From contig OZ244937.1 in NCBI GenBank assembly GCA_965222075.1, forward strand, positions 3,616,001 to 3,680,000: a DNA stretch of 64,000 nt. Reading direction: 5' to 3'. Numbering within the stretch: the stretch's first letter is position 1; the number at the start of each line of letters is the position of its first letter. This DNA comes from Candidatus Latescibacterota bacterium. Its GTDB lineage: Bacteria > Latescibacterota > UBA2968 > GCA-2709665. This document shows positions 1 through 64,000 of this stretch, piece after piece. The notes under the pieces were generated by a model that made no database searches, was not told the DNA's origin, and worked only from the letters and a program-made list of their open reading frames with translations. The position numbers and the translations under genes are program-made.

Positions 1-1346
1 TCGCCCGTCCACCCCGGCACCGCCCGCCAGCCGTTCGACGCGGTCCGGATTGGGATCTTGCCTTCATGCAGGTATCCGAAAGTCCCGTGCACATCGGCCA
101 CCGCGTAGTTGTTCACCCGGTCTGTCCACTTCCCGAACGCATCGTGTAGTTCCTCCACCGACCGCGACCACATCGCGTCCCGTGCCGCATCCACCCAGAG
201 GGTCCCCTCAAGAAGGCCGGGGTCGCTGATCGCCACCCCCCATCCGGAAGCGGGCTCTCCCGCAACCACCGGCCCGTGGTGGGTCACCGTCACCTCGACC
301 TCCACCGGCTTCCCGCCGCGCACACGAATCGTCTCGCTAAAAACCTCCGCCGGTTCCCACTCTCCCTTAAACGCATATTCCCGGCCACCGGGACCTTCCC
401 GAAACTTTTCGACAAAAAGGTCCTGCGTATCCGCACTGCCATATGTCATCCCCCACGCCACGTGCTCGTTGTGGCAGAAGTGGAGCGCCCCGGGCATGCC
501 CGGCACAGACGACCCGATCACCGTAAACCCCGGACACGACAGATGCACCTGGTAGTAAACGTTCGGCGTATCCAGCGCCCGGTGCGAGTCCCCCGCAACC
601 AGCGGTAGCCCCGACCGGGTCAGCCTGCCGGAAATCGCCCATGCGTTCGACCCCGCGTCCCCCTCGTTCAGCCAGTTGGCGTCTTCCGCAGCCTTGCTCA
701 GCGCTTCTAACCCGTCCAGCGCGGGGCCCGCGTACCCCTCCCCCGGCGGCACCGTAAGCAGATGCCCGCTCGGGTAGCCCCTGATCAGCCCGGCGACCTT
801 CTCTGGCCCGGCCGCCTTTATCAGCCGCGTCCTGAAAAGCTTCGGCTCGAACGTTCCCAGCAGCGTGTTGCGCATCTTGTACACCGCCAGGCAGTGCCAG
901 TTCTCCCACCGCTCGGGCGTCTCGCCCAGGATTGTGTACTCGATCGGCAGGGTCTGGGTCGAATCCAAAAACGCATTCACCCCTGCCGTATACGCATCCA
1001 CCATCCCCTTCGCTTCCTTACCTGCCGCCTCGTAATCCAGCACCGCCGTGCGCCCCATCCCCGCGGCCCGAAGCAGCCGGTCCTGATCCATGCCGCCCGG
1101 CCCGGCGAACTCCGCCCACCGCCCCAGCGCCCGGTGCCGGTCAAAGTCCATATGCCAGAGCCGGTCCTGCGCCGTCACAAATCCCTGCGCAAAAAAAAGG
1201 TCTCCCTCCTTCTCCGCCCTGATATGCGGAATCCCCCACCGGTCCCGGTACACCTCAACGGATTTTTCCAGTCCCCCCAGCCGCATCGGGCTTGTCACAT
1301 CCGGCAGCGCCGCCTTCAAATCCGATTCCGTAATCTCAACCGCCAT
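1..1346 (-). CDS. Penicillin acylase family protein (peptidase S45, Ntn hydrolase); 3' end runs off the window
   Basis: Not in the ORF track because it is open-ended. Manual translation from ATG at 1346 gives MAVEITESDLKAALP...VEVYRDRWGIPHIRAE...FFAQGFVTAQDRLWHMD, and later the beta-chain start GSNAWAISG...LVAGDSHR. GGAG SD upstream. Confidence 0.9.
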   Translation of the reverse strand, partial: MAVEITESDLKAALPDVTSPMRLGGLEKSVEVYRDRWGIPHIRAEKEGDLFFAQGFVTAQDRLWHMDFDRHRALGRWAEFAGPGGMDQDRLLRAAGMGRTAVLDYEAAGKEAKGMVDAYTAGVNAFLDSTQTLPIEYTILGETPERWENWHCLAVYKMRNTLLGTFEPKLFRTRLIKAAGPEKVAGLIRGYPSGHLLTVPPGEGYAGPALDGLEALSKAAEDANWLNEGDAGSNAWAISGRLTRSGLPLVAGDSHRALDTPNVYYQVHLSCPGFTVIGSSVPGMPGALHFCHNEHVAWGMTYGSADTQDLFVEKFREGPGGREYAFKGEWEPAEVFSETIRVRGGKPVEVEVTVTHHGPVVAGEPASGWGVAISDPGLLEGTLWVDAARDAMWSRSVEELHDAFGKWTDRVNNYAVADVHGTFGYLHEGKIPIRTASNGWRAVPGWTG

Positions 1347-1367
1347 CGCCGCTCCTTCTTCTTCTGC

Positions 1368-2531
1368 TCAATACCCAAATGCCCGAATCGCCTCCTCTGC
1401 TACCTCGATCCCGAACCCCGGCGCGTCGTTGGGCGCCAGCCAGCCGCCCTCCGGCACCGCCTGTCCCGGGCCGGCGGCCTCCTCCAGCGGCACCCCGGGC
1501 GCCGATCCGATAAAGCACTCGGCCCAGGGCGCATTAGAGGTTGCAAAGGTAAAGTGCTGCCCGTAAGGGGTGTTTCCGCCCCCGTGCAGGATCACGGAAA
1601 GTCCTGCCGCATCGGCCATGTGGGCAATCTTGACACACTCGGAAAGCCCTCCCACCCACTTGATATCCGGCTGCAGAATATCCAGCGACCCCGCCTTGAC
1701 CATCTGCATATAGGGCCAGCGCGTATACAGGTGCTCTCCCGATGCCAGCGAGACCCAGTTCACCGCTTCCCGCACCGCCCGGTGACCGTCGATATCCTCC
1801 GGAATCAGGTACTCCTCGATCCACTTCAACCGGTACGGCTTCAACCGTCTGGCCAGGCGGATCGTGTACTCCACATCGAACGCCATATAGCAATCCAGCA
1901 TCACCTCCACTTCATCTCCCACCTGCTCCCGGGTCTTGGCCACCAGCCGCTCGTTTTCGTCCAGTCCCCCCAGCCCGTCCGCCGGCCCGTAAGGACAGGC
2001 CAGCTTTACCGCCTTGAACCCCAGTTCGAGCTGCCAGTCCGTATCGTTCCCCGTCGCATAACAGAAAATCCGGTCCCGCACCGGCCCGCCCAACAGTTCG
2101 TAGACCGGCTTCCCCTGCAGCTTGCCCACAAGGTCCCACAGTGCCAGGTCCACCCCGCTCATTGCACACGCCGCCAGTCCGGTACTCCCGTAAGGCTTGG
2201 ACATGCGGAACATCATATCCCAGCATTTCTCGATCGCAAAACAGCTCTCTCCCGCCAGCACCGGCCCGAAGTGGTCGTCCACGATCGCCGCCACCGGCCT
2301 CCCAAACGTCGTCTGCCCCAGCCCGAAGGTCCCGTCCTCCGCCACCGCCTGCACCCACACCGCCCCCCACTTCTTCGGCTGCCACAGCGAGCGGTGCCGC
2401 TTGTAGGCCGGAAACCGCGACATCGGATTCGCCACCTCCGCGTCGGCCCCCCAGGAATCCCGCCGGGGCTGCGACCTCCTCTGCCGGGCCGGCAGATCGA
2501 CCTGCACCGCCCGAATCTCCTTGATCTTCAT
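1368..2531 (-). CDS. Mandelate racemase/enolase-superfamily acid-sugar dehydratase, L-rhamnonate dehydratase-like
   Basis: 387 aa; SGVDLALWDLVGKLQGKPVYELLGG, KAVKLACPYG, MLDCYM, WIEE, ASGEH, LQPDIKWVGG motifs. Confidence 0.85.
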   Translation of the reverse strand: MKIKEIRAVQVDLPARQRRSQPRRDSWGADAEVANPMSRFPAYKRHRSLWQPKKWGAVWVQAVAEDGTFGLGQTTFGRPVAAIVDDHFGPVLAGESCFAIEKCWDMMFRMSKPYGSTGLAACAMSGVDLALWDLVGKLQGKPVYELLGGPVRDRIFCYATGNDTDWQLELGFKAVKLACPYGPADGLGGLDENERLVAKTREQVGDEVEVMLDCYMAFDVEYTIRLARRLKPYRLKWIEEYLIPEDIDGHRAVREAVNWVSLASGEHLYTRWPYMQMVKAGSLDILQPDIKWVGGLSECVKIAHMADAAGLSVILHGGGNTPYGQHFTFATSNAPWAECFIGSAPGVPLEEAAGPGQAVPEGGWLAPNDAPGFGIEVAEEAIRAFGY

Positions 2532-2641
2532 CGGTTACCCCTCTTTTTGGTCTCTTTCAACGCCTTCTCACACATATCCGGCACAGAATCGCCGTCTTTA
2601 CTCCCATCGTCCCCCGCTCCTGAATGGTGGATTGCGGTGTC

Positions 2642-3568
2642 TCACGCTTCCAGCACCATTCTCAGCAGCGCCATCCGAATATACAGCCCATTGTGCGCCT
2701 GCCGAAAGTAGGCCGCCCGGGGGTCCGAGTCTACCTCCGGAACGATCTCGTCCACCCGGGGCAGCGGGTGCATCACCCGCGCCTGCTCGGACAGGACCTC
2801 CATCACCTGCATATCGACAACATACCTCCCCCGCGCCTTCTCGTAGTCCTCAATCCGGTCCCCAAACCGCTCCCGCTGGATCCGGGTCTGGTAGATCACA
2901 TCCACCTTTCGGCCCACATCCAGCAGGTCCTTCTCCTCCTTAAACCGGACCCCGTGCCGCCGGAGGTAGTCCTTGATATCCTCCTTCATCCGGACCACAT
3001 CCGGGGCCACAAAATACAGGGTCACGTCGTCGTACTTGGCCAGCAGGTAGGCCAGAGAGCGGACCGTGCGGCCGTTGGCCAGGTCTCCCACCATTGCCAC
3101 CGAAATCCCGTCCAACCGCCCGATCTCCTTCTGAATCGTATACACGTCCAACAGCGCCTGGGTCGGGTGCTGCCCCGGTCCGTCCCCCGCGTTCAGAATA
3201 GGCACCGAAGCCACGTCGGCCGCTCGTCGGGCCGCCCCGCTTTGAAAGTGCCGCAGCACAATCACATCCGCGTACCCCTCCACAATCCGGATCGTATCCT
3301 CTAACGTCTCCCCCTTTGCCGCAGAGGAAAACTCCTGTGCGCTCTCGGTCGTAACCACCTCCCCCCCCAGGCGGTGCATGGCCGACTCGAACGAGAGGCG
3401 CGTCCGGGTGCTTGGCTCGTAGAAGAGCGTGGCCATAATCCGGCGGTTCAAAATGTTGGAGCCGTAGCGGCTTACAACCTCCTCCATCTCCCGGGTCACC
3501 GAAAAGATCTCGTTCAAGAGGTCACGGTCAAACTGCTGGGCCTCAACGACGTGGAAAAGCCGGTCCAT
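2642..3568 (-). CDS. pyrB: Aspartate carbamoyltransferase catalytic subunit
   Basis: FYEPSTRTRLSFE, NAGDGPGQHPTQALLD, MHPLPR motifs; AGGAGG SD. Confidence 0.97.
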   Translation of the reverse strand: MDRLFHVVEAQQFDRDLLNEIFSVTREMEEVVSRYGSNILNRRIMATLFYEPSTRTRLSFESAMHRLGGEVVTTESAQEFSSAAKGETLEDTIRIVEGYADVIVLRHFQSGAARRAADVASVPILNAGDGPGQHPTQALLDVYTIQKEIGRLDGISVAMVGDLANGRTVRSLAYLLAKYDDVTLYFVAPDVVRMKEDIKDYLRRHGVRFKEEKDLLDVGRKVDVIYQTRIQRERFGDRIEDYEKARGRYVVDMQVMEVLSEQARVMHPLPRVDEIVPEVDSDPRAAYFRQAHNGLYIRMALLRMVLEA

Positions 3569-3590
3569 CGTAAAATCCTCCTTTGGGCAG

Positions 3591-3617
3591 AAAAAAAGCT
3601 CCCCTATCAGGAGGAGC
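3591..3617 (-). terminator. Intrinsic terminator in the pyrB leader (attenuator)
   Basis: Minus strand GCTCCTC-CTGATA-GGGGAGC followed by T7, about 22 nt upstream of the pyrB start codon. Confidence 0.75.
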
Positions 3618-3672
3618 GTCCGTCACATCCACATGCGGAAAAATCGTCTTTAGCTCGAAAAGAAAGTCCCAT
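3607..3672 (-). CDS. Putative 21-aa pyrB leader peptide MGLSFRAKDDFSACGCDGRSS
   Basis: ATG just downstream of the predicted promoter; contains T-rich tracts; its TGA lies in the loop of the terminator. Confidence 0.5.
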   Translation of the reverse strand: MGLSFRAKDDFSACGCDGRSS

Positions 3673-3682
3673 TTAAGATGCA

Positions 3683-3711
3683 AATATAGGGGCGGTTCCC
3701 CACTTTAGCAA
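3683..3711 (-). promoter_or_regulatory. Sigma70-type promoter for the pyrB leader
   Basis: TTGCTA-17 bp-TATATT on the minus strand. Confidence 0.6.
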
Positions 3712-3750
3712 GAGGAAAATCGGCCCTCCCTCTGAAGATCTAAAAAAGGC

Positions 3751-3779
3751 TTGACACCGGGAGGTGGAATGAGCATATA
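3751..3779 (+). promoter_or_regulatory. Possible sigma70 promoter, divergent from pyrB
   Basis: TTGACA-17 bp-CATATA. Confidence 0.4.
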
Positions 3780-3821
3780 CGTGCGAACAGATCACACGAT
3801 CATCCACGCCTTTACAAACAG

Positions 3822-5777
3822 ATGAACGATGCGTCTTCCGCCGGGCATACCTCTCACCCTCTCAATCATCCTCTCGGGGCTTCTCACCATGGCCTCATCT
3901 CCTGGCTGTGGGATGCAGACGTGCTGGAATCCGAGATTCTGACAACAGAAGACCACACAGCCGTCTACCTGTCCGGTCCGGACCTGCTCGGGGAAGCCTT
4001 TGGACCGGCCTTCCGGTCCCTCCTCTCATCAAAACGGACCCTTCCCGACCGCCTCTCCGTCAGGACCTATCCCGGCAAAAAAGCGGCCTGGGAAGTCCGT
4101 GGAGAATCGTTCTATCTAAACGGTGAGCCGATCCTGCTGCGGGGTATAGGCACCCTGTCTATCGGCGGGAACCTGTCCCCGGAGGCCGTCGAGCAGTCCC
4201 TCGCAACCTACCGGGACCTCAACCTCAACTTCGTCCTGCCCTATTCCCGGTACAATGCGAACCTCGATGCTTTCGAGAACGCTCTGGACCTCATTCACCG
4301 TTACAAAATGCACGCGGTCGTCTGGATCGGCGGTCCTCCGGGCCACTTCATCGCCGGGGTTGCCGCATACAGCGAAAAGCCGCTCCGCGACGAATGGTGG
4401 CTCAGACACCTGCGGTATAAAAACCACCCCGCGCTCCTGGGGTGGAACATGTGCGACGACACCTTCGACAGGTACGACCCCTTTCTGGAACGCACACACC
4501 GGGTCATTAAAAAATACGACGCGGAAAACGCCCTCACCCTCACCCTGATGGACCCCAGACATCCGGAACAGTTGCCCGATAGCGCCTTTCAAAAATGGAT
4601 CGACCGCGTCGACTATCCCATGACCTATCTCTACCCCCTTCAAAAAGACGACATTTACGGCACCGTGGACATCGAGGGCGGTCTGGAAGACCTGCAGCGC
4701 CTCATTGCCAACACGCAGCGCATCTGGAAAAAACCCGTCTACATCCAGATCTGGTGCCAGGCGCACATGCAGGGCGTCGCCTACGGTCGGGTCGGCCTGG
4801 GCCCGGGAGAAACCTTCCTGCCCTCGCCCGAACAGCAGCGGTTGATGACCACCTACATCCTGCAGTCCGGCGCCCGCGGTATCGTCTACTTCAACTCCAG
4901 CAGCATCCTGGACGAACACCTCGGCATGGGCAGACGAAACGAAATCGGCATCCTCTGGCACGAACTCTCTCCGATAGAAACCCTCATCGCCGGAGGCGTG
5001 CGAACCCCTCTAAAAACGGACCAGGAACAGGTCGAAGCGACCGCATACACCTGCAACGGGGAAACCGCTATTCTGTTGAGCAAACACATCCCCAAATCCA
5101 ACCGGTACGTGTCAAACGGCGAGGTTCGCAACCTGATCCTCACCCTGCCGGAAGAGGCGGGAAGGGCGTTTTATCACCTGCAATTTCCAGACGTACAGCA
5201 ACTGGCGGTCACCCCTGTGGATGGCCGCCTTCAGATTCATATCCCGCGGTTTGATCTCACCGCCCTTGTCCTCGCAACTCCGGACCCGAACCGCTCGGAA
5301 CGGATCCGGGACGCCTACCGGGCAAAACTGGGGCGCCTCTCCCGAATGGCCCTCGAGATCCTGATTGATAAAAGGGCGAAAACGGAAGTTGTGCTGGACC
5401 ACCTGCCCCCGAACATCCGCGATGTCCACCTGCGATTGGTACAACAGGGCGAACGAATCTGTGAGCGGGCGATACGCGCCTATCTTGCCCGAAATGAGCG
5501 TGAAACATACACGCTGTGCCGGCAGAACCTGAGCATATATCGAACCATCGAGGCGTCGGTTATGCAGACTGCGGAAGCCTCAATCGAAGATAGGGACCTG
5601 TCGCTTGAGCAGAAACGCCATACCAATATTTATTTTTCCCTGCCCAGATATTACGCCTCGTTAAACGCCGTACCCGATATCGAACCCGGGCAGTTAAAAG
5701 CCGAAACACTGGAACGTATCGACACGCTTTTTTCCCGGATTTCGGACAAAAAAATAACCCGCTCCGCTCTATGTTAA
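3822..5777 (+). CDS. Hypothetical protein with a glycoside-hydrolase-like TIM-barrel region; 5' end uncertain
   Basis: EVRGESFYLNGEPILLRG and RYKNHPALLGWNMCDD resemble GH2/clan GH-A barrel segments. Confidence 0.6.
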   Translation: MNDASSAGHTSHPLNHPLGASHHGLISWLWDADVLESEILTTEDHTAVYLSGPDLLGEAFGPAFRSLLSSKRTLPDRLSVRTYPGKKAAWEVRGESFYLNGEPILLRGIGTLSIGGNLSPEAVEQSLATYRDLNLNFVLPYSRYNANLDAFENALDLIHRYKMHAVVWIGGPPGHFIAGVAAYSEKPLRDEWWLRHLRYKNHPALLGWNMCDDTFDRYDPFLERTHRVIKKYDAENALTLTLMDPRHPEQLPDSAFQKWIDRVDYPMTYLYPLQKDDIYGTVDIEGGLEDLQRLIANTQRIWKKPVYIQIWCQAHMQGVAYGRVGLGPGETFLPSPEQQRLMTTYILQSGARGIVYFNSSSILDEHLGMGRRNEIGILWHELSPIETLIAGGVRTPLKTDQEQVEATAYTCNGETAILLSKHIPKSNRYVSNGEVRNLILTLPEEAGRAFYHLQFPDVQQLAVTPVDGRLQIHIPRFDLTALVLATPDPNRSERIRDAYRAKLGRLSRMALEILIDKRAKTEVVLDHLPPNIRDVHLRLVQQGERICERAIRAYLARNERETYTLCRQNLSIYRTIEASVMQTAEASIEDRDLSLEQKRHTNIYFSLPRYYASLNAVPDIEPGQLKAETLERIDTLFSRISDKKITRSALC

Positions 5778-5855
5778 AAAAGAAGGTAGTGTCTCTTGAC
5801 GCTTAAAATTGCGGGTAGAGTCGTTTCAGTTTAATCCGTGCTTCATCGGTGGTTT

Positions 5856-6941
5856 CTATTTTTTAGGATTCACAAGCTCCAGCAAGGCCTGACGGGCGCG
5901 AGAGTCTTGGCTGCGACCCAGAACCCGAATTGCCTGCTTGCGCACATTCAGATACGGATGTTTTCGGGCAATTTCTACCAATTTTGGGATGCCTTTATCT
6001 GCTGGCAGGCGAATCAGGATATTGATAACCAGCATCTGCATATCCCTATTCGCATCATTTTGGCTAATTTCTTCCACCAGCAGTAGTGCCTTTTCCGGGT
6101 TTTTGCGTGCGAAAATGTAGCTGGCCTTTTTGCGAATATAGGAATCGGGATGCGTGCGAATGACTTTTGCCAGAAGCGCTGACGCCTCTTCCTCCGACGA
6201 CAATTGTGCGGCGGCACGCAAGGCAGTGTTCTGAACGCCCTTATCGGCGTCTTGAAATATTCTGTCGGTCAATAATTCCAAGACGCCTTCGGGCTTCTTT
6301 TGAATAAGGAGAAATATTGCTCGCGAGCGCATACGTGGGCTGGGAGCGTTAATCACGATGTCTTTGATGATTTTTGATACTTGAGGAGAGTCAAAGAGAA
6401 GGAGTATTTGCAGCACCTGGAGACGTACCCCCTCGTTGTCAGTGCGATCCAGGAGTGTTAGGGCCGCATCAAGTACATGTTCGTCGCGCGTGTGCTGCAA
6501 AGCGTACAGGGCTGTAAGGGCGATCTCTTCGTTCGTGCTCTGTTTCATCGATTGGAGGATTTCATCGTATTTGGGATTCCCTGTGCTGGAGAGTTGTCGG
6601 GCAAGTTTGACAAGGTTGGCCCGAGCGTCATTGATCCACTTGCTTCTGCTGTTCACGTGGATAAAGTTTTCATAGCAGGCAACAGCTTTTTCTGGCTGAT
6701 CCTGCTTTTTCAAAGTGTAACACTGCCAGAATTTGGCGTCATCCACCCACGCGCTTTTGGGATATCGCTGCAACATATCTTTAAAAGCGTTTGATGCCTC
6801 GTTCCACTGTTCGTCCAGAATGAGATTGTATGCTTGTTGGTAGACTTTGTAGCCATCATCCTGTTTTTTTGCCGCATTCAGACCGTTTGCAAAGACGAAT
6901 GCGAGCAGTAGGACGATGATGAAAGACAGGTTCCCACGCAT
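5856..6941 (-). CDS. Secreted TPR plus HEAT-repeat protein
   Basis: Signal peptide, TPR-like YPKSAWVDDAKFWQCY, repeated HEAT-like units (VRKQAIRVLG); lower GC than its neighbours. Confidence 0.75.
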   Translation of the reverse strand: MRGNLSFIIVLLLAFVFANGLNAAKKQDDGYKVYQQAYNLILDEQWNEASNAFKDMLQRYPKSAWVDDAKFWQCYTLKKQDQPEKAVACYENFIHVNSRSKWINDARANLVKLARQLSSTGNPKYDEILQSMKQSTNEEIALTALYALQHTRDEHVLDAALTLLDRTDNEGVRLQVLQILLLFDSPQVSKIIKDIVINAPSPRMRSRAIFLLIQKKPEGVLELLTDRIFQDADKGVQNTALRAAAQLSSEEEASALLAKVIRTHPDSYIRKKASYIFARKNPEKALLLVEEISQNDANRDMQMLVINILIRLPADKGIPKLVEIARKHPYLNVRKQAIRVLGRSQDSRARQALLELVNPKK

Positions 6942-6974
6942 GGCACACTCTCCTCTTGTATGATCATTGTGTGG

Positions 6975-7315
6975 TTAGAGGATTATTTTGCCGGAATTGG
7001 ACAGTGAGGTGGTTTCAGCGTCGAGTTGTTGGATTTCTTCGAGATTGATGCGCAACAGGATTGCCTTGCGATTGAGGCAGATACACTGCTTCTCACCAAG
7101 TCGATTCCCGGCAGATCTTGTTTGGCTTCCAGGTTCGAGATTTGCAGCAGGATGACTTCCAGGTCAGAAATGAGCTCTCGCAATGGCTGTTGTTCTGGTT
7201 GGGTGAGCTGTACACGAAGCGGTTCGGCTTCTTGTACCAGTTGTCGTGATACGTGTTTTAGATGATAAAGATCAATTGCGTCCGGGGTTACGAGATCCGA
7301 TTCGAAGTTCACCAG
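6975..7315 (-). pseudogene. 5'-truncated, frameshifted gene remnant, possibly the C-terminus of an anti-sigma-like partner of the HEAT protein
   Basis: LRELISDLEVILLQISNLE...LVRSSV continues naturally as NRKAILLRINLEEIQQ in another frame near 7075; no clear start. Confidence 0.45.
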
Positions 7316-7360
7316 ACCGATGATTCGTTATCGTCCATCAGGAGGTTCTAATTCAATTTT

Positions 7361-7390
7361 TCTCTGCGTCCTCCGCATCTCTGCGGTGAA
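7361..7390. repeat. Short intergenic imperfect repeat TCTCTGCGTCCTCCGCATCTCTGCGGTGAA
   Basis: Three imperfect CTCTGCG-like units just past the serine hydrolase stop. Confidence 0.35.
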
Positions 7391-7394
7391 TTTT

Positions 7395-8501
7395 TTAACC
7401 CCCATTCCCCATCAGCGCCTCAGATACCGCATCGTGAAACGCCGGCCTGAGCGCTCGAATTTCCTGGTTTTCCCGCGTGGGATGAACGCGGTTGGTCAGC
7501 AGCAGCACCCCCAGGTCCCGCTCCGGGTCTGCCCACATCGACGTTCCCGTAAACCCCAGGTGTCCATAAGAACGGGGTAAAAAGAACCGGCCCGCCGAGC
7601 TCCCCTCCTCGGAAACCGTATCCCAACCCAGCGCCCGGGTGCTGCCGGGTACAATACCGGCCCGCGACGTAAACCTCCCGACCTGGACCACCGAAAAAAT
7701 CCGGCATCCCTCCCATCTCCCTTCGCAGAGAAACAGCCGCAAAAACCGCCCCAGATCGTCCGCCGTCCCGAAAAGTCCGGCGTGGGGCGCCACCCCGCCC
7801 ATTCCCGCCGCATTCTCGTCGTGCACCTCTCCGTGCACCAGTCTATCCCGCCATGCCCTGTCGTACTCCGTGGGTGGAATGCGCGCCAACAGGTCAGCCC
7901 CCGGACGGTAAATCGTCTCCTCCATCCCAACCGGATCGAAAATCAGGCGCTGAGCCAGCCGGTCCAGCCGCTCCCCGCTCACCTGTTCAACCAGCGCTCC
8001 CAGCAGCAGGAACCCCAGATCGCTGTAGACCGTCTCCTGTCCCGGCTCGTACGCCAGCGCAACCCCACAGATTGCCTCCAGGACCTCTGCCTTCGACCGG
8101 CAGGTCTGGTAAAAAGGCCGGTGTGCGGGCAGCCCCCCGCAGTGGGCCAGCAGGTGCCGGGCCGTCACCTGGTCTCGCCCCTCGCCCGTAAACGCCAAAA
8201 TCCGTTCCCCAACCGGCGCGTCCAGGTCCAGGCGCCCCGCCTCCTCCAGGACCATACAGAGCGTCGTCGTCACGACCACCTTCGTCAGCGATGCCAGATC
8301 GTACAGATCGTCGGGCCGAACCTCTCGAGCACTGGCGTCGTACGTATGGCGACCCACCGCCCACCGCGCCGCCATCCCCTCCCGCCGCACGACCAGCCCC
8401 ACCCCCCCCGGCGTCGTGCGCCCGGACACGTGCTGCACAAGCACCTGCCGAGCCCGTACCAACCGCTCCAGGTCAAACCCGAGCCGTTCGGCATCGCTCA
8501 T
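7395..8501 (-). CDS. Serine hydrolase, beta-lactamase class C-like family
   Basis: YDLASLTK (SxxK), YSDLGF, GEVHDENA, GHLGFTGT, LLTNRVHP. Confidence 0.9.
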   Translation of the reverse strand: MSDAERLGFDLERLVRARQVLVQHVSGRTTPGGVGLVVRREGMAARWAVGRHTYDASAREVRPDDLYDLASLTKVVVTTTLCMVLEEAGRLDLDAPVGERILAFTGEGRDQVTARHLLAHCGGLPAHRPFYQTCRSKAEVLEAICGVALAYEPGQETVYSDLGFLLLGALVEQVSGERLDRLAQRLIFDPVGMEETIYRPGADLLARIPPTEYDRAWRDRLVHGEVHDENAAGMGGVAPHAGLFGTADDLGRFLRLFLCEGRWEGCRIFSVVQVGRFTSRAGIVPGSTRALGWDTVSEEGSSAGRFFLPRSYGHLGFTGTSMWADPERDLGVLLLTNRVHPTRENQEIRALRPAFHDAVSEALMGNGG

Positions 8502-8527
8502 TTCACTCTCCACTCTCCACTTTCACT

Positions 8528-8556
8528 TGACCCTTCCCAAATCCAGGGATATATTA
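8528..8556 (+). promoter_or_regulatory. Sigma70-type promoter upstream of the Mut7-C remnant and cutA
   Basis: TTGACC-17 bp-TATATT. Confidence 0.55.
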
Positions 8557-8565
8557 CCCCCTAAG

Positions 8566-8607
8566 ATGAGATTCGTCGCCGACAGCATGCTGGGAAAACT
8601 CGCGCGG
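8566..8607 (+). pseudogene. N-terminal remnant of a Mut7-C (PIN-like) RNase gene
   Basis: MRFVADSMLGKLAR is the typical Mut7-C start; similarity stops after 14 codons. Confidence 0.65.
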
Positions 8608-8641
8608 AGCATCTCTCCCGGGAACCTCGAAAGGAATCGCC

Positions 8642-8983
8642 ATGACCCAGACCGAGAGCCGCATCGCCTTTGTCACCACAGGCTCTGAGGACGAAGCCCT
8701 CAAAATCGGCCGCACCCTCGTTGAAGAAGGCCTGGCCGCCTGCGCAAACCTCCTGCCGCAGATCCGGTCCATCTACCGCTGGCAGGACAAAATTGAAGAC
8801 GAACCCGAAGTCCTCATGATCCTTAAGACCACCCAATCCCGCCTGCCGGCCCTCATCGACCGCGTGCAAGAACTCCACAGCTACGACGTCCCCGAAATCG
8901 TCGCCGTCCCCATCGTCGCCGGCCTCAAACCCTACCTGGACTGGGTCCGGGAGAACACGCAAGATCGTTCAGCACAGACTTGA
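8642..8983 (+). CDS. cutA: Divalent-cation tolerance protein CutA
   Basis: LVEEGLAACANL, SIYRWQDKIE, HSYDVPEI. Confidence 0.95.
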   Translation: MTQTESRIAFVTTGSEDEALKIGRTLVEEGLAACANLLPQIRSIYRWQDKIEDEPEVLMILKTTQSRLPALIDRVQELHSYDVPEIVAVPIVAGLKPYLDWVRENTQDRSAQT

Positions 8984-9110
8984 GGTAGCCGATATCCTGC
9001 TGTGCAAACCACTCCCGGTCCCCCGGCCCGGGCGCCTCAATGCAGATCGGCCCATCAAACCCGCCCTCCTTCAACAGCCCCAGGTACTCCCGGTGGTTGA
9101 TCGCCCCGTC
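8961..9110 (-). pseudogene. C-terminal remnant of a sugar phosphate isomerase/epimerase (xylose-isomerase-like barrel)
   Basis: DGAINHREYLGLLKEGGFDGPICIEAP, then a frameshift to GDREWFAQQDIGYLKSVL. Confidence 0.6.
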
Positions 9111-9152
9111 CGGGGATCTCTATATTAACAACGCAAGCAAAAAAAGACAACC

Positions 9153-9257
9153 GGTATCGTCTACTTCCAAGAATCGGCCTCCACCCTCAAATTCATCTCC
9201 CTGGTGTTCGTCATCTTAGGCGTGGTGGGCCTACACCTCTCGGACGCGCAACGCTGA
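9153..9257 (+). pseudogene. C-terminal remnant of an SMR (EmrE/QacE-type) transporter
   Basis: GIVYFQESASTLKFISLVFVILGVVGLHLSDAQR* with no start. Confidence 0.7.
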
Positions 9258-9478
9258 GCCTGAAAAAAAAGAAGGCAAACCGTCCCCATGCCTGCCGAAT
9301 GTTCCCAGTGGCATCATCAGGCCCTTTCGGTCCTCCCGCCATTCGGGTGTGCAGACAACCCACCTCCCGAATTTCAAAACACGGCCTCTGAAACCCCTTG
9401 CTGTTATCCTCTTCTATGTGGTATATTTCGCTATACTCAATCTCAATAACAAGGCCTGGCTGCACAAGGGGTTATCCG

Positions 9479-9600
9479 ATGGCACAGAATCACAAAGAGT
9501 CGAACTTCACCTCCCGCTCGAAACGCTGGTCAACACCCTCTGTAAGCTGCCGCACGAAGACCTGGTCGAGATCAAGCACCGGATTGAGGAGCGCCTGCAG
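9479..9600 (+). pseudogene. Frameshifted small helical protein remnant, antitoxin-like
   Basis: ATG at 9479 is out of frame with SQRVELHLPLETLVNTLCKLPHEDLVEIKHRIEERLQ. Confidence 0.3.
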
Positions 9601-9653
9601 AATGCAGGTCCAGGAGGTGGTATCGGCATACTGGTGTCCCATCACAGGAGATA

Positions 9654-12485
9654 GTGATCATGTACATCAGATTCCCATGCTTTCGGATTACGGTTTCCCT
9701 TATCGTCTTCTTCATAACCGTAGCGCGCATTGCCGAGGCGCTTGTACAGGATGCCGAAGACCCCGACGAAGAGGAGATAGTCTACGAACTCGAACCGATT
9801 ACGGTGACCGGCTCCCGTATCAAAAGCGAAGAGACTCGTTCGCCTGCCCCGGTCGTCATCCTGTCCAGGGAGGAAATCAAGGCCCAGGGCCTGGCTTCAA
9901 TCGGAGACGTGCTGCAAACCCTCACCGTGCAGTCCAATGCCATCAACACCCAGGCTAACAACGGTGGAGACGGCTCTACCCGCGTAAATCTCCGCGGACT
10001 CGGTTCCCATCGAACCCTGGTGCTGGTCAACGGCCGTCGCTTCGTGCCGGGCGGTGTTGGCGCGAATTCATCCGTTGACCTGAATTCCATTCCCGCCTCC
10101 GCCGTCGAACGCGTCGAGGTGCTCAAGGACGGCGCCTCGGCTGTGTATGGCTCGGACGCCATCGGGGGTGTGGTCAACATCATCACAAGGTCGGAGATGG
10201 AGGGGCTGGAAGTCGAATTCTACGAGGGCGTTTCAGGCACGGGCGACGGCGAAGCGCTCGATTTCAGCGCAACCGCCGGTCTGAAGAGCGAAAAGGGCAG
10301 CATCTTATTTTCGGCCGGCTACCACAACCAGAAACCCGTCTGGACCGGCGACCGTAGTTTCAGCGCATCGGATAAGACCTACGACTGGGAGAAGAACGAC
10401 GGGACCTTCACCACCAGCGGCAGCTCGGCGACCCCGGAAGGCCATATCATCGACCACCTGGGGGAGGAGGGCAACGAAGCCTGGCAGGCAGTGGTCGCGG
10501 CTGCCGGTGAAGACACCGGCGATTATCACCGCGCCCCAAACGCGGGCTGGCGCCCCTTCAACTGGGCGGGCAACTCCTCGGACGGCAGTGGCGACCTGTA
10601 CAATTACCAGCCGGAAAATTATCTCTACACGCCGCAGACGCGATACACCACCTTTCTCAGCGGTTCTTATGAATTTGCAGAGGAGGCGAAAACCTTTTTC
10701 GAGGTATCCTACACCAATCGGCAATCCGATCAGAAACTGGCCCCGACCCCCCTCTTCATCCTGAGCGAGGCCCTCACGTTATCGGCCACCAACAGATACA
10801 ATGCGTTTGGCCGCGATTTTATCGACGTCCGCCGTCGCTTCGTCGAAGCGGGCAATCGTAATTTCCTTCAGGATATCAACACCTATCGTATCGTACTGGG
10901 CCTGGAATATCGGCTTCCGGGCTTCGACACAAATCTGTCTTATTCCTACGGTCGCAGCGAGGGGACGAGTATCAACCAGGGCCGATTCATCCGTAGCAAT
11001 CTTGCCCAGGCGCTGGGGCCGGACGCGGATTGCACCGATGACTGCGTGCCTCTCGATCTGCTACACGGCGCCAACACCATTACACCGGAGATGCTGGACT
11101 ATATCCAGTATACCGGTATCGCCAGAGGCTATTCCAAGCAGAAGATCCTTCAGTGCAACCTGACCGGAGAGATCGCGCAACTACCGGCCGGCCCGCTGGC
11201 CGTGGCTGCGGGCGTGTCTTCTCGCTGGGAGGCGGGGTCCTATATTCCCGATCCGGTAACCGCATCGGGAAATACCACCGGTAGTAAGGAAGAATCCACC
11301 GAAGGCGCCTATTCGGTCAGGGCTGTGTACGCGGAGACCAATCTGCCACTGTATGAAGCGGAAGCATTTGATCTTGATCTGACGGCTGCCGGCCGCGCCT
11401 TCAATTACGACACCTTCGGTACGGGCTTTACCTACGAAGCAGGTACGCGCCTCGAACTTCCCCAGGGGCTGACGTTTCGGGCCACGTTCTCCAATGCGTT
11501 TCGTGCCCCCGGCATCGCCGAAATGTTCCTCGGTGAAAGCGACACCTTCCCGATGGTAAGCGATCCCTGTAGCGTGGTAGACGAAGCGGGCAATACCCGG
11601 GCGTTGACCGCTCAGCAAAAGCGAAATTGCGCCGCTGCGGGCATCCCGGCCGATTTCCAGGACTCGCGGGCACAGCTCAGAGCCAAGGTGGGTGGCTCTA
11701 CGGACCTCGATCCGGAGAAAGCCGCCATGATCACGGCAGGTCTGGTTTACCAACCGGGCTTTCTGGAAAATCTCGATATTACGGTAAGTTACTACACCAA
11801 CACGATCGACGATGTGATCGGTGCACTACCCGCCGGCCTCATCTTAAGCAACTGCTACTCGCAGGACACGCCGTCCTACTGCAATCAAATCGTGCGAGAC
11901 CCGAACACGAAGCTGATTACCAATATCCTGTCACGCGGTGCCAACCTTGGGGAAACCGAAACCAGCGGCCTGGATATTGAATTCGATTACATTGCCGATT
12001 CGCCACTGGGCACCGTCTCCGCGCAGATGGAAAGCAACCTGCTCGTGAAATACGAACAAATGCTGCCGTCAGCCAGCGGTCTTGAGTTGATCAAGGGCAG
12101 GGGGTACTACGATTTAGGCGTGTTCCCCAGATGGCGTCATGCCGCTTCTGTTGGCCTGAGGCGGCAGCGAGCCTCGGTTGGTCTAACCTGGCAGTACGTC
12201 GGCGGCTTCCTGGAGTGCGAAGATGACGATTGCAAGGGCCTGTATCGCTCGGACGTGGCGGAAAGACCGAAAAGCCGCAAGGTCAACCCGAACAGTACCT
12301 TTCGTCTGCACGGATCATACAGACTGGTGACACGCATTGGAATTTCCGTACTGACCATCGGAATGAACAACGTCTTCAATCAGACTCCAGCGGTGATATA
12401 CAATGGCTTTCTCGGCACTTCGGATGCCAGCACCTACGACTTCATGGGAAGGTATCTGTACCTGCGTCTATCTCATTACCTGTAA
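9654..12485 (+). CDS. TonB-dependent receptor
   Basis: TonB box EPITVTGSR, plug motifs VNLRGLGSHRTLVLVNGRR and ERVEVLKDGASAVYGSDAIGGVVNIIT, barrel end GRYLYLRLSHYL. Confidence 0.95.
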   Translation: MIMYIRFPCFRITVSLIVFFITVARIAEALVQDAEDPDEEEIVYELEPITVTGSRIKSEETRSPAPVVILSREEIKAQGLASIGDVLQTLTVQSNAINTQANNGGDGSTRVNLRGLGSHRTLVLVNGRRFVPGGVGANSSVDLNSIPASAVERVEVLKDGASAVYGSDAIGGVVNIITRSEMEGLEVEFYEGVSGTGDGEALDFSATAGLKSEKGSILFSAGYHNQKPVWTGDRSFSASDKTYDWEKNDGTFTTSGSSATPEGHIIDHLGEEGNEAWQAVVAAAGEDTGDYHRAPNAGWRPFNWAGNSSDGSGDLYNYQPENYLYTPQTRYTTFLSGSYEFAEEAKTFFEVSYTNRQSDQKLAPTPLFILSEALTLSATNRYNAFGRDFIDVRRRFVEAGNRNFLQDINTYRIVLGLEYRLPGFDTNLSYSYGRSEGTSINQGRFIRSNLAQALGPDADCTDDCVPLDLLHGANTITPEMLDYIQYTGIARGYSKQKILQCNLTGEIAQLPAGPLAVAAGVSSRWEAGSYIPDPVTASGNTTGSKEESTEGAYSVRAVYAETNLPLYEAEAFDLDLTAAGRAFNYDTFGTGFTYEAGTRLELPQGLTFRATFSNAFRAPGIAEMFLGESDTFPMVSDPCSVVDEAGNTRALTAQQKRNCAAAGIPADFQDSRAQLRAKVGGSTDLDPEKAAMITAGLVYQPGFLENLDITVSYYTNTIDDVIGALPAGLILSNCYSQDTPSYCNQIVRDPNTKLITNILSRGANLGETETSGLDIEFDYIADSPLGTVSAQMESNLLVKYEQMLPSASGLELIKGRGYYDLGVFPRWRHAASVGLRRQRASVGLTWQYVGGFLECEDDDCKGLYRSDVAERPKSRKVNPNSTFRLHGSYRLVTRIGISVLTIGMNNVFNQTPAVIYNGFLGTSDASTYDFMGRYLYLRLSHYL

Positions 12486-12597
12486 ACAGAGGCACGCCGT
12501 ATCAGTTCCCGGAGCCGGATGACGGTTTATTGGATCTGTCGTCTCGCCAGGACGGCGCAGTCCAGGTGTTGAACCAGTTCCATCAGGGCCGGTCTTC

Positions 12598-12735
12598 GCC
12601 AAGTTGCCCCTATCCGGCTTTATCATTCTGGGGCTGTTGATTGTACAATTCAACTCCTTCCGCAAGACCTTTATCATCCTGAGCACTATTCCTCTTGGCC
12701 TGATCGGGGTCGTGTTCGGACTGCTCGTGTTCCGC
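12598..12735 (+). pseudogene. Internal remnant of an RND (AcrB-family) transporter
   Basis: LLIVQFNSFRKTFIILSTIPLGLIGVVFGLL resembles the C-terminal TM region of AcrB-family permeases. Confidence 0.7.
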
Positions 12736-12855
12736 TTATGGCACAGGTTTCCTCGCAGGCTTAAGGCCCGGTACGATGGGTTGGTTCGCTGTGCGCGCAC
12801 ACACGGGAGGGAGATTTTCACCGCGCGGTACTGACAGGACGCCCTCACGCTTATT

Positions 12856-14070
12856 ATGAAACCAAAGCATTACACTATAACCCCCAACCTCCGTCCCCGC
12901 CTGCGCGCCGCGGGGTTGGTGCTGCCGCTACTGGCCTTCATCGGCTTCACCTTTGTCGCGCCGCTGGCGACGATGCTGGTGCGCAGCGTGTACGACCCGG
13001 TGGTCGCCGATGTCCTGCCCCAAACTCTGGCCCTGTTGAGCCAATGGGACGGAGTGAGCGCCCCTGGCGAGGCGGTGTACGAATCGGCCGCACGCGAACT
13101 CCTGCAAGCGCGCGAGGAACGGACCCTCGGTCAGGTCGCCAGCCGCGTCAACCGCGTGCGCGGCGGGTTGCGCAGCGTGTTGACGCGTAGCGCGCGGAGG
13201 CTCCGCCGCATTCACCAGGGGCCCTGGCGCGACGCCATGATCGGCGTAGACGCCGCCTGGGGCGATGCGCAGACCTGGCACGCCATCCGCAGCGCCGGGG
13301 AGCGTTTCACCGCGCGGCACTATCTGAACGCCCTCGACCTGCAAGGCCGGCCCGACGGCGCCATCGCCCGCCAACCCGAAGAGCGCCGCATCTACCTGCC
13401 CCTGTTGTGGCGCACCCTGGGGGTGAGCCTGAGCATTACCGCCCTGTGCCTGCTGCTCGGCTATCCAATAGCGCACTTGATCGCGCACGCGCCCCCGCGT
13501 CTTGGCAACCTGCTCCTGATCCTCGTGCTCATTCCCTTCTGGACGTCGCTGCTGGTGCGGACGACGTCCTGGATCGTGTTGCTCCAGACCCAGGGCGTGC
13601 TCAACGACGTGCTCGTGGCGCTGGAGCTGATCGGCGATGACGGCCGGCTCGCCATGATCTACAACATGACCGGCACGTTGGTGGCGATGACCCACGTGCT
13701 GCTGCCCTTCATGATTCTACCCCTCTACTCAATCATGCGCGCCATCCCGCCGCTCCAGATGAGCGCCGCGGCCTCGCTGGGCGCAAGTCCCTTTCAGGCG
13801 TTCTGGCGCGTGTACTGGCCGCAGACCCTGCCCGGCGTGAGCGCGGGATCGCTGCTGGTGTTTATCCTCGCCATCGGCTACTACATCACCCCCGCGCTGG
13901 TGGGCGGCAGCAGCGGGCAACTCATTTCCAACATGATCGCCTACCACATGCAGACCTCGCTCAACTGGGGTCTCGCCGCGGCGCTCGGCGGCATCCTGCT
14001 GGCGTGCGTGGGCGCGCTCTATTTGCTCTACGACCGCGTGGTCGGCATCGAGCGGATGAGGTTGGGCTGA
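12856..14070 (+). CDS. Polyamine-type ABC transporter permease (PotB-like)
   Basis: LLLGYPIA, IPFWTSLLVRT, AAASLGASP EAA-loop equivalent, GYYITPALVGG. Confidence 0.9.
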   Translation: MKPKHYTITPNLRPRLRAAGLVLPLLAFIGFTFVAPLATMLVRSVYDPVVADVLPQTLALLSQWDGVSAPGEAVYESAARELLQAREERTLGQVASRVNRVRGGLRSVLTRSARRLRRIHQGPWRDAMIGVDAAWGDAQTWHAIRSAGERFTARHYLNALDLQGRPDGAIARQPEERRIYLPLLWRTLGVSLSITALCLLLGYPIAHLIAHAPPRLGNLLLILVLIPFWTSLLVRTTSWIVLLQTQGVLNDVLVALELIGDDGRLAMIYNMTGTLVAMTHVLLPFMILPLYSIMRAIPPLQMSAAASLGASPFQAFWRVYWPQTLPGVSAGSLLVFILAIGYYITPALVGGSSGQLISNMIAYHMQTSLNWGLAAALGGILLACVGALYLLYDRVVGIERMRLG

Positions 14071-14071
14071 G

Positions 14072-14896
14072 ATGGCGTCCGGGGGAAGGCGGGAACGCAT
14101 CGGCCGCTTTTTCTATCTGGCGTTCTGCGTGGCTGTGTTCTCGTTTCTGGTTGCGCCGATCCTGGTGATCGTGCCGTTGAGCTTCAACGCCGAGCCTTAC
14201 TTCACCTTCACCGAGGGCATGTTGCGCCTGGATGCGGAGGCGTATTCGTTGCGTTGGTACCGGCAGATCGTCGAAGACGAGGTATGGACGCGCGCGCTGT
14301 TTAACAGCCTGATCATCGGCGTCGCCTCCACGGCGCTGGCGACCGCGCTGGGCACGCTCGCCGCGCTGGGGCTGTCGAGCCCGGCCATGCCCGGCCGCCG
14401 CCTGGCGATGGGGTTGCTGATCTCGCCGATGGTGACCCCGGTGATCATCTCGGCGGCGGGCATGTTCTTCTTCTACTCGAGCCTGGGCCTGGCTCAGACC
14501 CACATCGGTTTGATCCTGGCGCACGCCGCGCTGGGCACGCCGTTCGTCGTGATCACGGTGACCGCCACGCTGTCCGCTTTCGATACAAACCTGACGCGCG
14601 CGGCCGCCAGCCTGGGTGCCGGACCGCTGCGCACCTTCCGCCGCGTGCAACTGCCGCTGATCGCGCCTGGGGTCGTCTCCGGGGCGCTCTTCGCCTTCGC
14701 AGCTTCTTTCGACGAAGTGGTCGTAGTGCTCTTCATGGCCGCCATTGAACAGCGCACGATCCCGCGCCAGATGTGGGCCGGCATCCGAGAGCAGATCAGC
14801 CCGACCATCCTGGCGGTGGCGACGTTCCTGATCGTCTTTGCCGTGTTGCTGCTCTTCACCGTCGAATGGATTCGGCGGCGTTCGGCGTCGGCTTGA
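14072..14896 (+). CDS. Polyamine-type ABC transporter permease (PotC-like)
   Basis: PILVIVPLSFN, YSLRWY, RAAASLGA, SFDEVVV. Confidence 0.9.
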   Translation: MASGGRRERIGRFFYLAFCVAVFSFLVAPILVIVPLSFNAEPYFTFTEGMLRLDAEAYSLRWYRQIVEDEVWTRALFNSLIIGVASTALATALGTLAALGLSSPAMPGRRLAMGLLISPMVTPVIISAAGMFFFYSSLGLAQTHIGLILAHAALGTPFVVITVTATLSAFDTNLTRAAASLGAGPLRTFRRVQLPLIAPGVVSGALFAFAASFDEVVVVLFMAAIEQRTIPRQMWAGIREQISPTILAVATFLIVFAVLLLFTVEWIRRRSASA

Positions 14897-14987
14897 GCGA
14901 CCCGGGCGACGCGCCTGGCATGGCTCGACGGCTTTTTTAGCTTATATTCAATTACCCATCGATACATAATGTCCAAAGGCCACCGGA

Positions 14988-16094
14988 ATGCACCGAAACA
15001 ATAGCGCGTACGTCCAATTCGAGCGCGTCAGTAAGAGCTTCGACGGCCGGACCCTGGTCATCGACAACCTGGATCTCAGCGTCCGCAAGGGGGAGTTTCT
15101 AACCTTGCTCGGGCCGTCCGGGTCGGGCAAGACGACCTGCCTGATGATGCTCGCAGGCTTCGAAACGCCCACATCGGGCGCCATCCGCATTGACGGCCGC
15201 TCCGTACACGCACTGCCCCCGCGCAAGCGCGGCATTGGCATGGTATTTCAGAACTACGCGCTGTTCCCGCACATGACGGTGGGCCGCAACCTCGCCTTCC
15301 CCCTGGAGGTGCGCGGGCTCGACCGCGAGCAGTGCCGCGAACGCGTGGCGCATGCCCTGCATCTGGTGCGCCTCGACGGGCTGGAGGACCGGCGGCCAGC
15401 ACAACTCTCCGGCGGCCAGCAGCAGCGCGTTGCGATCGCCCGCGCGCTGGTATTCGAGCCCGATCTGGTGCTGATGGACGAACCGCTCGGCGCGCTCGAC
15501 CGACGCCTGCGCGAGGAGATGCAGTACGAAATTCGGCGCATCCACAAGAGCCTGGGCGTAACCGTGGTGTACGTCACCCACGACCAGCAGGAGGCGATGG
15601 TCATGTCGGACCGGATCGCCGTGCTGCGCGGAGGAGACATTGAGCAGATCGCCGGACCCGAGGCCCTCTACGAAGAGCCGAAGCGCTCGTTCGTAGCCCG
15701 CTTCATCGGCGAAAACAACCGCCTCCACGGCCGGGTGACAAAAGTGGAAGGGGACATCTGCGAAGTGGAGACCGGCGGTCAAATCATCCGGGCGTTGCGC
15801 GTGGCGCCGTGCCAGTCCGGCGACGCCATCACGCTCTCGATCCGTCCGGAGCGCGTCGCCATTTCGCCCGAGCCGGGCCTGTACACCAACGAACTCGACG
15901 CAAAAATCGAGGATATCACCTTTTTGGGCGACCACTTGCGGCTTCGCATAAGCGTGTGCGGCCGCTCGGATTTCATCGCCAAAATACCCAATATCGTGGG
16001 GCACGGTGCCAAGCTGGAAGGCGACCGAGTCCGCATCGGTTGGACACCGACAGACTGCCGGGTGTTGGACCCGGACGAGGAGGACACGACATGA
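14988..16094 (+). CDS. Polyamine-type ABC transporter ATPase (PotA-like)
   Basis: Walker A GPSGSGKT, LSGGQQQRVA, LMDEP, C-terminal TOBE-like region. Confidence 0.93.
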   Translation: MHRNNSAYVQFERVSKSFDGRTLVIDNLDLSVRKGEFLTLLGPSGSGKTTCLMMLAGFETPTSGAIRIDGRSVHALPPRKRGIGMVFQNYALFPHMTVGRNLAFPLEVRGLDREQCRERVAHALHLVRLDGLEDRRPAQLSGGQQQRVAIARALVFEPDLVLMDEPLGALDRRLREEMQYEIRRIHKSLGVTVVYVTHDQQEAMVMSDRIAVLRGGDIEQIAGPEALYEEPKRSFVARFIGENNRLHGRVTKVEGDICEVETGGQIIRALRVAPCQSGDAITLSIRPERVAISPEPGLYTNELDAKIEDITFLGDHLRLRISVCGRSDFIAKIPNIVGHGAKLEGDRVRIGWTPTDCRVLDPDEEDTT

Positions 16095-17191
16095 AGGACA
16101 TGCGGAAGAAGACAGTTCGTATTGCGGCGCTGGTGGCTCTGGCCATGCTGATGGTGGGCCGCGCGGTTGCCGATGACCAATCGCTGACGGTGGTTTCCTG
16201 GGGCGGTTCCTATGCGCGCGCGTGCGTCAAGGGCTACCACGAGCGGTTCATCGCCGAAACGGGCATTGCGATCAACCTGGAAGACTACAACGGCGGGCTG
16301 GCGCAGATTCGCGCGCAGGTCGACGTGGGCAACGTGTACTGGGACGTGGTCGACCTGGAAATCCCCGACATGGTGCGCGGCTGTGACGAGGGCCTGCTGG
16401 AACGGGTTGCGGTCGACTCGCTGGCAGCGGGCGTCGACGGAACGCCGGCGGCAGAGGACTTTGTCCCTGGAACGGTGACGGAGTGCGGCCCGGCCACAAT
16501 ATTCTACTCCACCGTATACGCCTACAACAAGAAGCATATCCCGGGCGAGAAACCCACCACCATGGCCGACTTCTTCGATCTGGAGAAATTTCCGGGGCGC
16601 CGTGGCATGCGGCGCTCGCCTCTGGTGAACCTGGAGTTTGCGCTGATGGCCGACGGTGTGCCGGTCGACTCGATTTACGCCACGCTCGACACGCCCGGGG
16701 GCGTGGACCGCGCCTTCCGCAAGCTGGACACCATCAAAGAGCACGTCGTGTGGTGGGAGGCCGGTGCGCAGCCCCCGCAGATGCTGGCCGACGGGGAGGT
16801 GGTGATGAGCACGGCCTACAACGGGCGCATCTTCAATGCCCAGGTGCTGGAAAACCAGCCCTTTGTCATTGTGTGGGACGGCCAGGTCCTCGACACGGGC
16901 GGGCTCGCCATTGTCGCGGGAACGCCCAATCTCGAAGCGGCGCGGAAGTTTGTCGCGTTTGCCTCAACGGCCCAGTCCATCGCCGACCTCGGTCGGTACA
17001 TTTCCTACGGCCCGACGCGCCGCTCCGCGATGCCGCTGATATCGACGCACGCCGAGAAGGGCGTGGACATGACCCCGCACATGCCCACCAGCCCGCAGAA
17101 TGCGAAGCGCGCCCTGCACAACGACTGGGAATGGTGGAGTGACCACGGAGACGAAATGAACGAGCGCTTCAGCGCCTGGCTGGCCCGGTGA
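16091..17191 (+). CDS. Polyamine-type ABC substrate-binding protein (PotD/PotF-like)
   Basis: ATG at 16091 overlaps the ATPase stop (ATGA); signal peptide, LTVVSWGGSY, LEFALMADGV, TAYNGR. Confidence 0.9.
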   Translation: MKDMRKKTVRIAALVALAMLMVGRAVADDQSLTVVSWGGSYARACVKGYHERFIAETGIAINLEDYNGGLAQIRAQVDVGNVYWDVVDLEIPDMVRGCDEGLLERVAVDSLAAGVDGTPAAEDFVPGTVTECGPATIFYSTVYAYNKKHIPGEKPTTMADFFDLEKFPGRRGMRRSPLVNLEFALMADGVPVDSIYATLDTPGGVDRAFRKLDTIKEHVVWWEAGAQPPQMLADGEVVMSTAYNGRIFNAQVLENQPFVIVWDGQVLDTGGLAIVAGTPNLEAARKFVAFASTAQSIADLGRYISYGPTRRSAMPLISTHAEKGVDMTPHMPTSPQNAKRALHNDWEWWSDHGDEMNERFSAWLAR

Positions 17192-17423
17192 GGGAGGATT
17201 CCATAAGTTAAGCAACCAGAAATCTCCCGGCTTAAAAGCGGTAAGTTTTCCCATTACAGCGTCGAACGGCTGATGCGGTTCCTTGAACGCCTCAAGCATT
17301 CATGTTGCCTGTCCGGAGAGTGAAGGTGCCAAAAAGGTCATTGCGATATAGTCAGAAGCGGTTTCATAACTGGCTTTGCGGCCCCAGAGCGTGCCTGGGG
17401 GCCGTGGACAAGGAGCGTATGCG

Positions 17424-18251
17424 ATGAAGACGACGAATGCAGCCACAGATGTCCCGATTCAGGGCGAGCCGAGCCAGGTTCATCCCATGTCTGAGTACGA
17501 GAAATTTCTCTTTGACCTCAAGGGCTTTCTCGTCATTCCAGGTGTGCTCACCGACGAGGAAATTAGAACGGTGCGTAAGCACACGGAAATCCTGTTGAAA
17601 AACCCCGAAAGCCTGCCCGAGCACCACCGGGCGCCAATTGCCGGGCCAGCGGAATTTCTCATCGATCATCCAAGAGTCATGGGGCTCTTGCAGGCGGTGA
17701 TCGACCCAAAGCGTGAGCGCATTCGTCTGGAAAGCGTCTTTATTTCCGGCCGCTCCGTCGAAAACACCGAAAATCCGTGGCGGCCCCATGTGGGCGGGAC
17801 AAACCTCGACCCCTCGCTGTCCTACCGTTTTCACAACGGTCGAATCTACAGCGGGATGACGCGCATTGTCTGGGAACTGAACGAGGTCAAAAAGGGGAAG
17901 GGCGGCACATATCTGGTGCCCGGCTCGCATAAAGCCAATCTGGCTTCGGCCCAGGACGGGACGTGGCCGGAGGAAGCGGATGATCCGGACTCGGGGGTTT
18001 GGGAGACCTATGGATGTCCGCCGGGAAGTCTCATCATGTTCTCAGAAGGCGTGCGGCATTCCGGATCACCCTGGACAAACCCGGACCATCCCCGCCGCGC
18101 TATTCTCATTGCTTACAACCATGTGACGGTTCGGTTCCACGAGCCCAAACCCTGCATGAATCCGGAGGTGATCGGCGGCATGTCCAAAGCGCATCGGAAA
18201 TTCTTCCAGGACGTTTGGGTTCTGGGCAATGTTCGGCCAAAAAATAAGTAA
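17424..18251 (+). CDS. PhyH-family Fe(II)/2-oxoglutarate oxygenase with H-x-G at the first metal motif
   Basis: FLFDLKGFLVIPGVL, LVPGSHKAN, GVRHSGSPW, PRRAIL; AGGAG SD before ATG 17424. Confidence 0.85.
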   Translation: MKTTNAATDVPIQGEPSQVHPMSEYEKFLFDLKGFLVIPGVLTDEEIRTVRKHTEILLKNPESLPEHHRAPIAGPAEFLIDHPRVMGLLQAVIDPKRERIRLESVFISGRSVENTENPWRPHVGGTNLDPSLSYRFHNGRIYSGMTRIVWELNEVKKGKGGTYLVPGSHKANLASAQDGTWPEEADDPDSGVWETYGCPPGSLIMFSEGVRHSGSPWTNPDHPRRAILIAYNHVTVRFHEPKPCMNPEVIGGMSKAHRKFFQDVWVLGNVRPKNK

Positions 18252-18356
18252 GAAACACATAGATGCCTTAAAATCCTACCAGGTATCAGCCATCAATCTG
18301 TCCTCAGAAGAACTGGCAAAGGATCTCTCCGATGCCAGGAATCTGTAGTATCAATA

Positions 18357-19916
18357 GGGTGTAGGTTTTGATTTACGCAGCTTTTTTCAAAAAGAGGGAC
18401 CCCAAATCCGGGTACGAATGTATTTTTGGGTGTAACCACTTAAGCCCAAAACCCGGAAGGGGGTCCCAGATGGAAGATACACAGAATCTGAGTGCTTGTA
18501 TAGCGAAATTGCAAGAAAATGTCCTCCAGTGGGAGCAACACCTGCAGTCGGAGCAATCAGGACCAGAGGCATTCGGCGAGGTGATGGACGAGCTTCGAGC
18601 CTCTTTGGACGACATCGGTCGGGCCGGGTTCCAACACCTGGCGCAGGCCTGTGAGATCGCGGACGAGACGGTGGTAAGTGAGGATCGGGTATACCGATTC
18701 AAGCAAGTGGTCAACAAGGAGTGGATGACCCTGTGGGGCAAGGTTGTGATGCCACGACGGCTGTATCAGCACGATCGGGGCGGAGCAAGCCGGGTGCCTT
18801 TGGATGAGCGCTGCGGCATGGTGAATCGTTTCATGGTGCCAGCGCTGGAGCGCGTGACGGCCTTTCTGGGCGCCCGCCTGGTCCCGTCCGAAGTCGAGGA
18901 CAGCCTGCGTGAAGTGCTGCCCCAGCCGCCTTCCCGCACCGCGATTCAGCACCTGTTGACCACCGTCGGGCAGGGTGCTGAGGACGGCGCCGAAGCGCTG
19001 GAGTGGGCCTTGCAAGAGGCCGCGCCCCTAAATGCGGAGGGCGACACCTTGGTGGTGAGTTGGGACGGCGTCACCGTGCCCCTGCGCGAGCCAGCGCCCA
19101 AACGCGGACGCCCACCCCAACGACCGATGGCCACCCACACCCACACCGTGCCCACCGCTTGGAAGGAGGCGGGTGTGGGCATGGTCGCTACCTACCGGAC
19201 GCCGCTGCATCCAAAGACGGAAGAACCCCAACGCGTCGATGTGCGCTATGCCGCGCGTATGCCCCAAGCCAAGATGGAGACCCTGGTCAACGGCTTGGTG
19301 GACCAGACGGCAAAGGCCTTGAAGCAGGGGGGCTATGACCATCGAGTCGTGTTGGCCGACGGCAAACGAGCGATCTGGCATACTGTGGACCAGCAAAGTG
19401 TGTTCGACGGGTTCACCCGCATTCTGGACTTCTATCACGCGGCGCACCACCTGTCCAAGGCCGCCGAGTCCCTCTTCGGCAAGGCGACGACGAAAGCGGA
19501 TCGCTGGTACCGACGCTGGCGGCACAAATTGCGCCATTTACCCGATGCCATAAAGGGACTGATCCGCTCCCTGTCCTACCACCGCCGCAAACTGCGAAGA
19601 GGTTCGCAACGCTATCGCCAAGCAAGCGTCGAACTGGGCTACTTCCGCAACAACCAGGATAAAATGGAATACGCCCGCTACCATGCCTTGGGGTTGATCA
19701 TTGCCAGTGGCCCTGTGGAGGCCGCTGCCAAGACCCTCGTCGGCCACCGACTCAAACGCAGCGGTATGCGCTGGACGCGCAAGGGAGGCCAGCAGATTCT
19801 CAATCTACGAGTCCTCGTTCAATCGAAACGATGGGATGCTTTCTGGAACTGGTACCTGCTGCAAACCACACCTATAACAATTCACAGAATCGCAGCGTAA
19901 AAACGAGGCTACACCC
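18357..19916 (+). mobile_element. Complete IS, ISKra4-like, 1560 bp
   Basis: Imperfect terminal IRs GGGTGTAG...TTTACGC; 9-bp target duplication GTATCAATA at 18348-18356 and 19917-19925. Confidence 0.9.
18470..19900 (+). CDS. ISKra4-family transposase
   Basis: SWDG, LADGKRAIW, LDFYHAAHHL, IASGPVEAAAK, RLKRSGMRW. Confidence 0.9.
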   Translation: MEDTQNLSACIAKLQENVLQWEQHLQSEQSGPEAFGEVMDELRASLDDIGRAGFQHLAQACEIADETVVSEDRVYRFKQVVNKEWMTLWGKVVMPRRLYQHDRGGASRVPLDERCGMVNRFMVPALERVTAFLGARLVPSEVEDSLREVLPQPPSRTAIQHLLTTVGQGAEDGAEALEWALQEAAPLNAEGDTLVVSWDGVTVPLREPAPKRGRPPQRPMATHTHTVPTAWKEAGVGMVATYRTPLHPKTEEPQRVDVRYAARMPQAKMETLVNGLVDQTAKALKQGGYDHRVVLADGKRAIWHTVDQQSVFDGFTRILDFYHAAHHLSKAAESLFGKATTKADRWYRRWRHKLRHLPDAIKGLIRSLSYHRRKLRRGSQRYRQASVELGYFRNNQDKMEYARYHALGLIIASGPVEAAAKTLVGHRLKRSGMRWTRKGGQQILNLRVLVQSKRWDAFWNWYLLQTTPITIHRIAA

Positions 19917-19932
19917 GTATCAATACATCCCC

Positions 19933-20282
19933 ACTGCTTGGAAAATAACCTTTCGGTCTCCGTCATCCGCAATCCCGCCCCACCCTTTCCCATGCCTTCG
20001 GCGAGGCCTTTTTCTTGCGCGCCCAAGAAAAAGGCCGAAAAAGAAGGGCGCCGCTCAAGCGCCGCGGGGGCTGCTTTTCCGCGAATTGTCCCTGTGGTGG
20101 AAGCGGAAGCTTCTGCCCTGCGAGCGCTTGGGGATTCACAAGGCGCAGGTGATGGACGGAACCGCGCGGAAAAGCCCCATCCCCCCGCCCCAAAGGCGGG
20201 GGAGGCGAGACGCGGCAACGATTTTCATCATTATGGGTGCCCCAATGGGGGCATGGCAACTGCTTGGAAAATAACCTTTCGG
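19933..20282. repeat. Structured non-coding element flanked by the 24-bp direct repeat ACTGCTTGGAAAATAACCTTTCGG
   Basis: Repeat copies at 19933-19956 and 20259-20282; several nested hairpins between them. Confidence 0.7.
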
Positions 20283-20326
20283 ATACCCAGGTTCAACAGT
20301 TTTTTTACTTCTACCGAATTGACCAA

Positions 20327-20355
20327 TTGACAAACACTCAGTGTTATGTTATATT
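20327..20355 (+). promoter_or_regulatory. hsdM promoter with a palindromic operator in the spacer
   Basis: TTGACA-17 bp-TATATT with extended -10 TG; inverted repeat AACACT-C-AGTGTT at 20333-20345. Confidence 0.75.
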
Positions 20356-20361
20356 TCAGAC

Positions 20362-22200
<1,839 letters not shown>

Positions 22201-22233
22201 CACGGACACTGACATTCTACGGAGGCAGGAAAA

Positions 22234-22605
22234 ATGGGAGCGACGCACGTAACGGTCAGGATTACGAATCCCGCTGACCCGGACAGGTTCTGGGAGGGGC
22301 TTTTTCTGGTTGACACCGGCGCCACGGATTCCCTGGCGCCCAGGCCGCAACTGGAAGCCATCGGCCTCAAGCCCGAGGGGAAACGCGTGTATGAACTGGC
22401 CGATGGCAGCGAGATCGCAGCGGACGTCGCCGTTGCCAAGATTGAGTTCATGGGCGAGTTCGTCGGCGGGACGATCATCTTCGGCGAGGCTGACGCGGAG
22501 CCGCTTTTGGGCGTGACGGCGCTGGAATCCGTGGGCATTGAAGTGGACCCGCTGAATCAGCGGTTGAAGAGGTTGCCGGCCGTTCGGCTTAAGGGGCTGG
22601 CGTGA
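22234..22605 (+). CDS. Clan AA (retropepsin-like) aspartic protease
   Basis: FLVDTGA, YELADG, EPLLGVTALE. Confidence 0.85.
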   Translation: MGATHVTVRITNPADPDRFWEGLFLVDTGATDSLAPRPQLEAIGLKPEGKRVYELADGSEIAADVAVAKIEFMGEFVGGTIIFGEADAEPLLGVTALESVGIEVDPLNQRLKRLPAVRLKGLA

Positions 22606-23834
22606 CGACAAGGGAGACAACCCGCCTTGCGGACCTGTGCGATCTGATCGCGGAGCCGGTCAAACCCGGTGCGCGGCCAGATGCGCTCTATCTTGGCCTT
22701 GAACATCTTGCCTCGGGGCGGCTTGTTCGCATCGGTGGCGGGTCGGCTTCAGACGTGCGAAGCACGGCCTCGGCCTTCCAACCCGGCGACGTCCTGTACG
22801 GCAAGCTCCGGCCTTACCTGGACAAGGCTGTCCTCGCTAAGGAGGCGGGCGTCTGCACGACGGAGTTGCTGATGCTCCGGGCCAAGGAAAACGTGGACCC
22901 GCGGTTTCTTGCCACGGTCGTCCACTCTCCCGGCTTTCTTGATTATGCCGTCGCGGGAACCACGGGCGTCCAGCATCCGAGGACATCGTGGGCACACATA
23001 CGCGACTTTGAACTATCCGCATTTACGCTCGATGAGCAGCGACGTATTGCCGACCTACTTTGGCTTATACACGAGGCAATGAGCCGATCAGAGAGATTGG
23101 TTGAAGAAGGTCAAGACCTCAAACGCGCCGCGATGCGAATGCTGTTCACACGCGGGCTACGGGGCGAGGCGCAGAAGGAAACCGAGATTGGCCCGGTGCC
23201 GGCGAGTTGGAATGCAGAACCCATTGGAATGCTGACAACTATAGTTTATCGATATCCAACCTACTACAGAATCAACTACAAGGTTAGCGGTGTGCCTGAA
23301 GTGCGAGGCGAGTTGCTTAGGGACGGCGGCGAGATCGAAACAGACCTGTCTCTGTTCCGATTCATTGATGCTGAAACGGCATCGCACTTTCCAAAGGTCC
23401 GGCTTGATGCTGGCGACATAGTCATGTCGGTCCGTGGCACAATGGGAAAGGTTGGCATCGTCCGAGAAGCCCATATTGGAGCTGTCATTACTGCCAACCT
23501 TATTCGTCTAGCGCCCGACCGGCGGCGAATATTACCTGAGTTCTTCAAGGCCACCCTCGTTTCCGAGCGTTTCTTCAGATCACTAGAGATGGCTTCTCCA
23601 CAGACTACAATCAAAACCATCACTGCCCCAGTCCTGAAATCATTACGCCTGCCAGTCCCTCCAACACTCGACGAGCAGCGGGAGATTGTGACCATCCTGG
23701 ACGCCATCGGACGCAAGATTGACCTGCACCGCCGAAAGCGCGCCGTGCTGGAGGAGCTTTTCAAGGCACTGCTCCACAAGCTGATGACGGGGGAGGTGCG
23801 GGTGGAGGGTTTCCCTTCACATCGAATCGGGTAG
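22602..23834 (+). CDS. hsdS: Type I R-M specificity subunit
   Basis: Two TRDs with conserved helices (LDEQRRIAD; PPTLDEQREIV...LLHKLMTGEV) and KETEIGPVPASW. Confidence 0.92.
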   Translation: MTTRETTRLADLCDLIAEPVKPGARPDALYLGLEHLASGRLVRIGGGSASDVRSTASAFQPGDVLYGKLRPYLDKAVLAKEAGVCTTELLMLRAKENVDPRFLATVVHSPGFLDYAVAGTTGVQHPRTSWAHIRDFELSAFTLDEQRRIADLLWLIHEAMSRSERLVEEGQDLKRAAMRMLFTRGLRGEAQKETEIGPVPASWNAEPIGMLTTIVYRYPTYYRINYKVSGVPEVRGELLRDGGEIETDLSLFRFIDAETASHFPKVRLDAGDIVMSVRGTMGKVGIVREAHIGAVITANLIRLAPDRRRILPEFFKATLVSERFFRSLEMASPQTTIKTITAPVLKSLRLPVPPTLDEQREIVTILDAIGRKIDLHRRKRAVLEELFKALLHKLMTGEVRVEGFPSHRIG

Positions 23835-23846
23835 AGGGAACCAAAG

Positions 23847-24749
23847 ATGATTCGAAGTCTTTTCGATGTTCCGGGTCTTAAGCCGTACATTAACCCTGGT
23901 GTATGGGGCAAGGGGCTTGGAGGCCCGATACATACCCTTGACATCCCTCCAATAGATGCACAACTGTGGAGGTACATGAACTTTGCCAAATTCGTATCCA
24001 TGCTAGAAACACGGCAGTTGTTTTTCACCAGGGCAGATAAGCTGGACGACCCCTTTGAAGGGGTTTGGTCAGAGCCGACTTTAAGGCAGCTCGATAGCCT
24101 AATTGTGCATGGTGACGACAAGGGGCGTACGGATCCAGTCACCGGAGATAGATACCTGAGTGAGAAGGAGGCAGCTCGTTCGTGGAAACGCATCATAGGT
24201 GGACACTCTCAAGTGAAAAGGCGATTCACGCTCCTAAACTGTTGGCGTGAAGGCGAGCATGAATCGGAGGCAATGTGGAATCAAACTCCCCGGCATGGTG
24301 AAAAGTACGAACTTGCCATCAGATCCGACTTCAAGTCCCTCGCACATAGTTTCCCCAGCCGCAGCCGCCTACCCGACATAGTAGCGAGAGTTCAGTATAT
24401 TCCGTATCAGACCAAAGAAATGCCTCTGGGTCTTGCTGCTCCTTATTTCCATAAGCGCATTGAATTCCAGGACGAGCGCGAAGTGAGGGCAATTATGTCC
24501 GCCACCCCATATGTACCAGATCCTGCCCATCCCGATCGTGATGACGTGATGGTTCCGGATTACTCAAAAGACGTTTGCGATGTCGGTCTCGGTTACGAAG
24601 TCAACCCTGCTGATTTGATTCACGAGGTGGTTATCAGTCCTCATGCTCAGTCTTGGCTTTCTGAGCTGGTAGTGAGAGTAATAGAGCGGTATGGGCTTAA
24701 AATCCCCGTTAGCCAATCGCAACTCCTTGGGATCCCTCGTTGGAAATGA
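23847..24749 (+). CDS. DUF2971-like protein, defence-island accessory
   Basis: LWRYMNFAKFVSML...DDPFEG, ESEAMW, HKRIEFQDEREVR. Confidence 0.7.
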   Translation: MIRSLFDVPGLKPYINPGVWGKGLGGPIHTLDIPPIDAQLWRYMNFAKFVSMLETRQLFFTRADKLDDPFEGVWSEPTLRQLDSLIVHGDDKGRTDPVTGDRYLSEKEAARSWKRIIGGHSQVKRRFTLLNCWREGEHESEAMWNQTPRHGEKYELAIRSDFKSLAHSFPSRSRLPDIVARVQYIPYQTKEMPLGLAAPYFHKRIEFQDEREVRAIMSATPYVPDPAHPDRDDVMVPDYSKDVCDVGLGYEVNPADLIHEVVISPHAQSWLSELVVRVIERYGLKIPVSQSQLLGIPRWK

Positions 24750-24927
24750 ATATTGAGTCCCCTCCGAAAACGGGGGATATAAAAGCCTGGTGTAAGTGGT
24801 CAGGGTTGGATATTGTGATTTAGCGTGTGGCGACGATATAACGTGTAGGTGCGGCATATCAACTCAGGGTCAACCTACGGAGTTGTTCAGGCCTATGGTA
24901 TGGAGGTTTTTCGCAAGAAAACCCCTC

Positions 24928-26481
24928 TTATGCGGGGAGCATCGGGGGTGTTGTGAGGTAATTCTTGATCCGAACCAGGTTGACCCATAGGCCACGACAC
25001 CGCGCCCACAATTGGTGTGGCCTCAGTCCGCGATAGCGCGTCTTGCCATCTTTGGTGTAGTAGCTCAACTGAAAGATGCTGGCTTCGACGTTATTGCGTC
25101 GGTTTCTGATGTGGTCAGGCAGGGCTTCAATCTGTTTGCGTTTGAGGTAATTGTCGATGTGCTGTTCTTTAAAGTATCGGGGTTTGCCATCCATGATGAT
25201 TTTGTATTTTCCCGGTTTGTATTCTTGGGCTATGTGAACCTCTCCGGTTTGTTGATCAATGACGGTGACGCCGTCTTCTGTGCGTTCATAAATGAAACGT
25301 CCTGGGGTTCCTTGCAGGCCACTGTAATAGAATTGCTTGTCCTGTTCTTTTGCATACTCGGCGTTGGATTGATCATTATAGGCCCCATCCATTGACACTT
25401 CCAAGACGTCACCCACCACCTGTTGCGTCCGCTCGATGGCCGCTTGGACAAACGCATTGTCGGGCGTCGTCGCCGGTTTGACGTCAACGTCCGTGATCAA
25501 ATTGAGGCCGTCCTCACCACAGGTCTCGGTGAGGTTGACACTGTATCCTTTCACCTTGTCCTTCCCTTTCCTGCGAAAGGCCGCCTCTTCATCATCGGCA
25601 GACTGCAAGGAGGATGAGGAGATCTCTTCAGGAGGCTTCGGAAGCACCTGTTTGGAGGACGATAAAACGGTATATTGATCCCCCATAACACGCACGATCA
25701 GACCATAGTGACCGCTGTCTTTGTCGGTATAGGTCGCTTGAAGCCTGCTCAATAACTGCCCGAATTCCTGCAGCTTCTCACACTTTTCAACGCGGGTGAG
25801 ACCATAGACAACCTGATGCGCCTTCACCTTGAGCAATCCGTCCAAAACCTGCTGATTTTTTGCCGATAATCGTCGCTTTTGGGACTTGTCCAACGACCCC
25901 CAGAACGCTTGTAAGCAACTCACCACCAACTGCAACCGACAACAAAGGGCAATGTTCGAGCCGATCAACTTACTGTCCATTCGGATGTGCTGACCCAATA
26001 CACCAAAGGCGTTGGCCTGCGTCCTGGTTAAGCTGGAAAAGGTCTCTCCAATCAGATCTCGACCGGCTTCGAGTTGATCCGCATACAATGCCTGCTTGAA
26101 CAAATAATACGTGGACTCCGCAGGCACTTCATCGCATAGATTCATCAACCCCAATGCCCGCATCACCAGGATGTTGAACCGACAATGCTCGAATAGTCCT
26201 GTCTGCGTGCGACGCACAGGCAGGTGGGCATCGCTCCACCCAAAGCCCTCCTTCAAGATCATCATCGACACCAGTTGACGAATCGGCGCATTGGGGCGGC
26301 CTTGGTTGGGATCAAACAACACCGAAAACACATCCTCATCTATCTTTGAGGTGACGTGCTGGTAAAACAGATTATGCCACGACTTCGGATCATTCAACTG
26401 GTCCTGCTTGCGCCTCTTGAAATGCGACTCGAAGCCCGAAAACAGATCCGGTTGGCTGCATGACGCGCTTCTCTTATACAT
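24928..26481 (-). CDS. DDE transposase carrying a 9-aa in-frame insertion
   Basis: GRPNAP, RMDSKLI, MDGAY, RRNNVEASI. Confidence 0.85.
   Translation of the reverse strand: MYKRSASCSQPDLFSGFESHFKRRKQDQLNDPKSWHNLFYQHVTSKIDEDVFSVLFDPNQGRPNAPIRQLVSMMILKEGFGWSDAHLPVRRTQTGLFEHCRFNILVMRALGLMNLCDEVPAESTYYLFKQALYADQLEAGRDLIGETFSSLTRTQANAFGVLGQHIRMDSKLIGSNIALCCRLQLVVSCLQAFWGSLDKSQKRRLSAKNQQVLDGLLKVKAHQVVYGLTRVEKCEKLQEFGQLLSRLQATYTDKDSGHYGLIVRVMGDQYTVLSSSKQVLPKPPEEISSSSLQSADDEEAAFRRKGKDKVKGYSVNLTETCGEDGLNLITDVDVKPATTPDNAFVQAAIERTQQVVGDVLEVSMDGAYNDQSNAEYAKEQDKQFYYSGLQGTPGRFIYERTEDGVTVIDQQTGEVHIAQEYKPGKYKIIMDGKPRYFKEQHIDNYLKRKQIEALPDHIRNRRNNVEASIFQLSYYTKDGKTRYRGLRPHQLWARCRGLWVNLVRIKNYLTTPPMLPA
26198..26224 (-). 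repeat. 27-bp hairpin insertion element, copy 1
   Basis: CCTGTCTGCGTGCGACGCACAGGCAGG on +; removal restores WSDAQLFE. Confidence 0.85.
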
Positions 26482-26728
26482 CGATACTGTACCCTCGCTT
26501 TTTCCTTTTTACATCCGCAACTTTGAAACCTTTTCTCTCTTGGAATTTAATACTTTTTCCTCAATAAGTAAACTCGACTTTTCGGAGTGGACTCAATATT
26601 GGGTACCTAAGCTTGGAGTTTGAGAGGCCGCAGCGCCTGTTTTGCGTCACTCAGTTCCGGGGAACCAAAATGGATGGCGTTTCTGGCATACCGCCCGTTC
26701 AACTTCGCGCGGATCGACGAGTCACACC

Positions 26729-26840
26729 ATGCTGGATCATGAAGTGAGACCCGACGACATCTCAGCACTGTTCGCGGCCGGCGAGTACGAGACGCTGGAG
26801 TTCAAGGCCACGACCGAGACGCGTCGCGAGGCTACCATGA
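26729..26840 (+). pseudogene. N-terminal remnant of an AlbA_2/Schlafen-domain protein
   Basis: ISALFAAGEYETLEFKATTETRREAT, cut off by the adjacent IS remnant. Confidence 0.7.
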
Positions 26841-27116
26841 GTGATGTATAACGTTTCTGTTGGTTCTGGCCAAGTCTTAGGATCAGACAACTTGAACTTG
26901 GCGCCGTGTATTGGAGGACGTCCCCATCCTCGATAGGGGGGTGGGGGTCCCCAAAGACATCGATTGGGACGGATACGGATGACCTGATCGGCGTCAATAT
27001 CGGCCGTGGTTTCCACGAAAGGGGCACAGCCATATTCTGAGTCCCACAAGCTGATGGGACGACCCTTCACCGCTTTTGACACCCGACGGAGTTGGTCCGC
27101 GCCTTTCTTTATCGGA

Positions 27117-27143
27117 CCTGTCTGCGTGCAACGCACAGGCAGG
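27117..27143 (-). repeat. 27-bp hairpin insertion element, copy 2
   Basis: CCTGTCTGCGTGCAACGCACAGGCAGG on +; removal restores STTDPIKKG. Confidence 0.85.
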
Positions 27144-27449
27144 TCGGTTGTGCTTTGGATGCGCTCATGTAATAAAGGCAGCGCAAAGCTTCGCTCCTCA
27201 TCGGGAAGAAAGGCGAGGGTGCTGTAGCCTTGCCCAATCGTAATGGGCTTGTTGCCCCATATCGGGGTGGGATGATGCTCAATGGTTCGGTCGCGTAAAG
27301 TCCGCGCTGACAATCGCGGCCAAGCCGTGTGATCTCCCACAAAAAGGGGACGATCATCTACTTTTATCTCATCAGCATAAAGCTTCAACAACGCGTTTTG
27401 GTCTGGACGACCATCTTGAAGGGCTTCATAGACACTTGGCCACTGCCGA

Positions 27450-27474
27450 CCTGCCTGTGCTGAAGGCAGACAGG
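27450..27474 (+). repeat. 25-bp hairpin insertion element, copy 3 (opposite orientation, variant loop)
   Basis: CCTGCCTGTGCTGAAGGCAGACAGG; removal repairs the frameshift to PVFRRQWPS. Confidence 0.85.
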
Positions 27475-27978
27475 CGAAAAACTGGAGCAAGGGATAGCTC
27501 GGCAAAGCTATTGGCCGATGGGGTTAACAACACTGCGTCGAGCAGATCAAACAGCGCATCTTTGGCTGTGCCTAATCCTTCATAGGCGGTTTGACGAAAG
27601 GCGCTCAGCCGCTCATACTGTTTTCCAAAAACCGGATCTGAGATCGCACAGGCATCTTGAATATACTTGACTTCCGAGGGGTCTGACGATAGCTTTCTCA
27701 TCGTGGGCTCCTTAGTAGAATACAGACTCTTTAGCGAAAGGCTGTATTCAATTTACTTTGGAGCCCCTTCTATTTCAACTCTTTTAGTCTAAACACGAGT
27801 GTCATAGCAATAGCACGAAACGAAGCGCGACAGCGATCTATCACCGCGCTGGACACAGGTTCTGCCCGAGGACGCGCTACAAGCACCGACAAAACTCAAC
27901 CGGCGAATCGGAAACGCTGGCATTCAAGGCAACAAGGCCGACGCCCCGCCGCGAAGGGACCGAACGAGAGGCAAGCAA

Positions 27979-28317
27979 TTGCGGCTGCCCAATGCACATC
28001 TGACCTGGATCGATCAGGAGAAGATTTCGGACTACCTGCTATCGTCCACAAATCCACGTGGCAAGGCCAAGGCGGATTTTTTCTTGAGCTTCGGGTTCAG
28101 CCTGGCTCGCTGGGAGCAGCTTGCGGAAGCATTGAGACGTCACGCGACGTCCCATGCGGTCGCCCGAGTTGTGGAGACCGCATACGGCCCTCGCTATCAT
28201 GTTGATGGCGAAATAGAGACTCCAGACGGGCGCAATCCGCTTGTGAGAACTGTCTGGCAGATTGACCTTGGGAGCGATTATCCCAGGTTCATTACGGCGC
28301 ACCCATACAGGAGCTGA
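27979..28317 (+). CDS. DUF6883-like protein, putative toxin
   Basis: IDQEKISDYLLS..PRGKAKADFF..FGF, PDGRNPLVRTVW, PRFITAHP; TTG start. Confidence 0.7.
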   Translation: MRLPNAHLTWIDQEKISDYLLSSTNPRGKAKADFFLSFGFSLARWEQLAEALRRHATSHAVARVVETAYGPRYHVDGEIETPDGRNPLVRTVWQIDLGSDYPRFITAHPYRS

Positions 28318-28320
28318 GAA

Positions 28321-28563
28321 ATGTTCAAGGAACATGAGCAGATCGTTCTGACCGCCGACGTTCTGGGCGATGAGGGAGAGGAATTGAAGCCGGGAGACGC
28401 CGGCACCGTCATCCACGTCCATCCCGCTAACGCAGCCGTTGTTGTGGAGTTCATGTCCCTGGATGGCGACACCGTGGCCATCGCGACCGTGCTGCCGTCA
28501 CAGGCGCGTCCGGTAACGAGCGCGGACATCACCCACGCGAGGACGGTTCCGGAAGCTGTCTGA
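28321..28563 (+). CDS. DUF4926-like protein, putative partner or antitoxin
   Basis: LKPGDAGTVIHV...VVEF...GDTVAI. Confidence 0.75.
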   Translation: MFKEHEQIVLTADVLGDEGEELKPGDAGTVIHVHPANAAVVVEFMSLDGDTVAIATVLPSQARPVTSADITHARTVPEAV

Positions 28564-28828
28564 TGTTCCGCCCTGTCCGCCGGTAAGCCGATAGAGAATT
28601 GGGGATGGGACGCCAGATCTCAACCCTGACTCTGGTCGATTGTGAAAAGTGTATCCTGCGCGAGGCCAGAGACGGTTTTGGCGACCTTCCGGAGTACTAC
28701 CCGTGCCCGCGAGACCAGGCAATCGAAGCGTCTCGGCGGGTCGGAGACGCTGGAGTTCACGGAGCGGCTGGAGTTGGAGATGCCGCAGTGTCTGCCCCGC
28801 ATCGCCCGTTTCAGGGGACCCGACCGGT

Positions 28829-31780
28829 ATGACTGAACTCAACATAACTGAAGCAGGCATCGTCCAGTTCCCCATGGTCCGCCACGCGGCCGAGATCGGG
28901 TGGACTCCGATCTCGCCGCAGGCAGCGATGCGCAAGCGCGGCGGCGAGACCGGGATGTTGTTCCGGGACGAGCTGGAAGGAGCACTCGGGCGGTTCAACC
29001 CCTGGATGACGGACGAGGCCATCCGCTCCGTGGTCGAGCGGCTCGAAGCGGTCCCGGCGACGATTGAGGGCAACCGCGAGATGCTTTCCTGGCTGCGCGG
29101 CGAGCGGCAATGGTACGACGAGGTCGAGAGCCGCCATCGGCACGTTCAGATCGTCGATTTCGATCGGTCAGCCGAGAACGTCTTTTATGTCACCTGGGAA
29201 TGGAGACTCAAGCCTCCTGCTCGCAAGGGCAACCGGGCCGATGTGATGTTTGTCGTCAATGGCGTACCGGTCGCCATCGTCGAGCACAAGAATCCCAAAG
29301 ACCGCAACGCCATCGAACGAGCCGTCACGCAGCTCAAGCGCTACGAGCAGGAGACGCCCGAGCTGATGGGCGCGGCGCAGCTCTTCAACGTCACGCACCT
29401 CCTTGACTACTGGTATGGTGTGACCTGGAACGCCAACCGGCGTTTCATGGCGCGCTGGAAGGAACGCCCGGAAGAGAGCTACCGCTTCGTGGTCCAGTCG
29501 TTCTTTGAGCCGACGGACTTCCTGCGCACACTGCGGGACTGGATCCTTTTCTACGTCGAAGACGGCGAGACGCGGAAATCCGTGCTGCGCCAGCACCAGC
29601 GCCGCGCGGTCGACCGCATCGTGGAGCGCTGCGCCGAGCCGGCGAAGCGGCGCGGGCTCATCTGGCATACGCAGGGCTCCGGCAAGACCTTTACCCTGCT
29701 CACCGCCGCGCGTTTGGTCCTGGAACGCAAGGATCAGTTCCGCACACCGACGGTGGTCGTGGTTGTGGATCGGACGGAAATCGAAGGACAGCTCAAGGGC
29801 TGGGTTGAAAGGCTCTTGGGCGAGATGCAGCAGCAGGACATTGCGGTCTGGCGGGCGAACTCCAGGTCCGAGATGCAGGAACTGCTCAAGACCGACAAAC
29901 GTGGCCTGATTATCTCGATGATCCACAAGTTCGAGGGGATCGATAGGGACGCGAGCACCCGCGACAACATCTACGTCTTCATCGACGAAGCACACCGCTC
30001 GGTCGCCAGGGAGCTCGGCACCTACATGATGGCGGCGGTGCCGAATGCCACCATCATCGGTTTCACCGGCACGCCGATCGCCAGGACCGACCAGGGCGAG
30101 GGCACGTTCAAGATTTTCGGCGTTGATGACGAGTTGGGCTATCTCGACAAGTACTCCATCGCCGAGTCGATCGAGGACGAAACAACGCTGCCGCTCCGCC
30201 ACACCATGGCGCCGAGCGAGATGACGGTGCCGGCCGAGCGGCTCGACAAGGAGTTCTTTGAACTGGCCGAGGCCGAAGGCGTTACCGACGTCGACGAGCT
30301 CAACAGGATCCTCGATCGAGCGGTCGGCCTGCGTACCTTCCTGGCCGCTGACGACCGGATCGAGAAGGTCGCCGCGTTCGTCGCCGAACACTTCAAGGAG
30401 AACGTGGCGCCGCTCGGGTACAAGGCATTTCTTGTGGGCGTGAACCGTGAGGCTTGTGCCAAATACAAGCGCGCGCTGGACAGGCTTCTGCCGCCCGAGT
30501 GGTCGGAGGCCGTCTACACCAAAAACGCGGCCGATGTCATTGACCGTCCGCTCGTCGCGGAGTTGCAGCTATCGACGAAACGCGAGGAGGACGTGCGCCT
30601 CACGTTCAAGAAGGCGGATGAGAATCCGAAGCTCCTCATTGTCACCGACAAGCTGCTGACGGGCTATGACGCGTCGCTTCTCTACTGCATGTATCTCGAC
30701 AAGCCCATGCGGGACCATGTACTCCTGCAGGCGATCGCGCGTGTGAACCGCCCTCACGTGGACGCGAACGGCGTCCGCAAGCGCATTGGCCTCGTCGTCG
30801 ACTTCGTGGGTGTGCTGCGCGAATTGAAAAAGGCATTGCGGTTCGACTCGACCGATGTCAGCGGCGTGATCGAGGATCTCGATCTTCTTCTCAAGGACTG
30901 TCTGGACAAGATCGATCGGGCGAAAATGGAATACCTTGGCGACGAGGGGAGCGGCGGCGCGGACGAGCGCCTGGAGAAGATTGTCTACGGCCGCTTCCTG
31001 GATCCGGAGTCGCGCAAGGCGTTCTGCGAAGCCTACAAAGAGATCGAGGCGCTTTGGGAGATCCTGTCGCCCTCGCCGGAACTGCGCGACCACATGGATA
31101 CGTTTAAGCGGCTGGCGGGACTCTACGCCGTTGTCCTGAACGCTTATAAGGGTAAAGTCACGTACGAGGAGGCTCTCGGACGCAAGACGCACGGGATGGT
31201 GCAGGATAGCGCTACCCAGGAAGGCCTTGGAGACCTGATCAAAACAGTGACGTTCGACGTGAGCACCGTCCAAGCGCTTCGAGGCGAGCCGGGCTCCGAC
31301 GAGGCCAAGGTTTTCAACCTGGTGCGGGGCCTGCGGGCCGAGGTCGAAGGCGAGCCGGACAAGGCACCCGTGCTTCGACCGCTCAAGGATCGCGCCGAGC
31401 GCATCCTGGAGGACCTTCAGAACCGCAACACGACCAGCCTCGTCGCGATGGACCAACTGGCGACGCTGGCGAAAGAGAAAGAAGAGGCAGTCAAAGCCGC
31501 GAAAGACAGCGGTCTGTCCACCCGTGCATTCGGTGTGTACTGGACGCTCAAGGAGGCGGAGGCGCTCAGGGCCGTCGGTATTGCTGCCACAAAACTGGCG
31601 CAGGAAGCGGAAACGCTCCTCGCCCGCTTCCCGAACGCAACTCTAAACGCCGACGAACAGCGGAGGCTTCGAGCCGCTCTTTATCGGCCTCTTCTCGGTG
31701 TTGACGGAGATGAACGCGCCCGAATCGTCGAGACCATACTCGAAATTCTGCTGGATACTGACACAGATGCACGTTCATGA
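28829..31780 (+). CDS. hsdR: Type I R-M restriction subunit
   Basis: [10 protein letters not shown]...VEHKN nuclease motif, [37 protein letters not shown]. Confidence 0.95.
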
Positions 31781-32145
31781 GGAAAGGCGCTGCGTCATTC
31801 GCAATCGCGTTGATTATTGGGCGCAGCGGACTCGGTGTTCTCCCAAGGGTTGTTCGCGTTCAACACATGACCCGGAAATGGGGCTCCTGCTCGACATCGG
31901 GGGTCATCACACTCGCCATCGATCTGGCCGATCAGGAACCGGGGTTTCGGGACTTCGTCATCGCGCACGAGCTGTTGCACCTGCGCATTCCCAACCACGG
32001 AAAATTATTCAAGGCGTTGATGACGGTTCACGTGCCTGACTGGAAAAAGTACGACATGGGAAAACAGGGGGGCGCCTACGTTTCGAAGATCGCTCCCGAC
32101 GGAGACTCCATAAGCACACGAAGGAAATTCGCCCATAACGCCTGA
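31767..32145 (+). pseudogene. Short YgjP/M48-type zinc metallopeptidase, apparently frameshifted near 31830
   Basis: RKWGSCS and AHELLHL..PNHG; the likely N-terminus IRNRVDYWAQR is in another frame. Confidence 0.7.
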
Positions 32146-32210
32146 ACAAATCACGCCGATGTCCGCAAAACCCATTGTTTATATATAACTTGAGAACTGG
32201 AGGTAAAAAC

Positions 32211-32492
32211 ATAGCAAAGAAGACTGTCAACTTTAATCAGTCTGGAGTATCAAAACTTCCGCAAAACAAGCCGGCCGTATACAGAATCAAGACCAGCGCC
32301 GGGAAGACGAACTATGTTGGGGTAGCGAAGAGGGGCAGAGTCCAGGAGAGAATTCAGGAGCATCTCGACGCTGGCAATATACCCGGCGCAAAGGTTCAGA
32401 TTGAGCAAAAGCCGAGTATTCAGGAGGCGAGGAAAACTGAGGCTCGCGCTATTGCTCGCACGAAACTAAAATACAACAAGCAAGGCTGCTAG
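32211..32492 (+). CDS. Minimal GIY-YIG nuclease-like protein; start codon reads ATA
   Basis: PAVYRI...NYVGVAKRGRVQERIQEH...E; GGAGGT SD 6 nt before ATA. Confidence 0.65.
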   Translation: MAKKTVNFNQSGVSKLPQNKPAVYRIKTSAGKTNYVGVAKRGRVQERIQEHLDAGNIPGAKVQIEQKPSIQEARKTEARAIARTKLKYNKQGC

Positions 32493-32760
32493 CGCGGCTC
32501 GTATCCAGTCGGTCCCTTCCGCCAGCGAATGTCAGGTGAGAAAGGCCTTAGCGGTATTGACGGACCGTGGGCTAGCCGTGCCCTCTTGTCGCGGTCCAGT
32601 GGCGCGGTGGAAACGTGGACGATGCCAATAGGAACGTATTAGACCCTGCAGGCCTTCGGAGTCTTAATTTGGGCTCTGTGTATGTGACTTGAGAGAAAAC
32701 AGGGCCCTCATAGCGGATGCACCGTCTGCGCCCCCTTGCCGTTCTTTCTGCGCCGTGTTC

Positions 32761-33120
32761 ACGCTGGACCAGTCCCGGCGGCTGCTGGAGGGAAGCCCCG
32801 TACCGGACGCCGACCCGGAAGATGCGAAGGAGTTGCTCAACTATCGGAAAGCATTCGAGTTCGTATCCGAATATCTTTCGGGCGTCGGCCCAATCACGGA
32901 GGGGTTGATTCGAGAAATCCACAGACGTCTGGTCGAAAGTGTTCGCGGCGGCGGCGCGGGTCCCGGCGAGTATCGGAAGATCCAGAACTATGTGGTGAAC
33001 TCCCTCACCGGGGAGATAATCTATGAGCCGCCACCAGCTTACGATGTGCCGATCATGATGGCGGAATTGGTGGACTGGCTCCACCGGGAACAGGAGATCC
33101 ATCCCGTGCTGGTGAGTGGA
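32761..33120 (+). pseudogene. Internal Fic-family remnant
   Basis: [38 protein letters not shown]; stops before the catalytic HPFxxGNGR motif. Confidence 0.8.
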
Positions 33121-33295
33121 AGAAGAAGCAACGAGTCCGACGGACCCCGGCAAACGATACGTGTTCAATGATGGATAGCCTGGTTCGGGAGCTATGACAA
33201 GCTGTGACACGGAGCTATGACATGGCACACTGTGACAAGCCATCACAGAATCGCGGGAGAATTGTGAGGCGGCGTCTGCTGTGTGGGAGAACTCG

Positions 33296-33379
33296 CTCAC
33301 GACGCAGGAGCGCGAGGAGTTGAGCCGTCTTCGTGGTGAAGTCAAGCAGTTACGCATTGAGCGTGAGATTTTGCCAAAG
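33296..33379 (+). mobile_element. IS3-family orfA C-terminal remnant
   Basis: LTTQEREELSRLRGEVKQLRIEREILPK. Confidence 0.7.
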
Positions 33380-33476
33380 ACCATGCCAGAGACAAGCTGA
33401 AACGCCACTATAATGATGTCAATAAACTTATTTGAAAGACCATTTAGTAACATCAGAAAGTAGAAATAACCAGGAC

Positions 33477-34667
33477 TCAGGCACGGGCGTGCTGGGACTC
33501 GGCCAAGACGCGGTATTCCACGCACAGGTGCGGGGTCTCTAAGCGCGGGTGGCCCTGGAGGCGGGAGGTGAGGCAGCTTTCCAAGGCGCCGCTGACCAGG
33601 AGGGTGCGCTGGATAGGATAGGGGGCTTTGCCGGTTGTGATCATCTCTTCGATTTTGGCTACTAAGCAGGCGGAGTAGGTGACGTTGGGGGTGGGGGAGA
33701 GGAAGAACTGAGTGGAGACCGGGTTGGGTTCGCCTTTGAGGCGGGCGGCAAAACAGTAGTCTTTCACCGCGCCGTTGAGCATGAGGAGGGTTGCGTTCAG
33801 GCCGTTGTTGTATTCGAGGAGGTAGGCAGCGGGGTTTTCAGCGAGTTTGAAGAGTTCGCCGCTGCCGAGGAGGTCCTGGGTGCGGCCGTCTTCCTCGGTG
33901 AGGCCTCTGGGGGAGTCGGATCGGGAGAGGGCGGCTTTCAGGAGTTCTTTGGACCAGCGCCCGTCCTCGCCGGCCTGCCAGACATCGTCACCGTCGATGA
34001 GCTGGACGGCTTTGACGCCGGTTTCACCACCACTGCGGCGTTCGACCATGCATTGCATGCCTTCCAGGGCGTGGTAGTCCATGGGGTCCGAGCTGCCCAC
34101 GCCAACCATAAGGGCGCTTTCGATTTCGCAGTCGAGGGGAAGTTCCAGGTCGGGCAGGCGCCAGGTGACCGGGATGGACGAGCCGGCCAGGAGAGGGAAG
34201 TCCAGGCGGCGGGCGTCGTCGATCATCTCGCGGGCCTTTTCAAAGCTGTAGGAGAGGTGCTTGTCGTTGTAGACGGGCACCGAACGGCCGTCTTCCTCGA
34301 AGACGGTGACGCATTCCTTGAAGAATTCGTAGCGGGGGTAGAGTTTCTGCCCCTTTTCGTTTGTGGGATACTCGCCGTGCTCACCGATGATCAGCACGGC
34401 GTCAACGGCGAGTTCGGACCCGCCGCAGCGGAGGGCTTCAGAAATGGTGGGATAGACATGAAAACCGAATTCGCGGGCACGGTCGGCGCTCTGGTCGCCT
34501 TCGGGGCGCTGGTCCACGTAGAGGGAGACGATTTTCGTGTTGGGGTGATGCCAGCGGCCCTGGTGGGGATAGCCGACCAGGAAGCGGTCGGCAAAGTGCT
34601 GGGCGTGGGAGAGGTAGCGGTAGATGGTGGCGATGACGGCGATGCGTCTTGGCGTTTTGGATGTCAT
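33477..34667 (-). CDS. Conserved hypothetical protein, remotely Gfo/Idh/MocA-like; paralogue A
   Basis: Shares SLYVDQ, IGEHG(E/D)YPTNEKGQ, NDKHLS, AGSS.PVTWRLP and QCMVERR with the adjacent gene. Confidence 0.7.
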   Translation of the reverse strand: MTSKTPRRIAVIATIYRYLSHAQHFADRFLVGYPHQGRWHHPNTKIVSLYVDQRPEGDQSADRAREFGFHVYPTISEALRCGGSELAVDAVLIIGEHGEYPTNEKGQKLYPRYEFFKECVTVFEEDGRSVPVYNDKHLSYSFEKAREMIDDARRLDFPLLAGSSIPVTWRLPDLELPLDCEIESALMVGVGSSDPMDYHALEGMQCMVERRSGGETGVKAVQLIDGDDVWQAGEDGRWSKELLKAALSRSDSPRGLTEEDGRTQDLLGSGELFKLAENPAAYLLEYNNGLNATLLMLNGAVKDYCFAARLKGEPNPVSTQFFLSPTPNVTYSACLVAKIEEMITTGKAPYPIQRTLLVSGALESCLTSRLQGHPRLETPHLCVEYRVLAESQHARA

Positions 34668-34805
34668 TTAAGTTCTCCGGAATGGTTTGAATATTCTGAT
34701 CGTTAGCTTCAGTTCCGCTCAACCCGCAGCACCACATCGGACAGGCATCCCGGGCAGATCATAGTCGTGCTTCCATAGGCACATCAGTCCCCGGTTGGGA
34801 GGGCC

Positions 34806-35999
34806 TCATGTCCTCCAGAAGGTCGATTCTTTTGTGGGCAGATACGCGATGTTCAGGTGCGGGGTTTCGATGCGTTTGTGACCTTCGTGCAGGCTGTCCA
34901 CGCCGGCGACGACGAGGCCGTTGGTGAGCAGGGTACGTTCAACGGGATAGGCCGGTTTGCCGGTGAGGAACATTTTCTCGATGTTGTTGACCTGGGGAGA
35001 GAAGAAGTTGGCCAGGGTGGTGTAGGCGGGGGGCATGGGGAGATACATCTGGGTGGAGAGGGGATCGTCCCGGCCTTCGAGGCGGGCGGCGAAGTTGAAG
35101 TCCCGCACCAGGCCGTTGAACAGGATCATGGTGGATTTGAGGCCGTCGGTATGTTCGTAGTGGTAGGCAATGGGGTCTTCGACGCGTTTTTTCAGGTCGT
35201 CTGTGGTGGGGAAGGTATTGTTGAAGCCCGGCCGCGAGGGGGTGAGGGTGTGGCTGCGGCAGAGGGCGGCTTCAAAAAGGTCGCGCGACCACACTTCCTT
35301 ATGGTGGGCCTCCCAGAAGTTCTCACCCCGGTAGGCCTGAAGCCATTTGACGCCGGTTTCGCCGCCTTCGCGCCGTTCGACCATACACTGGATCGTTTCT
35401 AAGGCGTGGAAGTCGTAGCTGTCCACACCGCCATAGCCGATACACAGGGCTTCCCGGACGCAGGCGCCCAGGGGCATGTCAATGGGGGGGAGGCGCCAGG
35501 TGACGGGCAGGGAGGAGCCGGCCATGAAGGCGAAGCCCATCTCTTGGGAGATGTCGTACATTTCTTTGGCCCAGTCCCAGTTCCAGGAGAGGTGTTTGTC
35601 GTTGAAAACGGGCGCCGTGCGGCCGGTGGTTCTGTAGACCGCGACGATCTGTTTGAAGAGTTCGTAGCGGGGGTAGAAGCGCTGGCCCTTCTCGTTGGTG
35701 GGGTAGTCGCCGTGCTCGCCGATGAGCAGGACGCCGTGCACGGCCAGGTCGCTGCGGCCCAGAGTGAGGGCGTCGGCGACGGTGGGATAGATGACCATAG
35801 AGGGGAAACGCTTTGCACGGTCCCGGCTCAGGTCGTTGTCCCCAACCTGATCAACGTAGAGGGAGACCAGGTCCATCGGGGGACGGTGGTGCCGGCCATT
35901 CCAGCCGTAGCCTTCTAAGAAGCGGTCAATGAAGTGCTGGGCGTGGGCGTATTTGTGGACAATGGTGGTGATGGCGGCGATTTTTGGGCGTTGTGGCAT
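34806..35999 (-). CDS. Conserved hypothetical protein; paralogue B
   Basis: Same motifs as paralogue A, 397 aa. Confidence 0.7.
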   Translation of the reverse strand: MPQRPKIAAITTIVHKYAHAQHFIDRFLEGYGWNGRHHRPPMDLVSLYVDQVGDNDLSRDRAKRFPSMVIYPTVADALTLGRSDLAVHGVLLIGEHGDYPTNEKGQRFYPRYELFKQIVAVYRTTGRTAPVFNDKHLSWNWDWAKEMYDISQEMGFAFMAGSSLPVTWRLPPIDMPLGACVREALCIGYGGVDSYDFHALETIQCMVERREGGETGVKWLQAYRGENFWEAHHKEVWSRDLFEAALCRSHTLTPSRPGFNNTFPTTDDLKKRVEDPIAYHYEHTDGLKSTMILFNGLVRDFNFAARLEGRDDPLSTQMYLPMPPAYTTLANFFSPQVNNIEKMFLTGKPAYPVERTLLTNGLVVAGVDSLHEGHKRIETPHLNIAYLPTKESTFWRT

Positions 36000-36068
36000 A
36001 GGGCCAGGGTCCTCGGTTTAAACAGCCAGACGCAGCCACGGATGAGCACAGGGGTTGGGGGATGAGGG

Positions 36069-37070
36069 CTAATCCCACTCAAAGACGACACCGAGGACCT
36101 CTTTCGGGTTGTCCGCGAGCATAGTGTAGACCTCCTGGCACTGTTCCGGCCCGGCCACATGGGTGATGAGGTCTTCTACGGGAAGCTTGCCGTTGCTCAT
36201 CAGGCGCATGACCAGGTTGCGCTCCCGGTGCTTGGCCCAGCGGTAGTAGATGTGGTCCGCTTCCGGGGTTTTGGGCTGGTGAGCGCCCAGGATGCTGACT
36301 TCGCGGAGGTGGACATCGGCGAGAAAGTCCATTTCAACGGTGCCGCGCGCAGAGCCAAGGGCGACGACGCGGCCGGCTGTGCAGGCGAGTTTGACGGCGG
36401 TTGGATAGACAGCAGGCACCCCGGTGGCCTCGATAATGACGTTGGCGCCGTCTTCGACGCAGTGATCGCGCACGGCGGTTGGGAGGTCGTCTACCTCGTT
36501 GGGGTTGAAGCAGATGTCGATGCCCCTGGATGTGGCCTTCTGGCGCCTGAAATCGTCTAAGTCGACGCCGATGACGGGCATGCCGCCGGAGAGGTGGACA
36601 AGGGTCGCGGCGAGCTGTCCGACGATGCCCAGGCCGAAGACGACGACCGATTCTCCCAGTTCGATGCGGGAGACCCGAACGCCGTGCAGGGCGATGGCGC
36701 CCATGACCATGAAGGCCGCGGCCTTAGAGGAGACGTTCCCCGGGACGTTCTGGTAAAACCCTCTGGCGCCGGAGAGGATCGCGTGGCTGGCGTGGTTGCC
36801 CTGGCCGGCGATGCGGTCGCCGGGTTTCAGGTCCGGCACGTCTTTGCCGACGTCCAGCACGGTGCCGGTATTGCAGTAGCCGGTCGCACGCGGAAAGACC
36901 CGCTTCCCGCCCGGCTCACTCCCGTGCGTCCAGTTGTAGATTTCGGTGCCGACGCTGACGGCGGTGTATTCGTTCCGGACCAGGATGCCGTCGTCGGGGA
37001 TCGGACCAAGTTCGAATGCTTCGACTTCGACTCGGCGAACGTCGGGGCAGATAAGTCGTTTTGCTTTCAT
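36069..37070 (-). CDS. MDR-superfamily dehydrogenase
   Basis: VSVGTE, TGYC, Rossmann GLGIVG, IEATG. Confidence 0.85.
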   Translation of the reverse strand: MKAKRLICPDVRRVEVEAFELGPIPDDGILVRNEYTAVSVGTEIYNWTHGSEPGGKRVFPRATGYCNTGTVLDVGKDVPDLKPGDRIAGQGNHASHAILSGARGFYQNVPGNVSSKAAAFMVMGAIALHGVRVSRIELGESVVVFGLGIVGQLAATLVHLSGGMPVIGVDLDDFRRQKATSRGIDICFNPNEVDDLPTAVRDHCVEDGANVIIEATGVPAVYPTAVKLACTAGRVVALGSARGTVEMDFLADVHLREVSILGAHQPKTPEADHIYYRWAKHRERNLVMRLMSNGKLPVEDLITHVAGPEQCQEVYTMLADNPKEVLGVVFEWD

Positions 37071-37117
37071 AGTACGGGTCCCTTGTTTCTGAAAACAGTG
37101 GAACTCCTATTGCCGTT

Positions 37118-38146
37118 TTACTGTCTACGGTCGATGGTTTGCTTGAAAAGCCTGAGAAAATTGCCGCCCCAGACTTTTTGGACCTCCTCTTCGGACAGGC
37201 CGTGGACCAGCATGCTTTGGGTGAGGTGGACGAGCTGGGAGACATCGGGGACAACCGGCGTTGTCCGGCCCATGCCGTCGAAGTCGGAGCCGATCCCTAC
37301 GTGGTCAATGCCCACGAGGTCGGCCACGTAGCAGATGTGTTCGACTAAACGGTCGACCGTGGCCTGTTCGGGGTGGATGAAGGAGGGGAGGAAGGCAATG
37401 CCCATCACGCCGCCGCCACCGGCGAGGGCTTTGATCTGGTCGTCGGTGAGGCAGCGCCAGTGGTGGCAGAGCGAGAAGACGGCCGTGTGGGTCATGGTAA
37501 CCGGCAGGGCAGAGTGCTCGATGACTTCGTAGAAGGCCCTGTCGTTGGTGTGGGCCAGGTCGGTGACCAGGCCCAGGGCGTTGCTCTCTTTCAGGATGTC
37601 CCGCCCAAACGGGGTGAGGCCACCGGCGTTTTTACGCTCCTGTTCACGGTCTTCCGTCGCGCAGGGGCCGAAGGGACTTTTGGTGCCCTGCAAGTAGTCG
37701 TCTCCCCCCTCGCCGTGGGTGAGGCCCACGCAGCGGACGCCGAGGCGGTCGTAGAGCCGGAGGGTGTCAACCTCCCCTTCCAGCCAGCGCCCGGCCCCTT
37801 CGATGGTCATGAGGATGCCGATTTTTCCCGTTTCCCAGGCGCGTTCGACGTCTGTTGAGGATTGGACGAGCAGGAGGTCGTCCGGGTATCTTTCGATGGA
37901 GGCCAGGGTCTGTTCGAGGGTGACCCGGACGTTGGCGGTAGGACCGTTTCCAACCACGAAGAACCCGGCGTTGAAGCCGCCCTCCACCATTCTGGGGATG
38001 TCCATGTGATAGGCCGGGTCCCGCTGCTCCCACCGGATCGGCCTCTCGCCCCGGTGGATGCGCTCGACCGGGGTGTCGTTGTGGCCGTCGATGATCAGGA
38101 GCCTGTCGTGTACCTCCTGAGCTTCTTCGAGGGTGATTTGGGGCAT
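37118..38146 (-). CDS. Membrane dipeptidase family (M19) protein
   Basis: IDGHND, TIEG, DLAH, HVGIGSDFDG, GGNFLR. Confidence 0.9.
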   Translation of the reverse strand: MPQITLEEAQEVHDRLLIIDGHNDTPVERIHRGERPIRWEQRDPAYHMDIPRMVEGGFNAGFFVVGNGPTANVRVTLEQTLASIERYPDDLLLVQSSTDVERAWETGKIGILMTIEGAGRWLEGEVDTLRLYDRLGVRCVGLTHGEGGDDYLQGTKSPFGPCATEDREQERKNAGGLTPFGRDILKESNALGLVTDLAHTNDRAFYEVIEHSALPVTMTHTAVFSLCHHWRCLTDDQIKALAGGGGVMGIAFLPSFIHPEQATVDRLVEHICYVADLVGIDHVGIGSDFDGMGRTTPVVPDVSQLVHLTQSMLVHGLSEEEVQKVWGGNFLRLFKQTIDRRQ

Positions 38147-38276
38147 GGGGAAACTCCTTTATAGACCACAGACCACGGAGAAAATTCAGTTCCAAGTTGA
38201 AAAAGTCAAAAAATGGAGATCAAACGTGATGGCAGGCAACCTGCAACCTGGAACGCCTCTGCCGTCCGCCGTCAGA

Positions 38277-39599
38277 TTATGGGGGATCAACGGGTACTTT
38301 CTGGCGTTTCAGGACCAGGGGATCGTAGGTGAATCCTTTGGTTCGTTTTCTGAATTCGGCACGGGCTTTGCGTATGAGGTCGGGTTTCTGGCAGAGATCG
38401 AGGGCGCTGCCGGTGAAGACTTTGGCGGTCTGGAGCATGGCGCGTTCGGCAAAGGGCATGGCGGCCTGGGCAGCGAGGTCCCGGTGGTGGCCGGGGGTGC
38501 CCTTGGCGTAACAGACGATCTGGAAGCGGCCCAGAGGGGCCAGCCAGGAGACGTTGTCTTCGTCTGTGGAGCCCCGCCCCTGCGAGCCGCTGCCTTTAGC
38601 GATGGTGGTGTTGAATTCGCCTTTGAGGCCGAGATTTCGAGCCCGTTTTTTGTCGTCCTGTGTGGGCCGGGGCGGGCCGAAGAGTTCTAAGTTGGCGCGG
38701 ACGGCGCCGCACATAGCGTCGTTGGGCAAGCGGGGGTAAACGGCGGTGATGCGGTGCCATTTCATTTCGGTGTCGGTGGCCTGCGCAGCACCCCGTGCAC
38801 AGGCGGTGAGACGTTCGCGGACGTCGTCGACCTGTTTCCTGTCTTTGCCACGGACGAAGTACCAGACTTTGGCGTAGGCGGGGACGACGTTGGGGGCGTC
38901 TCCGCCGTTTCGGATGACGCAGTGGATGCGGACGTTTTCAGGGACGTGTTCGCGCAGGTAGTTGGCGGCAATGTCGGTGAGCATGACGCCGTCCAAGGCG
39001 CTACGACCCTTGTGGGCGCTGGCGCCGTGGGCCGTGCGCCCGAAGAATTCGTAGACGAGGGAGTCGAGGGACGACCCGCCGAAGTTACTGACGCCCGATG
39101 AGTTGCCCGGGTGCCAGGCGAGGCAGGCGTCTAAGCCGCGGAAGGCTCCGTCGCGGGCCATGTAGACCTTTCCGGCTAAGGTCTCTTCGGCGGGACAGCC
39201 GTAGTAGATGATTTTGCCCTTTGTACCGGTTTTGTAGAGGATCTTTTTTGCGGCAACCGCACCCACGGCCGGGGCAACGCCCAGGAGGTTGTGCCCTCAG
39301 CCGTGTCCCCAGGTGCCTTCGTCGGCCCCACAGTTGGGCAGGGCGTCGTACTCGCCGAGCATGCCTACGGCGGGTTTGCCAAGACCCCAGGTGGCCCGGA
39401 AGGCGGTGGGGATGTTTTTGAAGGGGAATTCGACCTCGAATCCGTGTGAACTCAGGTAATCGGCCAGGCTTTTGGAGGATTGGACTTCACGGAACGGCCG
39501 CTCGGCCCAGGCGTGGATCTGCCGGGCGAGTTCCCGGGCTTTTCCGGATTCGGCGCTGACGGCTTTGTTGACGCGGGCTTTCTTGGTTTTGGGGGTCAC
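38277..39599 (-). CDS. M20 amidohydrolase (AbgB-like), 440 aa if the in-frame TGA at codon 101 is read through (candidate selenocysteine)
   Basis: ORFs 39297-39599 and 38277-39266 share a frame; the junction reads GEYDALP...GHG*GHNLLG; downstream PAEE, WHP, AHG..AH.GRSALD, GSTD. Confidence 0.85.
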
Positions 39600-39773
39600 G
39601 GTACGGGTTCCTCTTTGAAAAATTTCGGAAATTCGGCGCTTTGGAAGTCCTGTACGCGGTGCTCCGGGTACAATCGATGCAGGGCCCTGACGCCTGCTGC
39701 CCCTCCGATGGCGGTTGTGGAAGGCCGACGTGCGGTGGCATAGCCGGGTTGTTGAGGCACAGCGCGCCGTACC

Positions 39774-40862
39774 CTATCCTTTTTGAATGGCTTCGACAAC
39801 AGCGTCTCCGACGGCGGCGGTGGCGGCCCTCCCGCCCAGATCGGCAGTGTGGTTGACAGGATCGGTGAGGGTCCGGGCAACGGCGCGGTCGATGGTTTGT
39901 GCAGCGGCAATGGCGTCGGCATCGTTGTGGCGTTCGCCCAGCCAGGTGAGCATCATGCCAGCGGAGAGGATCTGGGCGACCGGGTTGGCGATGCCCTGTC
40001 CGGCGATGTCGGGGCCGGTGCCGTGGGAGGGCTGGAAGAGGCCGCAGCGGTCGCCCACGTCGGCCGAGGGGGCCATGCCCATGCCGCCAACCGTGGCCGC
40101 GGCGAGGTCGGAGATGATGTCGCCGAACATGTTTTCGGCAACGACGACGTCGTAGAAGGCAGGGCTTCGGAGTTGGTAGACGGTGAAGGCGTCCACGTAG
40201 GCGTAGTCCCGTTCGGTGTCCGGGTAGTCACCGGCGACCCGGTCGTAGACCTGCCGGAAGAAGGCCATGCTTTTGAGGATGTTGGCCTTGTCCACGCAGG
40301 TGACGCGGCGCCTTCCATCCTCCGGCGCGCCCTGCCGCTGCAGGGCGATTTCAAAGGCGTAGCACACGATGCGTTCGGTGCCGGTGCGGGTGATGACCAT
40401 GTTGTCTACGGCGACATCGTCGCCCACGCGCACCCCTGCGCCCCGGGAGGCGTAGAGGCCTTCGGTGTTTTCCCGCATGATGACGTAGTCGATGGGCGGG
40501 TCGCCGGAGAGGAGAGGTGGGACGCCGGGGTATTTTTTGATGGGGCGGATGCCGGCGTAGAGGTCGAGCAGAAAGCGGAGGGTAATCTGGGGGGCGATTT
40601 CGGTGCCGTCGGGGAACCGCACCCCGGGGTCTCCGGCAGAGCCGAAGAGGATTGCGTCGGCCCGCCGACAGGCCTCTAAGGTGGATTCGGGGAGGTCGCT
40701 GCCGGTTTCGGTGTAACAGCGGGCGCCAACGGGGTGTTCGGAGAAGGTGAGCCGGAGGCCGGGGAAGGGCTTTTCCAGAGCGATGAGGACCTTGAGCGCT
40801 TCGGCCACGACTTCGGGGCCGACGCCGTCTCCGGGAAGGACGGCGATGGTGTAGGCTGACAT
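39774..40862 (-). CDS. Isopropylmalate/isocitrate/tartrate dehydrogenase family protein
   Basis: [47 protein letters not shown]; AAGGA SD before ATG 40862. Confidence 0.9.
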
Positions 40863-40971
40863 GGGTGTCCTTTCGGTCTGTTTTTGGTTCGTTGAAGAGC
40901 TACGCAACTTCCTGCTGTTCCGCTCCCCTTCTCCCGCTGGCGGAAGAAACAGAATAATCGGCGAATCCCTC

Positions 40972-42696
40972 CTACTGTCCCCCGACGCCTGCTTGTACAT
41001 ACCCCACCAGTTCCCCCACCTCCACATCCACCCGCTCCTCCTTCTCTCGCCACTTCACTTCCACCACCCCCTTCTCCAACCCCCGCGCCCCAACCGTCAC
41101 CCGAATCGGAATTCCGATCAGATCCGCATCGTTGAACTTCACCCCCGCCCGCTCGTCCCGGTCGTCTAACAGCACCTCCACGCCGGCCGCCTCCAGCTCT
41201 CGATAGATCTTCTCGGCCGCCTCCAACTCCCCCTTCGGCGCCTTCCCGCTCAGCACCAGGATATGGACCTGAAATGGCGCCACCGACATCGGCCAGACGA
41301 TCCCCTGCTCGTCGTGGCACTCCTCGATCACACACGCCAGCAGGCGCCCCGTGCCGATACCGTAAGACCCCATCACCAGCGGCCGGGGCCGGCCCGCCTC
41401 GTCTAAAACCGTCGCCCCCAGCCCCTCGCTGTACTTCGTCCCCAGCTTGAAAATATTCCCCACCTCAATCCCCCGCACGCTCCCAAGCGGCGCGCCGCAT
41501 GCGGCGCAGGGCATCCCATCCTCCACCGCCACCAGATCGGCCACCACATCCGGTTCGAAATCCCGCCCCGCGTTCACATTTAAATAGTGATAATCCTCCT
41601 TATTGGCCCCCGACACCAGGTTGTTCGACCCCGATACCCAATCGTCCACCACCAGCAGCACCCCCTCATTCACCCCGATCGGCGATCCGTACCCCGGTTC
41701 CGCTCCGATCGCCCGGATCTCCTCCTCCGTGGCCGGGCGCATCTCGACTGCCTTTACCGCGTTGGCCAGCTTCGTCTCGTTCAACTCATGGTCGCCCCGC
41801 AACAGGGCAAAGATAAACCGCTCTTCCCCCTCGACCCTCCCCACCATAAACACCGCTTTCGCCGTCCGGCGCTCGGGAATCTTCAAAAACGCGGCCAGAT
41901 CCGCAATCGTCGCACACCCGGGCGTCTCCACCTCCTCCAGCGGCATCGGATCGGCCCTCTCCGGATCGGCCTTTGCAAACCCCGCAACCTGCCGGTTGGC
42001 CCGGTAGTCGCAGTTGTCGCACAGCAGCAGCGTATCCTCGCCCGCCGGGTTCAGATACATAAACTCGTGCGCCCCCGTCCCGCCCATTATCCCCGTATCG
42101 CTCTCCACCACAATCACCGACTCCCCCAGCCCCACACGGGCGAAGATATTCTCATACGCTCGGTACATATTGTTGTACGTCTCATCCAGGCTGGCCTCGT
42201 CTAAGTGAAAACTGTACGCGTCCTTCATGGTAAACTCCCGCACCCGGACCAATCCCCCCCGGCTGCGCGGTTCGTCTCTGAACTTCGTCTGAATCTGAAA
42301 AACGCTCAGCGGCACCTGCCGGTAGCTCTGAATCAAATGCCGCACCAGATCGGTCACCACCTCCTCATGCGTCATGGCCAGACACATCTCCCGCTCCGCC
42401 CGGTCGGCCATCCGAAGCATCTCCGGCCCGATCTCATCCCACCGCCCGCTCTCCTGCCAGAGCTCTGCAGGCTGTACGATCGGCATCAGCAGCTCCGTGC
42501 ACCCGATCGCCGCCATCTCCTCCCGAAAAATCGCCTCAATCTTCTGCTTCACCCGCAGCCCCAGCGGCAGATAACTGAAAATTCCCGCCGCCAGCGGCCG
42601 GATCAACCCCGCCCGAAGCGCAAGCCGGTGGCTGACCAGCTCCGCATCGGCGGGCAGCTCGCGAAGCGTCTGCGTAAACAATTGAGAATAGCGCAT
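40972..42696 (-). CDS. proS: Proline--tRNA ligase with editing domain
   Basis: THEE, FRDEPR..GGLVRVREFTMKDAYSF, GIEVGNIFKLGTKYS, MGSYGIG. Confidence 0.98.
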   Translation of the reverse strand: MRYSQLFTQTLRELPADAELVSHRLALRAGLIRPLAAGIFSYLPLGLRVKQKIEAIFREEMAAIGCTELLMPIVQPAELWQESGRWDEIGPEMLRMADRAEREMCLAMTHEEVVTDLVRHLIQSYRQVPLSVFQIQTKFRDEPRSRGGLVRVREFTMKDAYSFHLDEASLDETYNNMYRAYENIFARVGLGESVIVVESDTGIMGGTGAHEFMYLNPAGEDTLLLCDNCDYRANRQVAGFAKADPERADPMPLEEVETPGCATIADLAAFLKIPERRTAKAVFMVGRVEGEERFIFALLRGDHELNETKLANAVKAVEMRPATEEEIRAIGAEPGYGSPIGVNEGVLLVVDDWVSGSNNLVSGANKEDYHYLNVNAGRDFEPDVVADLVAVEDGMPCAACGAPLGSVRGIEVGNIFKLGTKYSEGLGATVLDEAGRPRPLVMGSYGIGTGRLLACVIEECHDEQGIVWPMSVAPFQVHILVLSGKAPKGELEAAEKIYRELEAAGVEVLLDDRDERAGVKFNDADLIGIPIRVTVGARGLEKGVVEVKWREKEERVDVEVGELVGYVQAGVGGQ

Positions 42697-42759
42697 CCCA
42701 TTCTCCTTCTCACGGCAAGATGAGTTCCACCCTTCCCGGCTGTAAGGTGTGAGCTGAAC

Positions 42760-43518
42760 TCAGCCCTCCCCAAAATCAAAAATCGTCAGCCCGGTCTTAC
42801 CCAGAATCCACTCCAGATCCTCCTCCGAAAGAAAATCCCAGCTTTGGGGCAACGCCAGCGCCATCTCACACGTCTCACTATTCGAAACCGGGGGGAAATC
42901 GCTGCCCCACATAATCCGGTCCGGCCCGAAGCGCTCCAGGGCCTGCTTCACAAATGGAATCACCTCGTTGTAGGGATACCCCTTGCCGAAGGCGTAGAAA
43001 CCGGAGAGCATGAAAACGACGTTTGGATAGTCCGCATACCCCAACACCCGTTCGTACTCCGGATAACCGGGCGGGCGGTCCACATCCGGAAACCAGCCCA
43101 TGTGCTCAATCCGAAACCGGGCGTTTGGGAACCGCCGGATGTAGTCCTCGATTCGCGGTTCAATCATGTGCTGCATTCCCCCGCTCAGACTGGCCATAAT
43201 CCCCAGTTCCCCCACAATATCCCACACCGCCTCATTGTCCACAGCAGCCGGAATGCGCAGGCCGGCCAGGTTGTGCTCTACAACCTCCCGCCGGATCTGC
43301 TCGGCCGCGTCCGGCGCCTTATAGTCCACGGCCCCCAGCGCCGCAAACCGGCCGGGAAACCGGTCCATGCAATCCTTCAAATAGGCATTGTTATAACATC
43401 CCCCGTACTGCACCAGCAGCGCCTTGTCGATCCCCGCAGCCTCCATCTGCGCCACCAGCACCTCCACCACCACATACTTCGTCAGCCCCACGTGAACATG
43501 CCCATCAACAATGGCCAT
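42760..43518 (-). CDS. Amidohydrolase_2 family protein
   Basis: DGHVH, IEHMG, IMWGSDFP. Confidence 0.85.
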   Translation of the reverse strand: MAIVDGHVHVGLTKYVVVEVLVAQMEAAGIDKALLVQYGGCYNNAYLKDCMDRFPGRFAALGAVDYKAPDAAEQIRREVVEHNLAGLRIPAAVDNEAVWDIVGELGIMASLSGGMQHMIEPRIEDYIRRFPNARFRIEHMGWFPDVDRPPGYPEYERVLGYADYPNVVFMLSGFYAFGKGYPYNEVIPFVKQALERFGPDRIMWGSDFPPVSNSETCEMALALPQSWDFLSEEDLEWILGKTGLTIFDFGEG

Positions 43519-43558
43519 AGCCCCTCCCTCTCATTTGGGATTGTGGATTTAACCTTTT

Positions 43559-45013
43559 TCACTCCGCATTCCGCATCGGCACCTCCAACGCCGACGGATG
43601 CGCGTTGTCGTGGTAAAGCCGTGCACAAAACGGCTCGAAATACGGAAACGCATACGTCGTATTGTAATTGCTTACCCCCAGCCGCAGCCGGTGCCCCACC
43701 TCCATGCGGTACCCGATCGTGCGCATCTCGATCTCTACCGTCACATGCCGCCCCGGCTCGGCCGTACGCGTCCCGAAGTGCCCCCGCGTAATCAGCGCCT
43801 CCGACCCGTCGGGGCCCACGTCGAACAGCTCCGCGTGAACCTGAAAAAAGGGCCGGTTGGGCAGCATGTAAAACCGCGCCCCCGGTGCCCCCAGAATCTC
43901 GGCCGGCGCCGCAAGCAGATCCCCCTCAAACACCGCCACCTCCACGGCCAGCGCCTTCGGCGTCCCTTCCATATTGTCCGCAATCGCCGACCGGAGCGTA
44001 TAGTCGGTGTCCAGAGGCACGTTATTCACATTCGCATGCGTGTCCGGCTGCTCCGGCGCATCCTCCGCCAGCGCGCCCCCGGTCCTCAGATAAAACGTGC
44101 GAGTTTCCACCTCCTCCGGTGGGAGCGCGTCCACCCCCCCGTGCTCCCACCCCGGCCGCTGTGTGTACACAATCGCAGGCCCCTTCATAATCCCATTCTC
44201 CTCTCCCTTCAGCCAGTGGTCCAGCCACTGGTCGATCAACTCTTGCCGCACCTGCTGAGCCTCCGGATCGTCCTGCCCGTCGTGTCCCCCTCCGCCCAGA
44301 TAGAGCTTCTTGGGCACATCCAGCCGGTTGAACATTTTCAGCACCTCGTTCGGCGGCATCCCCACATCGTGCCACCCGTGCAGGACAAATACCGGACAGC
44401 GGATCCGGTCCACAAACAGCAGCGGCGACCGGGGCCGCACCCACTCCCGGATCAGGTCCCAGTCCCCCGAAAGCGCCCACTGCCGCATCAGCTCCTGGAA
44501 CCCCGCCGTCGCAACCCGCCGTCGCATCGTCCGCGTGAAAAACCACTTCGTCAGGCACCCGTTGTGTACCGCAAACTCGGCGTAATCCGTAAAAATATTC
44601 TGCGGCACAACCGTCGCCACTCCGGGATGGTGTATCGCAGCCATGTGCGAACACCACCCTCCCTGCGAACTCCCCACCACCCCCAGCCGCTCCGGATGCA
44701 CCGGCTGCTCGGAAAACATCCAGTCGATCATCTCCTGAAGGTCAAAAATCTCCCGCGCCCCCATATGGAACGACAGTCCCTCCGACCCCCCCTGCCCCCG
44801 CACGCTGTAGCACACCGCCAGGTACCCCCGCTCCGCCAGCCGCCGCCCCTGCCCCAGCGTCGACGCTTTGCTCCCCGCATCCCCGTGCCCGTGCGCCAGC
44901 AGCACCCCCGGCCATCCCCCTTCCGGCACCTCCCCCTTCGGCGTACACACCGACACATCCAGCCGCACCCCGTCGTTCATCCCCACCCGGCACTCCCGCT
45001 CAACAAATGCCAT
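43559..45013 (-). CDS. CocE/NonD family alpha/beta hydrolase
   Basis: MNDGVRL, SVRGQGGSEG, GSSQGG nucleophile, HGWHD. Confidence 0.88.
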   Translation of the reverse strand: MAFVERECRVGMNDGVRLDVSVCTPKGEVPEGGWPGVLLAHGHGDAGSKASTLGQGRRLAERGYLAVCYSVRGQGGSEGLSFHMGAREIFDLQEMIDWMFSEQPVHPERLGVVGSSQGGWCSHMAAIHHPGVATVVPQNIFTDYAEFAVHNGCLTKWFFTRTMRRRVATAGFQELMRQWALSGDWDLIREWVRPRSPLLFVDRIRCPVFVLHGWHDVGMPPNEVLKMFNRLDVPKKLYLGGGGHDGQDDPEAQQVRQELIDQWLDHWLKGEENGIMKGPAIVYTQRPGWEHGGVDALPPEEVETRTFYLRTGGALAEDAPEQPDTHANVNNVPLDTDYTLRSAIADNMEGTPKALAVEVAVFEGDLLAAPAEILGAPGARFYMLPNRPFFQVHAELFDVGPDGSEALITRGHFGTRTAEPGRHVTVEIEMRTIGYRMEVGHRLRLGVSNYNTTYAFPYFEPFCARLYHDNAHPSALEVPMRNAE

Positions 45014-45101
45014 CCAATCCCCCTGAAAATAAGTGTCAATCTACGATACCCTAAAAGTACGACGCAAACTCGCACCAGTGCCCGCTCACTTCACCCACTT
45101 T

Positions 45102-45926
45102 TTACTTCCCAATCTCCACCACCATCCCATCCTCCCCCACCATCACCTCCCCCTCATACCCACCCCTGATCTCCTCCGCCATCCGATACGCCGCCGTCCG
45201 GTCGCCCGTAACATCCTCCATCACCAAATGCTTGATCACCACCCGCTTCACCTCCGCCTCCGTCGCAATCCGCGCGATATCCGCCGGCGTAATATGCCAG
45301 TGCCCCCAGGGCTGCTGCGCCAGAAACTCCGGCGTCCCCGAACACTCGATCGCCAGCAGGTCCGCCCCCCGGCAGAACGCAACAAACCCCTCGTCCGGCG
45401 TCCCATCCCCTGTAATCACTACCCGATGCTCCCCGGCATCTACCCGGTAAACCAGCGTCGGAATCCCTCCGTGGTCCGTAAACGCCGCCGCCACCCGGTA
45501 CCCCTCCACCGCCAGAAACTCCCCCTCCCGATCCACCTGGACCACCTCCGGGTCCAGCGCAGAGACATCCTTCCCGTGCTCCACCCGGCTTTGAATATCC
45601 TGTTCAAACGGCGGCCGGATAATCCGCGTCACAAAATCCACCGTGCCCACCGGACCGAAGATCCGCAACTTCCCCCCTCGCCCCTTCACCCAGCCCACAA
45701 ACACCATATAGGGCACATCCACAATATGGTCAAAATGCAAATGCGTCAAAAATAGCGTATCCACCGTCTCACACCCCACCCCGGCCCGCGCTAAGTTCGT
45801 ACTCGCCGACCGACCGCAGTCGAACATCAGCACCCGATCCCTCACATGCAGAATCTGCGCCGGCCCTCCCCGGTTCGGATTGTCCCGAACCGCCCCGCTG
45901 CCCAGCATCACAAAACGCAACCCCAT
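45102..45926 (-). CDS. MBL-fold metallohydrolase (RNase Z/arylsulfatase-like)
   Basis: MLGSG, FDCG, THLHFDH, ITGD. Confidence 0.88.
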   Translation of the reverse strand: MGLRFVMLGSGAVRDNPNRGGPAQILHVRDRVLMFDCGRSASTNLARAGVGCETVDTLFLTHLHFDHIVDVPYMVFVGWVKGRGGKLRIFGPVGTVDFVTRIIRPPFEQDIQSRVEHGKDVSALDPEVVQVDREGEFLAVEGYRVAAAFTDHGGIPTLVYRVDAGEHRVVITGDGTPDEGFVAFCRGADLLAIECSGTPEFLAQQPWGHWHITPADIARIATEAEVKRVVIKHLVMEDVTGDRTAAYRMAEEIRGGYEGEVMVGEDGMVVEIGK

Positions 45927-46207
45927 CAGCCTCCTTTCACCGTCTGTCGTCAAAAAATTTCCCCTGACTCCAGAATTCCGGAGGGAAAGGCCGTTTGGGC
46001 TCCGTGCCCCTCCGTGATGCCAATATACCACCTTCACTCCACCCTGTCAACGCGGGATACCTCCGGATCTCCAAAACCCAACCGCCCAAAGACGACAGGC
46101 TGATGGACGCATACCGGGTCTCCCCACTTCTGGCTTGACTTCCACGATCAAGCGCCTTTATTTATCGTATAAATATAACAGTGATCCTAACCCCAGAGGC
46201 CACAGCT

Positions 46208-48541
46208 ATGAAGTACTCCCTTAGAGGTGCGATCCTCCTTTTTTCCTTTTTCCTTTTTCCTTTTTCCTTCTCTTCCCTCTCCTGGGCGCAAACCGGCCGT
46301 ATCACCGGTCAGGTCACCGCACAGGACACCGGCGTCCCCCTCCTCGGCGCCAACGTCGAAGTCCTCGGTCCCAACCTCGTCCGGAAGATGGGAGCGATCA
46401 CCGGCGCCGATGGCCGCTACACGGTCGAAAATGTGCCCGCAGGCACATACACTGTAAAAGCGACCTTTGTGGGGTACTTAGACGCGGCAGTGACAGACAT
46501 CGTGGTCGACGACTCGGTTGAGGTCCACATTGGGATGCTGGCGTCCCCTTACGAGCTGGAAAAGATCGTGGTGTCGGCAAGCCGCCGCGCAGAGAACATC
46601 CTGGACGCCCCGGCCACGATCTCCAAGGTCGGTTGGAAGGAAACCCAAAGAAACACCATTGGAAGCGCTTACCTGAGCGACCTTAAATATGTAAAAGGCA
46701 TCGACTATCAGCAAATCGGCATCTTTCAGGAGCGATACAACACCAGGGGGTACAACTCCGCGTTTAACGTCCGCATGCTCCTCTTAACGGACGGACGTGT
46801 CACCAGAACCTTTGGAGGCAATCCCCTCTACGGCCCGACCATCACCCGGGACGACCTCCAGGCGATGGAAGTCATCGTCGGACCGGGCTCGGCGCTCTAC
46901 GGTCCGGATGCTATATCGGGTGTCATCAGCCTGATGTCAAAAGATCCGCGAGACTTTCAGGGCACCAGCCTCGCCGTTGCCGGCGGCTCTCGAAACCTCT
47001 TTAAAGGACGGTTTCGCCATGCGGAACAGACCGGCAAATGGGGCTGGAAGGTCTCGGGCGAATACCAGAGAGGCCGCGATTTTGAACGGATCACGACATT
47101 CTACAATGCGGACAGCACCGCCTCCGTGACCGGCGATCCGGATTTTGACTCCAACTTTTTAACCGGCGGGTTAGGCCTGTTTTATTACCCGGACCGTCAA
47201 TCTAAGTTCGGGTTTACAGCAGGGGTGACCCGCATGAATCAGATCTTCTTCAACCCCGCGGGCCGCAACCAGACCAAAAATTATGTCTACCACTACCAGC
47301 AGGTAACCTGCACAACGCCGAATCTCTATCTGAATATCTACCGCACGGGAGACACATCGGGCGACTCATTTGGCTTAGACAGGAAAGCGACCTTTCGTCT
47401 GGCCGGTCTACCTGCAGAAGAAGCGGAAGAACGGGCAAGAGATGGGAGTGACGGTTCCTTCTGGGAGGGAGAAGCCCGGTACACCTTCCACTTTCCACAC
47501 CTGAAAAACACCTACTTCACACTGGGATCGAACCTCCGCCACGAGCGCACGGCCGGAAACATTTTTGCCGGAGGGAAAGCAGCGTCGCATCTCGTCGGCT
47601 TCTACGGGCACACAAAGACCGACCTGAACGGGAAACTCAGGGCTGTTTTGGCCGCTCGCATCGACCTACATGAAATCTACGACACACAATTCAGCCCCAA
47701 GGCAGCGCTGATCTTTAAACCGGAACCCGGAATCGCCTTCCGGTTCACCTTCAACCGGGCCTTTAAAAGCCCGACCCTCTTAGAACAGAAGGCCGAGCTC
47801 CCACTCGGCCAGTTCCTGGTCGCCCGCGGCAACAGCAAGGGCTTCCGCTTCGGGAGCCCGACAGGAAACCCGCTGTCGCCCCAATATGCGGCCGGCATCC
47901 CCAAATTGAAGCCCGAGGAAAACACCACATTCGAATTTGGATTCAAAAGCATCCTGGCCAATCGGGTGTTCTTGGACCTCACCGGCTACAGGAGCCGGTA
48001 CAAAGACTTCATCAGCGACGTCCTGCCGGTTGGTGACTTGCGAAGCGGCATTGTCACCTTAGACGAAAACGGAAATCCCAGGGCCGGGGAGCAGACCCTT
48101 TCTCTCATCAACTTCGGGAAACAGACGGTTCTGGGGGTCGATGTGGGGGTGAATGTGTACGCCACAGATCGCCTTCTCCTCAAGGGCAACGCCTCCTTTA
48201 TCAAAACCGACGACCTGGAGGACGCACAGGGTCTGAATGTGCCCTTCAACACCCCGGAGGCCATCCTCAACATCGGTCTTTCGACGAGCGACTTTGTAAC
48301 AAGAGGGACGTCTCTGGACCTCTCACTCCGTCACATCGTCGAACATGACTTCCGTTCGGGCCCCCATGCAGGCACCCTCCCGGCCTATACGGTCGTGGAC
48401 ATAAACGTCGGCTACCAGACGCAGGTTGGGGTTGCCTACAGGGTTTCGGCCCACAACATTCTGAACAACAGGCACAGGGAATTCGTGACCGGACCCGAAA
48501 TCGGAAGGATCGTGGTGGGAGAGGTAGCGTATGGGTTCTAA
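46208..48541 (+). CDS. TonB-dependent receptor with an N-terminal carboxypeptidase-regulatory-like domain
   Basis: Signal peptide, GRITGQV, IVVSASRR, EVIVGPGSALYG, terminal F. Confidence 0.93.
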   Translation: MKYSLRGAILLFSFFLFPFSFSSLSWAQTGRITGQVTAQDTGVPLLGANVEVLGPNLVRKMGAITGADGRYTVENVPAGTYTVKATFVGYLDAAVTDIVVDDSVEVHIGMLASPYELEKIVVSASRRAENILDAPATISKVGWKETQRNTIGSAYLSDLKYVKGIDYQQIGIFQERYNTRGYNSAFNVRMLLLTDGRVTRTFGGNPLYGPTITRDDLQAMEVIVGPGSALYGPDAISGVISLMSKDPRDFQGTSLAVAGGSRNLFKGRFRHAEQTGKWGWKVSGEYQRGRDFERITTFYNADSTASVTGDPDFDSNFLTGGLGLFYYPDRQSKFGFTAGVTRMNQIFFNPAGRNQTKNYVYHYQQVTCTTPNLYLNIYRTGDTSGDSFGLDRKATFRLAGLPAEEAEERARDGSDGSFWEGEARYTFHFPHLKNTYFTLGSNLRHERTAGNIFAGGKAASHLVGFYGHTKTDLNGKLRAVLAARIDLHEIYDTQFSPKAALIFKPEPGIAFRFTFNRAFKSPTLLEQKAELPLGQFLVARGNSKGFRFGSPTGNPLSPQYAAGIPKLKPEENTTFEFGFKSILANRVFLDLTGYRSRYKDFISDVLPVGDLRSGIVTLDENGNPRAGEQTLSLINFGKQTVLGVDVGVNVYATDRLLLKGNASFIKTDDLEDAQGLNVPFNTPEAILNIGLSTSDFVTRGTSLDLSLRHIVEHDFRSGPHAGTLPAYTVVDINVGYQTQVGVAYRVSAHNILNNRHREFVTGPEIGRIVVGEVAYGF
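46240..46267 (+). repeat. (TTTTTCC)x4 tandem heptamer in the signal-peptide codons
   Basis: Four exact units read directly from the sequence. Confidence 0.85.
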
Positions 48542-48584
48542 AAAAAACAGCGACCCGGAATGCATTTCGGATCGCTGTTTTTTT
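48541..48584. terminator. Bidirectional intrinsic terminator between the TonB receptor gene and thiC
   Basis: A-tract, CAGCGA...TCGCTG stem, T-tract. Confidence 0.85.
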
Positions 48585-48602
48585 ATTCGTATTATCCTCT
48601 GT

Positions 48603-50354
<1,752 letters not shown>

Positions 50355-50388
50355 TTATGTCTGGTGATTTGGATCTGATATGCAACAC

Positions 50389-50423
50389 TAAAAAAAAGCC
50401 GCTTTCCGTAGGAAGACGGCCTT
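50389..50423 (-). terminator. Terminator of the TPP riboswitch expression platform
   Basis: GCCGTCTTCC-TAC-GGAAAGCGGC plus T-tract; its TTCCTACG is complementary to aptamer CGTAGGAA (antiterminator). Confidence 0.8.
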
Positions 50424-50460
50424 GAGACACGGTGAACACGTGTTGCAAGATCGTGAAATC

Positions 50461-50530
50461 CGCTTTCCTACGCTGGCATTACCCAGATCAGGTTCACAGG
50501 GTGTGATCTCAGCCGTTTGGCACCCCTTGC
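50461..50530 (-). ncRNA. TPP riboswitch
   Basis: Minus strand GGGGTGCC...GGCTGAGAT.ACACCC...GAACCTGATCTGGGTAATGCCAGCGTAGG, upstream of thiC. Confidence 0.96.
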
Positions 50531-50696
50531 GGATCTACACAAATAAAATAAGCAAAAAAGAACGATCCGTCAAGGGGGGAATTTCAGATATGTTTTATAA
50601 CTCTTTATCATTTGCTTTCGCTATTTTAACGGGGCGGTGGTCAGACGTTTCCGAAAAACTGAATTCGCCAAAAGTATAGCTGATGCTTTATCCTCT

Positions 50697-51581
50697 TCAT
50701 GTGTGGAGATGTGCACCCCTCTGGGCGCACATCCGCACATCAACTTCAAGCTGGGTGTCCCCGCCACCCTGGCGGACGCCGCGGGTTGGAGAGACGTCCT
50801 GGTAGTCGCGCCCCACCGCGATGCGCACGTGTCGCTCGTCGGCGAAGCTCCGGTTGGTCGGGTCGAAGCCGACCCAGCCGAGTTCCGGCAGCAGGCACTC
50901 GACCCATGCGTGGGTGGCATTTTCCCGCGCCTCCTCGCTGGATAGGCCGGTGTCGTGCAGGTAGCCCGACACATAGCGGGCAGGGATGCCCCAGGACCGG
51001 GCGATAGCGACCATGACGTGGACGTAGTCCTGACAGACTCCCCGGCCGGATTTGAGGATGTCCTCAATGGGGGATGCTGCCGAGGTGCTCCCCGGGGCGT
51101 AGTGGAAGCTACTGTGGAGCGTATTGGAAAGCCGTAACAGATCCTTGAGAGGATCGTCCTCGCGTTTGATGCCGTTTCGGTCAACGAAATTGGCAAGGGC
51201 GGGTGACGACTTGGTCAACTCACTCGGATGCGTGAAGTCCCAATGGGTGAAGGACGCCTTCCAGGAGTCGATCTCCTGCCAGGCACCTGCGCCGAGTCTG
51301 GATGGAAGCGGCGTAAAGGGCATCGGTTCGACCTTGGAGTGGACCGTTATCTCCAGGGCTTCGTGCTCCCGGTGGACGTTCAGAACATGTCGCGTGTTGC
51401 CGAAACAATCCGTTTCCCCGTTCAGGAAAGCCTGTGGTTTCGTTTCGATCTCGAAGCGAAAGAGCCGCTGACCCCTATCGTCGCGCGGCTTCAGGCAGAG
51501 CAACATCACGCACTGCCGCGCAGGCGACGCATAGCGATAGCGGGAGACGTGCTTGATTTCATACTGGATAATTTCGGCCAT
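50697..51581 (-). CDS. Transglutaminase-like protein with the bacterial N-terminal domain
   Basis: Triad GVCQD / HAWVE / FDPTN; GRDYQDVSP. Confidence 0.93.
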   Translation of the reverse strand: MAEIIQYEIKHVSRYRYASPARQCVMLLCLKPRDDRGQRLFRFEIETKPQAFLNGETDCFGNTRHVLNVHREHEALEITVHSKVEPMPFTPLPSRLGAGAWQEIDSWKASFTHWDFTHPSELTKSSPALANFVDRNGIKREDDPLKDLLRLSNTLHSSFHYAPGSTSAASPIEDILKSGRGVCQDYVHVMVAIARSWGIPARYVSGYLHDTGLSSEEARENATHAWVECLLPELGWVGFDPTNRSFADERHVRIAVGRDYQDVSPTRGVRQGGGDTQLEVDVRMCAQRGAHLHT

Positions 51582-51585
51582 AGCA

Positions 51586-52581
51586 TCAGCGTGCCGGGGA
51601 ATCCTCAATGGCGTAATCGATATAGGCAGCGGTCACGAGATCGTGAAGTTTCCGGCAATAATCCCTGACCTGCGCAAGGAGAGCCTCGTGGTCTTCTCGA
51701 TCCGGCCAATCATAATGGATCAGGGCGCACATACGGCTGGCCAGGCGGAGGGCCGCGGCGCTGGAATGTTCACCGGAGCCAGGACCAATAGCAGTGAGCT
51801 CCGCAACTGTCGCGTCGAGCGAGTAGCAAAGCGAGCCATGCAGCAGCGGGTCCGTCACGAGCATGTCCAACACCCGGCGCGGCTGGATATCAACGCTGTA
51901 GTTGCGGTTGTAGGCGTCAAACGCCTCGCAGACGCGCAACAGGTTTGCCCAGTTTGCGTCGAAGGATACGTCCGTTAGCTTGTCGGTGGCGAGTTGAGAC
52001 AGAAACAACACAGCCGAGCACTGGGCGCGTTCAATGAAACGCCCAAGCTGCAAGAAATGCCACCCTTCGTCGCGATACATGGTTGCCTCTGCCACGCCGG
52101 CAAAGGTGTTGATTTCACCTGCCGTTTCCGCGTAGAAACTCTCTGGGGAGGTCTTCCAGATTTCCTGAATGCTCAACTTCTGGAGCCGTAGATAGGCCAG
52201 GTTCAGACAGGTCCACATTTCAGCGCTGATGCAGTGACGCATCTGGCGGGCATTCTCACGGCCGAGGGAGAAACAACCCCAGACCGAATCGGGGTTCGAG
52301 CGCTCGAAAGTGAGATCATCGGCCAAAGTGTAGGAATCGGCCAGAGTATAGTCGTCGCTGCCGAGCAACTCGATACTGCCTCCAAGAGGCTGCCGGCTCA
52401 AGCTCATGTAGATTCGGCTCCAGCCGAAATAGATCTCCCGGATCGGCCGATCCACCAGAGCTTCCGCCTGCAATCGCAGCAGGCGGCAGAGATGCGCCGC
52501 CCGCTCCAGGTAACGGCCCATCCAATAGAGGCCCTGTGCGCTACGCGAAAGTAATCTCGGTCTTCCAGTAATCGTTTCCAT
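51586..52581 (-). CDS. Alpha-E (DUF403) protein
   Basis: LLSR.A..LYWMGRYLERA, RENARQMR, LGRFIERA. Confidence 0.92.
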   Translation of the reverse strand: METITGRPRLLSRSAQGLYWMGRYLERAAHLCRLLRLQAEALVDRPIREIYFGWSRIYMSLSRQPLGGSIELLGSDDYTLADSYTLADDLTFERSNPDSVWGCFSLGRENARQMRHCISAEMWTCLNLAYLRLQKLSIQEIWKTSPESFYAETAGEINTFAGVAEATMYRDEGWHFLQLGRFIERAQCSAVLFLSQLATDKLTDVSFDANWANLLRVCEAFDAYNRNYSVDIQPRRVLDMLVTDPLLHGSLCYSLDATVAELTAIGPGSGEHSSAAALRLASRMCALIHYDWPDREDHEALLAQVRDYCRKLHDLVTAAYIDYAIEDSPAR

Positions 52582-53972
52582 TAATCCTCGGTCTCGTCAC
52601 CTTCCTCCGGCATGAGCACAAACTCGGGGTAGGCCTCGATTCCCAGCTCCCCGACGTCTTGACCCAGCCGCTCGACCTGGACCGACACCCGGACACCCAG
52701 GGTCGCGGCAAGCACACGCCACAGCAGCCACGAGACCGAAAACACAAACACCCCAACCGCCACCACACCCAGCAGTTGCACGCCGAAGCTGCCGCCTGCG
52801 GCAATGCAGACCGCCAGCGTTCCCCAGATGCCGGCGAACAGATGGGCAGGCACCGCCCCGACGACATCGTCGATCTTCAACCTCTCCAGCAATTTGATTC
52901 CTATCGTGCAGAGGGTGGCTCCTACAGCGCCAATGATGACCGCCCAATAGTGGTCGACGATGTCAGGGCCGGCGGTAATGGACACCAGTCCCGCAATGGC
53001 CCCGTTCAGGCTGGCGAACAGATCCACGCGCCCGAGTATGGGTCGGGACAAAACGAGGGCCACCACGACGCCGGCTGCCGCCGCCAGGTTGGTGTTGACC
53101 AGCACATGACTCATGGCCAGCACGTCGACAGCACTCCCCAGTTTCAGCTGCGATCCGCCGTTGAAGCCGAACCAGCCGAACCAGAGGATGAAGACGCCCA
53201 GAGTCACTACCAGGATGTTGGAGGGCGGCGTGGCCTTGATAGTGCCGTCTTTCCGGTATTTTCCGAATCGTGGCCCTACGGCCAGTGCGCCCGCAAGCGC
53301 CGCCCAACCACCGGTGCTATGGACGATGGTCGAGCCGGCAAAATCCTTGAATCCCATTGCACTCAGCCACCCTCCGCCCCAGGTCCAGGCGCCGACGACG
53401 GGGTAGATGACGGCCGTCAGCACCAGCGTGAAGAGAAAGAAGGACCACATCTTAACCCGTTCGGCCAGCGTGCCGGAGACGATGGAGGCGGCGGTTGCCA
53501 CGAAGACCATCTGGAAGAACCAGTCCGACATGGTGGAGTATTTGTTCGCGATCACAGCGGCTTTCGCAGCCTCCTGTCCCGACACGAGGGCGAGATCATG
53601 AGTCGACGGCCCGTAGAGGAACTTGAACGAGCCGATCACGCTTCCCACGTCGGTGTACATCAGGTTATAGCCGATGAAGTAGTAGGCCAGTCCAGCTATG
53701 GAGTAGAGGCCGATGTTCTTCAGGCAGATCATGGAGGCGTTCTTGGTGCGCACCGAACCGGCCTCGAGCATGGTGAACCCGGCACACATCCACATCACCA
53801 TCGCACCCCAGACCAGGAACGAGAAGGTGTTGAAGACAAACATGGTCTCCTCGTCAACCGCCGCCTGTGCGGCGGCCGTCCCGCACAACAGGCAGCCAAG
53901 CACCGCCAGCGTCTTTCCCCCCAGGGCACCGCCAAGGCGTTTATGGACAGGGACTTTCATGGATTCTCTCAT
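52581..53972 (-). CDS. amt: Ammonium transporter
   Basis: AGFTMLEAG, FFQMVF, DFAGSTIVH, WFGWFGFNGGS, DD.VGAVPAH (both pore His present); AAAGGAG SD. Confidence 0.96.
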   Translation of the reverse strand: MRESMKVPVHKRLGGALGGKTLAVLGCLLCGTAAAQAAVDEETMFVFNTFSFLVWGAMVMWMCAGFTMLEAGSVRTKNASMICLKNIGLYSIAGLAYYFIGYNLMYTDVGSVIGSFKFLYGPSTHDLALVSGQEAAKAAVIANKYSTMSDWFFQMVFVATAASIVSGTLAERVKMWSFFLFTLVLTAVIYPVVGAWTWGGGWLSAMGFKDFAGSTIVHSTGGWAALAGALAVGPRFGKYRKDGTIKATPPSNILVVTLGVFILWFGWFGFNGGSQLKLGSAVDVLAMSHVLVNTNLAAAAGVVVALVLSRPILGRVDLFASLNGAIAGLVSITAGPDIVDHYWAVIIGAVGATLCTIGIKLLERLKIDDVVGAVPAHLFAGIWGTLAVCIAAGGSFGVQLLGVVAVGVFVFSVSWLLWRVLAATLGVRVSVQVERLGQDVGELGIEAYPEFVLMPEEGDETED

Positions 53973-54046
53973 ATCGTCTCCTTTCGTTGTTGAGCCATAC
54001 CGGCGAGATGCGTGGTCTATCTTACCAGAATAAAGGTCCCATCTGC

Positions 54047-55480
54047 TCAGTCTCCCAACACCCACAGGTCTTTGCCGCCTCCACCCTGACTGGAGTTCAC
54101 CACCAGGCTGCCCCGACGCAGGGCGACACGGCAGAAAGCGCCAGGCACGATACGTGTCTCGTGGCCATGGAGCACGAATGGACGCAGGTCAACGTGGCGC
54201 GGCTCGACTCGGCCATCGATCAGACAGGGCGCGCGGGAGAGCGCCAGGACGGGCTGCGAGATGAAGTCAGCCGGGTCGGCGCACACCTGCCTGACGTAAG
54301 TCTCACGCTCCTCGGGCGTGGCATGGGGACCCACCAGCATGCCGTACCCCCCGGACTCGCCAACACGCTTTACCACCAGGTTCTCCAGATTGTCGAGCGT
54401 GTACTCAAGGTCTTCCGGCCGGCGGCACAGGTAGGTCTCCACATTGGCCAGAAGCGGCTCTTCACCCAGGTAGTAGCGGATCATGTCAGGCACGTAGGCA
54501 TAAACGCTCTTGTCGTCAGCAACGCCCGTTCCGGGTGCATTCACCAGGGCAACATGGCCAAGTTTGTAGGCGTGAAGCAACCCGGGGACGCCCAGCAGAG
54601 AGTCCGGGCGGAAGACGAGTGGGTCGAGAAAATCGTCATCCACACGCCGGTAGATCACATCGACACGTCGGAGGCCGGTGGTGGTACGCATGTAAACGAA
54701 ACCGTCGTTGATGAGCAGATCGCGGCCTTCGACAAGCGCCGCCCCGATTTCGTGAGCCAGAAACATGTGCTCGTAGAAGGCCGAGTTGTAGACGCCGGGC
54801 GTCAGCAGCGCGATGCAAGGGTCGAACCGCCCTGCCGGGGCCAACTCTCGCAGGGTCTTGAGCAACATGTGCCCGTAATGTTCCACCTCCTGCACGCGAG
54901 AGCTTCTGTACAGACGGCGTAGACTTGCCTTCACCGCTTTGCGATTGGCGATCATGTACGAAACACCCGAAGGCACCCGCAGGTTGTCCTCAAGCACACG
55001 AAAGCCGTCGTTGGTACGCACCAGGTCGGTACCGCAAATAGAGACCCAGGCACCGTGGGGTGCGGAGAAGCCGCGCATCTCGATACGGTACTGGGGACAG
55101 CCACGCACCATGTCCGCCGGGATGACACCGTCGGCAATGATGCGCGCCTCGTTGTAAATATCCTCCAGGAAGCGGTTCAGGGCGGCAAGGCGTTGGGTCA
55201 GGCCGGTTTCAAGCTGCCGCCACTCGGCACCCGAGAGAATCCGGGGCAGGCAGTCAATGGGGATGATGCGCTCATCGGCCTCTTGGTCGCCGTAAACGGT
55301 AAAGGTGATGCCTTCGTTCGAAAACGAGCGCGTAACGCGTTCCTGGATGCTGCCAAGTTCCTCGGCAGAGAACTGGCTCAGTGTTTCGTAAAGCAGGCGG
55401 CAATGTTGCCTGGGGGTGCCATCCGGCAGGAACATCTCGTCGTAGATGGACGGATCAAGACCGTAGATGTCAAAGTCCAT
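54047..55480 (-). CDS. Circularly permuted type 2 ATP-grasp protein; start uncertain (55480, 55495 or 55564)
   Basis: YDEM, VLEDNLRVPSGVSY, YRRVDDDFLDP, GVADDK, VVNSSQGGGGKD. Confidence 0.95.
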   Translation of the reverse strand: MDFDIYGLDPSIYDEMFLPDGTPRQHCRLLYETLSQFSAEELGSIQERVTRSFSNEGITFTVYGDQEADERIIPIDCLPRILSGAEWRQLETGLTQRLAALNRFLEDIYNEARIIADGVIPADMVRGCPQYRIEMRGFSAPHGAWVSICGTDLVRTNDGFRVLEDNLRVPSGVSYMIANRKAVKASLRRLYRSSRVQEVEHYGHMLLKTLRELAPAGRFDPCIALLTPGVYNSAFYEHMFLAHEIGAALVEGRDLLINDGFVYMRTTTGLRRVDVIYRRVDDDFLDPLVFRPDSLLGVPGLLHAYKLGHVALVNAPGTGVADDKSVYAYVPDMIRYYLGEEPLLANVETYLCRRPEDLEYTLDNLENLVVKRVGESGGYGMLVGPHATPEERETYVRQVCADPADFISQPVLALSRAPCLIDGRVEPRHVDLRPFVLHGHETRIVPGAFCRVALRRGSLVVNSSQGGGGKDLWVLGD

Positions 55481-55564
55481 GGCTATCGATGCCATCTCCG
55501 GCCCACATTCGTCGAAGGCCACGCGAATGCGGTTACAGACGTCGTCCGGGATCTCCTCCGACAA

Positions 55565-57766
55565 TCAGAGCGCCTCATTATCGGTTCTTTCCTCCACCAT
55601 TGTCGGGGGCGCCGCCAGGGGTAATTCCACAACCATCTCGGTAAATTCGCCGGATTCGGTCGCGACCCGGATGGTTCCTCCGTGCTCCCGAACAATATCG
55701 TTGGACAGGGCAAGGCCAAGCCCGGTACCCTTGTCGGTCGGCTTGGTCGTGAAGAAGGGGTTGAAGATCTTATCGACGACATCGGGTGGAATTCCGCTCC
55801 CGTTGTCCCTGATGTAAATCTCGACGCCTTCCGGTCCGCGCCGGGTCCTTAGCCACAACGTTGGGGTGTAGGGCGCTTCGTCAGTCTCTGCTGGCGCACT
55901 TGTGCGTCGTTTCTCATCGGTCGCATGGCAGGCGTTGCTCACCATGTTGAGAAAGACGCGGCCCATGTCCTGCGAAACGACTTCGATCTGGCCCGTCTGC
56001 GGGTCCAGATCCTGCTTGATGTCAAGTTGGAAATCCGAATCGGCCGCCCTTGCGCTGTGGTAGGCGAGCCGGGCGTGTTCGTCAAGCAGGTTGTTGATGT
56101 CGGTGGGTTGCCGTCCGGCCGAGCCTCGGCCCATCGAAAGCATGTCGTGAACGATCCGGTTGGCGCGTTCGCCGTGTTCACGGATGCGCCCGAGGTTGTC
56201 GGTCAGGTCCTGGCAGATCTCCTGGATGAGCCCGCGCTGGTCTTCGTTCAACGTCCCGCCGCCCTCACTGAGGGTTTCCTGGAGTTCCTCCAGCAGTTCC
56301 TCCAGCAGTTCCTCCGAGACCTCTGAGAAGTTCTTGACAAAGTTCAGTGGGTTTTTGATCTCGTGGGCGACCCCCGCAGTGAGTTCACCGAGCGCCGCCA
56401 GTTTTTCGCGCATCACAATCTGGTCCTGTGCCCGCCGGAGGTCGGCCAACACCTTCTCGAGTTGGTCGTTCTTCTCTCGCAACTCCCCAGCCAGCTTTTC
56501 CACCAGGTTCAGGCGCTGGACCTCCAGGGCGTGGCGACGGAATACCTCCAGGGCCGCTGCCATGTCCGCGACCTCGTCGTTTCCGCCGATCTCGACCCGG
56601 GCCTCCAGGTCGCCATCGGCCATGCCGCGCATCCTGTCCGACAACCTTTCGAGACGGCGCAAAAGCACACGGCCGACGAACAGCCAGGCGATCAGTACCG
56701 CTCCGGTGATGCTGACCACGTTCAGCCCGAGCAAGACGTTGCGTCCGGTCCGGATCGCCCTCATGGATGCGTGGGTGGCTTCCTGTGTGCGCTCACGCGC
56801 CGCGCTGACCAAACCTTCAACCTCAGCGACGAGATCGATGGCGAGGTCTCGATTGCGCGCGATCAGGTTCCGCTGGCGCTCGACGAGCTCGAATTCTCGA
56901 ACGATCAGATCAAAGCCGCCCTGCTGCCCGACACCGAGTTCGAACAGTCGATTGAAGGTCGGAGCGATTTCACCGCGCCAGGGCGCTTTACCCAGAGCCG
57001 ACAAGCTCCGCTCGATACGGCCGGTGGTGGCCTCGAAACGTTCCCGCAGCGGTTCGAGCAAAAGGGCATTCGACAGATTGAATGCACCTGCCAGAAGCTG
57101 CGTTGCGATGGTGGCGTTCGCCTGCAATTCCGCCAGGTGGCGGTATCGGTCGAACTCATCATCCGAGAAATGCCGCTCGCGAGGCATCGGCGGTTGACCC
57201 AATGTCCGATAGCCCGTCATCGCGTAGAAGAGTTGGTCGTCAATAGCCGGAACCAGCGTGCTGGACAGTTTGCCCCCCAATTCCGCCAGTTCCACGCGCA
57301 ACGCTTCGCTACGCGCACTCACCTCGAACAACTCGGCCACCTCACGTTCAATGGCTTCAATATTCGACGTCAGCGCGCCGGCATAGTCGCGGATGCGGCT
57401 GTAGCGTTCCTCATCCTCTTTTTTAACGTCCCGCCGCATCAGGGCCGCCAATTGCGTCTCAAAGGCCTTCCGCTCTTCGGCGATTTCGGCGGTGACGCGG
57501 GCGAAGTCCTCTTCTGTCGCGGCAGCAGTCAGACGCGGGGCGGCAGCAACCAATGTACCGCTCTGCTGCGCAACTCCGAAGGCAGCCGCCATCTCCGGGA
57601 CGCTGCCCTCGTTGACACGGCTTTGTACATCGCCCACGCGATTGAAAGAAGACCAGCCGACCAGACTGGCGCCCATGGTGAGGGCGACGGCGCCTCCGAT
57701 CCCCAGATAGAGTTGCGTGGCGATGCGGAAGCGGCTCTCAAGCAGGCGTTTGAGCGTGCGGATCAC
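55565..57766 (-). CDS. Membrane sensor histidine kinase (helical extracytoplasmic domain, HAMP, HisKA, HATPase)
   Basis: Two TM segments, DEVADMA, AHEIKNPLN, DNGSGIP, PFFTTK, GTGLGL. Confidence 0.93.
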   Translation of the reverse strand: MIRTLKRLLESRFRIATQLYLGIGGAVALTMGASLVGWSSFNRVGDVQSRVNEGSVPEMAAAFGVAQQSGTLVAAAPRLTAAATEEDFARVTAEIAEERKAFETQLAALMRRDVKKEDEERYSRIRDYAGALTSNIEAIEREVAELFEVSARSEALRVELAELGGKLSSTLVPAIDDQLFYAMTGYRTLGQPPMPRERHFSDDEFDRYRHLAELQANATIATQLLAGAFNLSNALLLEPLRERFEATTGRIERSLSALGKAPWRGEIAPTFNRLFELGVGQQGGFDLIVREFELVERQRNLIARNRDLAIDLVAEVEGLVSAARERTQEATHASMRAIRTGRNVLLGLNVVSITGAVLIAWLFVGRVLLRRLERLSDRMRGMADGDLEARVEIGGNDEVADMAAALEVFRRHALEVQRLNLVEKLAGELREKNDQLEKVLADLRRAQDQIVMREKLAALGELTAGVAHEIKNPLNFVKNFSEVSEELLEELLEELQETLSEGGGTLNEDQRGLIQEICQDLTDNLGRIREHGERANRIVHDMLSMGRGSAGRQPTDINNLLDEHARLAYHSARAADSDFQLDIKQDLDPQTGQIEVVSQDMGRVFLNMVSNACHATDEKRRTSAPAETDEAPYTPTLWLRTRRGPEGVEIYIRDNGSGIPPDVVDKIFNPFFTTKPTDKGTGLGLALSNDIVREHGGTIRVATESGEFTEMVVELPLAAPPTMVEERTDNEAL

Positions 57767-58944
57767 GGCTCCATGTCCTGGAGCGTATCGATTGGATAAT
57801 AACGGCCGTCACGACCGATCACGGTCAGGAAGACAGCATCCGAACCCTGATTGTCCAGGTCGCCGTAGCGGAGTTCAAATCCGCCTAAATCGACGACTTC
57901 AGAGCGGCGGAGACTGTTGAGAAAGGAGGCTCGGCTGACCTCCCGGCCGCAGCGTTCCAGGGCGGCAATGGCCAGGCGACCGGCCAGGTAACCTTCGAAG
58001 GAGACGAAACCGGGAACGGCGTCGGAGGCGTAGGCTGCCAGGGCCCGACGGTAGGCGGCAGCGACAGGGAAGGTGTCGTCCGTTGGAAACGGCACCACCT
58101 GGGTGACAAAGACCCCGGCTCCAGCGCCACCAAGTTGTCTGGCCAGTGCGTTGCTGCCCACGAAAGAGATGGTTATAAAGGCGGAGTTCATACCAGTGTG
58201 CCGCGCCCAGGCGATTAACGTCGCAACTGGCTCGTAGGCTCCAATCAGGATCACTGCCTCGGGGTTTCCCCGGCGCAGATCGAGCAGAGCCGTTTTCACG
58301 GCCGTGGTATTGCGCGGATACAACCCGACTGACACCGCCTCCATTCCGCGCCTTTCGAGTGCGCGCCGCGCGCCCCGGTAACCGGCGCGACCGAAGGAAT
58401 CGTCCTGGTACATCACGGCGATGTGCTTTAAACCCAGGTCGCCGGTCAGCCGGGCAACCATCTCCTCCGTCTCCTGATTATAGGAAGCGCGCAGGTTAAT
58501 CACGTTGTTCCACTTTGCTTCGCGCAGGAAAGCAGCGCCGGTAAACGGGGCGATGTAGGGAACGCTCGCATCTGCAGCGACTGGAGTGGCGGAACGCGAC
58601 GTCGGCGTGCCAACGGCGCCGATGAGCGCGAAGACCTCTGCTTCCTTGATCAGGTAGAGGGTGTTGGCAATGGCCGCTTCCGGTTCGTAGGCATCATCAA
58701 GAGACACGAGTTCCAACCGCCGACCGTGGACACCACCGCGCTGATTTGCCTCCTGGAAAGCGGCTTCAATCCCGCGCCTCATGTCGGTGCCGAGCTGCCC
58801 GGCGGGGCCGCTGAAGGCGGCGGACTGGCCGAAGAGAATGCGCCGATCGGAGACGCCTGTTTCCTCCGCGTGGCCTGCCGTAGCTGCCAAGAGCACTGTC
58901 CACGCGACGAACAGCCAGACCGCCTGGTGGGGCGTCCGTCTCAT
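57763..58944 (-). CDS. LivJ/LivK-type substrate-binding protein with no cognate transporter nearby
   Basis: GQSAAFSGPA, GGVHGR...LDDAYEP, VGTPT, RASY. Confidence 0.9.
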   Translation of the reverse strand: MRRTPHQAVWLFVAWTVLLAATAGHAEETGVSDRRILFGQSAAFSGPAGQLGTDMRRGIEAAFQEANQRGGVHGRRLELVSLDDAYEPEAAIANTLYLIKEAEVFALIGAVGTPTSRSATPVAADASVPYIAPFTGAAFLREAKWNNVINLRASYNQETEEMVARLTGDLGLKHIAVMYQDDSFGRAGYRGARRALERRGMEAVSVGLYPRNTTAVKTALLDLRRGNPEAVILIGAYEPVATLIAWARHTGMNSAFITISFVGSNALARQLGGAGAGVFVTQVVPFPTDDTFPVAAAYRRALAAYASDAVPGFVSFEGYLAGRLAIAALERCGREVSRASFLNSLRRSEVVDLGGFELRYGDLDNQGSDAVFLTVIGRDGRYYPIDTLQDMEP

Positions 58945-59360
58945 CTGGTCCTTCGCTTGATCAAGGTCAGGTGGTTCCGGTGCTGCTCTCGCCGATAGTA
59001 CATTTCGTCCATCATCGTAAGCACCAGATGAATGCCGAGTCCGCCCACAGGCCGATCTTCGAGCGCCGCTTCCAGATCGGGCTGTGGCGCGTCCTTCAGG
59101 GGATTGAAGGGCCGGCCGTCGTCCGTGATTTCAATGGTGATGGCGTCCGCCGTCGAGGTCAATGTGATCTCGATCTCTCCAGGATCGCCGTCGAGCCCAT
59201 GTCTGACGATGTTGTTCCCGAACTCCTCGATGGCGAGGTCGACCTGGTGGACAAGGCCGGGGGGCCACTTCTCCTGCTGCCCGAGGTCCTCGGCGGCGAC
59301 GGCGACCCGCCTCAGTTCATCGAGATTGGCTTCAATCCGAAAGGATCTTTTCGCGCTCAC
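58941..59360 (-). CDS. RsbW-like anti-sigma factor/Ser kinase
   Basis: LAIEE..NNIVRHG, DDGRPFNP, RPVGGLGIHLV. Confidence 0.92.
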   Translation of the reverse strand: MSAKRSFRIEANLDELRRVAVAAEDLGQQEKWPPGLVHQVDLAIEEFGNNIVRHGLDGDPGEIEITLTSTADAITIEITDDGRPFNPLKDAPQPDLEAALEDRPVGGLGIHLVLTMMDEMYYRREQHRNHLTLIKRRTR

Positions 59361-60532
59361 GTCTCTGTCCCCTCGTGGCGCAACGCCAGGCAGGTGATAT
59401 CGTCGGACTGCGGGGTATCTCCCACAAAGGCTTTCACGGCCTGAAAGACCGCCAGGTTGGCTTCCCGGGCGTCCCCCTGGGGAGCGGCCACAAAGACTTC
59501 GTGCAGACGCTCGACCCCAAACTCTTCCTGTTTGTCATTCATGGCTTCGGTAACACCGTCCGTATAGAGAACGACGGTGTCGCCAGGTGCGAGGGTCACG
59601 GTGTTGTGCTGGTATTGGATGTCGGGTATCATCCCAAGGGCGATCCCGCCGGTCAGAGGAAGCAGGGTCGAGTTTCCATCAGCGTTGACGATGAGCGGAG
59701 AATTGTGCCCACCATTGGCGTATAAGAACTCTCCACTCGCCGGATCGAACACCGCGTAGAAAACGGTGACGAACATCGCAGCTTCGTTGTTCTCGTAAAG
59801 CAAATGGTTGACCTCGCCCAGTACCTCACCCGGATCGGGGCTGCCGATGGCCGCGCCCCTCAGCAGCGTGCGGCTGGACATCATGAAGAGCGCGGCGGGC
59901 ACACCCTTGTCCGAGACGTCTGCGATTGCCAATCCAATGCGACCGTCCTCAAGAGGGATGATGTCGAAGAAATCGCCGCCCACGTTGCGTGCGGGCTCCA
60001 TGCTGCCAGAAACCTGGTAGGTGGGGCTCTCGGGAAACCGTGTGGGAAGAATCGATTGCTGCATCTTGCTGGCGACATCGAGTTCGTTCTGTATCGCGAT
60101 CAACTGGTCACGCGACTCGAGCGCCTCGCGCCACTCGACCATATGGCGCACGGTCCGGTCGATGGTGACCTGCAGGTCCTTGAAGTCAATCGGCTTGGTG
60201 ACGAAGTCGAACGCGCCCCGGTTCATCGCCGTGCGGATGTTCTTCATGTCGCCATACGCCGAAATGATCACGGAACGGATGTTGGGGTCCACTTTGGGGA
60301 TCTGTTCCAGCAGCGTGAGACCGTCCATCTGAGGCATGTTGATGTCCGAGAGCACCATATCGATGTCCTCGTCTTCGTTCAACCGCTCAAGGGCCTCCAC
60401 ACCGTTGCTGGCAAAGACGAACGCGTAGCGGCCGGCGCGAATGGCGCGCCGCATGCGCTGCAGCATAAGCGGTTCGAGATCAGGCTCGTCATCGACGACC
60501 AGAATTTTGTATGGTTGTTCTATCATTCTCAC
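59357..60532 (-). CDS. Receiver domain plus PP2C phosphatase (RsbU/SpoIIE-like)
   Basis: LVVDDE, SDINMP, VGGDFFD, ADVSDKG, YTDGVTEA, DDIT. Confidence 0.95.
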   Translation of the reverse strand: MRMIEQPYKILVVDDEPDLEPLMLQRMRRAIRAGRYAFVFASNGVEALERLNEDEDIDMVLSDINMPQMDGLTLLEQIPKVDPNIRSVIISAYGDMKNIRTAMNRGAFDFVTKPIDFKDLQVTIDRTVRHMVEWREALESRDQLIAIQNELDVASKMQQSILPTRFPESPTYQVSGSMEPARNVGGDFFDIIPLEDGRIGLAIADVSDKGVPAALFMMSSRTLLRGAAIGSPDPGEVLGEVNHLLYENNEAAMFVTVFYAVFDPASGEFLYANGGHNSPLIVNADGNSTLLPLTGGIALGMIPDIQYQHNTVTLAPGDTVVLYTDGVTEAMNDKQEEFGVERLHEVFVAAPQGDAREANLAVFQAVKAFVGDTPQSDDITCLALRHEGTET

Positions 60533-60595
60533 ACTCCAGCAGATCCAGTTTCTCTTGACGGTTGGAAATGAGGTAACGATTTCCTCACAAACAGG

Positions 60596-62257
60596 TCAAC
60601 GCGGCTGCTCTTCGCCCATCTGCTCCAGCTCTTCGGCGATTTCGTCCATCAGGAGGACCAGGTCCAGGACATCTTGGCTCGTGACCGTACCCAGAAACTC
60701 ATCTGAGTCCCTGTCCAGGACGGGTATCACCGACAGCGAGTGATCCGTCATGCGCTTCAGCACGTCCTGGATCGGCTCTTCAGGCAGGGCGTGCGGCGGG
60801 TCCGGGCGCAGCACGTTGCGAAGGGACGTGTCCGCCCAGGAGTCCCTGGGGACGGACGGTAGCCTGGACAGCGACACGATCCCTGCAACGGCGCCTTCGT
60901 CAACCACCACGTAGTCGTGTTGATTCGGCACGATCCAATCGTCGACAAAACTCCTGAGCGACAGCGTTGACTCGGAATAGGTCCGCGTTCTGTCCAGAAC
61001 GTGATTGGCGGTAATGTCTTCCATCGCGTGGCGGGCGAACGAAGGCGGCACAGCGTCCGGCGGTGTAGGGCGGTGCACCCCCCTGGCTCGCTTGACCGCG
61101 AAACTGATCGCCTGAGGCATCAGCACAATGTAGCCGAACATCACGAGCACGAGCAGTGAGAAGACATCCTGCTCGATCACGTCGGTCTCGAGGAGGACGA
61201 GGAGAAGCGCGATCTCCGCCACGCCTTTCGCCATCAGTCCCGCGGCCTGAGCGTAGGGTTTATCCAGCCGCGCCACATAGGTACCGATGAAGGCGCCGGC
61301 GAACTTGCCCAGCAAAGGGATCGTTACCAGCGCGACAATCGTCGCCATCGGCAAGGTCGTAAAAGATAAGTCCAGGCGCAGACCAGCCGAGGCGAAGAAG
61401 AGTGGGACGAACAGGCCCTCCCCTGCGCTCCGAATACCGGGCATAACATCCCGGTGCACCTGACGGGGCAGCCCCGACAGGGCCGCGCCGAAAAGCAGGG
61501 CCCCGATAGAGCCGTGGAGACCGATTTTCTCGGCCACCACCACCATCAGGAAGAGACAGCCGATCAGCAGCCCGAATGACAGCTCGGGCACGTTCAGGAA
61601 GCGATGCAGGTAGACGATGGTGGGCGGCAGGACCCTGGCCGACAGGATCCACGCAACGACCGCGAAGCCTGCGATTTGCCCCAGCAGAATGAGCACGCCT
61701 GCGACGCTCAGTTCGGGGTGGTGTTGGTGTTCGCCAATGGTGAACCCGACCAAGAGCAAGATGATCAACTCGGAGATGATCACCGTGGTGAAAATCTCAA
61801 GCCCGATCGGTTCCTTGAGATACCCATTGTCGGCGAGTACCTTGGCCACAAGGCCCAGGCTGGACAGCGACAGGATGCCGGCTAAGGGCAGCGCCTCCTT
61901 GAACTGGAGGTTGAGGGCGAAATCAACCTTGAAGAGGTTGGACGTGACGACCAGGGCCGCGAGCAGCGAAATGAGCACTGACACGGTCGCGGCGAAGAAA
62001 AACCGGCCGCGGATTGTTGCCACGAAGCCTGCTATATCGATTTCATCGAGGCCAACCAGGAAGAAGAGGACGAAGACGCCGATGCCCAAGAAGAGCTGGA
62101 GTTTGCTCGTCGGCTCGACTATCCCGGCGATGGGTCCAAGCAGGATGCCAGTCACCGTGTACGCGACGATCGAATTCAAGCCAATCCGGCCAAGAATACC
62201 CTCGGCGAGCTTGGCCACGACAACCAGCAAACCGATGGGCAGTAAGGCTTCGATCAT
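60596..62257 (-). CDS. Cation:proton antiporter (CPA2-like) with a C-terminal CBS pair
   Basis: Multiple TM segments, GILLGP, FVPLFFAS.G, GKFAG; C-terminal CBS-like repeats. Confidence 0.88.
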   Translation of the reverse strand: MIEALLPIGLLVVVAKLAEGILGRIGLNSIVAYTVTGILLGPIAGIVEPTSKLQLFLGIGVFVLFFLVGLDEIDIAGFVATIRGRFFFAATVSVLISLLAALVVTSNLFKVDFALNLQFKEALPLAGILSLSSLGLVAKVLADNGYLKEPIGLEIFTTVIISELIILLLVGFTIGEHQHHPELSVAGVLILLGQIAGFAVVAWILSARVLPPTIVYLHRFLNVPELSFGLLIGCLFLMVVVAEKIGLHGSIGALLFGAALSGLPRQVHRDVMPGIRSAGEGLFVPLFFASAGLRLDLSFTTLPMATIVALVTIPLLGKFAGAFIGTYVARLDKPYAQAAGLMAKGVAEIALLLVLLETDVIEQDVFSLLVLVMFGYIVLMPQAISFAVKRARGVHRPTPPDAVPPSFARHAMEDITANHVLDRTRTYSESTLSLRSFVDDWIVPNQHDYVVVDEGAVAGIVSLSRLPSVPRDSWADTSLRNVLRPDPPHALPEEPIQDVLKRMTDHSLSVIPVLDRDSDEFLGTVTSQDVLDLVLLMDEIAEELEQMGEEQPR

Positions 62258-62463
62258 GGACGGGCTCTCATATCCTCCGGGGATTCAGCAGGAAACCGGA
62301 GATTCCAGGACAAAACGCTGCCACTCACGCCGTTCATTCTATGCTCGATGACTCGAATAATCGCGCGAAACTGGTGTAGCTGCTGTGTCATTTCCACCCT
62401 TGGCACTTCTTCACCAAGTTTACCATAACTGCTTCCGCGAAGCAGTCCCGGACCGACCGCCTC

Positions 62464-62802
62464 CTAGCCGCTGATTGCCGCGAGCGCTTCGGATCGGGAT
62501 ACGTGGACCGGTATGATCTTGTCGAAGCCACTAATCTCAAAGACCTCCCTGATTGGATCTGAGAGCGAGCAGACCACGAATTCCTTGTCCCGTTCCCGAA
62601 GCGTCCTGGCAGTCAGCAGAATGACCCGAAGGCCCGCGCTGCTGATGTAGGAGAGCGCCTCAAAATCCATAATTACGGCACGATCGTCCTCGCCAATTGC
62701 GGCTTCAAGCGCATCCTCAAACTCACGGGCATTGGCACCGTCAACGCGACCCTCTATCTTCACGATCAAGGTTCCGTTTTCCCGCTCGGTGTTAACTTCC
62801 AT
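62464..62802 (-). CDS. STAS-domain anti-anti-sigma factor (RsbV-like)
   Basis: GRVD, YISSAGLRV, VFEISGF. Confidence 0.93.
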   Translation of the reverse strand: MEVNTERENGTLIVKIEGRVDGANAREFEDALEAAIGEDDRAVIMDFEALSYISSAGLRVILLTARTLRERDKEFVVCSLSDPIREVFEISGFDKIIPVHVSRSEALAAISG

Positions 62803-62885
62803 TGACCCATCTCCTTGATGTTGTGACCCAACCTCTAAGTTACGGTGTCCAAGAGTCTACTGGCAGTTGTGCTCTTGAAACCTGC

Positions 62886-62914
62886 TAAATAATAGGATTT
62901 TTGAAATGTGTCAA
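62886..62914 (-). promoter_or_regulatory. Putative sigma70 promoter for the STAS gene
   Basis: TTGACA-17 bp-TATTTA on the minus strand. Confidence 0.5.
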
Positions 62915-63143
62915 GCACTTTGAAACACCTGCTCCAGGCAAATTAAGAAAGAATATCCTGAGCGACAGAAGGTTCGGTACTTCGTCTGTCAGGTCTCAAT
63001 TTCCATACGCCAATATAGATCCTCTGAAACCATAAATCAAGCGCTTATTTCACGGCAAAGATAATGGCTTACATGAGTTTTTGACGCCGGGGAGACCGTA
63101 CGGCGGTGAAGTTTGCGCCCGGCAAGCCGCTGCAGGGCGTGTC

Positions 63144-63341
63144 TTAAGGGTAGAGCCTTTTGGGGCCCCGGTATATGTAGGTGACTTCCCGGACGTTGCC
63201 GATTCCCAACAGGAGCATCAGCATCCGGGTGAGGTCGCCCTGTTTTTGAGGTGTGTATTCCTGCCGGGCGAGGATCTCAACGGCTTCCGCCAGGGGGACC
63301 CTGGGAAAGGGGATTTCGGGAATTTCGACGGTGACGTGAGA
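63144..63341 (-). pseudogene. Remnant of an archaeal-type/non-discriminating aspartyl-tRNA synthetase with an internal deletion
   Basis: VEIPEIPFPRVPLAEAVEIL...KQGDL fused directly to the C-terminal LTRMLMLLLGIGNVREVTYIYRGPKRLYP*. Confidence 0.7.
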
Positions 63342-63477
63342 CGTCCAGGCAGACGGGTGGCGTGAGAGATTTCGGAGAGGTTGTGATGCGGTAGATAGGA
63401 CAACCGATGGTCATTGTTTTGTTCTCCAAATTCAGTTCATCACGAAATGCGATCAGGTCCGACATTTTTGGTTGGTT

Positions 63478-64000
63478 TTACCTTTCACCTTTTCTGCCGC
63501 CGAAGACGGCGAGTTCGAAGATTTTGAAATAACAGTCTACATCCTGAAATCCGATCCGCCGCAGCCAATCGCATTGTACTTCTACGGGGGCCAGGATGTT
63601 GGCCTGTTTATCCTCCCGGTGATAATATTCCGCGGCCAGTTCGTCCCGGGTTCGGGCGCCGCCCTGTGTTTGTTCGAGTTCGTAGAGGTTGTCTATAAAG
63701 TGGGTTTCAAAAAGGGATTCAACCCAGGCGGTGGCCGGCGCTACGTGTTCGATGTTGATAAAGATGCCGCCCGGGTTCAGAAGGTTGTGGATTTCTTTGT
63801 AGAATTCCTGTTTGCGTGCGTCGGGTTGATGGTGGATTGCATAACCGGATACGGCAGTATCAAAGGGGGCGTGTTTTTTTATAAATTCGACCCAGGCCGG
63901 ATCGGCGAAGTCGGCGTGGATAAAATGCAGGTTGCCCGCGTACGGTTTCAGGTGATCCCGAGCCGCATTCAGCATCGGTTCGGAGAAATCTATGAGTATA
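63478..64000 (-). CDS. Class I SAM-dependent methyltransferase; 5' end outside the window
   Basis: IDFSEPML, FDTAVSGYAIHH, LLNPGGIF, GFQDVDC. Confidence 0.88.
   Translation of the reverse strand, partial: ILIDFSEPMLNAARDHLKPYAGNLHFIHADFADPAWVEFIKKHAPFDTAVSGYAIHHQPDARKQEFYKEIHNLLNPGGIFINIEHVAPATAWVESLFETHFIDNLYELEQTQGGARTRDELAAEYYHREDKQANILAPVEVQCDWLRRIGFQDVDCYFKIFELAVFGGRKGER

What the first reader, a model, noticed from the sequence alone, without database searches (positions are those of the whole stretch)
26198..27474. A 25-27 bp hairpin element inserted three times into transposase genes, with a 5' target motif and no duplication
Seen: three related sequences, consensus CCTGCCTGTGC-N5-7-GCAGACAGG, at 26198-26224, 27117-27143 and 27450-27474, in two unrelated IS elements and in both orientations. 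Exact removal restores the host frame each time (DAQLFE, TTDPIK, PVFRRQW). The two 27-mers add in-frame LPVRRTQTG and LPVRCTQTG; the 25-mer causes a frameshift. No bases are duplicated. In element orientation the preceding bases are GCCCA, ACCGA and GCCGA (RCCSA). Each folds into a bulged hairpin with a variable small loop. Established: insertion 3' of a short motif without duplication, guided by DNA hairpins, is how HUH (IS200/IS605) transposases work. Inference: an ultra-small non-autonomous element mobilised in trans. I noticed no copy outside IS DNA in this window, so it may have arrived with, or preferentially hit, mobile genes.
Basis: partly seen in the sequence, partly recalled or inferred. 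Interest (0 to 1): 0.85.

Follow-up and report, generated by a model that had tools for sequence, protein, structure and literature searches.

The report
Tiny mobile hairpins inserted into genes
A 21-37 base DNA hairpin with no gene of its own has been pasted, cleanly and without the usual duplication scar, into hundreds of places in this bacterial genome, including the middle of essential genes where it simply adds 9-12 amino acids, and near-identical copies turn up in bacteria of many phyla, yet no enzyme that moves it could be found.

Summary
All three copies lie at the stated coordinates (0 expected by chance). Each is a precise insertion: transposase homologs read DAQLFE, STTD-PIK and PVFRRQW without it. 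Contigs from another study lack exactly 27 and 25 nt at two of the sites.

The element is not confined to IS DNA. The genome holds 67 exact copies and 222 of a wider family (CCTGYCTG...CAGRCAGG, 21-37 bp). 105 of 217 sit in unique contexts. Many lie in frame inside real genes (purL, uvrA, an acrB-like gene, hsdR, cas4-cas1). Lengths are three-periodic (178 of 222).

Empty sites show no duplication. Insertion falls at C-N-S-R^Y, always 5' of the same arm, and the -1 and +1 bases are complementary. Copies nest inside copies. Exact arms occur on contigs labelled with many phyla.

The HUH reading is not supported. Y1 transposases do not track copy number, the element lacks separate left and right ends, and there is no clear replication-strand bias. 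The genome has no reverse transcriptase.

Best reading: a non-autonomous hairpin element moved in trans by an unidentified strand-specific cut-and-join enzyme. The closest known kind is the cyanobacterial "small dispersed repeats". I score it a new variant of a known kind, of high interest.

The parts
26198..26224 (-). Hairpin element copy 1. A 27-mer (loop variant GTCGCAC) inserted in frame, adding LPVRRTQTG to a transposase. Flanks in element orientation: ...GCCCA | element | A...
   Evidence: Exact match. The insertion is absent from 10 of 11 aligned homologs. In X10 contigs the letters that follow 26197 match 11 of 12 bases of what follows the element, which is consistent with an empty allele.
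27117..27143 (-). Hairpin element copy 2. A 27-mer (loop variant GTTGCAC) inserted in frame, adding LPVRCTQTG to a DDE_5 transposase. Flanks: ...ACCGA | element | T...
   Evidence: Exact match. Absent from 5 of 5 aligned homologs. A contig of run X10 lacks exactly these 27 nt (table 4).
27450..27474 (+). Hairpin element copy 3. A 25-mer (loop TGAAG), in the opposite orientation, that frameshifts the same DDE_5 transposase between PVFR and RQW. Flanks: ...GCCGA | element | C...
   Evidence: Exact match. The N-terminal 91-aa fragment and the 247-aa fragment align to one continuous homolog. A contig of run X10 lacks exactly these 25 nt.
24928..26481 (-). Host gene of copy 1: a 517-aa transposase ORF (precomputed Pfam PF05598 for the identical database protein).
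   Evidence: ORF listed. 2470 homologs at E<=1e-20, many of 508 aa. My own Pfam scan at E<=1e-5 gave no family, so the PF05598 label comes from the precomputed column.
26762..27701 (-). Host of copies 2 and 3: a DDE_5 (PF13546) transposase gene split into two frames (27426-27701 and 26762-27505). It lacks roughly the last 170 residues of its 437-454-aa homologs.
   Evidence: Pfam E 2.2e-15. Alignment A4.

Best explanation
The three sequences belong to a large family of ultra-small (21-37 bp), protein-free hairpin elements. Each has arms CCTGYCTG...CAGRCAGG around a variable inner stem and loop. The elements are, or recently were, mobile.

Shown:
- Each copy is a clean insertion of exactly the hairpin, from the first C of CCTG to the last G of CAGG.
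- Insertion falls between a purine and a pyrimidine, with no target duplication.
- Sites include IS elements, other repeats, other copies of the element, and ordinary genes.
- In ordinary genes only lengths that are multiples of three persist, and they are translated as 7-12 extra residues.

Inferred mechanism:
1. The element travels as a folded single strand.
2. A trans-acting enzyme cuts one strand 3' of C-N-S-R and joins the element in there.
3. The same four-base signature ends the element itself (CAGG). One cleavage specificity could therefore cut at the target, at the left junction and at the right junction.
4. The stem would hold the two ends side by side. The complementary -1/+1 target bases would stack on it as one more base pair.

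The enzyme is not identified. It is not encoded next to the element.

Spread between phyla is inferred to happen by hitch-hiking inside IS elements and small repeats.
For: Mobility:
- Empty and filled sites in paralogs, with gaps of exactly 25, 27 or 33 bp and no duplication.
- 30 of 217 copies have an empty paralogous site, and 105 of 217 lie in unique contexts.
- purL of the same-genus genome G001 (92% aa identity) lacks a 33-mer and a 21-mer that are present here.
- An acrB-like gene carries the 27-mer as LPVRRTQTG. The three aligned relatives lack it, and their matches are 27 nt shorter.
- Homologous transposases in public data carry other copies at other positions (P0002, P0004, P0005).
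- Contigs of other studies show alleles without copies 2 and 3, and one extra insertion nearby.

Translation-compatible:
- 178 of 222 copies and 78 of 107 distinct sequences have lengths that are multiples of three.
- 46 of 50 copies in strong ORFs do.
- Host genes were confirmed by Pfam.

Hairpin under selection:
- In 34 distinct 33-mers, 142 of 170 inner-stem cells pair in one register. Two control registers give 81 of 204 and 47 of 170.
- Two-sided changes occur (C-G to A-T at pair 12-24; C-G, A-T and T-A at pair 14-22).

Strand-specific target:
- -4 C in 58 of 73, -1 R in 70 of 73, +1 Y in 68 of 73, with no mirror motif downstream.
- In the A^T class, -4 is C in 30 of 33.
- -1 and +1 are complementary in 55 of 73, against a 24% background. 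Positions 2 and 3 are not.
- Nested insertions occur.

No linked gene:
- The largest neighbour cluster covers 8 of 119 loci and is made of ABC ATPases.
- No gene is flanked RAYT-style.
Against: - No enzyme was found, so every mechanistic step is inference.
- No clear bias for the lagging-strand template: 89 vs 115 oriented copies, p 0.08, and the copies are not independent. Fork-dependent single-strand transposons such as IS608 are recalled to show a strong bias.
- In the 121 distinct flanks from other phyla, -4 is C in only 45. There the dominant signal is -1 G (97 of 121), so the C-N-S-R rule may be lineage-specific.
- For perfect-arm copies, the motif sits on the expected side in only 53 of 94.
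- Much of the copy number in relatives G019 and G009 is one larger repeat carrying one hairpin (18 of 21 and 20 of 20 sampled copies share flanks). Copy counts therefore overstate the number of insertion events there.
- The -1/+1 complementarity is equally what a double-strand cut at a self-complementary step would give.
- Current activity is not shown. All the evidence is comparative.
Confidence: 0.5

Rival explanations
1. A Y1 HUH transposase of the IS200/IS605 or RAYT kind, encoded elsewhere, excises and inserts the hairpin as single-stranded DNA 3' of a guide-recognised motif.
For: - No duplication, a 5' target motif, a fixed orientation and a hairpin. These are the hallmarks recalled for this family.
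- The genome has one intact Y1 gene and one broken one.
- A 25-mer lies about 40 bp upstream of the broken gene.
Against: - That 25-mer is itself an insertion. Three paralogous stretches lack it.
- The intact Y1 gene has unrelated end hairpins.
- Y1 presence does not follow copy number in 41 relatives. G019 has 57+30 copies and 0 Y1. G004 and G038 have 32 and 75 Y1 matches and 0 copies.
- The element has no bases outside the stem to act as guides, and no distinct left and right ends.
- No clear replication-strand bias.
Confidence: 0.12
2. The element is moved by a universal housekeeping enzyme, the single type IA topoisomerase (TopA). TopA cleaves single strands four bases 3' of a cytosine and forms a 5'-phosphotyrosine link. 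Two such cleavages at the foot of the hairpin, re-joined crosswise, would excise or insert it.
For: - C at -4 of the target in 58 of 73 flanks, and in 30 of 33 of the A^T class.
- The element's own 3' end, CAGG, also has C at -4.
- The abstract of PMC3467081 (seen in the search listing) states that bacterial and archaeal topoisomerase I select a cytosine 4 nt upstream of the cleavage site.
- A universal enzyme would explain exact arms on contigs of many phyla with no linked gene.
- Every relative searched but one has one topA and no extra paralog (40 of 41).
Against: - C at -4 is much weaker outside this genome (45 of 121).
- Copy number is very patchy within one genus (0 to about 100), although all members have topA.
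- The proposed cuts lie at the base of a paired stem, not in open single strand.
- I know of no precedent for topoisomerase IA moving a defined element (recalled, not searched in depth).
Confidence: 0.12
3. A double-strand mechanism. An unrecognised transposase or nuclease makes a blunt cut at a self-complementary R^Y step and pastes in the duplex element, like a miniature inverted-repeat element made of nothing but its two terminal repeats.
For: - The arms are inverted repeats.
- Insertion falls at A^T (33) or G^C (22) of 73 flanks, both self-complementary steps.
- No strand bias with replication or transcription.
- Hot spots lie in IS DNA.
Against: - No duplication at any of 13 clean empty sites.
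- The target motif is one-sided and tied to element orientation.
- No longer element is bounded by these arms.
- A^C and G^T steps, equally R^Y on both strands, are under-represented (4 and 6 of 73).
Confidence: 0.12
4. An RNA intermediate, as I recall was proposed for the cyanobacterial small dispersed repeats. The hairpin would be transcribed, then inserted by reverse splicing or reverse transcription.
For: On the strand opposite the target motif, the mismatch in the outer stem becomes a G-T(U) wobble (read from the sequences). That would suit an RNA hairpin.
Against: - No reverse transcriptase domain (PF00078) in this 97.6%-complete single-contig genome.
- Copies in strong ORFs are sense 23, antisense 22.
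- No Rfam family matches.
Confidence: 0.06
5. Not mobile. The copies are an adapter or assembly artefact, or a conserved functional motif that arose in place.
For: Identical 20 specified bases in many MAGs could raise suspicion of contamination.
Against: - Contigs from four studies carry the filled sites, and a fourth study carries empty ones.
- Copies lie on contigs of up to 5.8 Mb, at loci with 36-72% GC.
- The reversed control pattern gives 0 in all 41 genomes.
- Orthologs and paralogs lack the insert precisely.
Confidence: 0.02

Closest known systems
[quoted passage not shown] The paper is not held. Its title was seen in reference lists. Its content is recalled.
   Same: - Size class (recalled as 21-27 nt).
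- A predicted hairpin supported by compensatory changes.
- Copies nested inside copies and inside small transposons.
- No gene of their own and no known enzyme.
   Different: - Unrelated sequence.
- Not confined to one bacterial group: exact arms on contigs labelled with many phyla.
- Lengths are three-periodic, and many copies are translated in frame inside housekeeping genes.
- A defined one-sided target motif with -1/+1 complementarity.
- No reverse transcriptase in the genome, against the RNA route recalled from that paper.
REP / REPIN sequences and their RAYT (Y1) transposases (Bertels and Rainey 2011, PMC3116915, passages read; Di Nocera et al. 2013, PMC3733652, abstract in listing)
   Same: A 20-40 bp imperfect palindrome in tens to hundreds of copies per genome. 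In other phyla most copies appear intergenic: only 32 of 123 lie in an ORF of 200 aa or more.
   Different: - At least 46 copies lie inside strong ORFs here.
- No GTAG or CGTC head.
- No regular inverted doublets.
- No RAYT gene flanked by copies.
- The same sequence occurs across phyla, rather than one REP per lineage.
IS200/IS605 family and its non-autonomous derivatives (PATEs); features recalled
   Same: No target duplication, insertion 3' of a short motif, fixed orientation, dependence on a DNA hairpin.
   Different: - A single hairpin with nothing outside the stem, 25-33 bp instead of over 100 bp.
- Y1 genes do not co-occur.
- No clear lagging-strand-template bias.
Rickettsia palindromic elements (Ogata et al. 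2000; cited in PMC3184786, passage read; details recalled)
   Same: Palindromic repeats inserted in frame into protein-coding genes and translated.
   Different: Those are recalled as 100-150 bp and limited to one genus. These are 21-37 bp and widespread.
[quoted passage not shown]
   Same: Non-autonomous, inverted-repeat ends, hitch-hiking and nesting.
   Different: No target duplication. No parent IS with the same ends. Five to ten times smaller.

Membership tests
IS200/IS605 (HUH Y1) non-autonomous element | Insertion without target-site duplication | tested here: met
   13 empty paralogous sites at 80% identity or more show gaps equal to the element length and no repeated bases.
IS200/IS605 (HUH Y1) non-autonomous element | Insertion 3' of a short specific motif, in one orientation | tested here: met
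   C-N-S-R^Y lies only 5' of the CCTGCCTG arm: -4 C in 58 of 73, -1 R in 70 of 73. Downstream +4 G occurs in 27 of 73, close to background.
IS200/IS605 (HUH Y1) non-autonomous element | Distinct subterminal left-end and right-end hairpins, with guide bases outside the stems (recalled definition) | tested here: not met
   The empty-site boundaries coincide with the first and last base of one hairpin. Nothing else is inserted.
IS200/IS605 (HUH Y1) non-autonomous element | A Y1 transposase that shares the hairpin and co-occurs with the element | tested here: not met
   The own genome has one intact Y1 with unrelated hairpins and one broken Y1. Across 41 relatives there is no correspondence with copy number.
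IS200/IS605 (HUH Y1) non-autonomous element | Orientation bias towards the lagging-strand template (recalled) | tested here: inconclusive
   89 vs 115 oriented copies, p 0.08, leaning the other way. Origin and terminus were taken from the cumulative GC skew.
REP / REPIN with RAYT | Short imperfect palindrome in high copy | tested here: met
   222 copies of 21-37 bp.
REP / REPIN with RAYT | Extragenic location | tested here: not met
   127 of 222 lie in ORFs of 100 aa or more with a codon signal. Pfam confirmed the hosts, e.g. purL, uvrA and an acrB-like gene.
REP / REPIN with RAYT | A RAYT gene flanked by the repeats | tested here: not met
   Only 4 ORFs are flanked on both sides. None is a Y1 protein; two were scanned with Pfam.
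REP / REPIN with RAYT | A conserved GTAG or CGTC head (Di Nocera 2013, abstract in listing) | tested here: not met
   All copies begin CCTG and end CAGG.
Small dispersed repeats (SDR, Elhai 2008) | Dispersed repeats of about 21-27 nt with a hairpin supported by compensatory changes (recalled) | tested here: met
   Lengths of 21-37 nt. Inner-stem covariation.
Small dispersed repeats (SDR, Elhai 2008) | Nested insertion into copies of themselves and into small transposons (recalled) | tested here: met
   Nested composites in this genome and in other phyla. Copies inside a repeat of about 250 bp and inside a larger repeat in G019 and G009.
Small dispersed repeats (SDR, Elhai 2008) | Sequence membership in SDR1-8 and restriction to a coherent cyanobacterial subgroup (recalled) | not testable with these tools
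The record titles name many non-cyanobacterial groups.
MITE | Target-site duplication and a parent IS with the same terminal repeats | tested here: not met
   No duplication. No consistent longer unit is bounded by the arms.

The most novel reading that the evidence does not exclude
A protein-free, coding-compatible DNA parasite of 21-37 bp that needs no transposase of its own, because a universal single-strand cutting enzyme present in every bacterium moves it. The candidate is the type IA topoisomerase, whose cytosine-at-minus-4 preference fits both the target and the element's own end. The element crosses phyla by riding inside IS elements. That would make it a minimal mobile element and a new route by which short peptide insertions enter proteins.
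Probability: 0.12. Interest if true: 0.95.

Novelty: new variant of a known kind. Interest (0 to 1): 0.8.

Why it matters
Mobile DNA is normally thought to need ends that a dedicated transposase recognises. Even the small non-autonomous elements run to 100 bp or more and leave duplications. Here a 25-33 bp hairpin inserts cleanly, nests in itself and survives inside essential genes as in-frame peptide insertions. It occurs with the same 20 specified bases on contigs labelled with many phyla, and no candidate enzyme tracks it.

If the mechanism were found, three things would follow:
- It would explain the cyanobacterial small dispersed repeats, unsolved since 2008 as far as I recall.
- It would reveal a new single-strand DNA transaction.
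- It would give a source of short loop insertions in proteins and a marker for recent horizontal transfer.

Practically, these copies break short-read contigs, and unless recognised they look like frameshifts or odd insertions in annotated genes.

Tried and rejected
**Leads that gave nothing**
- Linked enzyme by neighbourhood. I clustered ORFs of 90 aa or more from the 119 other-phylum loci. The largest cluster covers 8 loci and is made of ABC ATPases; the next is two-component regulators.
- RAYT-like arrangement. Only 4 ORFs are flanked by copies on both sides. The two scanned with Pfam are a transposase-like fragment with no Pfam family and a sulfatase-modifying-factor/VWA protein.
- A parent element bounded by the arms. 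None was found; left arms without a nearby right arm are mostly nested composites.
- An extra type IA topoisomerase paralog. None; one topA per genome in 40 of 41.
- Reverse transcriptase in the own genome. None.
- Rfam. The only hit is a chance snoRNA match, E 0.55, elsewhere in the stretch.
- Replication-strand and transcription-strand bias. Neither is clear.
- A palindromic target beyond position 1. None.

**Literature**
- Searches for the arm sequences and the peptide LPVRRTQTG, for perfect-arm strings, for in-frame palindromic repeats and for phrases such as 'smallest known mobile' or 'hairpin insertions' found nothing about this element.
- On the strength of those four searches alone, I found it nowhere in the held library.
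- Supplementary files were not consulted (closed).

**Caveats on my own counts**
- 'Genic' calls rest on stop-to-stop ORFs with a GC3 rule, not on a gene finder.
- Some 31- and 37-mers are overlapping readings of 27- and 33-mers.
Titles were shown for only 80 of its 119 stretches, so prevalence is unknown.
- MAG bins may contain foreign contigs.
- I did not try to name the organism or its sample.
Full report
**1. The observation**

The pattern CCTGCCTGTGC-N3-9-GCAGACAGG occurs exactly three times in the window: at 26198-26224 (-), 27117-27143 (-) and 27450-27474 (+). None of 100 shuffles gave a match. The window is bases 3,616,001-3,680,000 of a single-contig genome of 5,360,005 bp with 59.3% G+C.

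**2. Each copy is an insertion**

- Copy 1. The 517-aa transposase ORF at 24928-26481 reads DAH-LPVRRTQTG-LFE. 10 of 11 aligned homologs read DAQ-LFE, and many of the best 120 database homologs are 508 aa. Three of those homologs (P0002, P0004, P0005) carry other members of the same element at other positions (PACASHADR, LPVRVARTQTG). So the same transposase family has been hit repeatedly and independently.
- Copy 2. The second host is a DDE_5 transposase (Pfam E 2.2e-15). It reads STTD-LPVRCTQTG-PIK, where 5 of 5 homologs read STTD-PIQ/K.
- Copy 3. The 25-mer splits PVFR|RQW into two frames. That gene also lacks its C-terminal third.

Contigs of public runs from four studies were laid on 25900-27800:
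- One contig of X10 lacks exactly 27 nt at 27117, and another lacks exactly 25 nt at 27450.
- X2 and X3 contigs keep copy 3 and carry a further 27-nt GC-rich palindrome behind 27430.
- X10 contigs that end at 26197 continue with 12 letters, of which 11 equal the bases after copy 1.
- Depth jumps from tens or hundreds to 1,500-3,000 on the hairpin bins, so those metagenomes hold many more copies.

The element is therefore real and polymorphic among related IS copies.

**3. Census in the genome**

- A regex with a 0-12 nt loop finds 67 exact copies.
- Allowing mismatches finds 217.
- The wider definition CCTGYCTG-N5-21-CAGRCAGG finds 222. Of these, 122 have perfect arms, and most of those are 33-mers.
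- Lengths are 27 (50 copies), 30 (19), 33 (93) and 36 (13), against 25 (17), 28 (3), 31 (6) and 34 (5). That is 178 of 222 copies, and 78 of 107 distinct sequences, that are multiples of three. A stem that grows by base pairs would give steps of two, not three.
- Copies are clustered. 66 of 214 neighbour spacings are under 3 kb, and the median spacing is 10.7 kb against a mean of 24.9 kb.
- The hot spots are IS elements of several families: UPF0236, DDE_Tnp_1, DDE_Tnp_4, IS1595, DDE_5 and PF05598.
- Of the 217 copies, 105 have flanks found nowhere else in the genome, 30 have at least one paralogous empty site, and 49 were copied along with a host repeat.

**4. No duplication, exact ends**

Thirteen empty sites at 80% identity or more show gaps of exactly 21, 25, 27 or 33 bp. 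Each gap starts at CCTG and ends at CAGG, and no base is repeated. Several insertions sit in the loop or stem of another copy. Composites of two or three nested copies are common, here and in other phyla.

**5. In real genes, in frame**

127 of 222 copies lie in ORFs of 100 aa or more with a codon-position signal.

Pfam confirms the hosts:
- an AcrB-family transporter;
- a double-length UvrA (two copies);
- PurL;
- a UvrD-like helicase (two copies);
- HsdR;
- a xanthine-dehydrogenase-type subunit;
- a hydantoinase;
- a sigma-54 activator (four copies);
- a Cas4-Cas1 fusion;
- a TPP enzyme.

In ORFs of 250 aa or more with GC3 of 0.70 or more, 46 of 50 copies are multiples of three. Two of the four exceptions are overlapping readings of a 27-mer and a 33-mer.

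Ortholog comparisons:
- purL of the same-genus genome G001 (92% identity) lacks both a 33-mer and a 21-mer that lie 13 bp apart here.
- The acrB-like gene carries the 27-mer as LPVRRTQTG. The matches in G001, G003 and G004 are 27 nt shorter, and the three aligned orthologs lack the nine residues.

Frameshifting 25-mers occur in IS DNA: besides copy 3, two lie in a DDE_Tnp_4 element present twice in the genome.

**6. Structure**

Single copies fold only modestly better than shuffles. Across 34 distinct perfect-arm 33-mers, the inner stem pairs in 142 of 170 cells in one register, which has a two-base bulge. Two control registers give 81 of 204 and 47 of 170. Two-sided changes occur (C-G to A-T; C-G, A-T and T-A). 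The variants with the A in the right arm pair T9 with that A in a shifted register, so the stem can slip. I did not settle which register is used.

**7. Target**

For the 73 distinct flanks of the asymmetric (A-arm) type:
- -4 is C in 58.
- -2 is G or C in 64, and never A.
- -1 is A or G in 70.
- +1 is T or C in 68.

The motif is one-sided and always 5' of the CCTGCCTG arm.

The -1 and +1 bases are complementary in 55 of 73, against a 24% background. Positions 2 and 3 are not complementary. The steps are A^T 33, G^C 22, G^T 6 and A^C 4. In the A^T class, -4 is C in 30 of 33.

The element's own last four bases, CAGG, fit C-N-S-R.

For perfect-arm copies, oriented by the bulge, the same motif appears on the corresponding side but more weakly (-4 C equivalent in 53 of 94).

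In 121 flanks from other phyla the signal is mainly -1 G (97) and +1 C or T (98), with -4 C in only 45.

**8. Distribution**

- Exact asymmetric copies occur in 16 of 41 related genomes, at 0 to 57 per genome. The reversed control pattern gives 0 everywhere.
- Perfect-arm copies occur in 18 of 41, at 0 to about 100 per genome, with zeros and hundreds within one genus.
- In the phylum, 38 of 168 genomes have a match.
The titles shown name Lentisphaeria, Thermodesulfobacteriota, Planctomycetota, Verrucomicrobiota, Nitrospirota, Acidobacteriota, Anaerolineales, Firmicutes, Campylobacterota, Thermotogae, Spirochaeta, Latescibacterota and others. Contigs run up to 5.8 Mb, and the loci have 36-72% GC.
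- In those loci only 32 of 123 copies lie in an ORF of 200 aa or more, and 90 of 123 are multiples of three.

One warning applies. In G019 and G009 the sampled copies nearly all (18 of 21 and 20 of 20) sit at the same place in a larger repeat. High counts there reflect amplification of a carrier, not independent insertions.

**9. Who moves it?**

- Y1 transposase (PF01797). The genome has one intact gene with unrelated hairpins and one broken gene. The nearby 25-mer is itself an insertion. Across 41 genomes, Y1 presence does not follow copy number.
- Reverse transcriptase (PF00078). None in the genome.
- Type IA topoisomerase. One per genome in 40 of 41 relatives, with no extra paralog.
- Neighbouring genes in other phyla are generic. 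No gene is bracketed RAYT-style.
- Oriented copies are sense 23 and antisense 22 in strong ORFs. 89 vs 115 lie on the lagging- vs leading-strand template, p 0.08.

**10. Mechanism**

Shown: precise, duplication-free, orientation-coupled insertion of a bare hairpin at C-N-S-R^Y, with -1/+1 pairing, nesting, and in-frame survival in genes.

Inferred: a trans-acting enzyme cuts one strand 3' of C-N-S-R. It does so at the target and at the element's own CAGG end. The folded stem brings the ends together, and the -1/+1 pair stacks on the stem.

Candidate enzymes:
- The HUH enzymes fit the chemistry, but they fail the co-occurrence and architecture tests.
- Type IA topoisomerase fits the cytosine at -4 (abstract of PMC3467081) and the universality. 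It does not fit the patchiness or the weaker motif elsewhere.
- A double-strand blunt cut at self-complementary steps, and an RNA route, are weaker rivals.

I give 0.9 to the claim that this is a mobile or recently mobile insertion element, and about 0.5 to the whole statement including the single-strand model.

**11. Comparison and novelty**

The nearest known kind is the small dispersed repeats of heterocyst-forming cyanobacteria. For those I rely on recall, because the paper is not held.

REP/RAYT, IS200/IS605 derivatives, MITEs and Rickettsia palindromic elements each share some features and fail others (see the membership table).

Four literature searches found no mention of this sequence, its peptides or an equivalent element.

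I rate it a new variant of a known kind. The new features are the spread across phyla, the three-periodic coding-compatible lengths, and the defined target rule.

Noticed in passing
window about 20005-20198 (genome 3636005-3636198), plus 30 or more other places in the genome: A dispersed repeat of about 250 bp has at least 30 copies. Some carry a 33-mer hairpin at one fixed site (after GAAGGGCG) and some are empty at that site. The window's copy is an empty one.
   Followed up: partly
G019 and G009 (loci L183-L222): Most exact hairpin copies in these two relatives sit at the same position of a larger repeat, with shared flanks of at least 14 bp on each side. Very similar flanks appear on contigs titled Latescibacterota (L039, L049).
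   Followed up: partly
G002, G003, G020, G021 (rows, e.g. G021:C1:4547970-4548200): Open frames of 1200-1441 aa contain a partial Y1_Tnp-like region (profile positions 40-121, E about 1e-9). In G021 an exact hairpin lies about 300 bp upstream of that region. No such match was found in G000 or G019.
   Followed up: no
topA of genus g2: The topoisomerase I open frames come in two lengths, 763 and 779 aa. The domain match is 45-48 nt longer in the 779-aa set (G009, G011, G012, G017, G019, G020, G021). I did not check whether the extra stretch is a hairpin insertion.
   Followed up: no
genome 3018501-3018743 (L125) and about 2735600-2736400, 5142890-5143660, 5233905-5234101: A low-GC IS200-like element has a tnpA broken by a TAG codon. 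Related fragments elsewhere lack a detectable Y1 gene. Two of these fragments have been hit by hairpins at different sites.
   Followed up: partly
window 28649-31780 (+): A 1043-aa ORF that looks like a type I restriction enzyme R subunit, just downstream of the IS cluster. A second HsdR-like gene elsewhere (genome 5154159-5157269) carries a 33-mer in frame.
   Followed up: partly
genome, e.g. 319766, 1545858, 4023658, 5118783: A sister 27-mer subfamily (arms CTTGCCTG...CAAGCAGG) repeatedly sits inside the 27-mer of the finding, after CACG. This gives 54-nt two-level composites.
   Followed up: partly
window 26642-26851 (+): A 69-aa ORF ends in ...EYETLEFKATTE... It lies next to the truncated end of the DDE_5 element and may be the remnant of a gene cut by the IS. 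Not examined.
   Followed up: no

What the first reader, a model, noticed from the sequence alone, without database searches (positions are those of the whole stretch)
50697..62802. Partner-switching cascade and sensor kinase joined to an ATP-grasp/alpha-E/transglutaminase module containing an ammonium transporter
Seen: ten co-oriented genes in the order STAS, CPA-CBS antiporter, REC-PP2C, RsbW-like kinase, LivJ-type binding protein, HAMP kinase, CP-ATP-grasp, amt, alpha-E, transglutaminase. Several are coupled by overlapping stop/start codons (PP2C/RsbW, RsbW/SBP, SBP/HK, amt/alpha-E). There is no sigma factor, DNA-binding regulator, PII/GlnK gene or proteasome-like peptidase. Established: CP-ATP-grasp + alpha-E + transglutaminase is a predicted peptide-ligation or tagging system with an unknown product; amt is usually paired with glnK. 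Inference: the orphan binding protein feeds the kinase, which signals through REC-PP2C to STAS/RsbW, and the ligase module acts in nitrogen storage or tagging, with amt placed between ligase and alpha-E as a functional link.
Basis: partly seen in the sequence, partly recalled or inferred. Interest (0 to 1): 0.75.

Follow-up and report, generated by a model that had tools for sequence, protein, structure and literature searches.

The report
Nitrogen-linked periplasmic-sensing partner-switch cassette
A five-gene signalling cassette, built to sense an unknown small molecule outside the cell and flip a phosphorylation switch inside, recurs in genomes of several bacterial phyla, often beside nitrogen-uptake or nitrogen-control genes, and may be an undescribed way for bacteria to regulate nitrogen use.

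Summary
The ten co-oriented genes are real, with catalytic residues conserved. The conserved unit is not the ten-gene string but a five-gene cassette: binding protein, TorS-type sensor kinase, REC-PP2C, RsbW-like kinase, STAS.

In 80 kinase-anchored loci from 8 phylum labels, the binding protein was present in 80, REC-PP2C plus RsbW plus binding protein in 72, STAS in 63. The sensor domain has the TorS fold. A model supports binding-protein/sensor contact (score 0.74, best control 0.00), possibly by likeness to TorT-TorS.

Intact nitrogen genes lie within 10 kb in 45 of 80 loci: amt 25, ligase trio 17, glnE 8, P-II 1, in several arrangements; 30 of 80 show none. No sigma factor is a conserved neighbour; no Anbu was found.

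'amt links ligase to alpha-E' does not (5 of 17 trios), and the antiporter looks like a passenger (5 of 80). Best reading: a TorT/TorS-like input driving a partner switch that governs nitrogen scavenging. Ligand and target are unknown. Ten paper searches found no description.

The parts
62464..62802 (-). STAS anti-anti-sigma-type protein, 112 aa, phospho-acceptor Ser55 (core)
   Evidence: PF01740; S55 in 64 of 64 aligned; present in 63 of 80 loci
62886..63040 (-). sigma70-like promoter region upstream of STAS (prediction only)
   Evidence: TTGATT-17-TATATT at 63040-63012; TTGACA at 62914-62909, also seen upstream of STAS in L002 and L003
60596..62257 (-). CPA-family cation:proton antiporter with CBS domain; lineage-restricted, probably a passenger
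   Evidence: PF00999+PF00571; 5 of 80 loci
59357..60532 (-). REC-PP2C (RsbU/RsbP-like) phosphatase (core)
   Evidence: PF00072+PF07228; D63, K113, D187, D205, D325, D378 in 77 of 77 aligned; 76 of 80 loci
58941..59360 (-). RsbW/SpoIIAB-like serine kinase, 139 aa (core)
   Evidence: PF13581; E46, N50, G106, G107, G109 in 74 of 74; PDB 6m36 RsbW E 3e-4; 73 of 80 loci
57763..58944 (-). Periplasmic binding protein, Peripla_BP_6 fold, no ABC permease beside it in the window; predicted partner of the kinase sensor (core)
   Evidence: PF13458; N-terminal hydrophobic segment 8-26; 80 of 80 loci; complex model
55565..57766 (-). Sensor histidine kinase: TM1, TorS-type periplasmic domain (41-341), TM2, HAMP, HisKA (H468), HATPase (core)
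   Evidence: TIGR02956 TorS E 6e-48, below cutoff; fold match 3o1h Z 20.1, rmsd 2.8, 257 aligned; H468 in 80 of 80
54047..55480 (-). Circularly permuted ATP-grasp ligase (open frame extends to 55564)
   Evidence: PF14403/PF04174; PDB 3n6x E 5.5e-164; EDN-R motif in 18 of 18
52581..53972 (-). Ammonium transporter, TIGR03644 marine subtype; transport motifs intact, N2 ammonium-receptor site absent
51586..52581 (-). Alpha-E protein, all-helical, two ER motifs
   Evidence: PF04168; model pLDDT 87.5
50697..51581 (-). Bacterial transglutaminase-like protein, triad C183-H224-D240
   Evidence: PF01841+PF08379; triad in 18 of 18

Best explanation
The conserved entity is a five-gene signalling cassette that couples an extracytoplasmic small-molecule cue to nitrogen scavenging; amt and the ATP-grasp/alpha-E/transglutaminase trio are nitrogen cargo kept beside it. 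Steps: (1) The periplasmic binding protein docks on the TorS-fold sensor dimer, as TorT does on TorS (fold and 80 of 80 adjacency shown; binding modelled, not shown). (2) Ligand binding changes autophosphorylation at H468 (inferred from TorT/TorS). The ligand is probably an organic nitrogen compound or small acid rather than a branched-chain amino acid (inferred). (3) The kinase phosphorylates REC D63, the only receiver in the window's cassette, switching the PP2C domain (inferred). (4) PP2C and the RsbW-like kinase set the phosphorylation of STAS S55 (residues shown; activity inferred from Rsb systems). (5) STAS, or the freed RsbW, acts on a target not encoded in the cassette, most likely a sigma factor or regulator elsewhere in the genome that controls ammonium uptake, the nitrogen-starvation ligase trio and glutamine-synthetase control genes (weakest step, inferred from neighbourhoods).
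For: Core: SBP 80 of 80, REC-PP2C+RsbW+SBP 72 of 80, STAS 63 of 80, across 8 phylum labels. TorS fold: top six Foldseek rows are TorS; Z 20.1, rmsd 2.8, 257 aligned. Complex model: score 0.74, best of 3 controls 0.00; this mark was reached by 116 of 157 solved complexes and 2 of 215 mismatched pairs (counts hold only roughly here); runs agree in at least 96% of contacts, partner pLDDT at least 91; TorT-TorS is solved, so the pass may reflect likeness. Interface residues HK D176, F180, T184, P239 and SBP E89, K217, W246 are invariant in 71 sequences. Nitrogen linkage: 45 of 80 loci (41 of 69 with full flanks) carry intact amt, trio, glnE or P-II. L015 also has glutamine synthetase III, and L022 has glnD about 4 kb away. 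30 of 66 STAS genes lie directly behind amt (12), transglutaminase (10), glnE (7) or P-II (1) on the same strand, also where STAS is inverted away from the cassette. The trio is NtrC/sigma54-dependent in Burkholderia (PMC5491218, passages), and the Anbu operon is induced by nitrogen starvation (PMC6376114, PMC5666114, passages).
Against: 35 of 80 loci lack any intact nitrogen gene of these four kinds; 5 of them have remnants, so 30 show none, including all 4 Nitrospinota-labelled and 9 of 10 Chloroflexota loci. amt and the trio co-diverge with the kinase (rho 0.79-0.89), so they may descend from one ancestral block; only glnE and amtB-P-II are clearly separate acquisitions. No sigma54 enrichment (9 of 205 upstream regions against 2.65% background; none in the window) and no shared upstream motif beyond sigma70-like boxes. 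No output target was identified. The scan was one-directional (kinase as query) and capped at 80 of 106 confirmed relatives.
Confidence: 0.55

Rival explanations
1. Founder effect. The cassette is a general stress or lifestyle partner switch that spread horizontally on a block that happened to hold amt and the trio; the nitrogen link is hitch-hiking plus a few coincidences.
For: amt and trio distances track kinase distances. Window versus Terriglobia locus L049 identities are 71-85% across phylum labels. 30 of 80 loci keep the cassette with no nitrogen gene detected. L001, L043 and L057 show the trio decayed while the cassette persists.
Against: The link survives several inversions and reorderings. 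Unrelated nitrogen genes (glnE; amtB at 27% identity with P-II and GSIII) were gained separately. A 21-kb window is about 0.4-0.5% of a 4-6 Mb genome (my estimate from contig lengths).
Confidence: 0.2
2. Sigma-independent, post-translational control. STAS itself binds and gates Amt, GlnE or the ligase, acting as a phosphorylation-controlled substitute for P-II/GlnK.
For: STAS lies directly behind amt, glnE, P-II or transglutaminase in 30 of 66 cases. P-II occurs in 1 of 80 loci and with none of the 24 marine-subtype amt genes. The Amt C-terminal tail is conserved. STAS-only proteins with non-sigma outputs exist, such as SypA and BtrV (PMC8256260, parts 1-2 of 5).
Against: STAS is often simply the first gene of the cassette, so adjacency to any upstream gene is expected. 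One small protein binding three unrelated targets is demanding. P-II may be encoded elsewhere in these genomes (not checked). No STAS-Amt model was run.
Confidence: 0.13
3. First reader's version. Amt forms a functional unit with the ligase and alpha-E, feeding ammonium to a nitrogen-storage or tagging reaction.
For: The order ATP-grasp, amt, alpha-E, transglutaminase recurs in 5 of 80 loci labelled Latescibacterota, Gemmatimonadota, Acidobacteriota, Chloroflexota and unassigned. The amt/alpha-E stop-start overlap is present.
Against: 12 of 17 intact trios lack amt, and 20 of 25 amt loci lack an intact trio. In L001 the trio decayed on both sides while amt stayed intact. Alpha-E proteins of the amt-inside loci group together (support 92), consistent with a single insertion.
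Confidence: 0.08
4. A TorSTR-like system sensing TMAO for respiration.
For: TorS-fold sensor; TIGR02956 match.
Against: About 15% structural identity to TorS and a score far below cutoff (163.6 against 676.5 bits). The binding protein is Peripla_BP_6, whereas TorT is Peripla_BP_1 (PMC8050422). No TMAO-reductase family among 398 neighbour proteins scanned.
Confidence: 0.03

Closest known systems
TorT-TorS-TorR (E. coli, Vibrio; PDB 3o1h)
   Same: Orphan periplasmic binding protein encoded beside a kinase with the bimodular four-helix TorS sensor fold; modelled binding at the sensor dimer.
   Different: Binding protein is Peripla_BP_6, not Peripla_BP_1; the kinase has no REC or HPt match; the output is REC-PP2C/STAS/RsbW, not a DNA-binding regulator; no torCAD.
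Rsb partner switching (RsbU/RsbP-RsbV-RsbW) and non-canonical STAS systems (SypA/SypE, BtrU/V/W, Pseudomonas PA3346/PA3347)
   Same: PP2C phosphatase, STAS protein with conserved serine, RsbW-type kinase, all with conserved catalytic residues.
   Different: Input is an SBP-gated TorS-type kinase; no sigma factor is a conserved neighbour; linked to nitrogen genes. The Anabaena NfsS/NfsR switch acts on nitrogen-triggered differentiation through SigC/SigE (PMC13712970, abstract), a different input and context.
CP-ATP-grasp/alpha-E/transglutaminase (Anbu operon) system
   Same: Three genes in the canonical order with catalytic motifs; closest solved relative 3n6x.
   Different: No Anbu peptidase in the window or among scanned neighbours; amt inserted in 5 of 17 trios; no sigma54 promoter found, whereas the Burkholderia cluster is NtrC/sigma54-dependent.
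GlnH-GlnX-PknG-GarA (actinobacteria)
   Same: Logic only: a periplasmic binding protein relays a small-molecule signal through a helical-bundle membrane protein to Ser/Thr phosphorylation that steers nitrogen metabolism (PMC8050422, passages).
   Different: The listed components belong to other families (SBP_bac_3, 4HB_MCP_1, PknG, GarA); here the nitrogen output is inferred, not shown.
Ammonium receptors Sd-Amt1 and Ks-Amt5
   Same: They are the window Amt's best PDB matches (8qj3 E 1e-68, 6eu6 E 6e-57); Sd-Amt1 F25, E29, K44, N45 and N269 equivalents are kept.
   Different: No fused transducer; N2-site residues Q22, D48 and Y119 are replaced by C63, L89 and F178.

Membership tests
TorSTR system | TorS-type periplasmic sensor fold | tested here: met
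   3o1h Z 20.1, rmsd 2.8, 257 aligned; Foldseek E 1e-6
TorSTR system | Partner binding protein of the TorT family (Peripla_BP_1) | tested here: not met
   Best Pfam is PF13458; no PF00532 match at E 0.001; TorT family from PMC8050422
TorSTR system | Hybrid kinase (REC, HPt), TorR and torCAD | tested here: not met
   No REC or HPt match; TIGR02956 163.6 bits against cutoff 676.5; none recognised among 398 neighbour proteins
TorSTR system | Binds TMAO | not testable with these tools
   needs a binding assay
Rsb-type partner switch | PP2C phosphatase with metal-binding aspartates | tested here: met
   D187, D205, D325, D378 in 77 of 77
Rsb-type partner switch | STAS-only protein with conserved serine | tested here: met
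   S55 in 64 of 64
Rsb-type partner switch | RsbW/SpoIIAB-type GHKL serine kinase | tested here: met
   PF13581; N-box and G-box residues in 74 of 74; 6m36
Rsb-type partner switch (canonical) | Cognate sigma factor sequestered by RsbW | tested here: inconclusive
   No sigma gene in the cassette; ECF-type sigmas seen in scanned representatives from L003, L021, L023 and L079 in unrelated positions; the rest of each genome was not searched
CP-ATP-grasp/alpha-E/transglutaminase system | Three genes with intact catalytic motifs | tested here: met
Anbu operon (four-gene form) | Anbu peptidase as fourth gene | tested here: not met
   Downstream of the transglutaminase come a TPP riboswitch and thiC; no Proteasome Pfam match among 398 neighbour proteins
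CP-ATP-grasp/alpha-E/transglutaminase system | sigma54/NtrC control | tested here: inconclusive
   No -24/-12 site at 9 or more of 11 positions in four window regions; 9 of 205 regions in loci against 2.65% background; a crude scan
Amt/Mep transporter | Trp/Ser site, Phe gate, twin His | tested here: met
   W198, S274, F157, F270, H218, H377 in 25 of 25
Ammonium receptor (AmR) | N1/N2 signature and fused transducer | tested here: not met
   Q22 to C63, D48 to L89, Y119 to F178; 463 aa with no cytoplasmic domain
amtB-glnK operon | Adjacent P-II gene | tested here: not met
   No P-II match in the window; 1 of 80 loci, with a different amtB
LivJ/LivK branched-chain amino acid binding protein | S79, T102, Y202, E226 ligand residues (roles recalled) | tested here: not met
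   Aligned to 2lbp as T113, G136, A236, S260; T113, G136 and S260 in 80 of 80, A236 in 69 of 80

The most novel reading that the evidence does not exclude
A horizontally spread, sigma-less nitrogen-control system: a periplasmic binding protein and TorS-type kinase read an external organic-nitrogen cue and set the phosphorylation of a STAS protein that directly controls Amt, GlnE and the ATP-grasp ligase in place of P-II/GlnK and NtrBC.
Probability: 0.13. Interest if true: 0.9.

Novelty: new variant of a known kind. Interest (0 to 1): 0.66.

Why it matters
Bacterial nitrogen control is usually explained by internal sensing through P-II, GlnD and NtrBC or GlnR (established knowledge, recalled). 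This cassette points to an external-cue route using partner switching, shared across several largely uncultured lineages. It offers a soluble, testable chain (SBP, sensor domain, REC-PP2C, RsbW, STAS) that can be rebuilt in vitro. It also gives a candidate regulator for the ATP-grasp/alpha-E/transglutaminase module, whose product the papers read here describe as unknown. In the passages seen of the 2021 review table of SBP-stimulated receptors, no sensor kinase is paired with a Peripla_BP_6 protein.

Tried and rejected
1. sigma54 promoter scan: none in the window; 9 of 205 upstream regions against 2.65% background.
2. Shared upstream motif: 47 upstream regions gave a top spaced-motif count of 8 against 5-6 in shuffles, explained by GC-rich words, close relatives and sigma70-like boxes.
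3. Alpha-E structure: no sequence match under E 0.1 in the PDB; the model (pLDDT 87.5) gave best Z 10.6 at rmsd 6.7, within the range of generic helical bundles. No functional lead; this does not show the fold is new.
4. Sequence search of kinase residues 1-450 against the PDB found only HAMP-level matches.
5. ESM Atlas for the SBP returned only generic Peripla_BP_6 clusters; no ligand lead.
6. Plasmid collection: 22 records, all under 60% identity, the 15 listed at 26-34%; no close copy on plasmids.
7. Rfam: only a TPP riboswitch, which belongs to thiC. Terminator-like sites were at chance level, 12 against 11.7.
8. Amt as an ammonium receptor, the antiporter as a core member, and the SBP as a true LivJ were considered and rejected (see Membership tests).
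9. Accession-level lookup of cluster members could not be made, so co-occurrence outside the 80 loci stayed unchecked. Metagenome and viral contigs were not searched.
10. No complex model was run for STAS-Amt, STAS-GlnE, Amt-alpha-E or STAS-antiporter.
11. Ten paper searches found no description of this cassette. The library lacks most subscription papers, and no supplements were read.


Full report
OBSERVATION. The ten minus-strand genes exist as described and match the stated families. Four stop/start overlaps are confirmed; STAS-antiporter and antiporter-PP2C are separated by 206 and 63 nt. Likely starts are 55480 for the ATP-grasp (477 aa, as in L002), 53972 for amt and 51581 for the transglutaminase. 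Catalytic positions are conserved across relatives: HK H468 in 80 of 80, REC D63 and the PP2C aspartates in 77 of 77, RsbW N-box and G-box in 74 of 74, STAS S55 in 64 of 64, transglutaminase C-H-D in 18 of 18 (counts include the window). No P-II or glnE match lies in the window. Downstream are a TPP riboswitch and thiC. The same neighbourhood is seen in L001-L004, the kinase's nearest relatives (support 100); two are labelled Ca. Latescibacterota, one Gemmatimonadota and one unassigned.

WHAT IS CONSERVED. The kinase's N-terminal 450 residues have at least 120 relatives at 66% identity or more. Labels: Pseudomonadota 22, Latescibacterota 19, Acidobacteriota 14, Chloroflexota 10, Nitrospinota 4, Gemmatimonadota 2, Verrucomicrobiota 1, Spirochaetota 1, unassigned 7. 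Within 10 kb, at 50% coverage or more: SBP 80 of 80, REC-PP2C 76, RsbW 73, all three 72, STAS 63, antiporter 5. The core is therefore five genes, and the antiporter is probably a local addition. Identities of 71-85% between the window and the Terriglobia locus L049 suggest horizontal spread (inference). No one-clade test was run, so no donor or order of events is claimed.

INPUT. The kinase has two hydrophobic segments, 19-37 and 344-362. The domain between them folds confidently (pLDDT 92.3) and matches the TorS sensor: top six Foldseek rows; Z 20.1, rmsd 2.8, 257 aligned, 15% identity. TorS is activated through the binding protein TorT (PMC8050422, passages). A model of the sensor dimer with the SBP scored 0.74 against a best control of 0.00. 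That mark was reached by 116 of 157 solved complexes and 2 of 215 mismatched pairs, counts that hold only roughly here; runs agreed in at least 96% of contacts, with partner pLDDT at least 91. Because TorT-TorS is solved, the pass may reflect likeness. The alignments used the window plus 70 of the 80 loci; ten loci were left out as truncated, short-called or redundant. Interface residues include invariant positions on both sides. The SBP is not a true LivJ/LivK: LivK S79, T102, Y202 and E226 (roles recalled) align to T113, G136, A236 and S260. Its closest solved relatives are structural-genomics entries with generic names (4kv7, 3lop, 4m88). The ligand is unknown.

NITROGEN LINKAGE. amt is present in 25 of 80 loci (24 of the window's marine subtype, one distant amtB), the intact trio in 17, glnE in 8 and P-II in 1; any of these in 45 of 80, or 41 of 69 with full flanks. 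The trio occurs downstream with amt inside (L002, L003, L004, L049, L073), upstream and co-oriented (8 Acidobacteriota loci), or divergent (4 Gammaproteobacteria loci). amt occurs after the kinase, before STAS at the head of the cassette, or as an inverted amt-STAS pair. glnE precedes STAS in seven Alphaproteobacteria loci, one of them inverted; L015 has amtB, P-II, STAS in a row and glutamine synthetase III nearby; L022 has glnD about 4 kb away. 30 of 66 STAS genes lie directly behind one of these nitrogen genes on the same strand. The trio itself is nitrogen-regulated elsewhere: NtrC/sigma54-dependent in Burkholderia (PMC5491218, passages), induced by nitrogen starvation in the Anbu operon (PMC5666114, PMC6376114, passages), and co-varying with urea domains in marine metagenomes (PMC3597751, passages). 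Iyer 2009 and Hervas 2008 were seen only as citations in those papers.

RESULTS AGAINST. 35 of 80 loci have none of these genes intact; five have remnants (L022, L029, L043, L051, L057), leaving 30 with none, including all 4 Nitrospinota-labelled and 9 of 10 Chloroflexota loci. Pairwise identities of amt and trio proteins track the kinase (rho 0.79-0.89, 0 of 500 permutations). That fits shared descent as well as functional coupling, so they may count as one event; glnE and amtB-P-II are the clearly separate ones. No sigma54 enrichment or shared operator was found. The scan was anchored on the kinase only, so the share of amt or trio genes that have a cassette is unknown.

OUTPUT. Of 832 called non-core genes in 383 clusters (my own gene caller, 60 aa or more), representatives were scanned with Pfam: 111 proteins and 287 clusters. 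No Anbu/proteasome or TMAO-reductase family appeared. ECF-type sigma genes appeared in representatives from L003, L021, L023 and L079, in unrelated positions. The switch's target therefore probably lies elsewhere in the genome or is not a sigma factor; both patterns are known for STAS-only proteins (PMC8256260, parts 1-2 of 5). The Amt keeps the Trp/Ser site, Phe gate and twin His in 25 of 25. Its best PDB matches are the receptors Sd-Amt1 and Ks-Amt5, but three N2-site residues are replaced and there is no transducer (PMC11152129, passages), so I read it as a transporter. Alpha-E gave no structural lead.

The wiring from SBP to kinase to REC-PP2C to STAS/RsbW, and the co-occurrence of the two halves, are supported. 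amt as a link within the ligase module is not: 5 of 17 trios contain it, 20 of 25 amt loci lack an intact trio, and L001 kept amt while the trio decayed. amt follows the signalling cassette more than the ligase.

MECHANISM AND NOVELTY. Most likely (0.55) this is a TorT/TorS-like input grafted onto an Rsb-type partner switch that governs nitrogen scavenging through an unlinked target. Rivals: founder-effect linkage (0.20), STAS as a direct P-II substitute (0.13), an Amt-ligase unit (0.08), TMAO sensing (0.03). Shown: gene content, folds, residues and neighbourhoods. Modelled: SBP-sensor contact. Inferred: phosphotransfer, ligand class and output. Every part is of a known kind. The combination and its nitrogen association were not found in ten searches of the held library, which lacks most subscription papers; supplements were not read and could hold gene-neighbourhood tables that bear on this. 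The nearest nitrogen-related partner switch seen, Anabaena NfsS/NfsR, acts through sigma factors in heterocyst differentiation (PMC13712970, abstract and outline). Rating: new variant of a known kind, interest 0.66.

Noticed in passing
window 50448-50537 (-) and 48603-50342 (-): TPP riboswitch in front of thiC; thiC also follows the block in L001-L004.
   Followed up: yes
window 20341-31780: Type I restriction-modification genes (HTH-HsdM, HsdS, HsdR) interrupted by two transposase-like ORFs at 24928-26481 and 26762-27505.
   Followed up: no
window 55565/55564: The kinase stop codon is directly followed, in frame, by the open frame of the ATP-grasp gene; homolog lengths favour a start at 55480, so this is probably chance.
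   Followed up: partly
window 48603-63999 and flanks: The G share among G/C third codon positions is 0.39-0.48 in the ten genes against 0.30 in flanking thiC and the methyltransferase, and strand bias flips elsewhere in the window; weakly consistent with foreign origin.
   Followed up: partly
L003 12412-13785 (+), L004 12352-13773 (+): A second, distant Peripla_BP_6 binding protein is inserted between the kinase and the ATP-grasp gene.
   Followed up: no
L013 6931-7007, L016 7077-7153, L027 12280-12355: tRNA genes abut the cassette (26 of 80 loci scanned, 5 with a tRNA); possible integration sites.
   Followed up: partly
L034 6599-7114, L036 6750-7190 and relatives: An extra REC-domain gene precedes REC-PP2C in several Nitrospinota-clade loci and in L034.
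   Followed up: no
L015, L018, L061-L063, L013: A second SBP (35-37% identity) with an sCache protein and an MFS transporter travels beside the cassette in these Alphaproteobacteria loci.
   Followed up: no
window 59357-60532, residue 208: The PP2C motif reads DVSDKG in 46 of 77 relatives and DVSGKG in 31.
   Followed up: no
L049 12966-14401; L001 12225-14083: The ATP-grasp gene is split into two ORFs in L049, and the trio is reduced to fragments around an intact amt in L001.
   Followed up: partly
window 3822-5777, 18368-19900, 33477-35999: Long ORFs with no Pfam match; two adjacent ones at 33477-35999 have similar N-termini.
   Followed up: no
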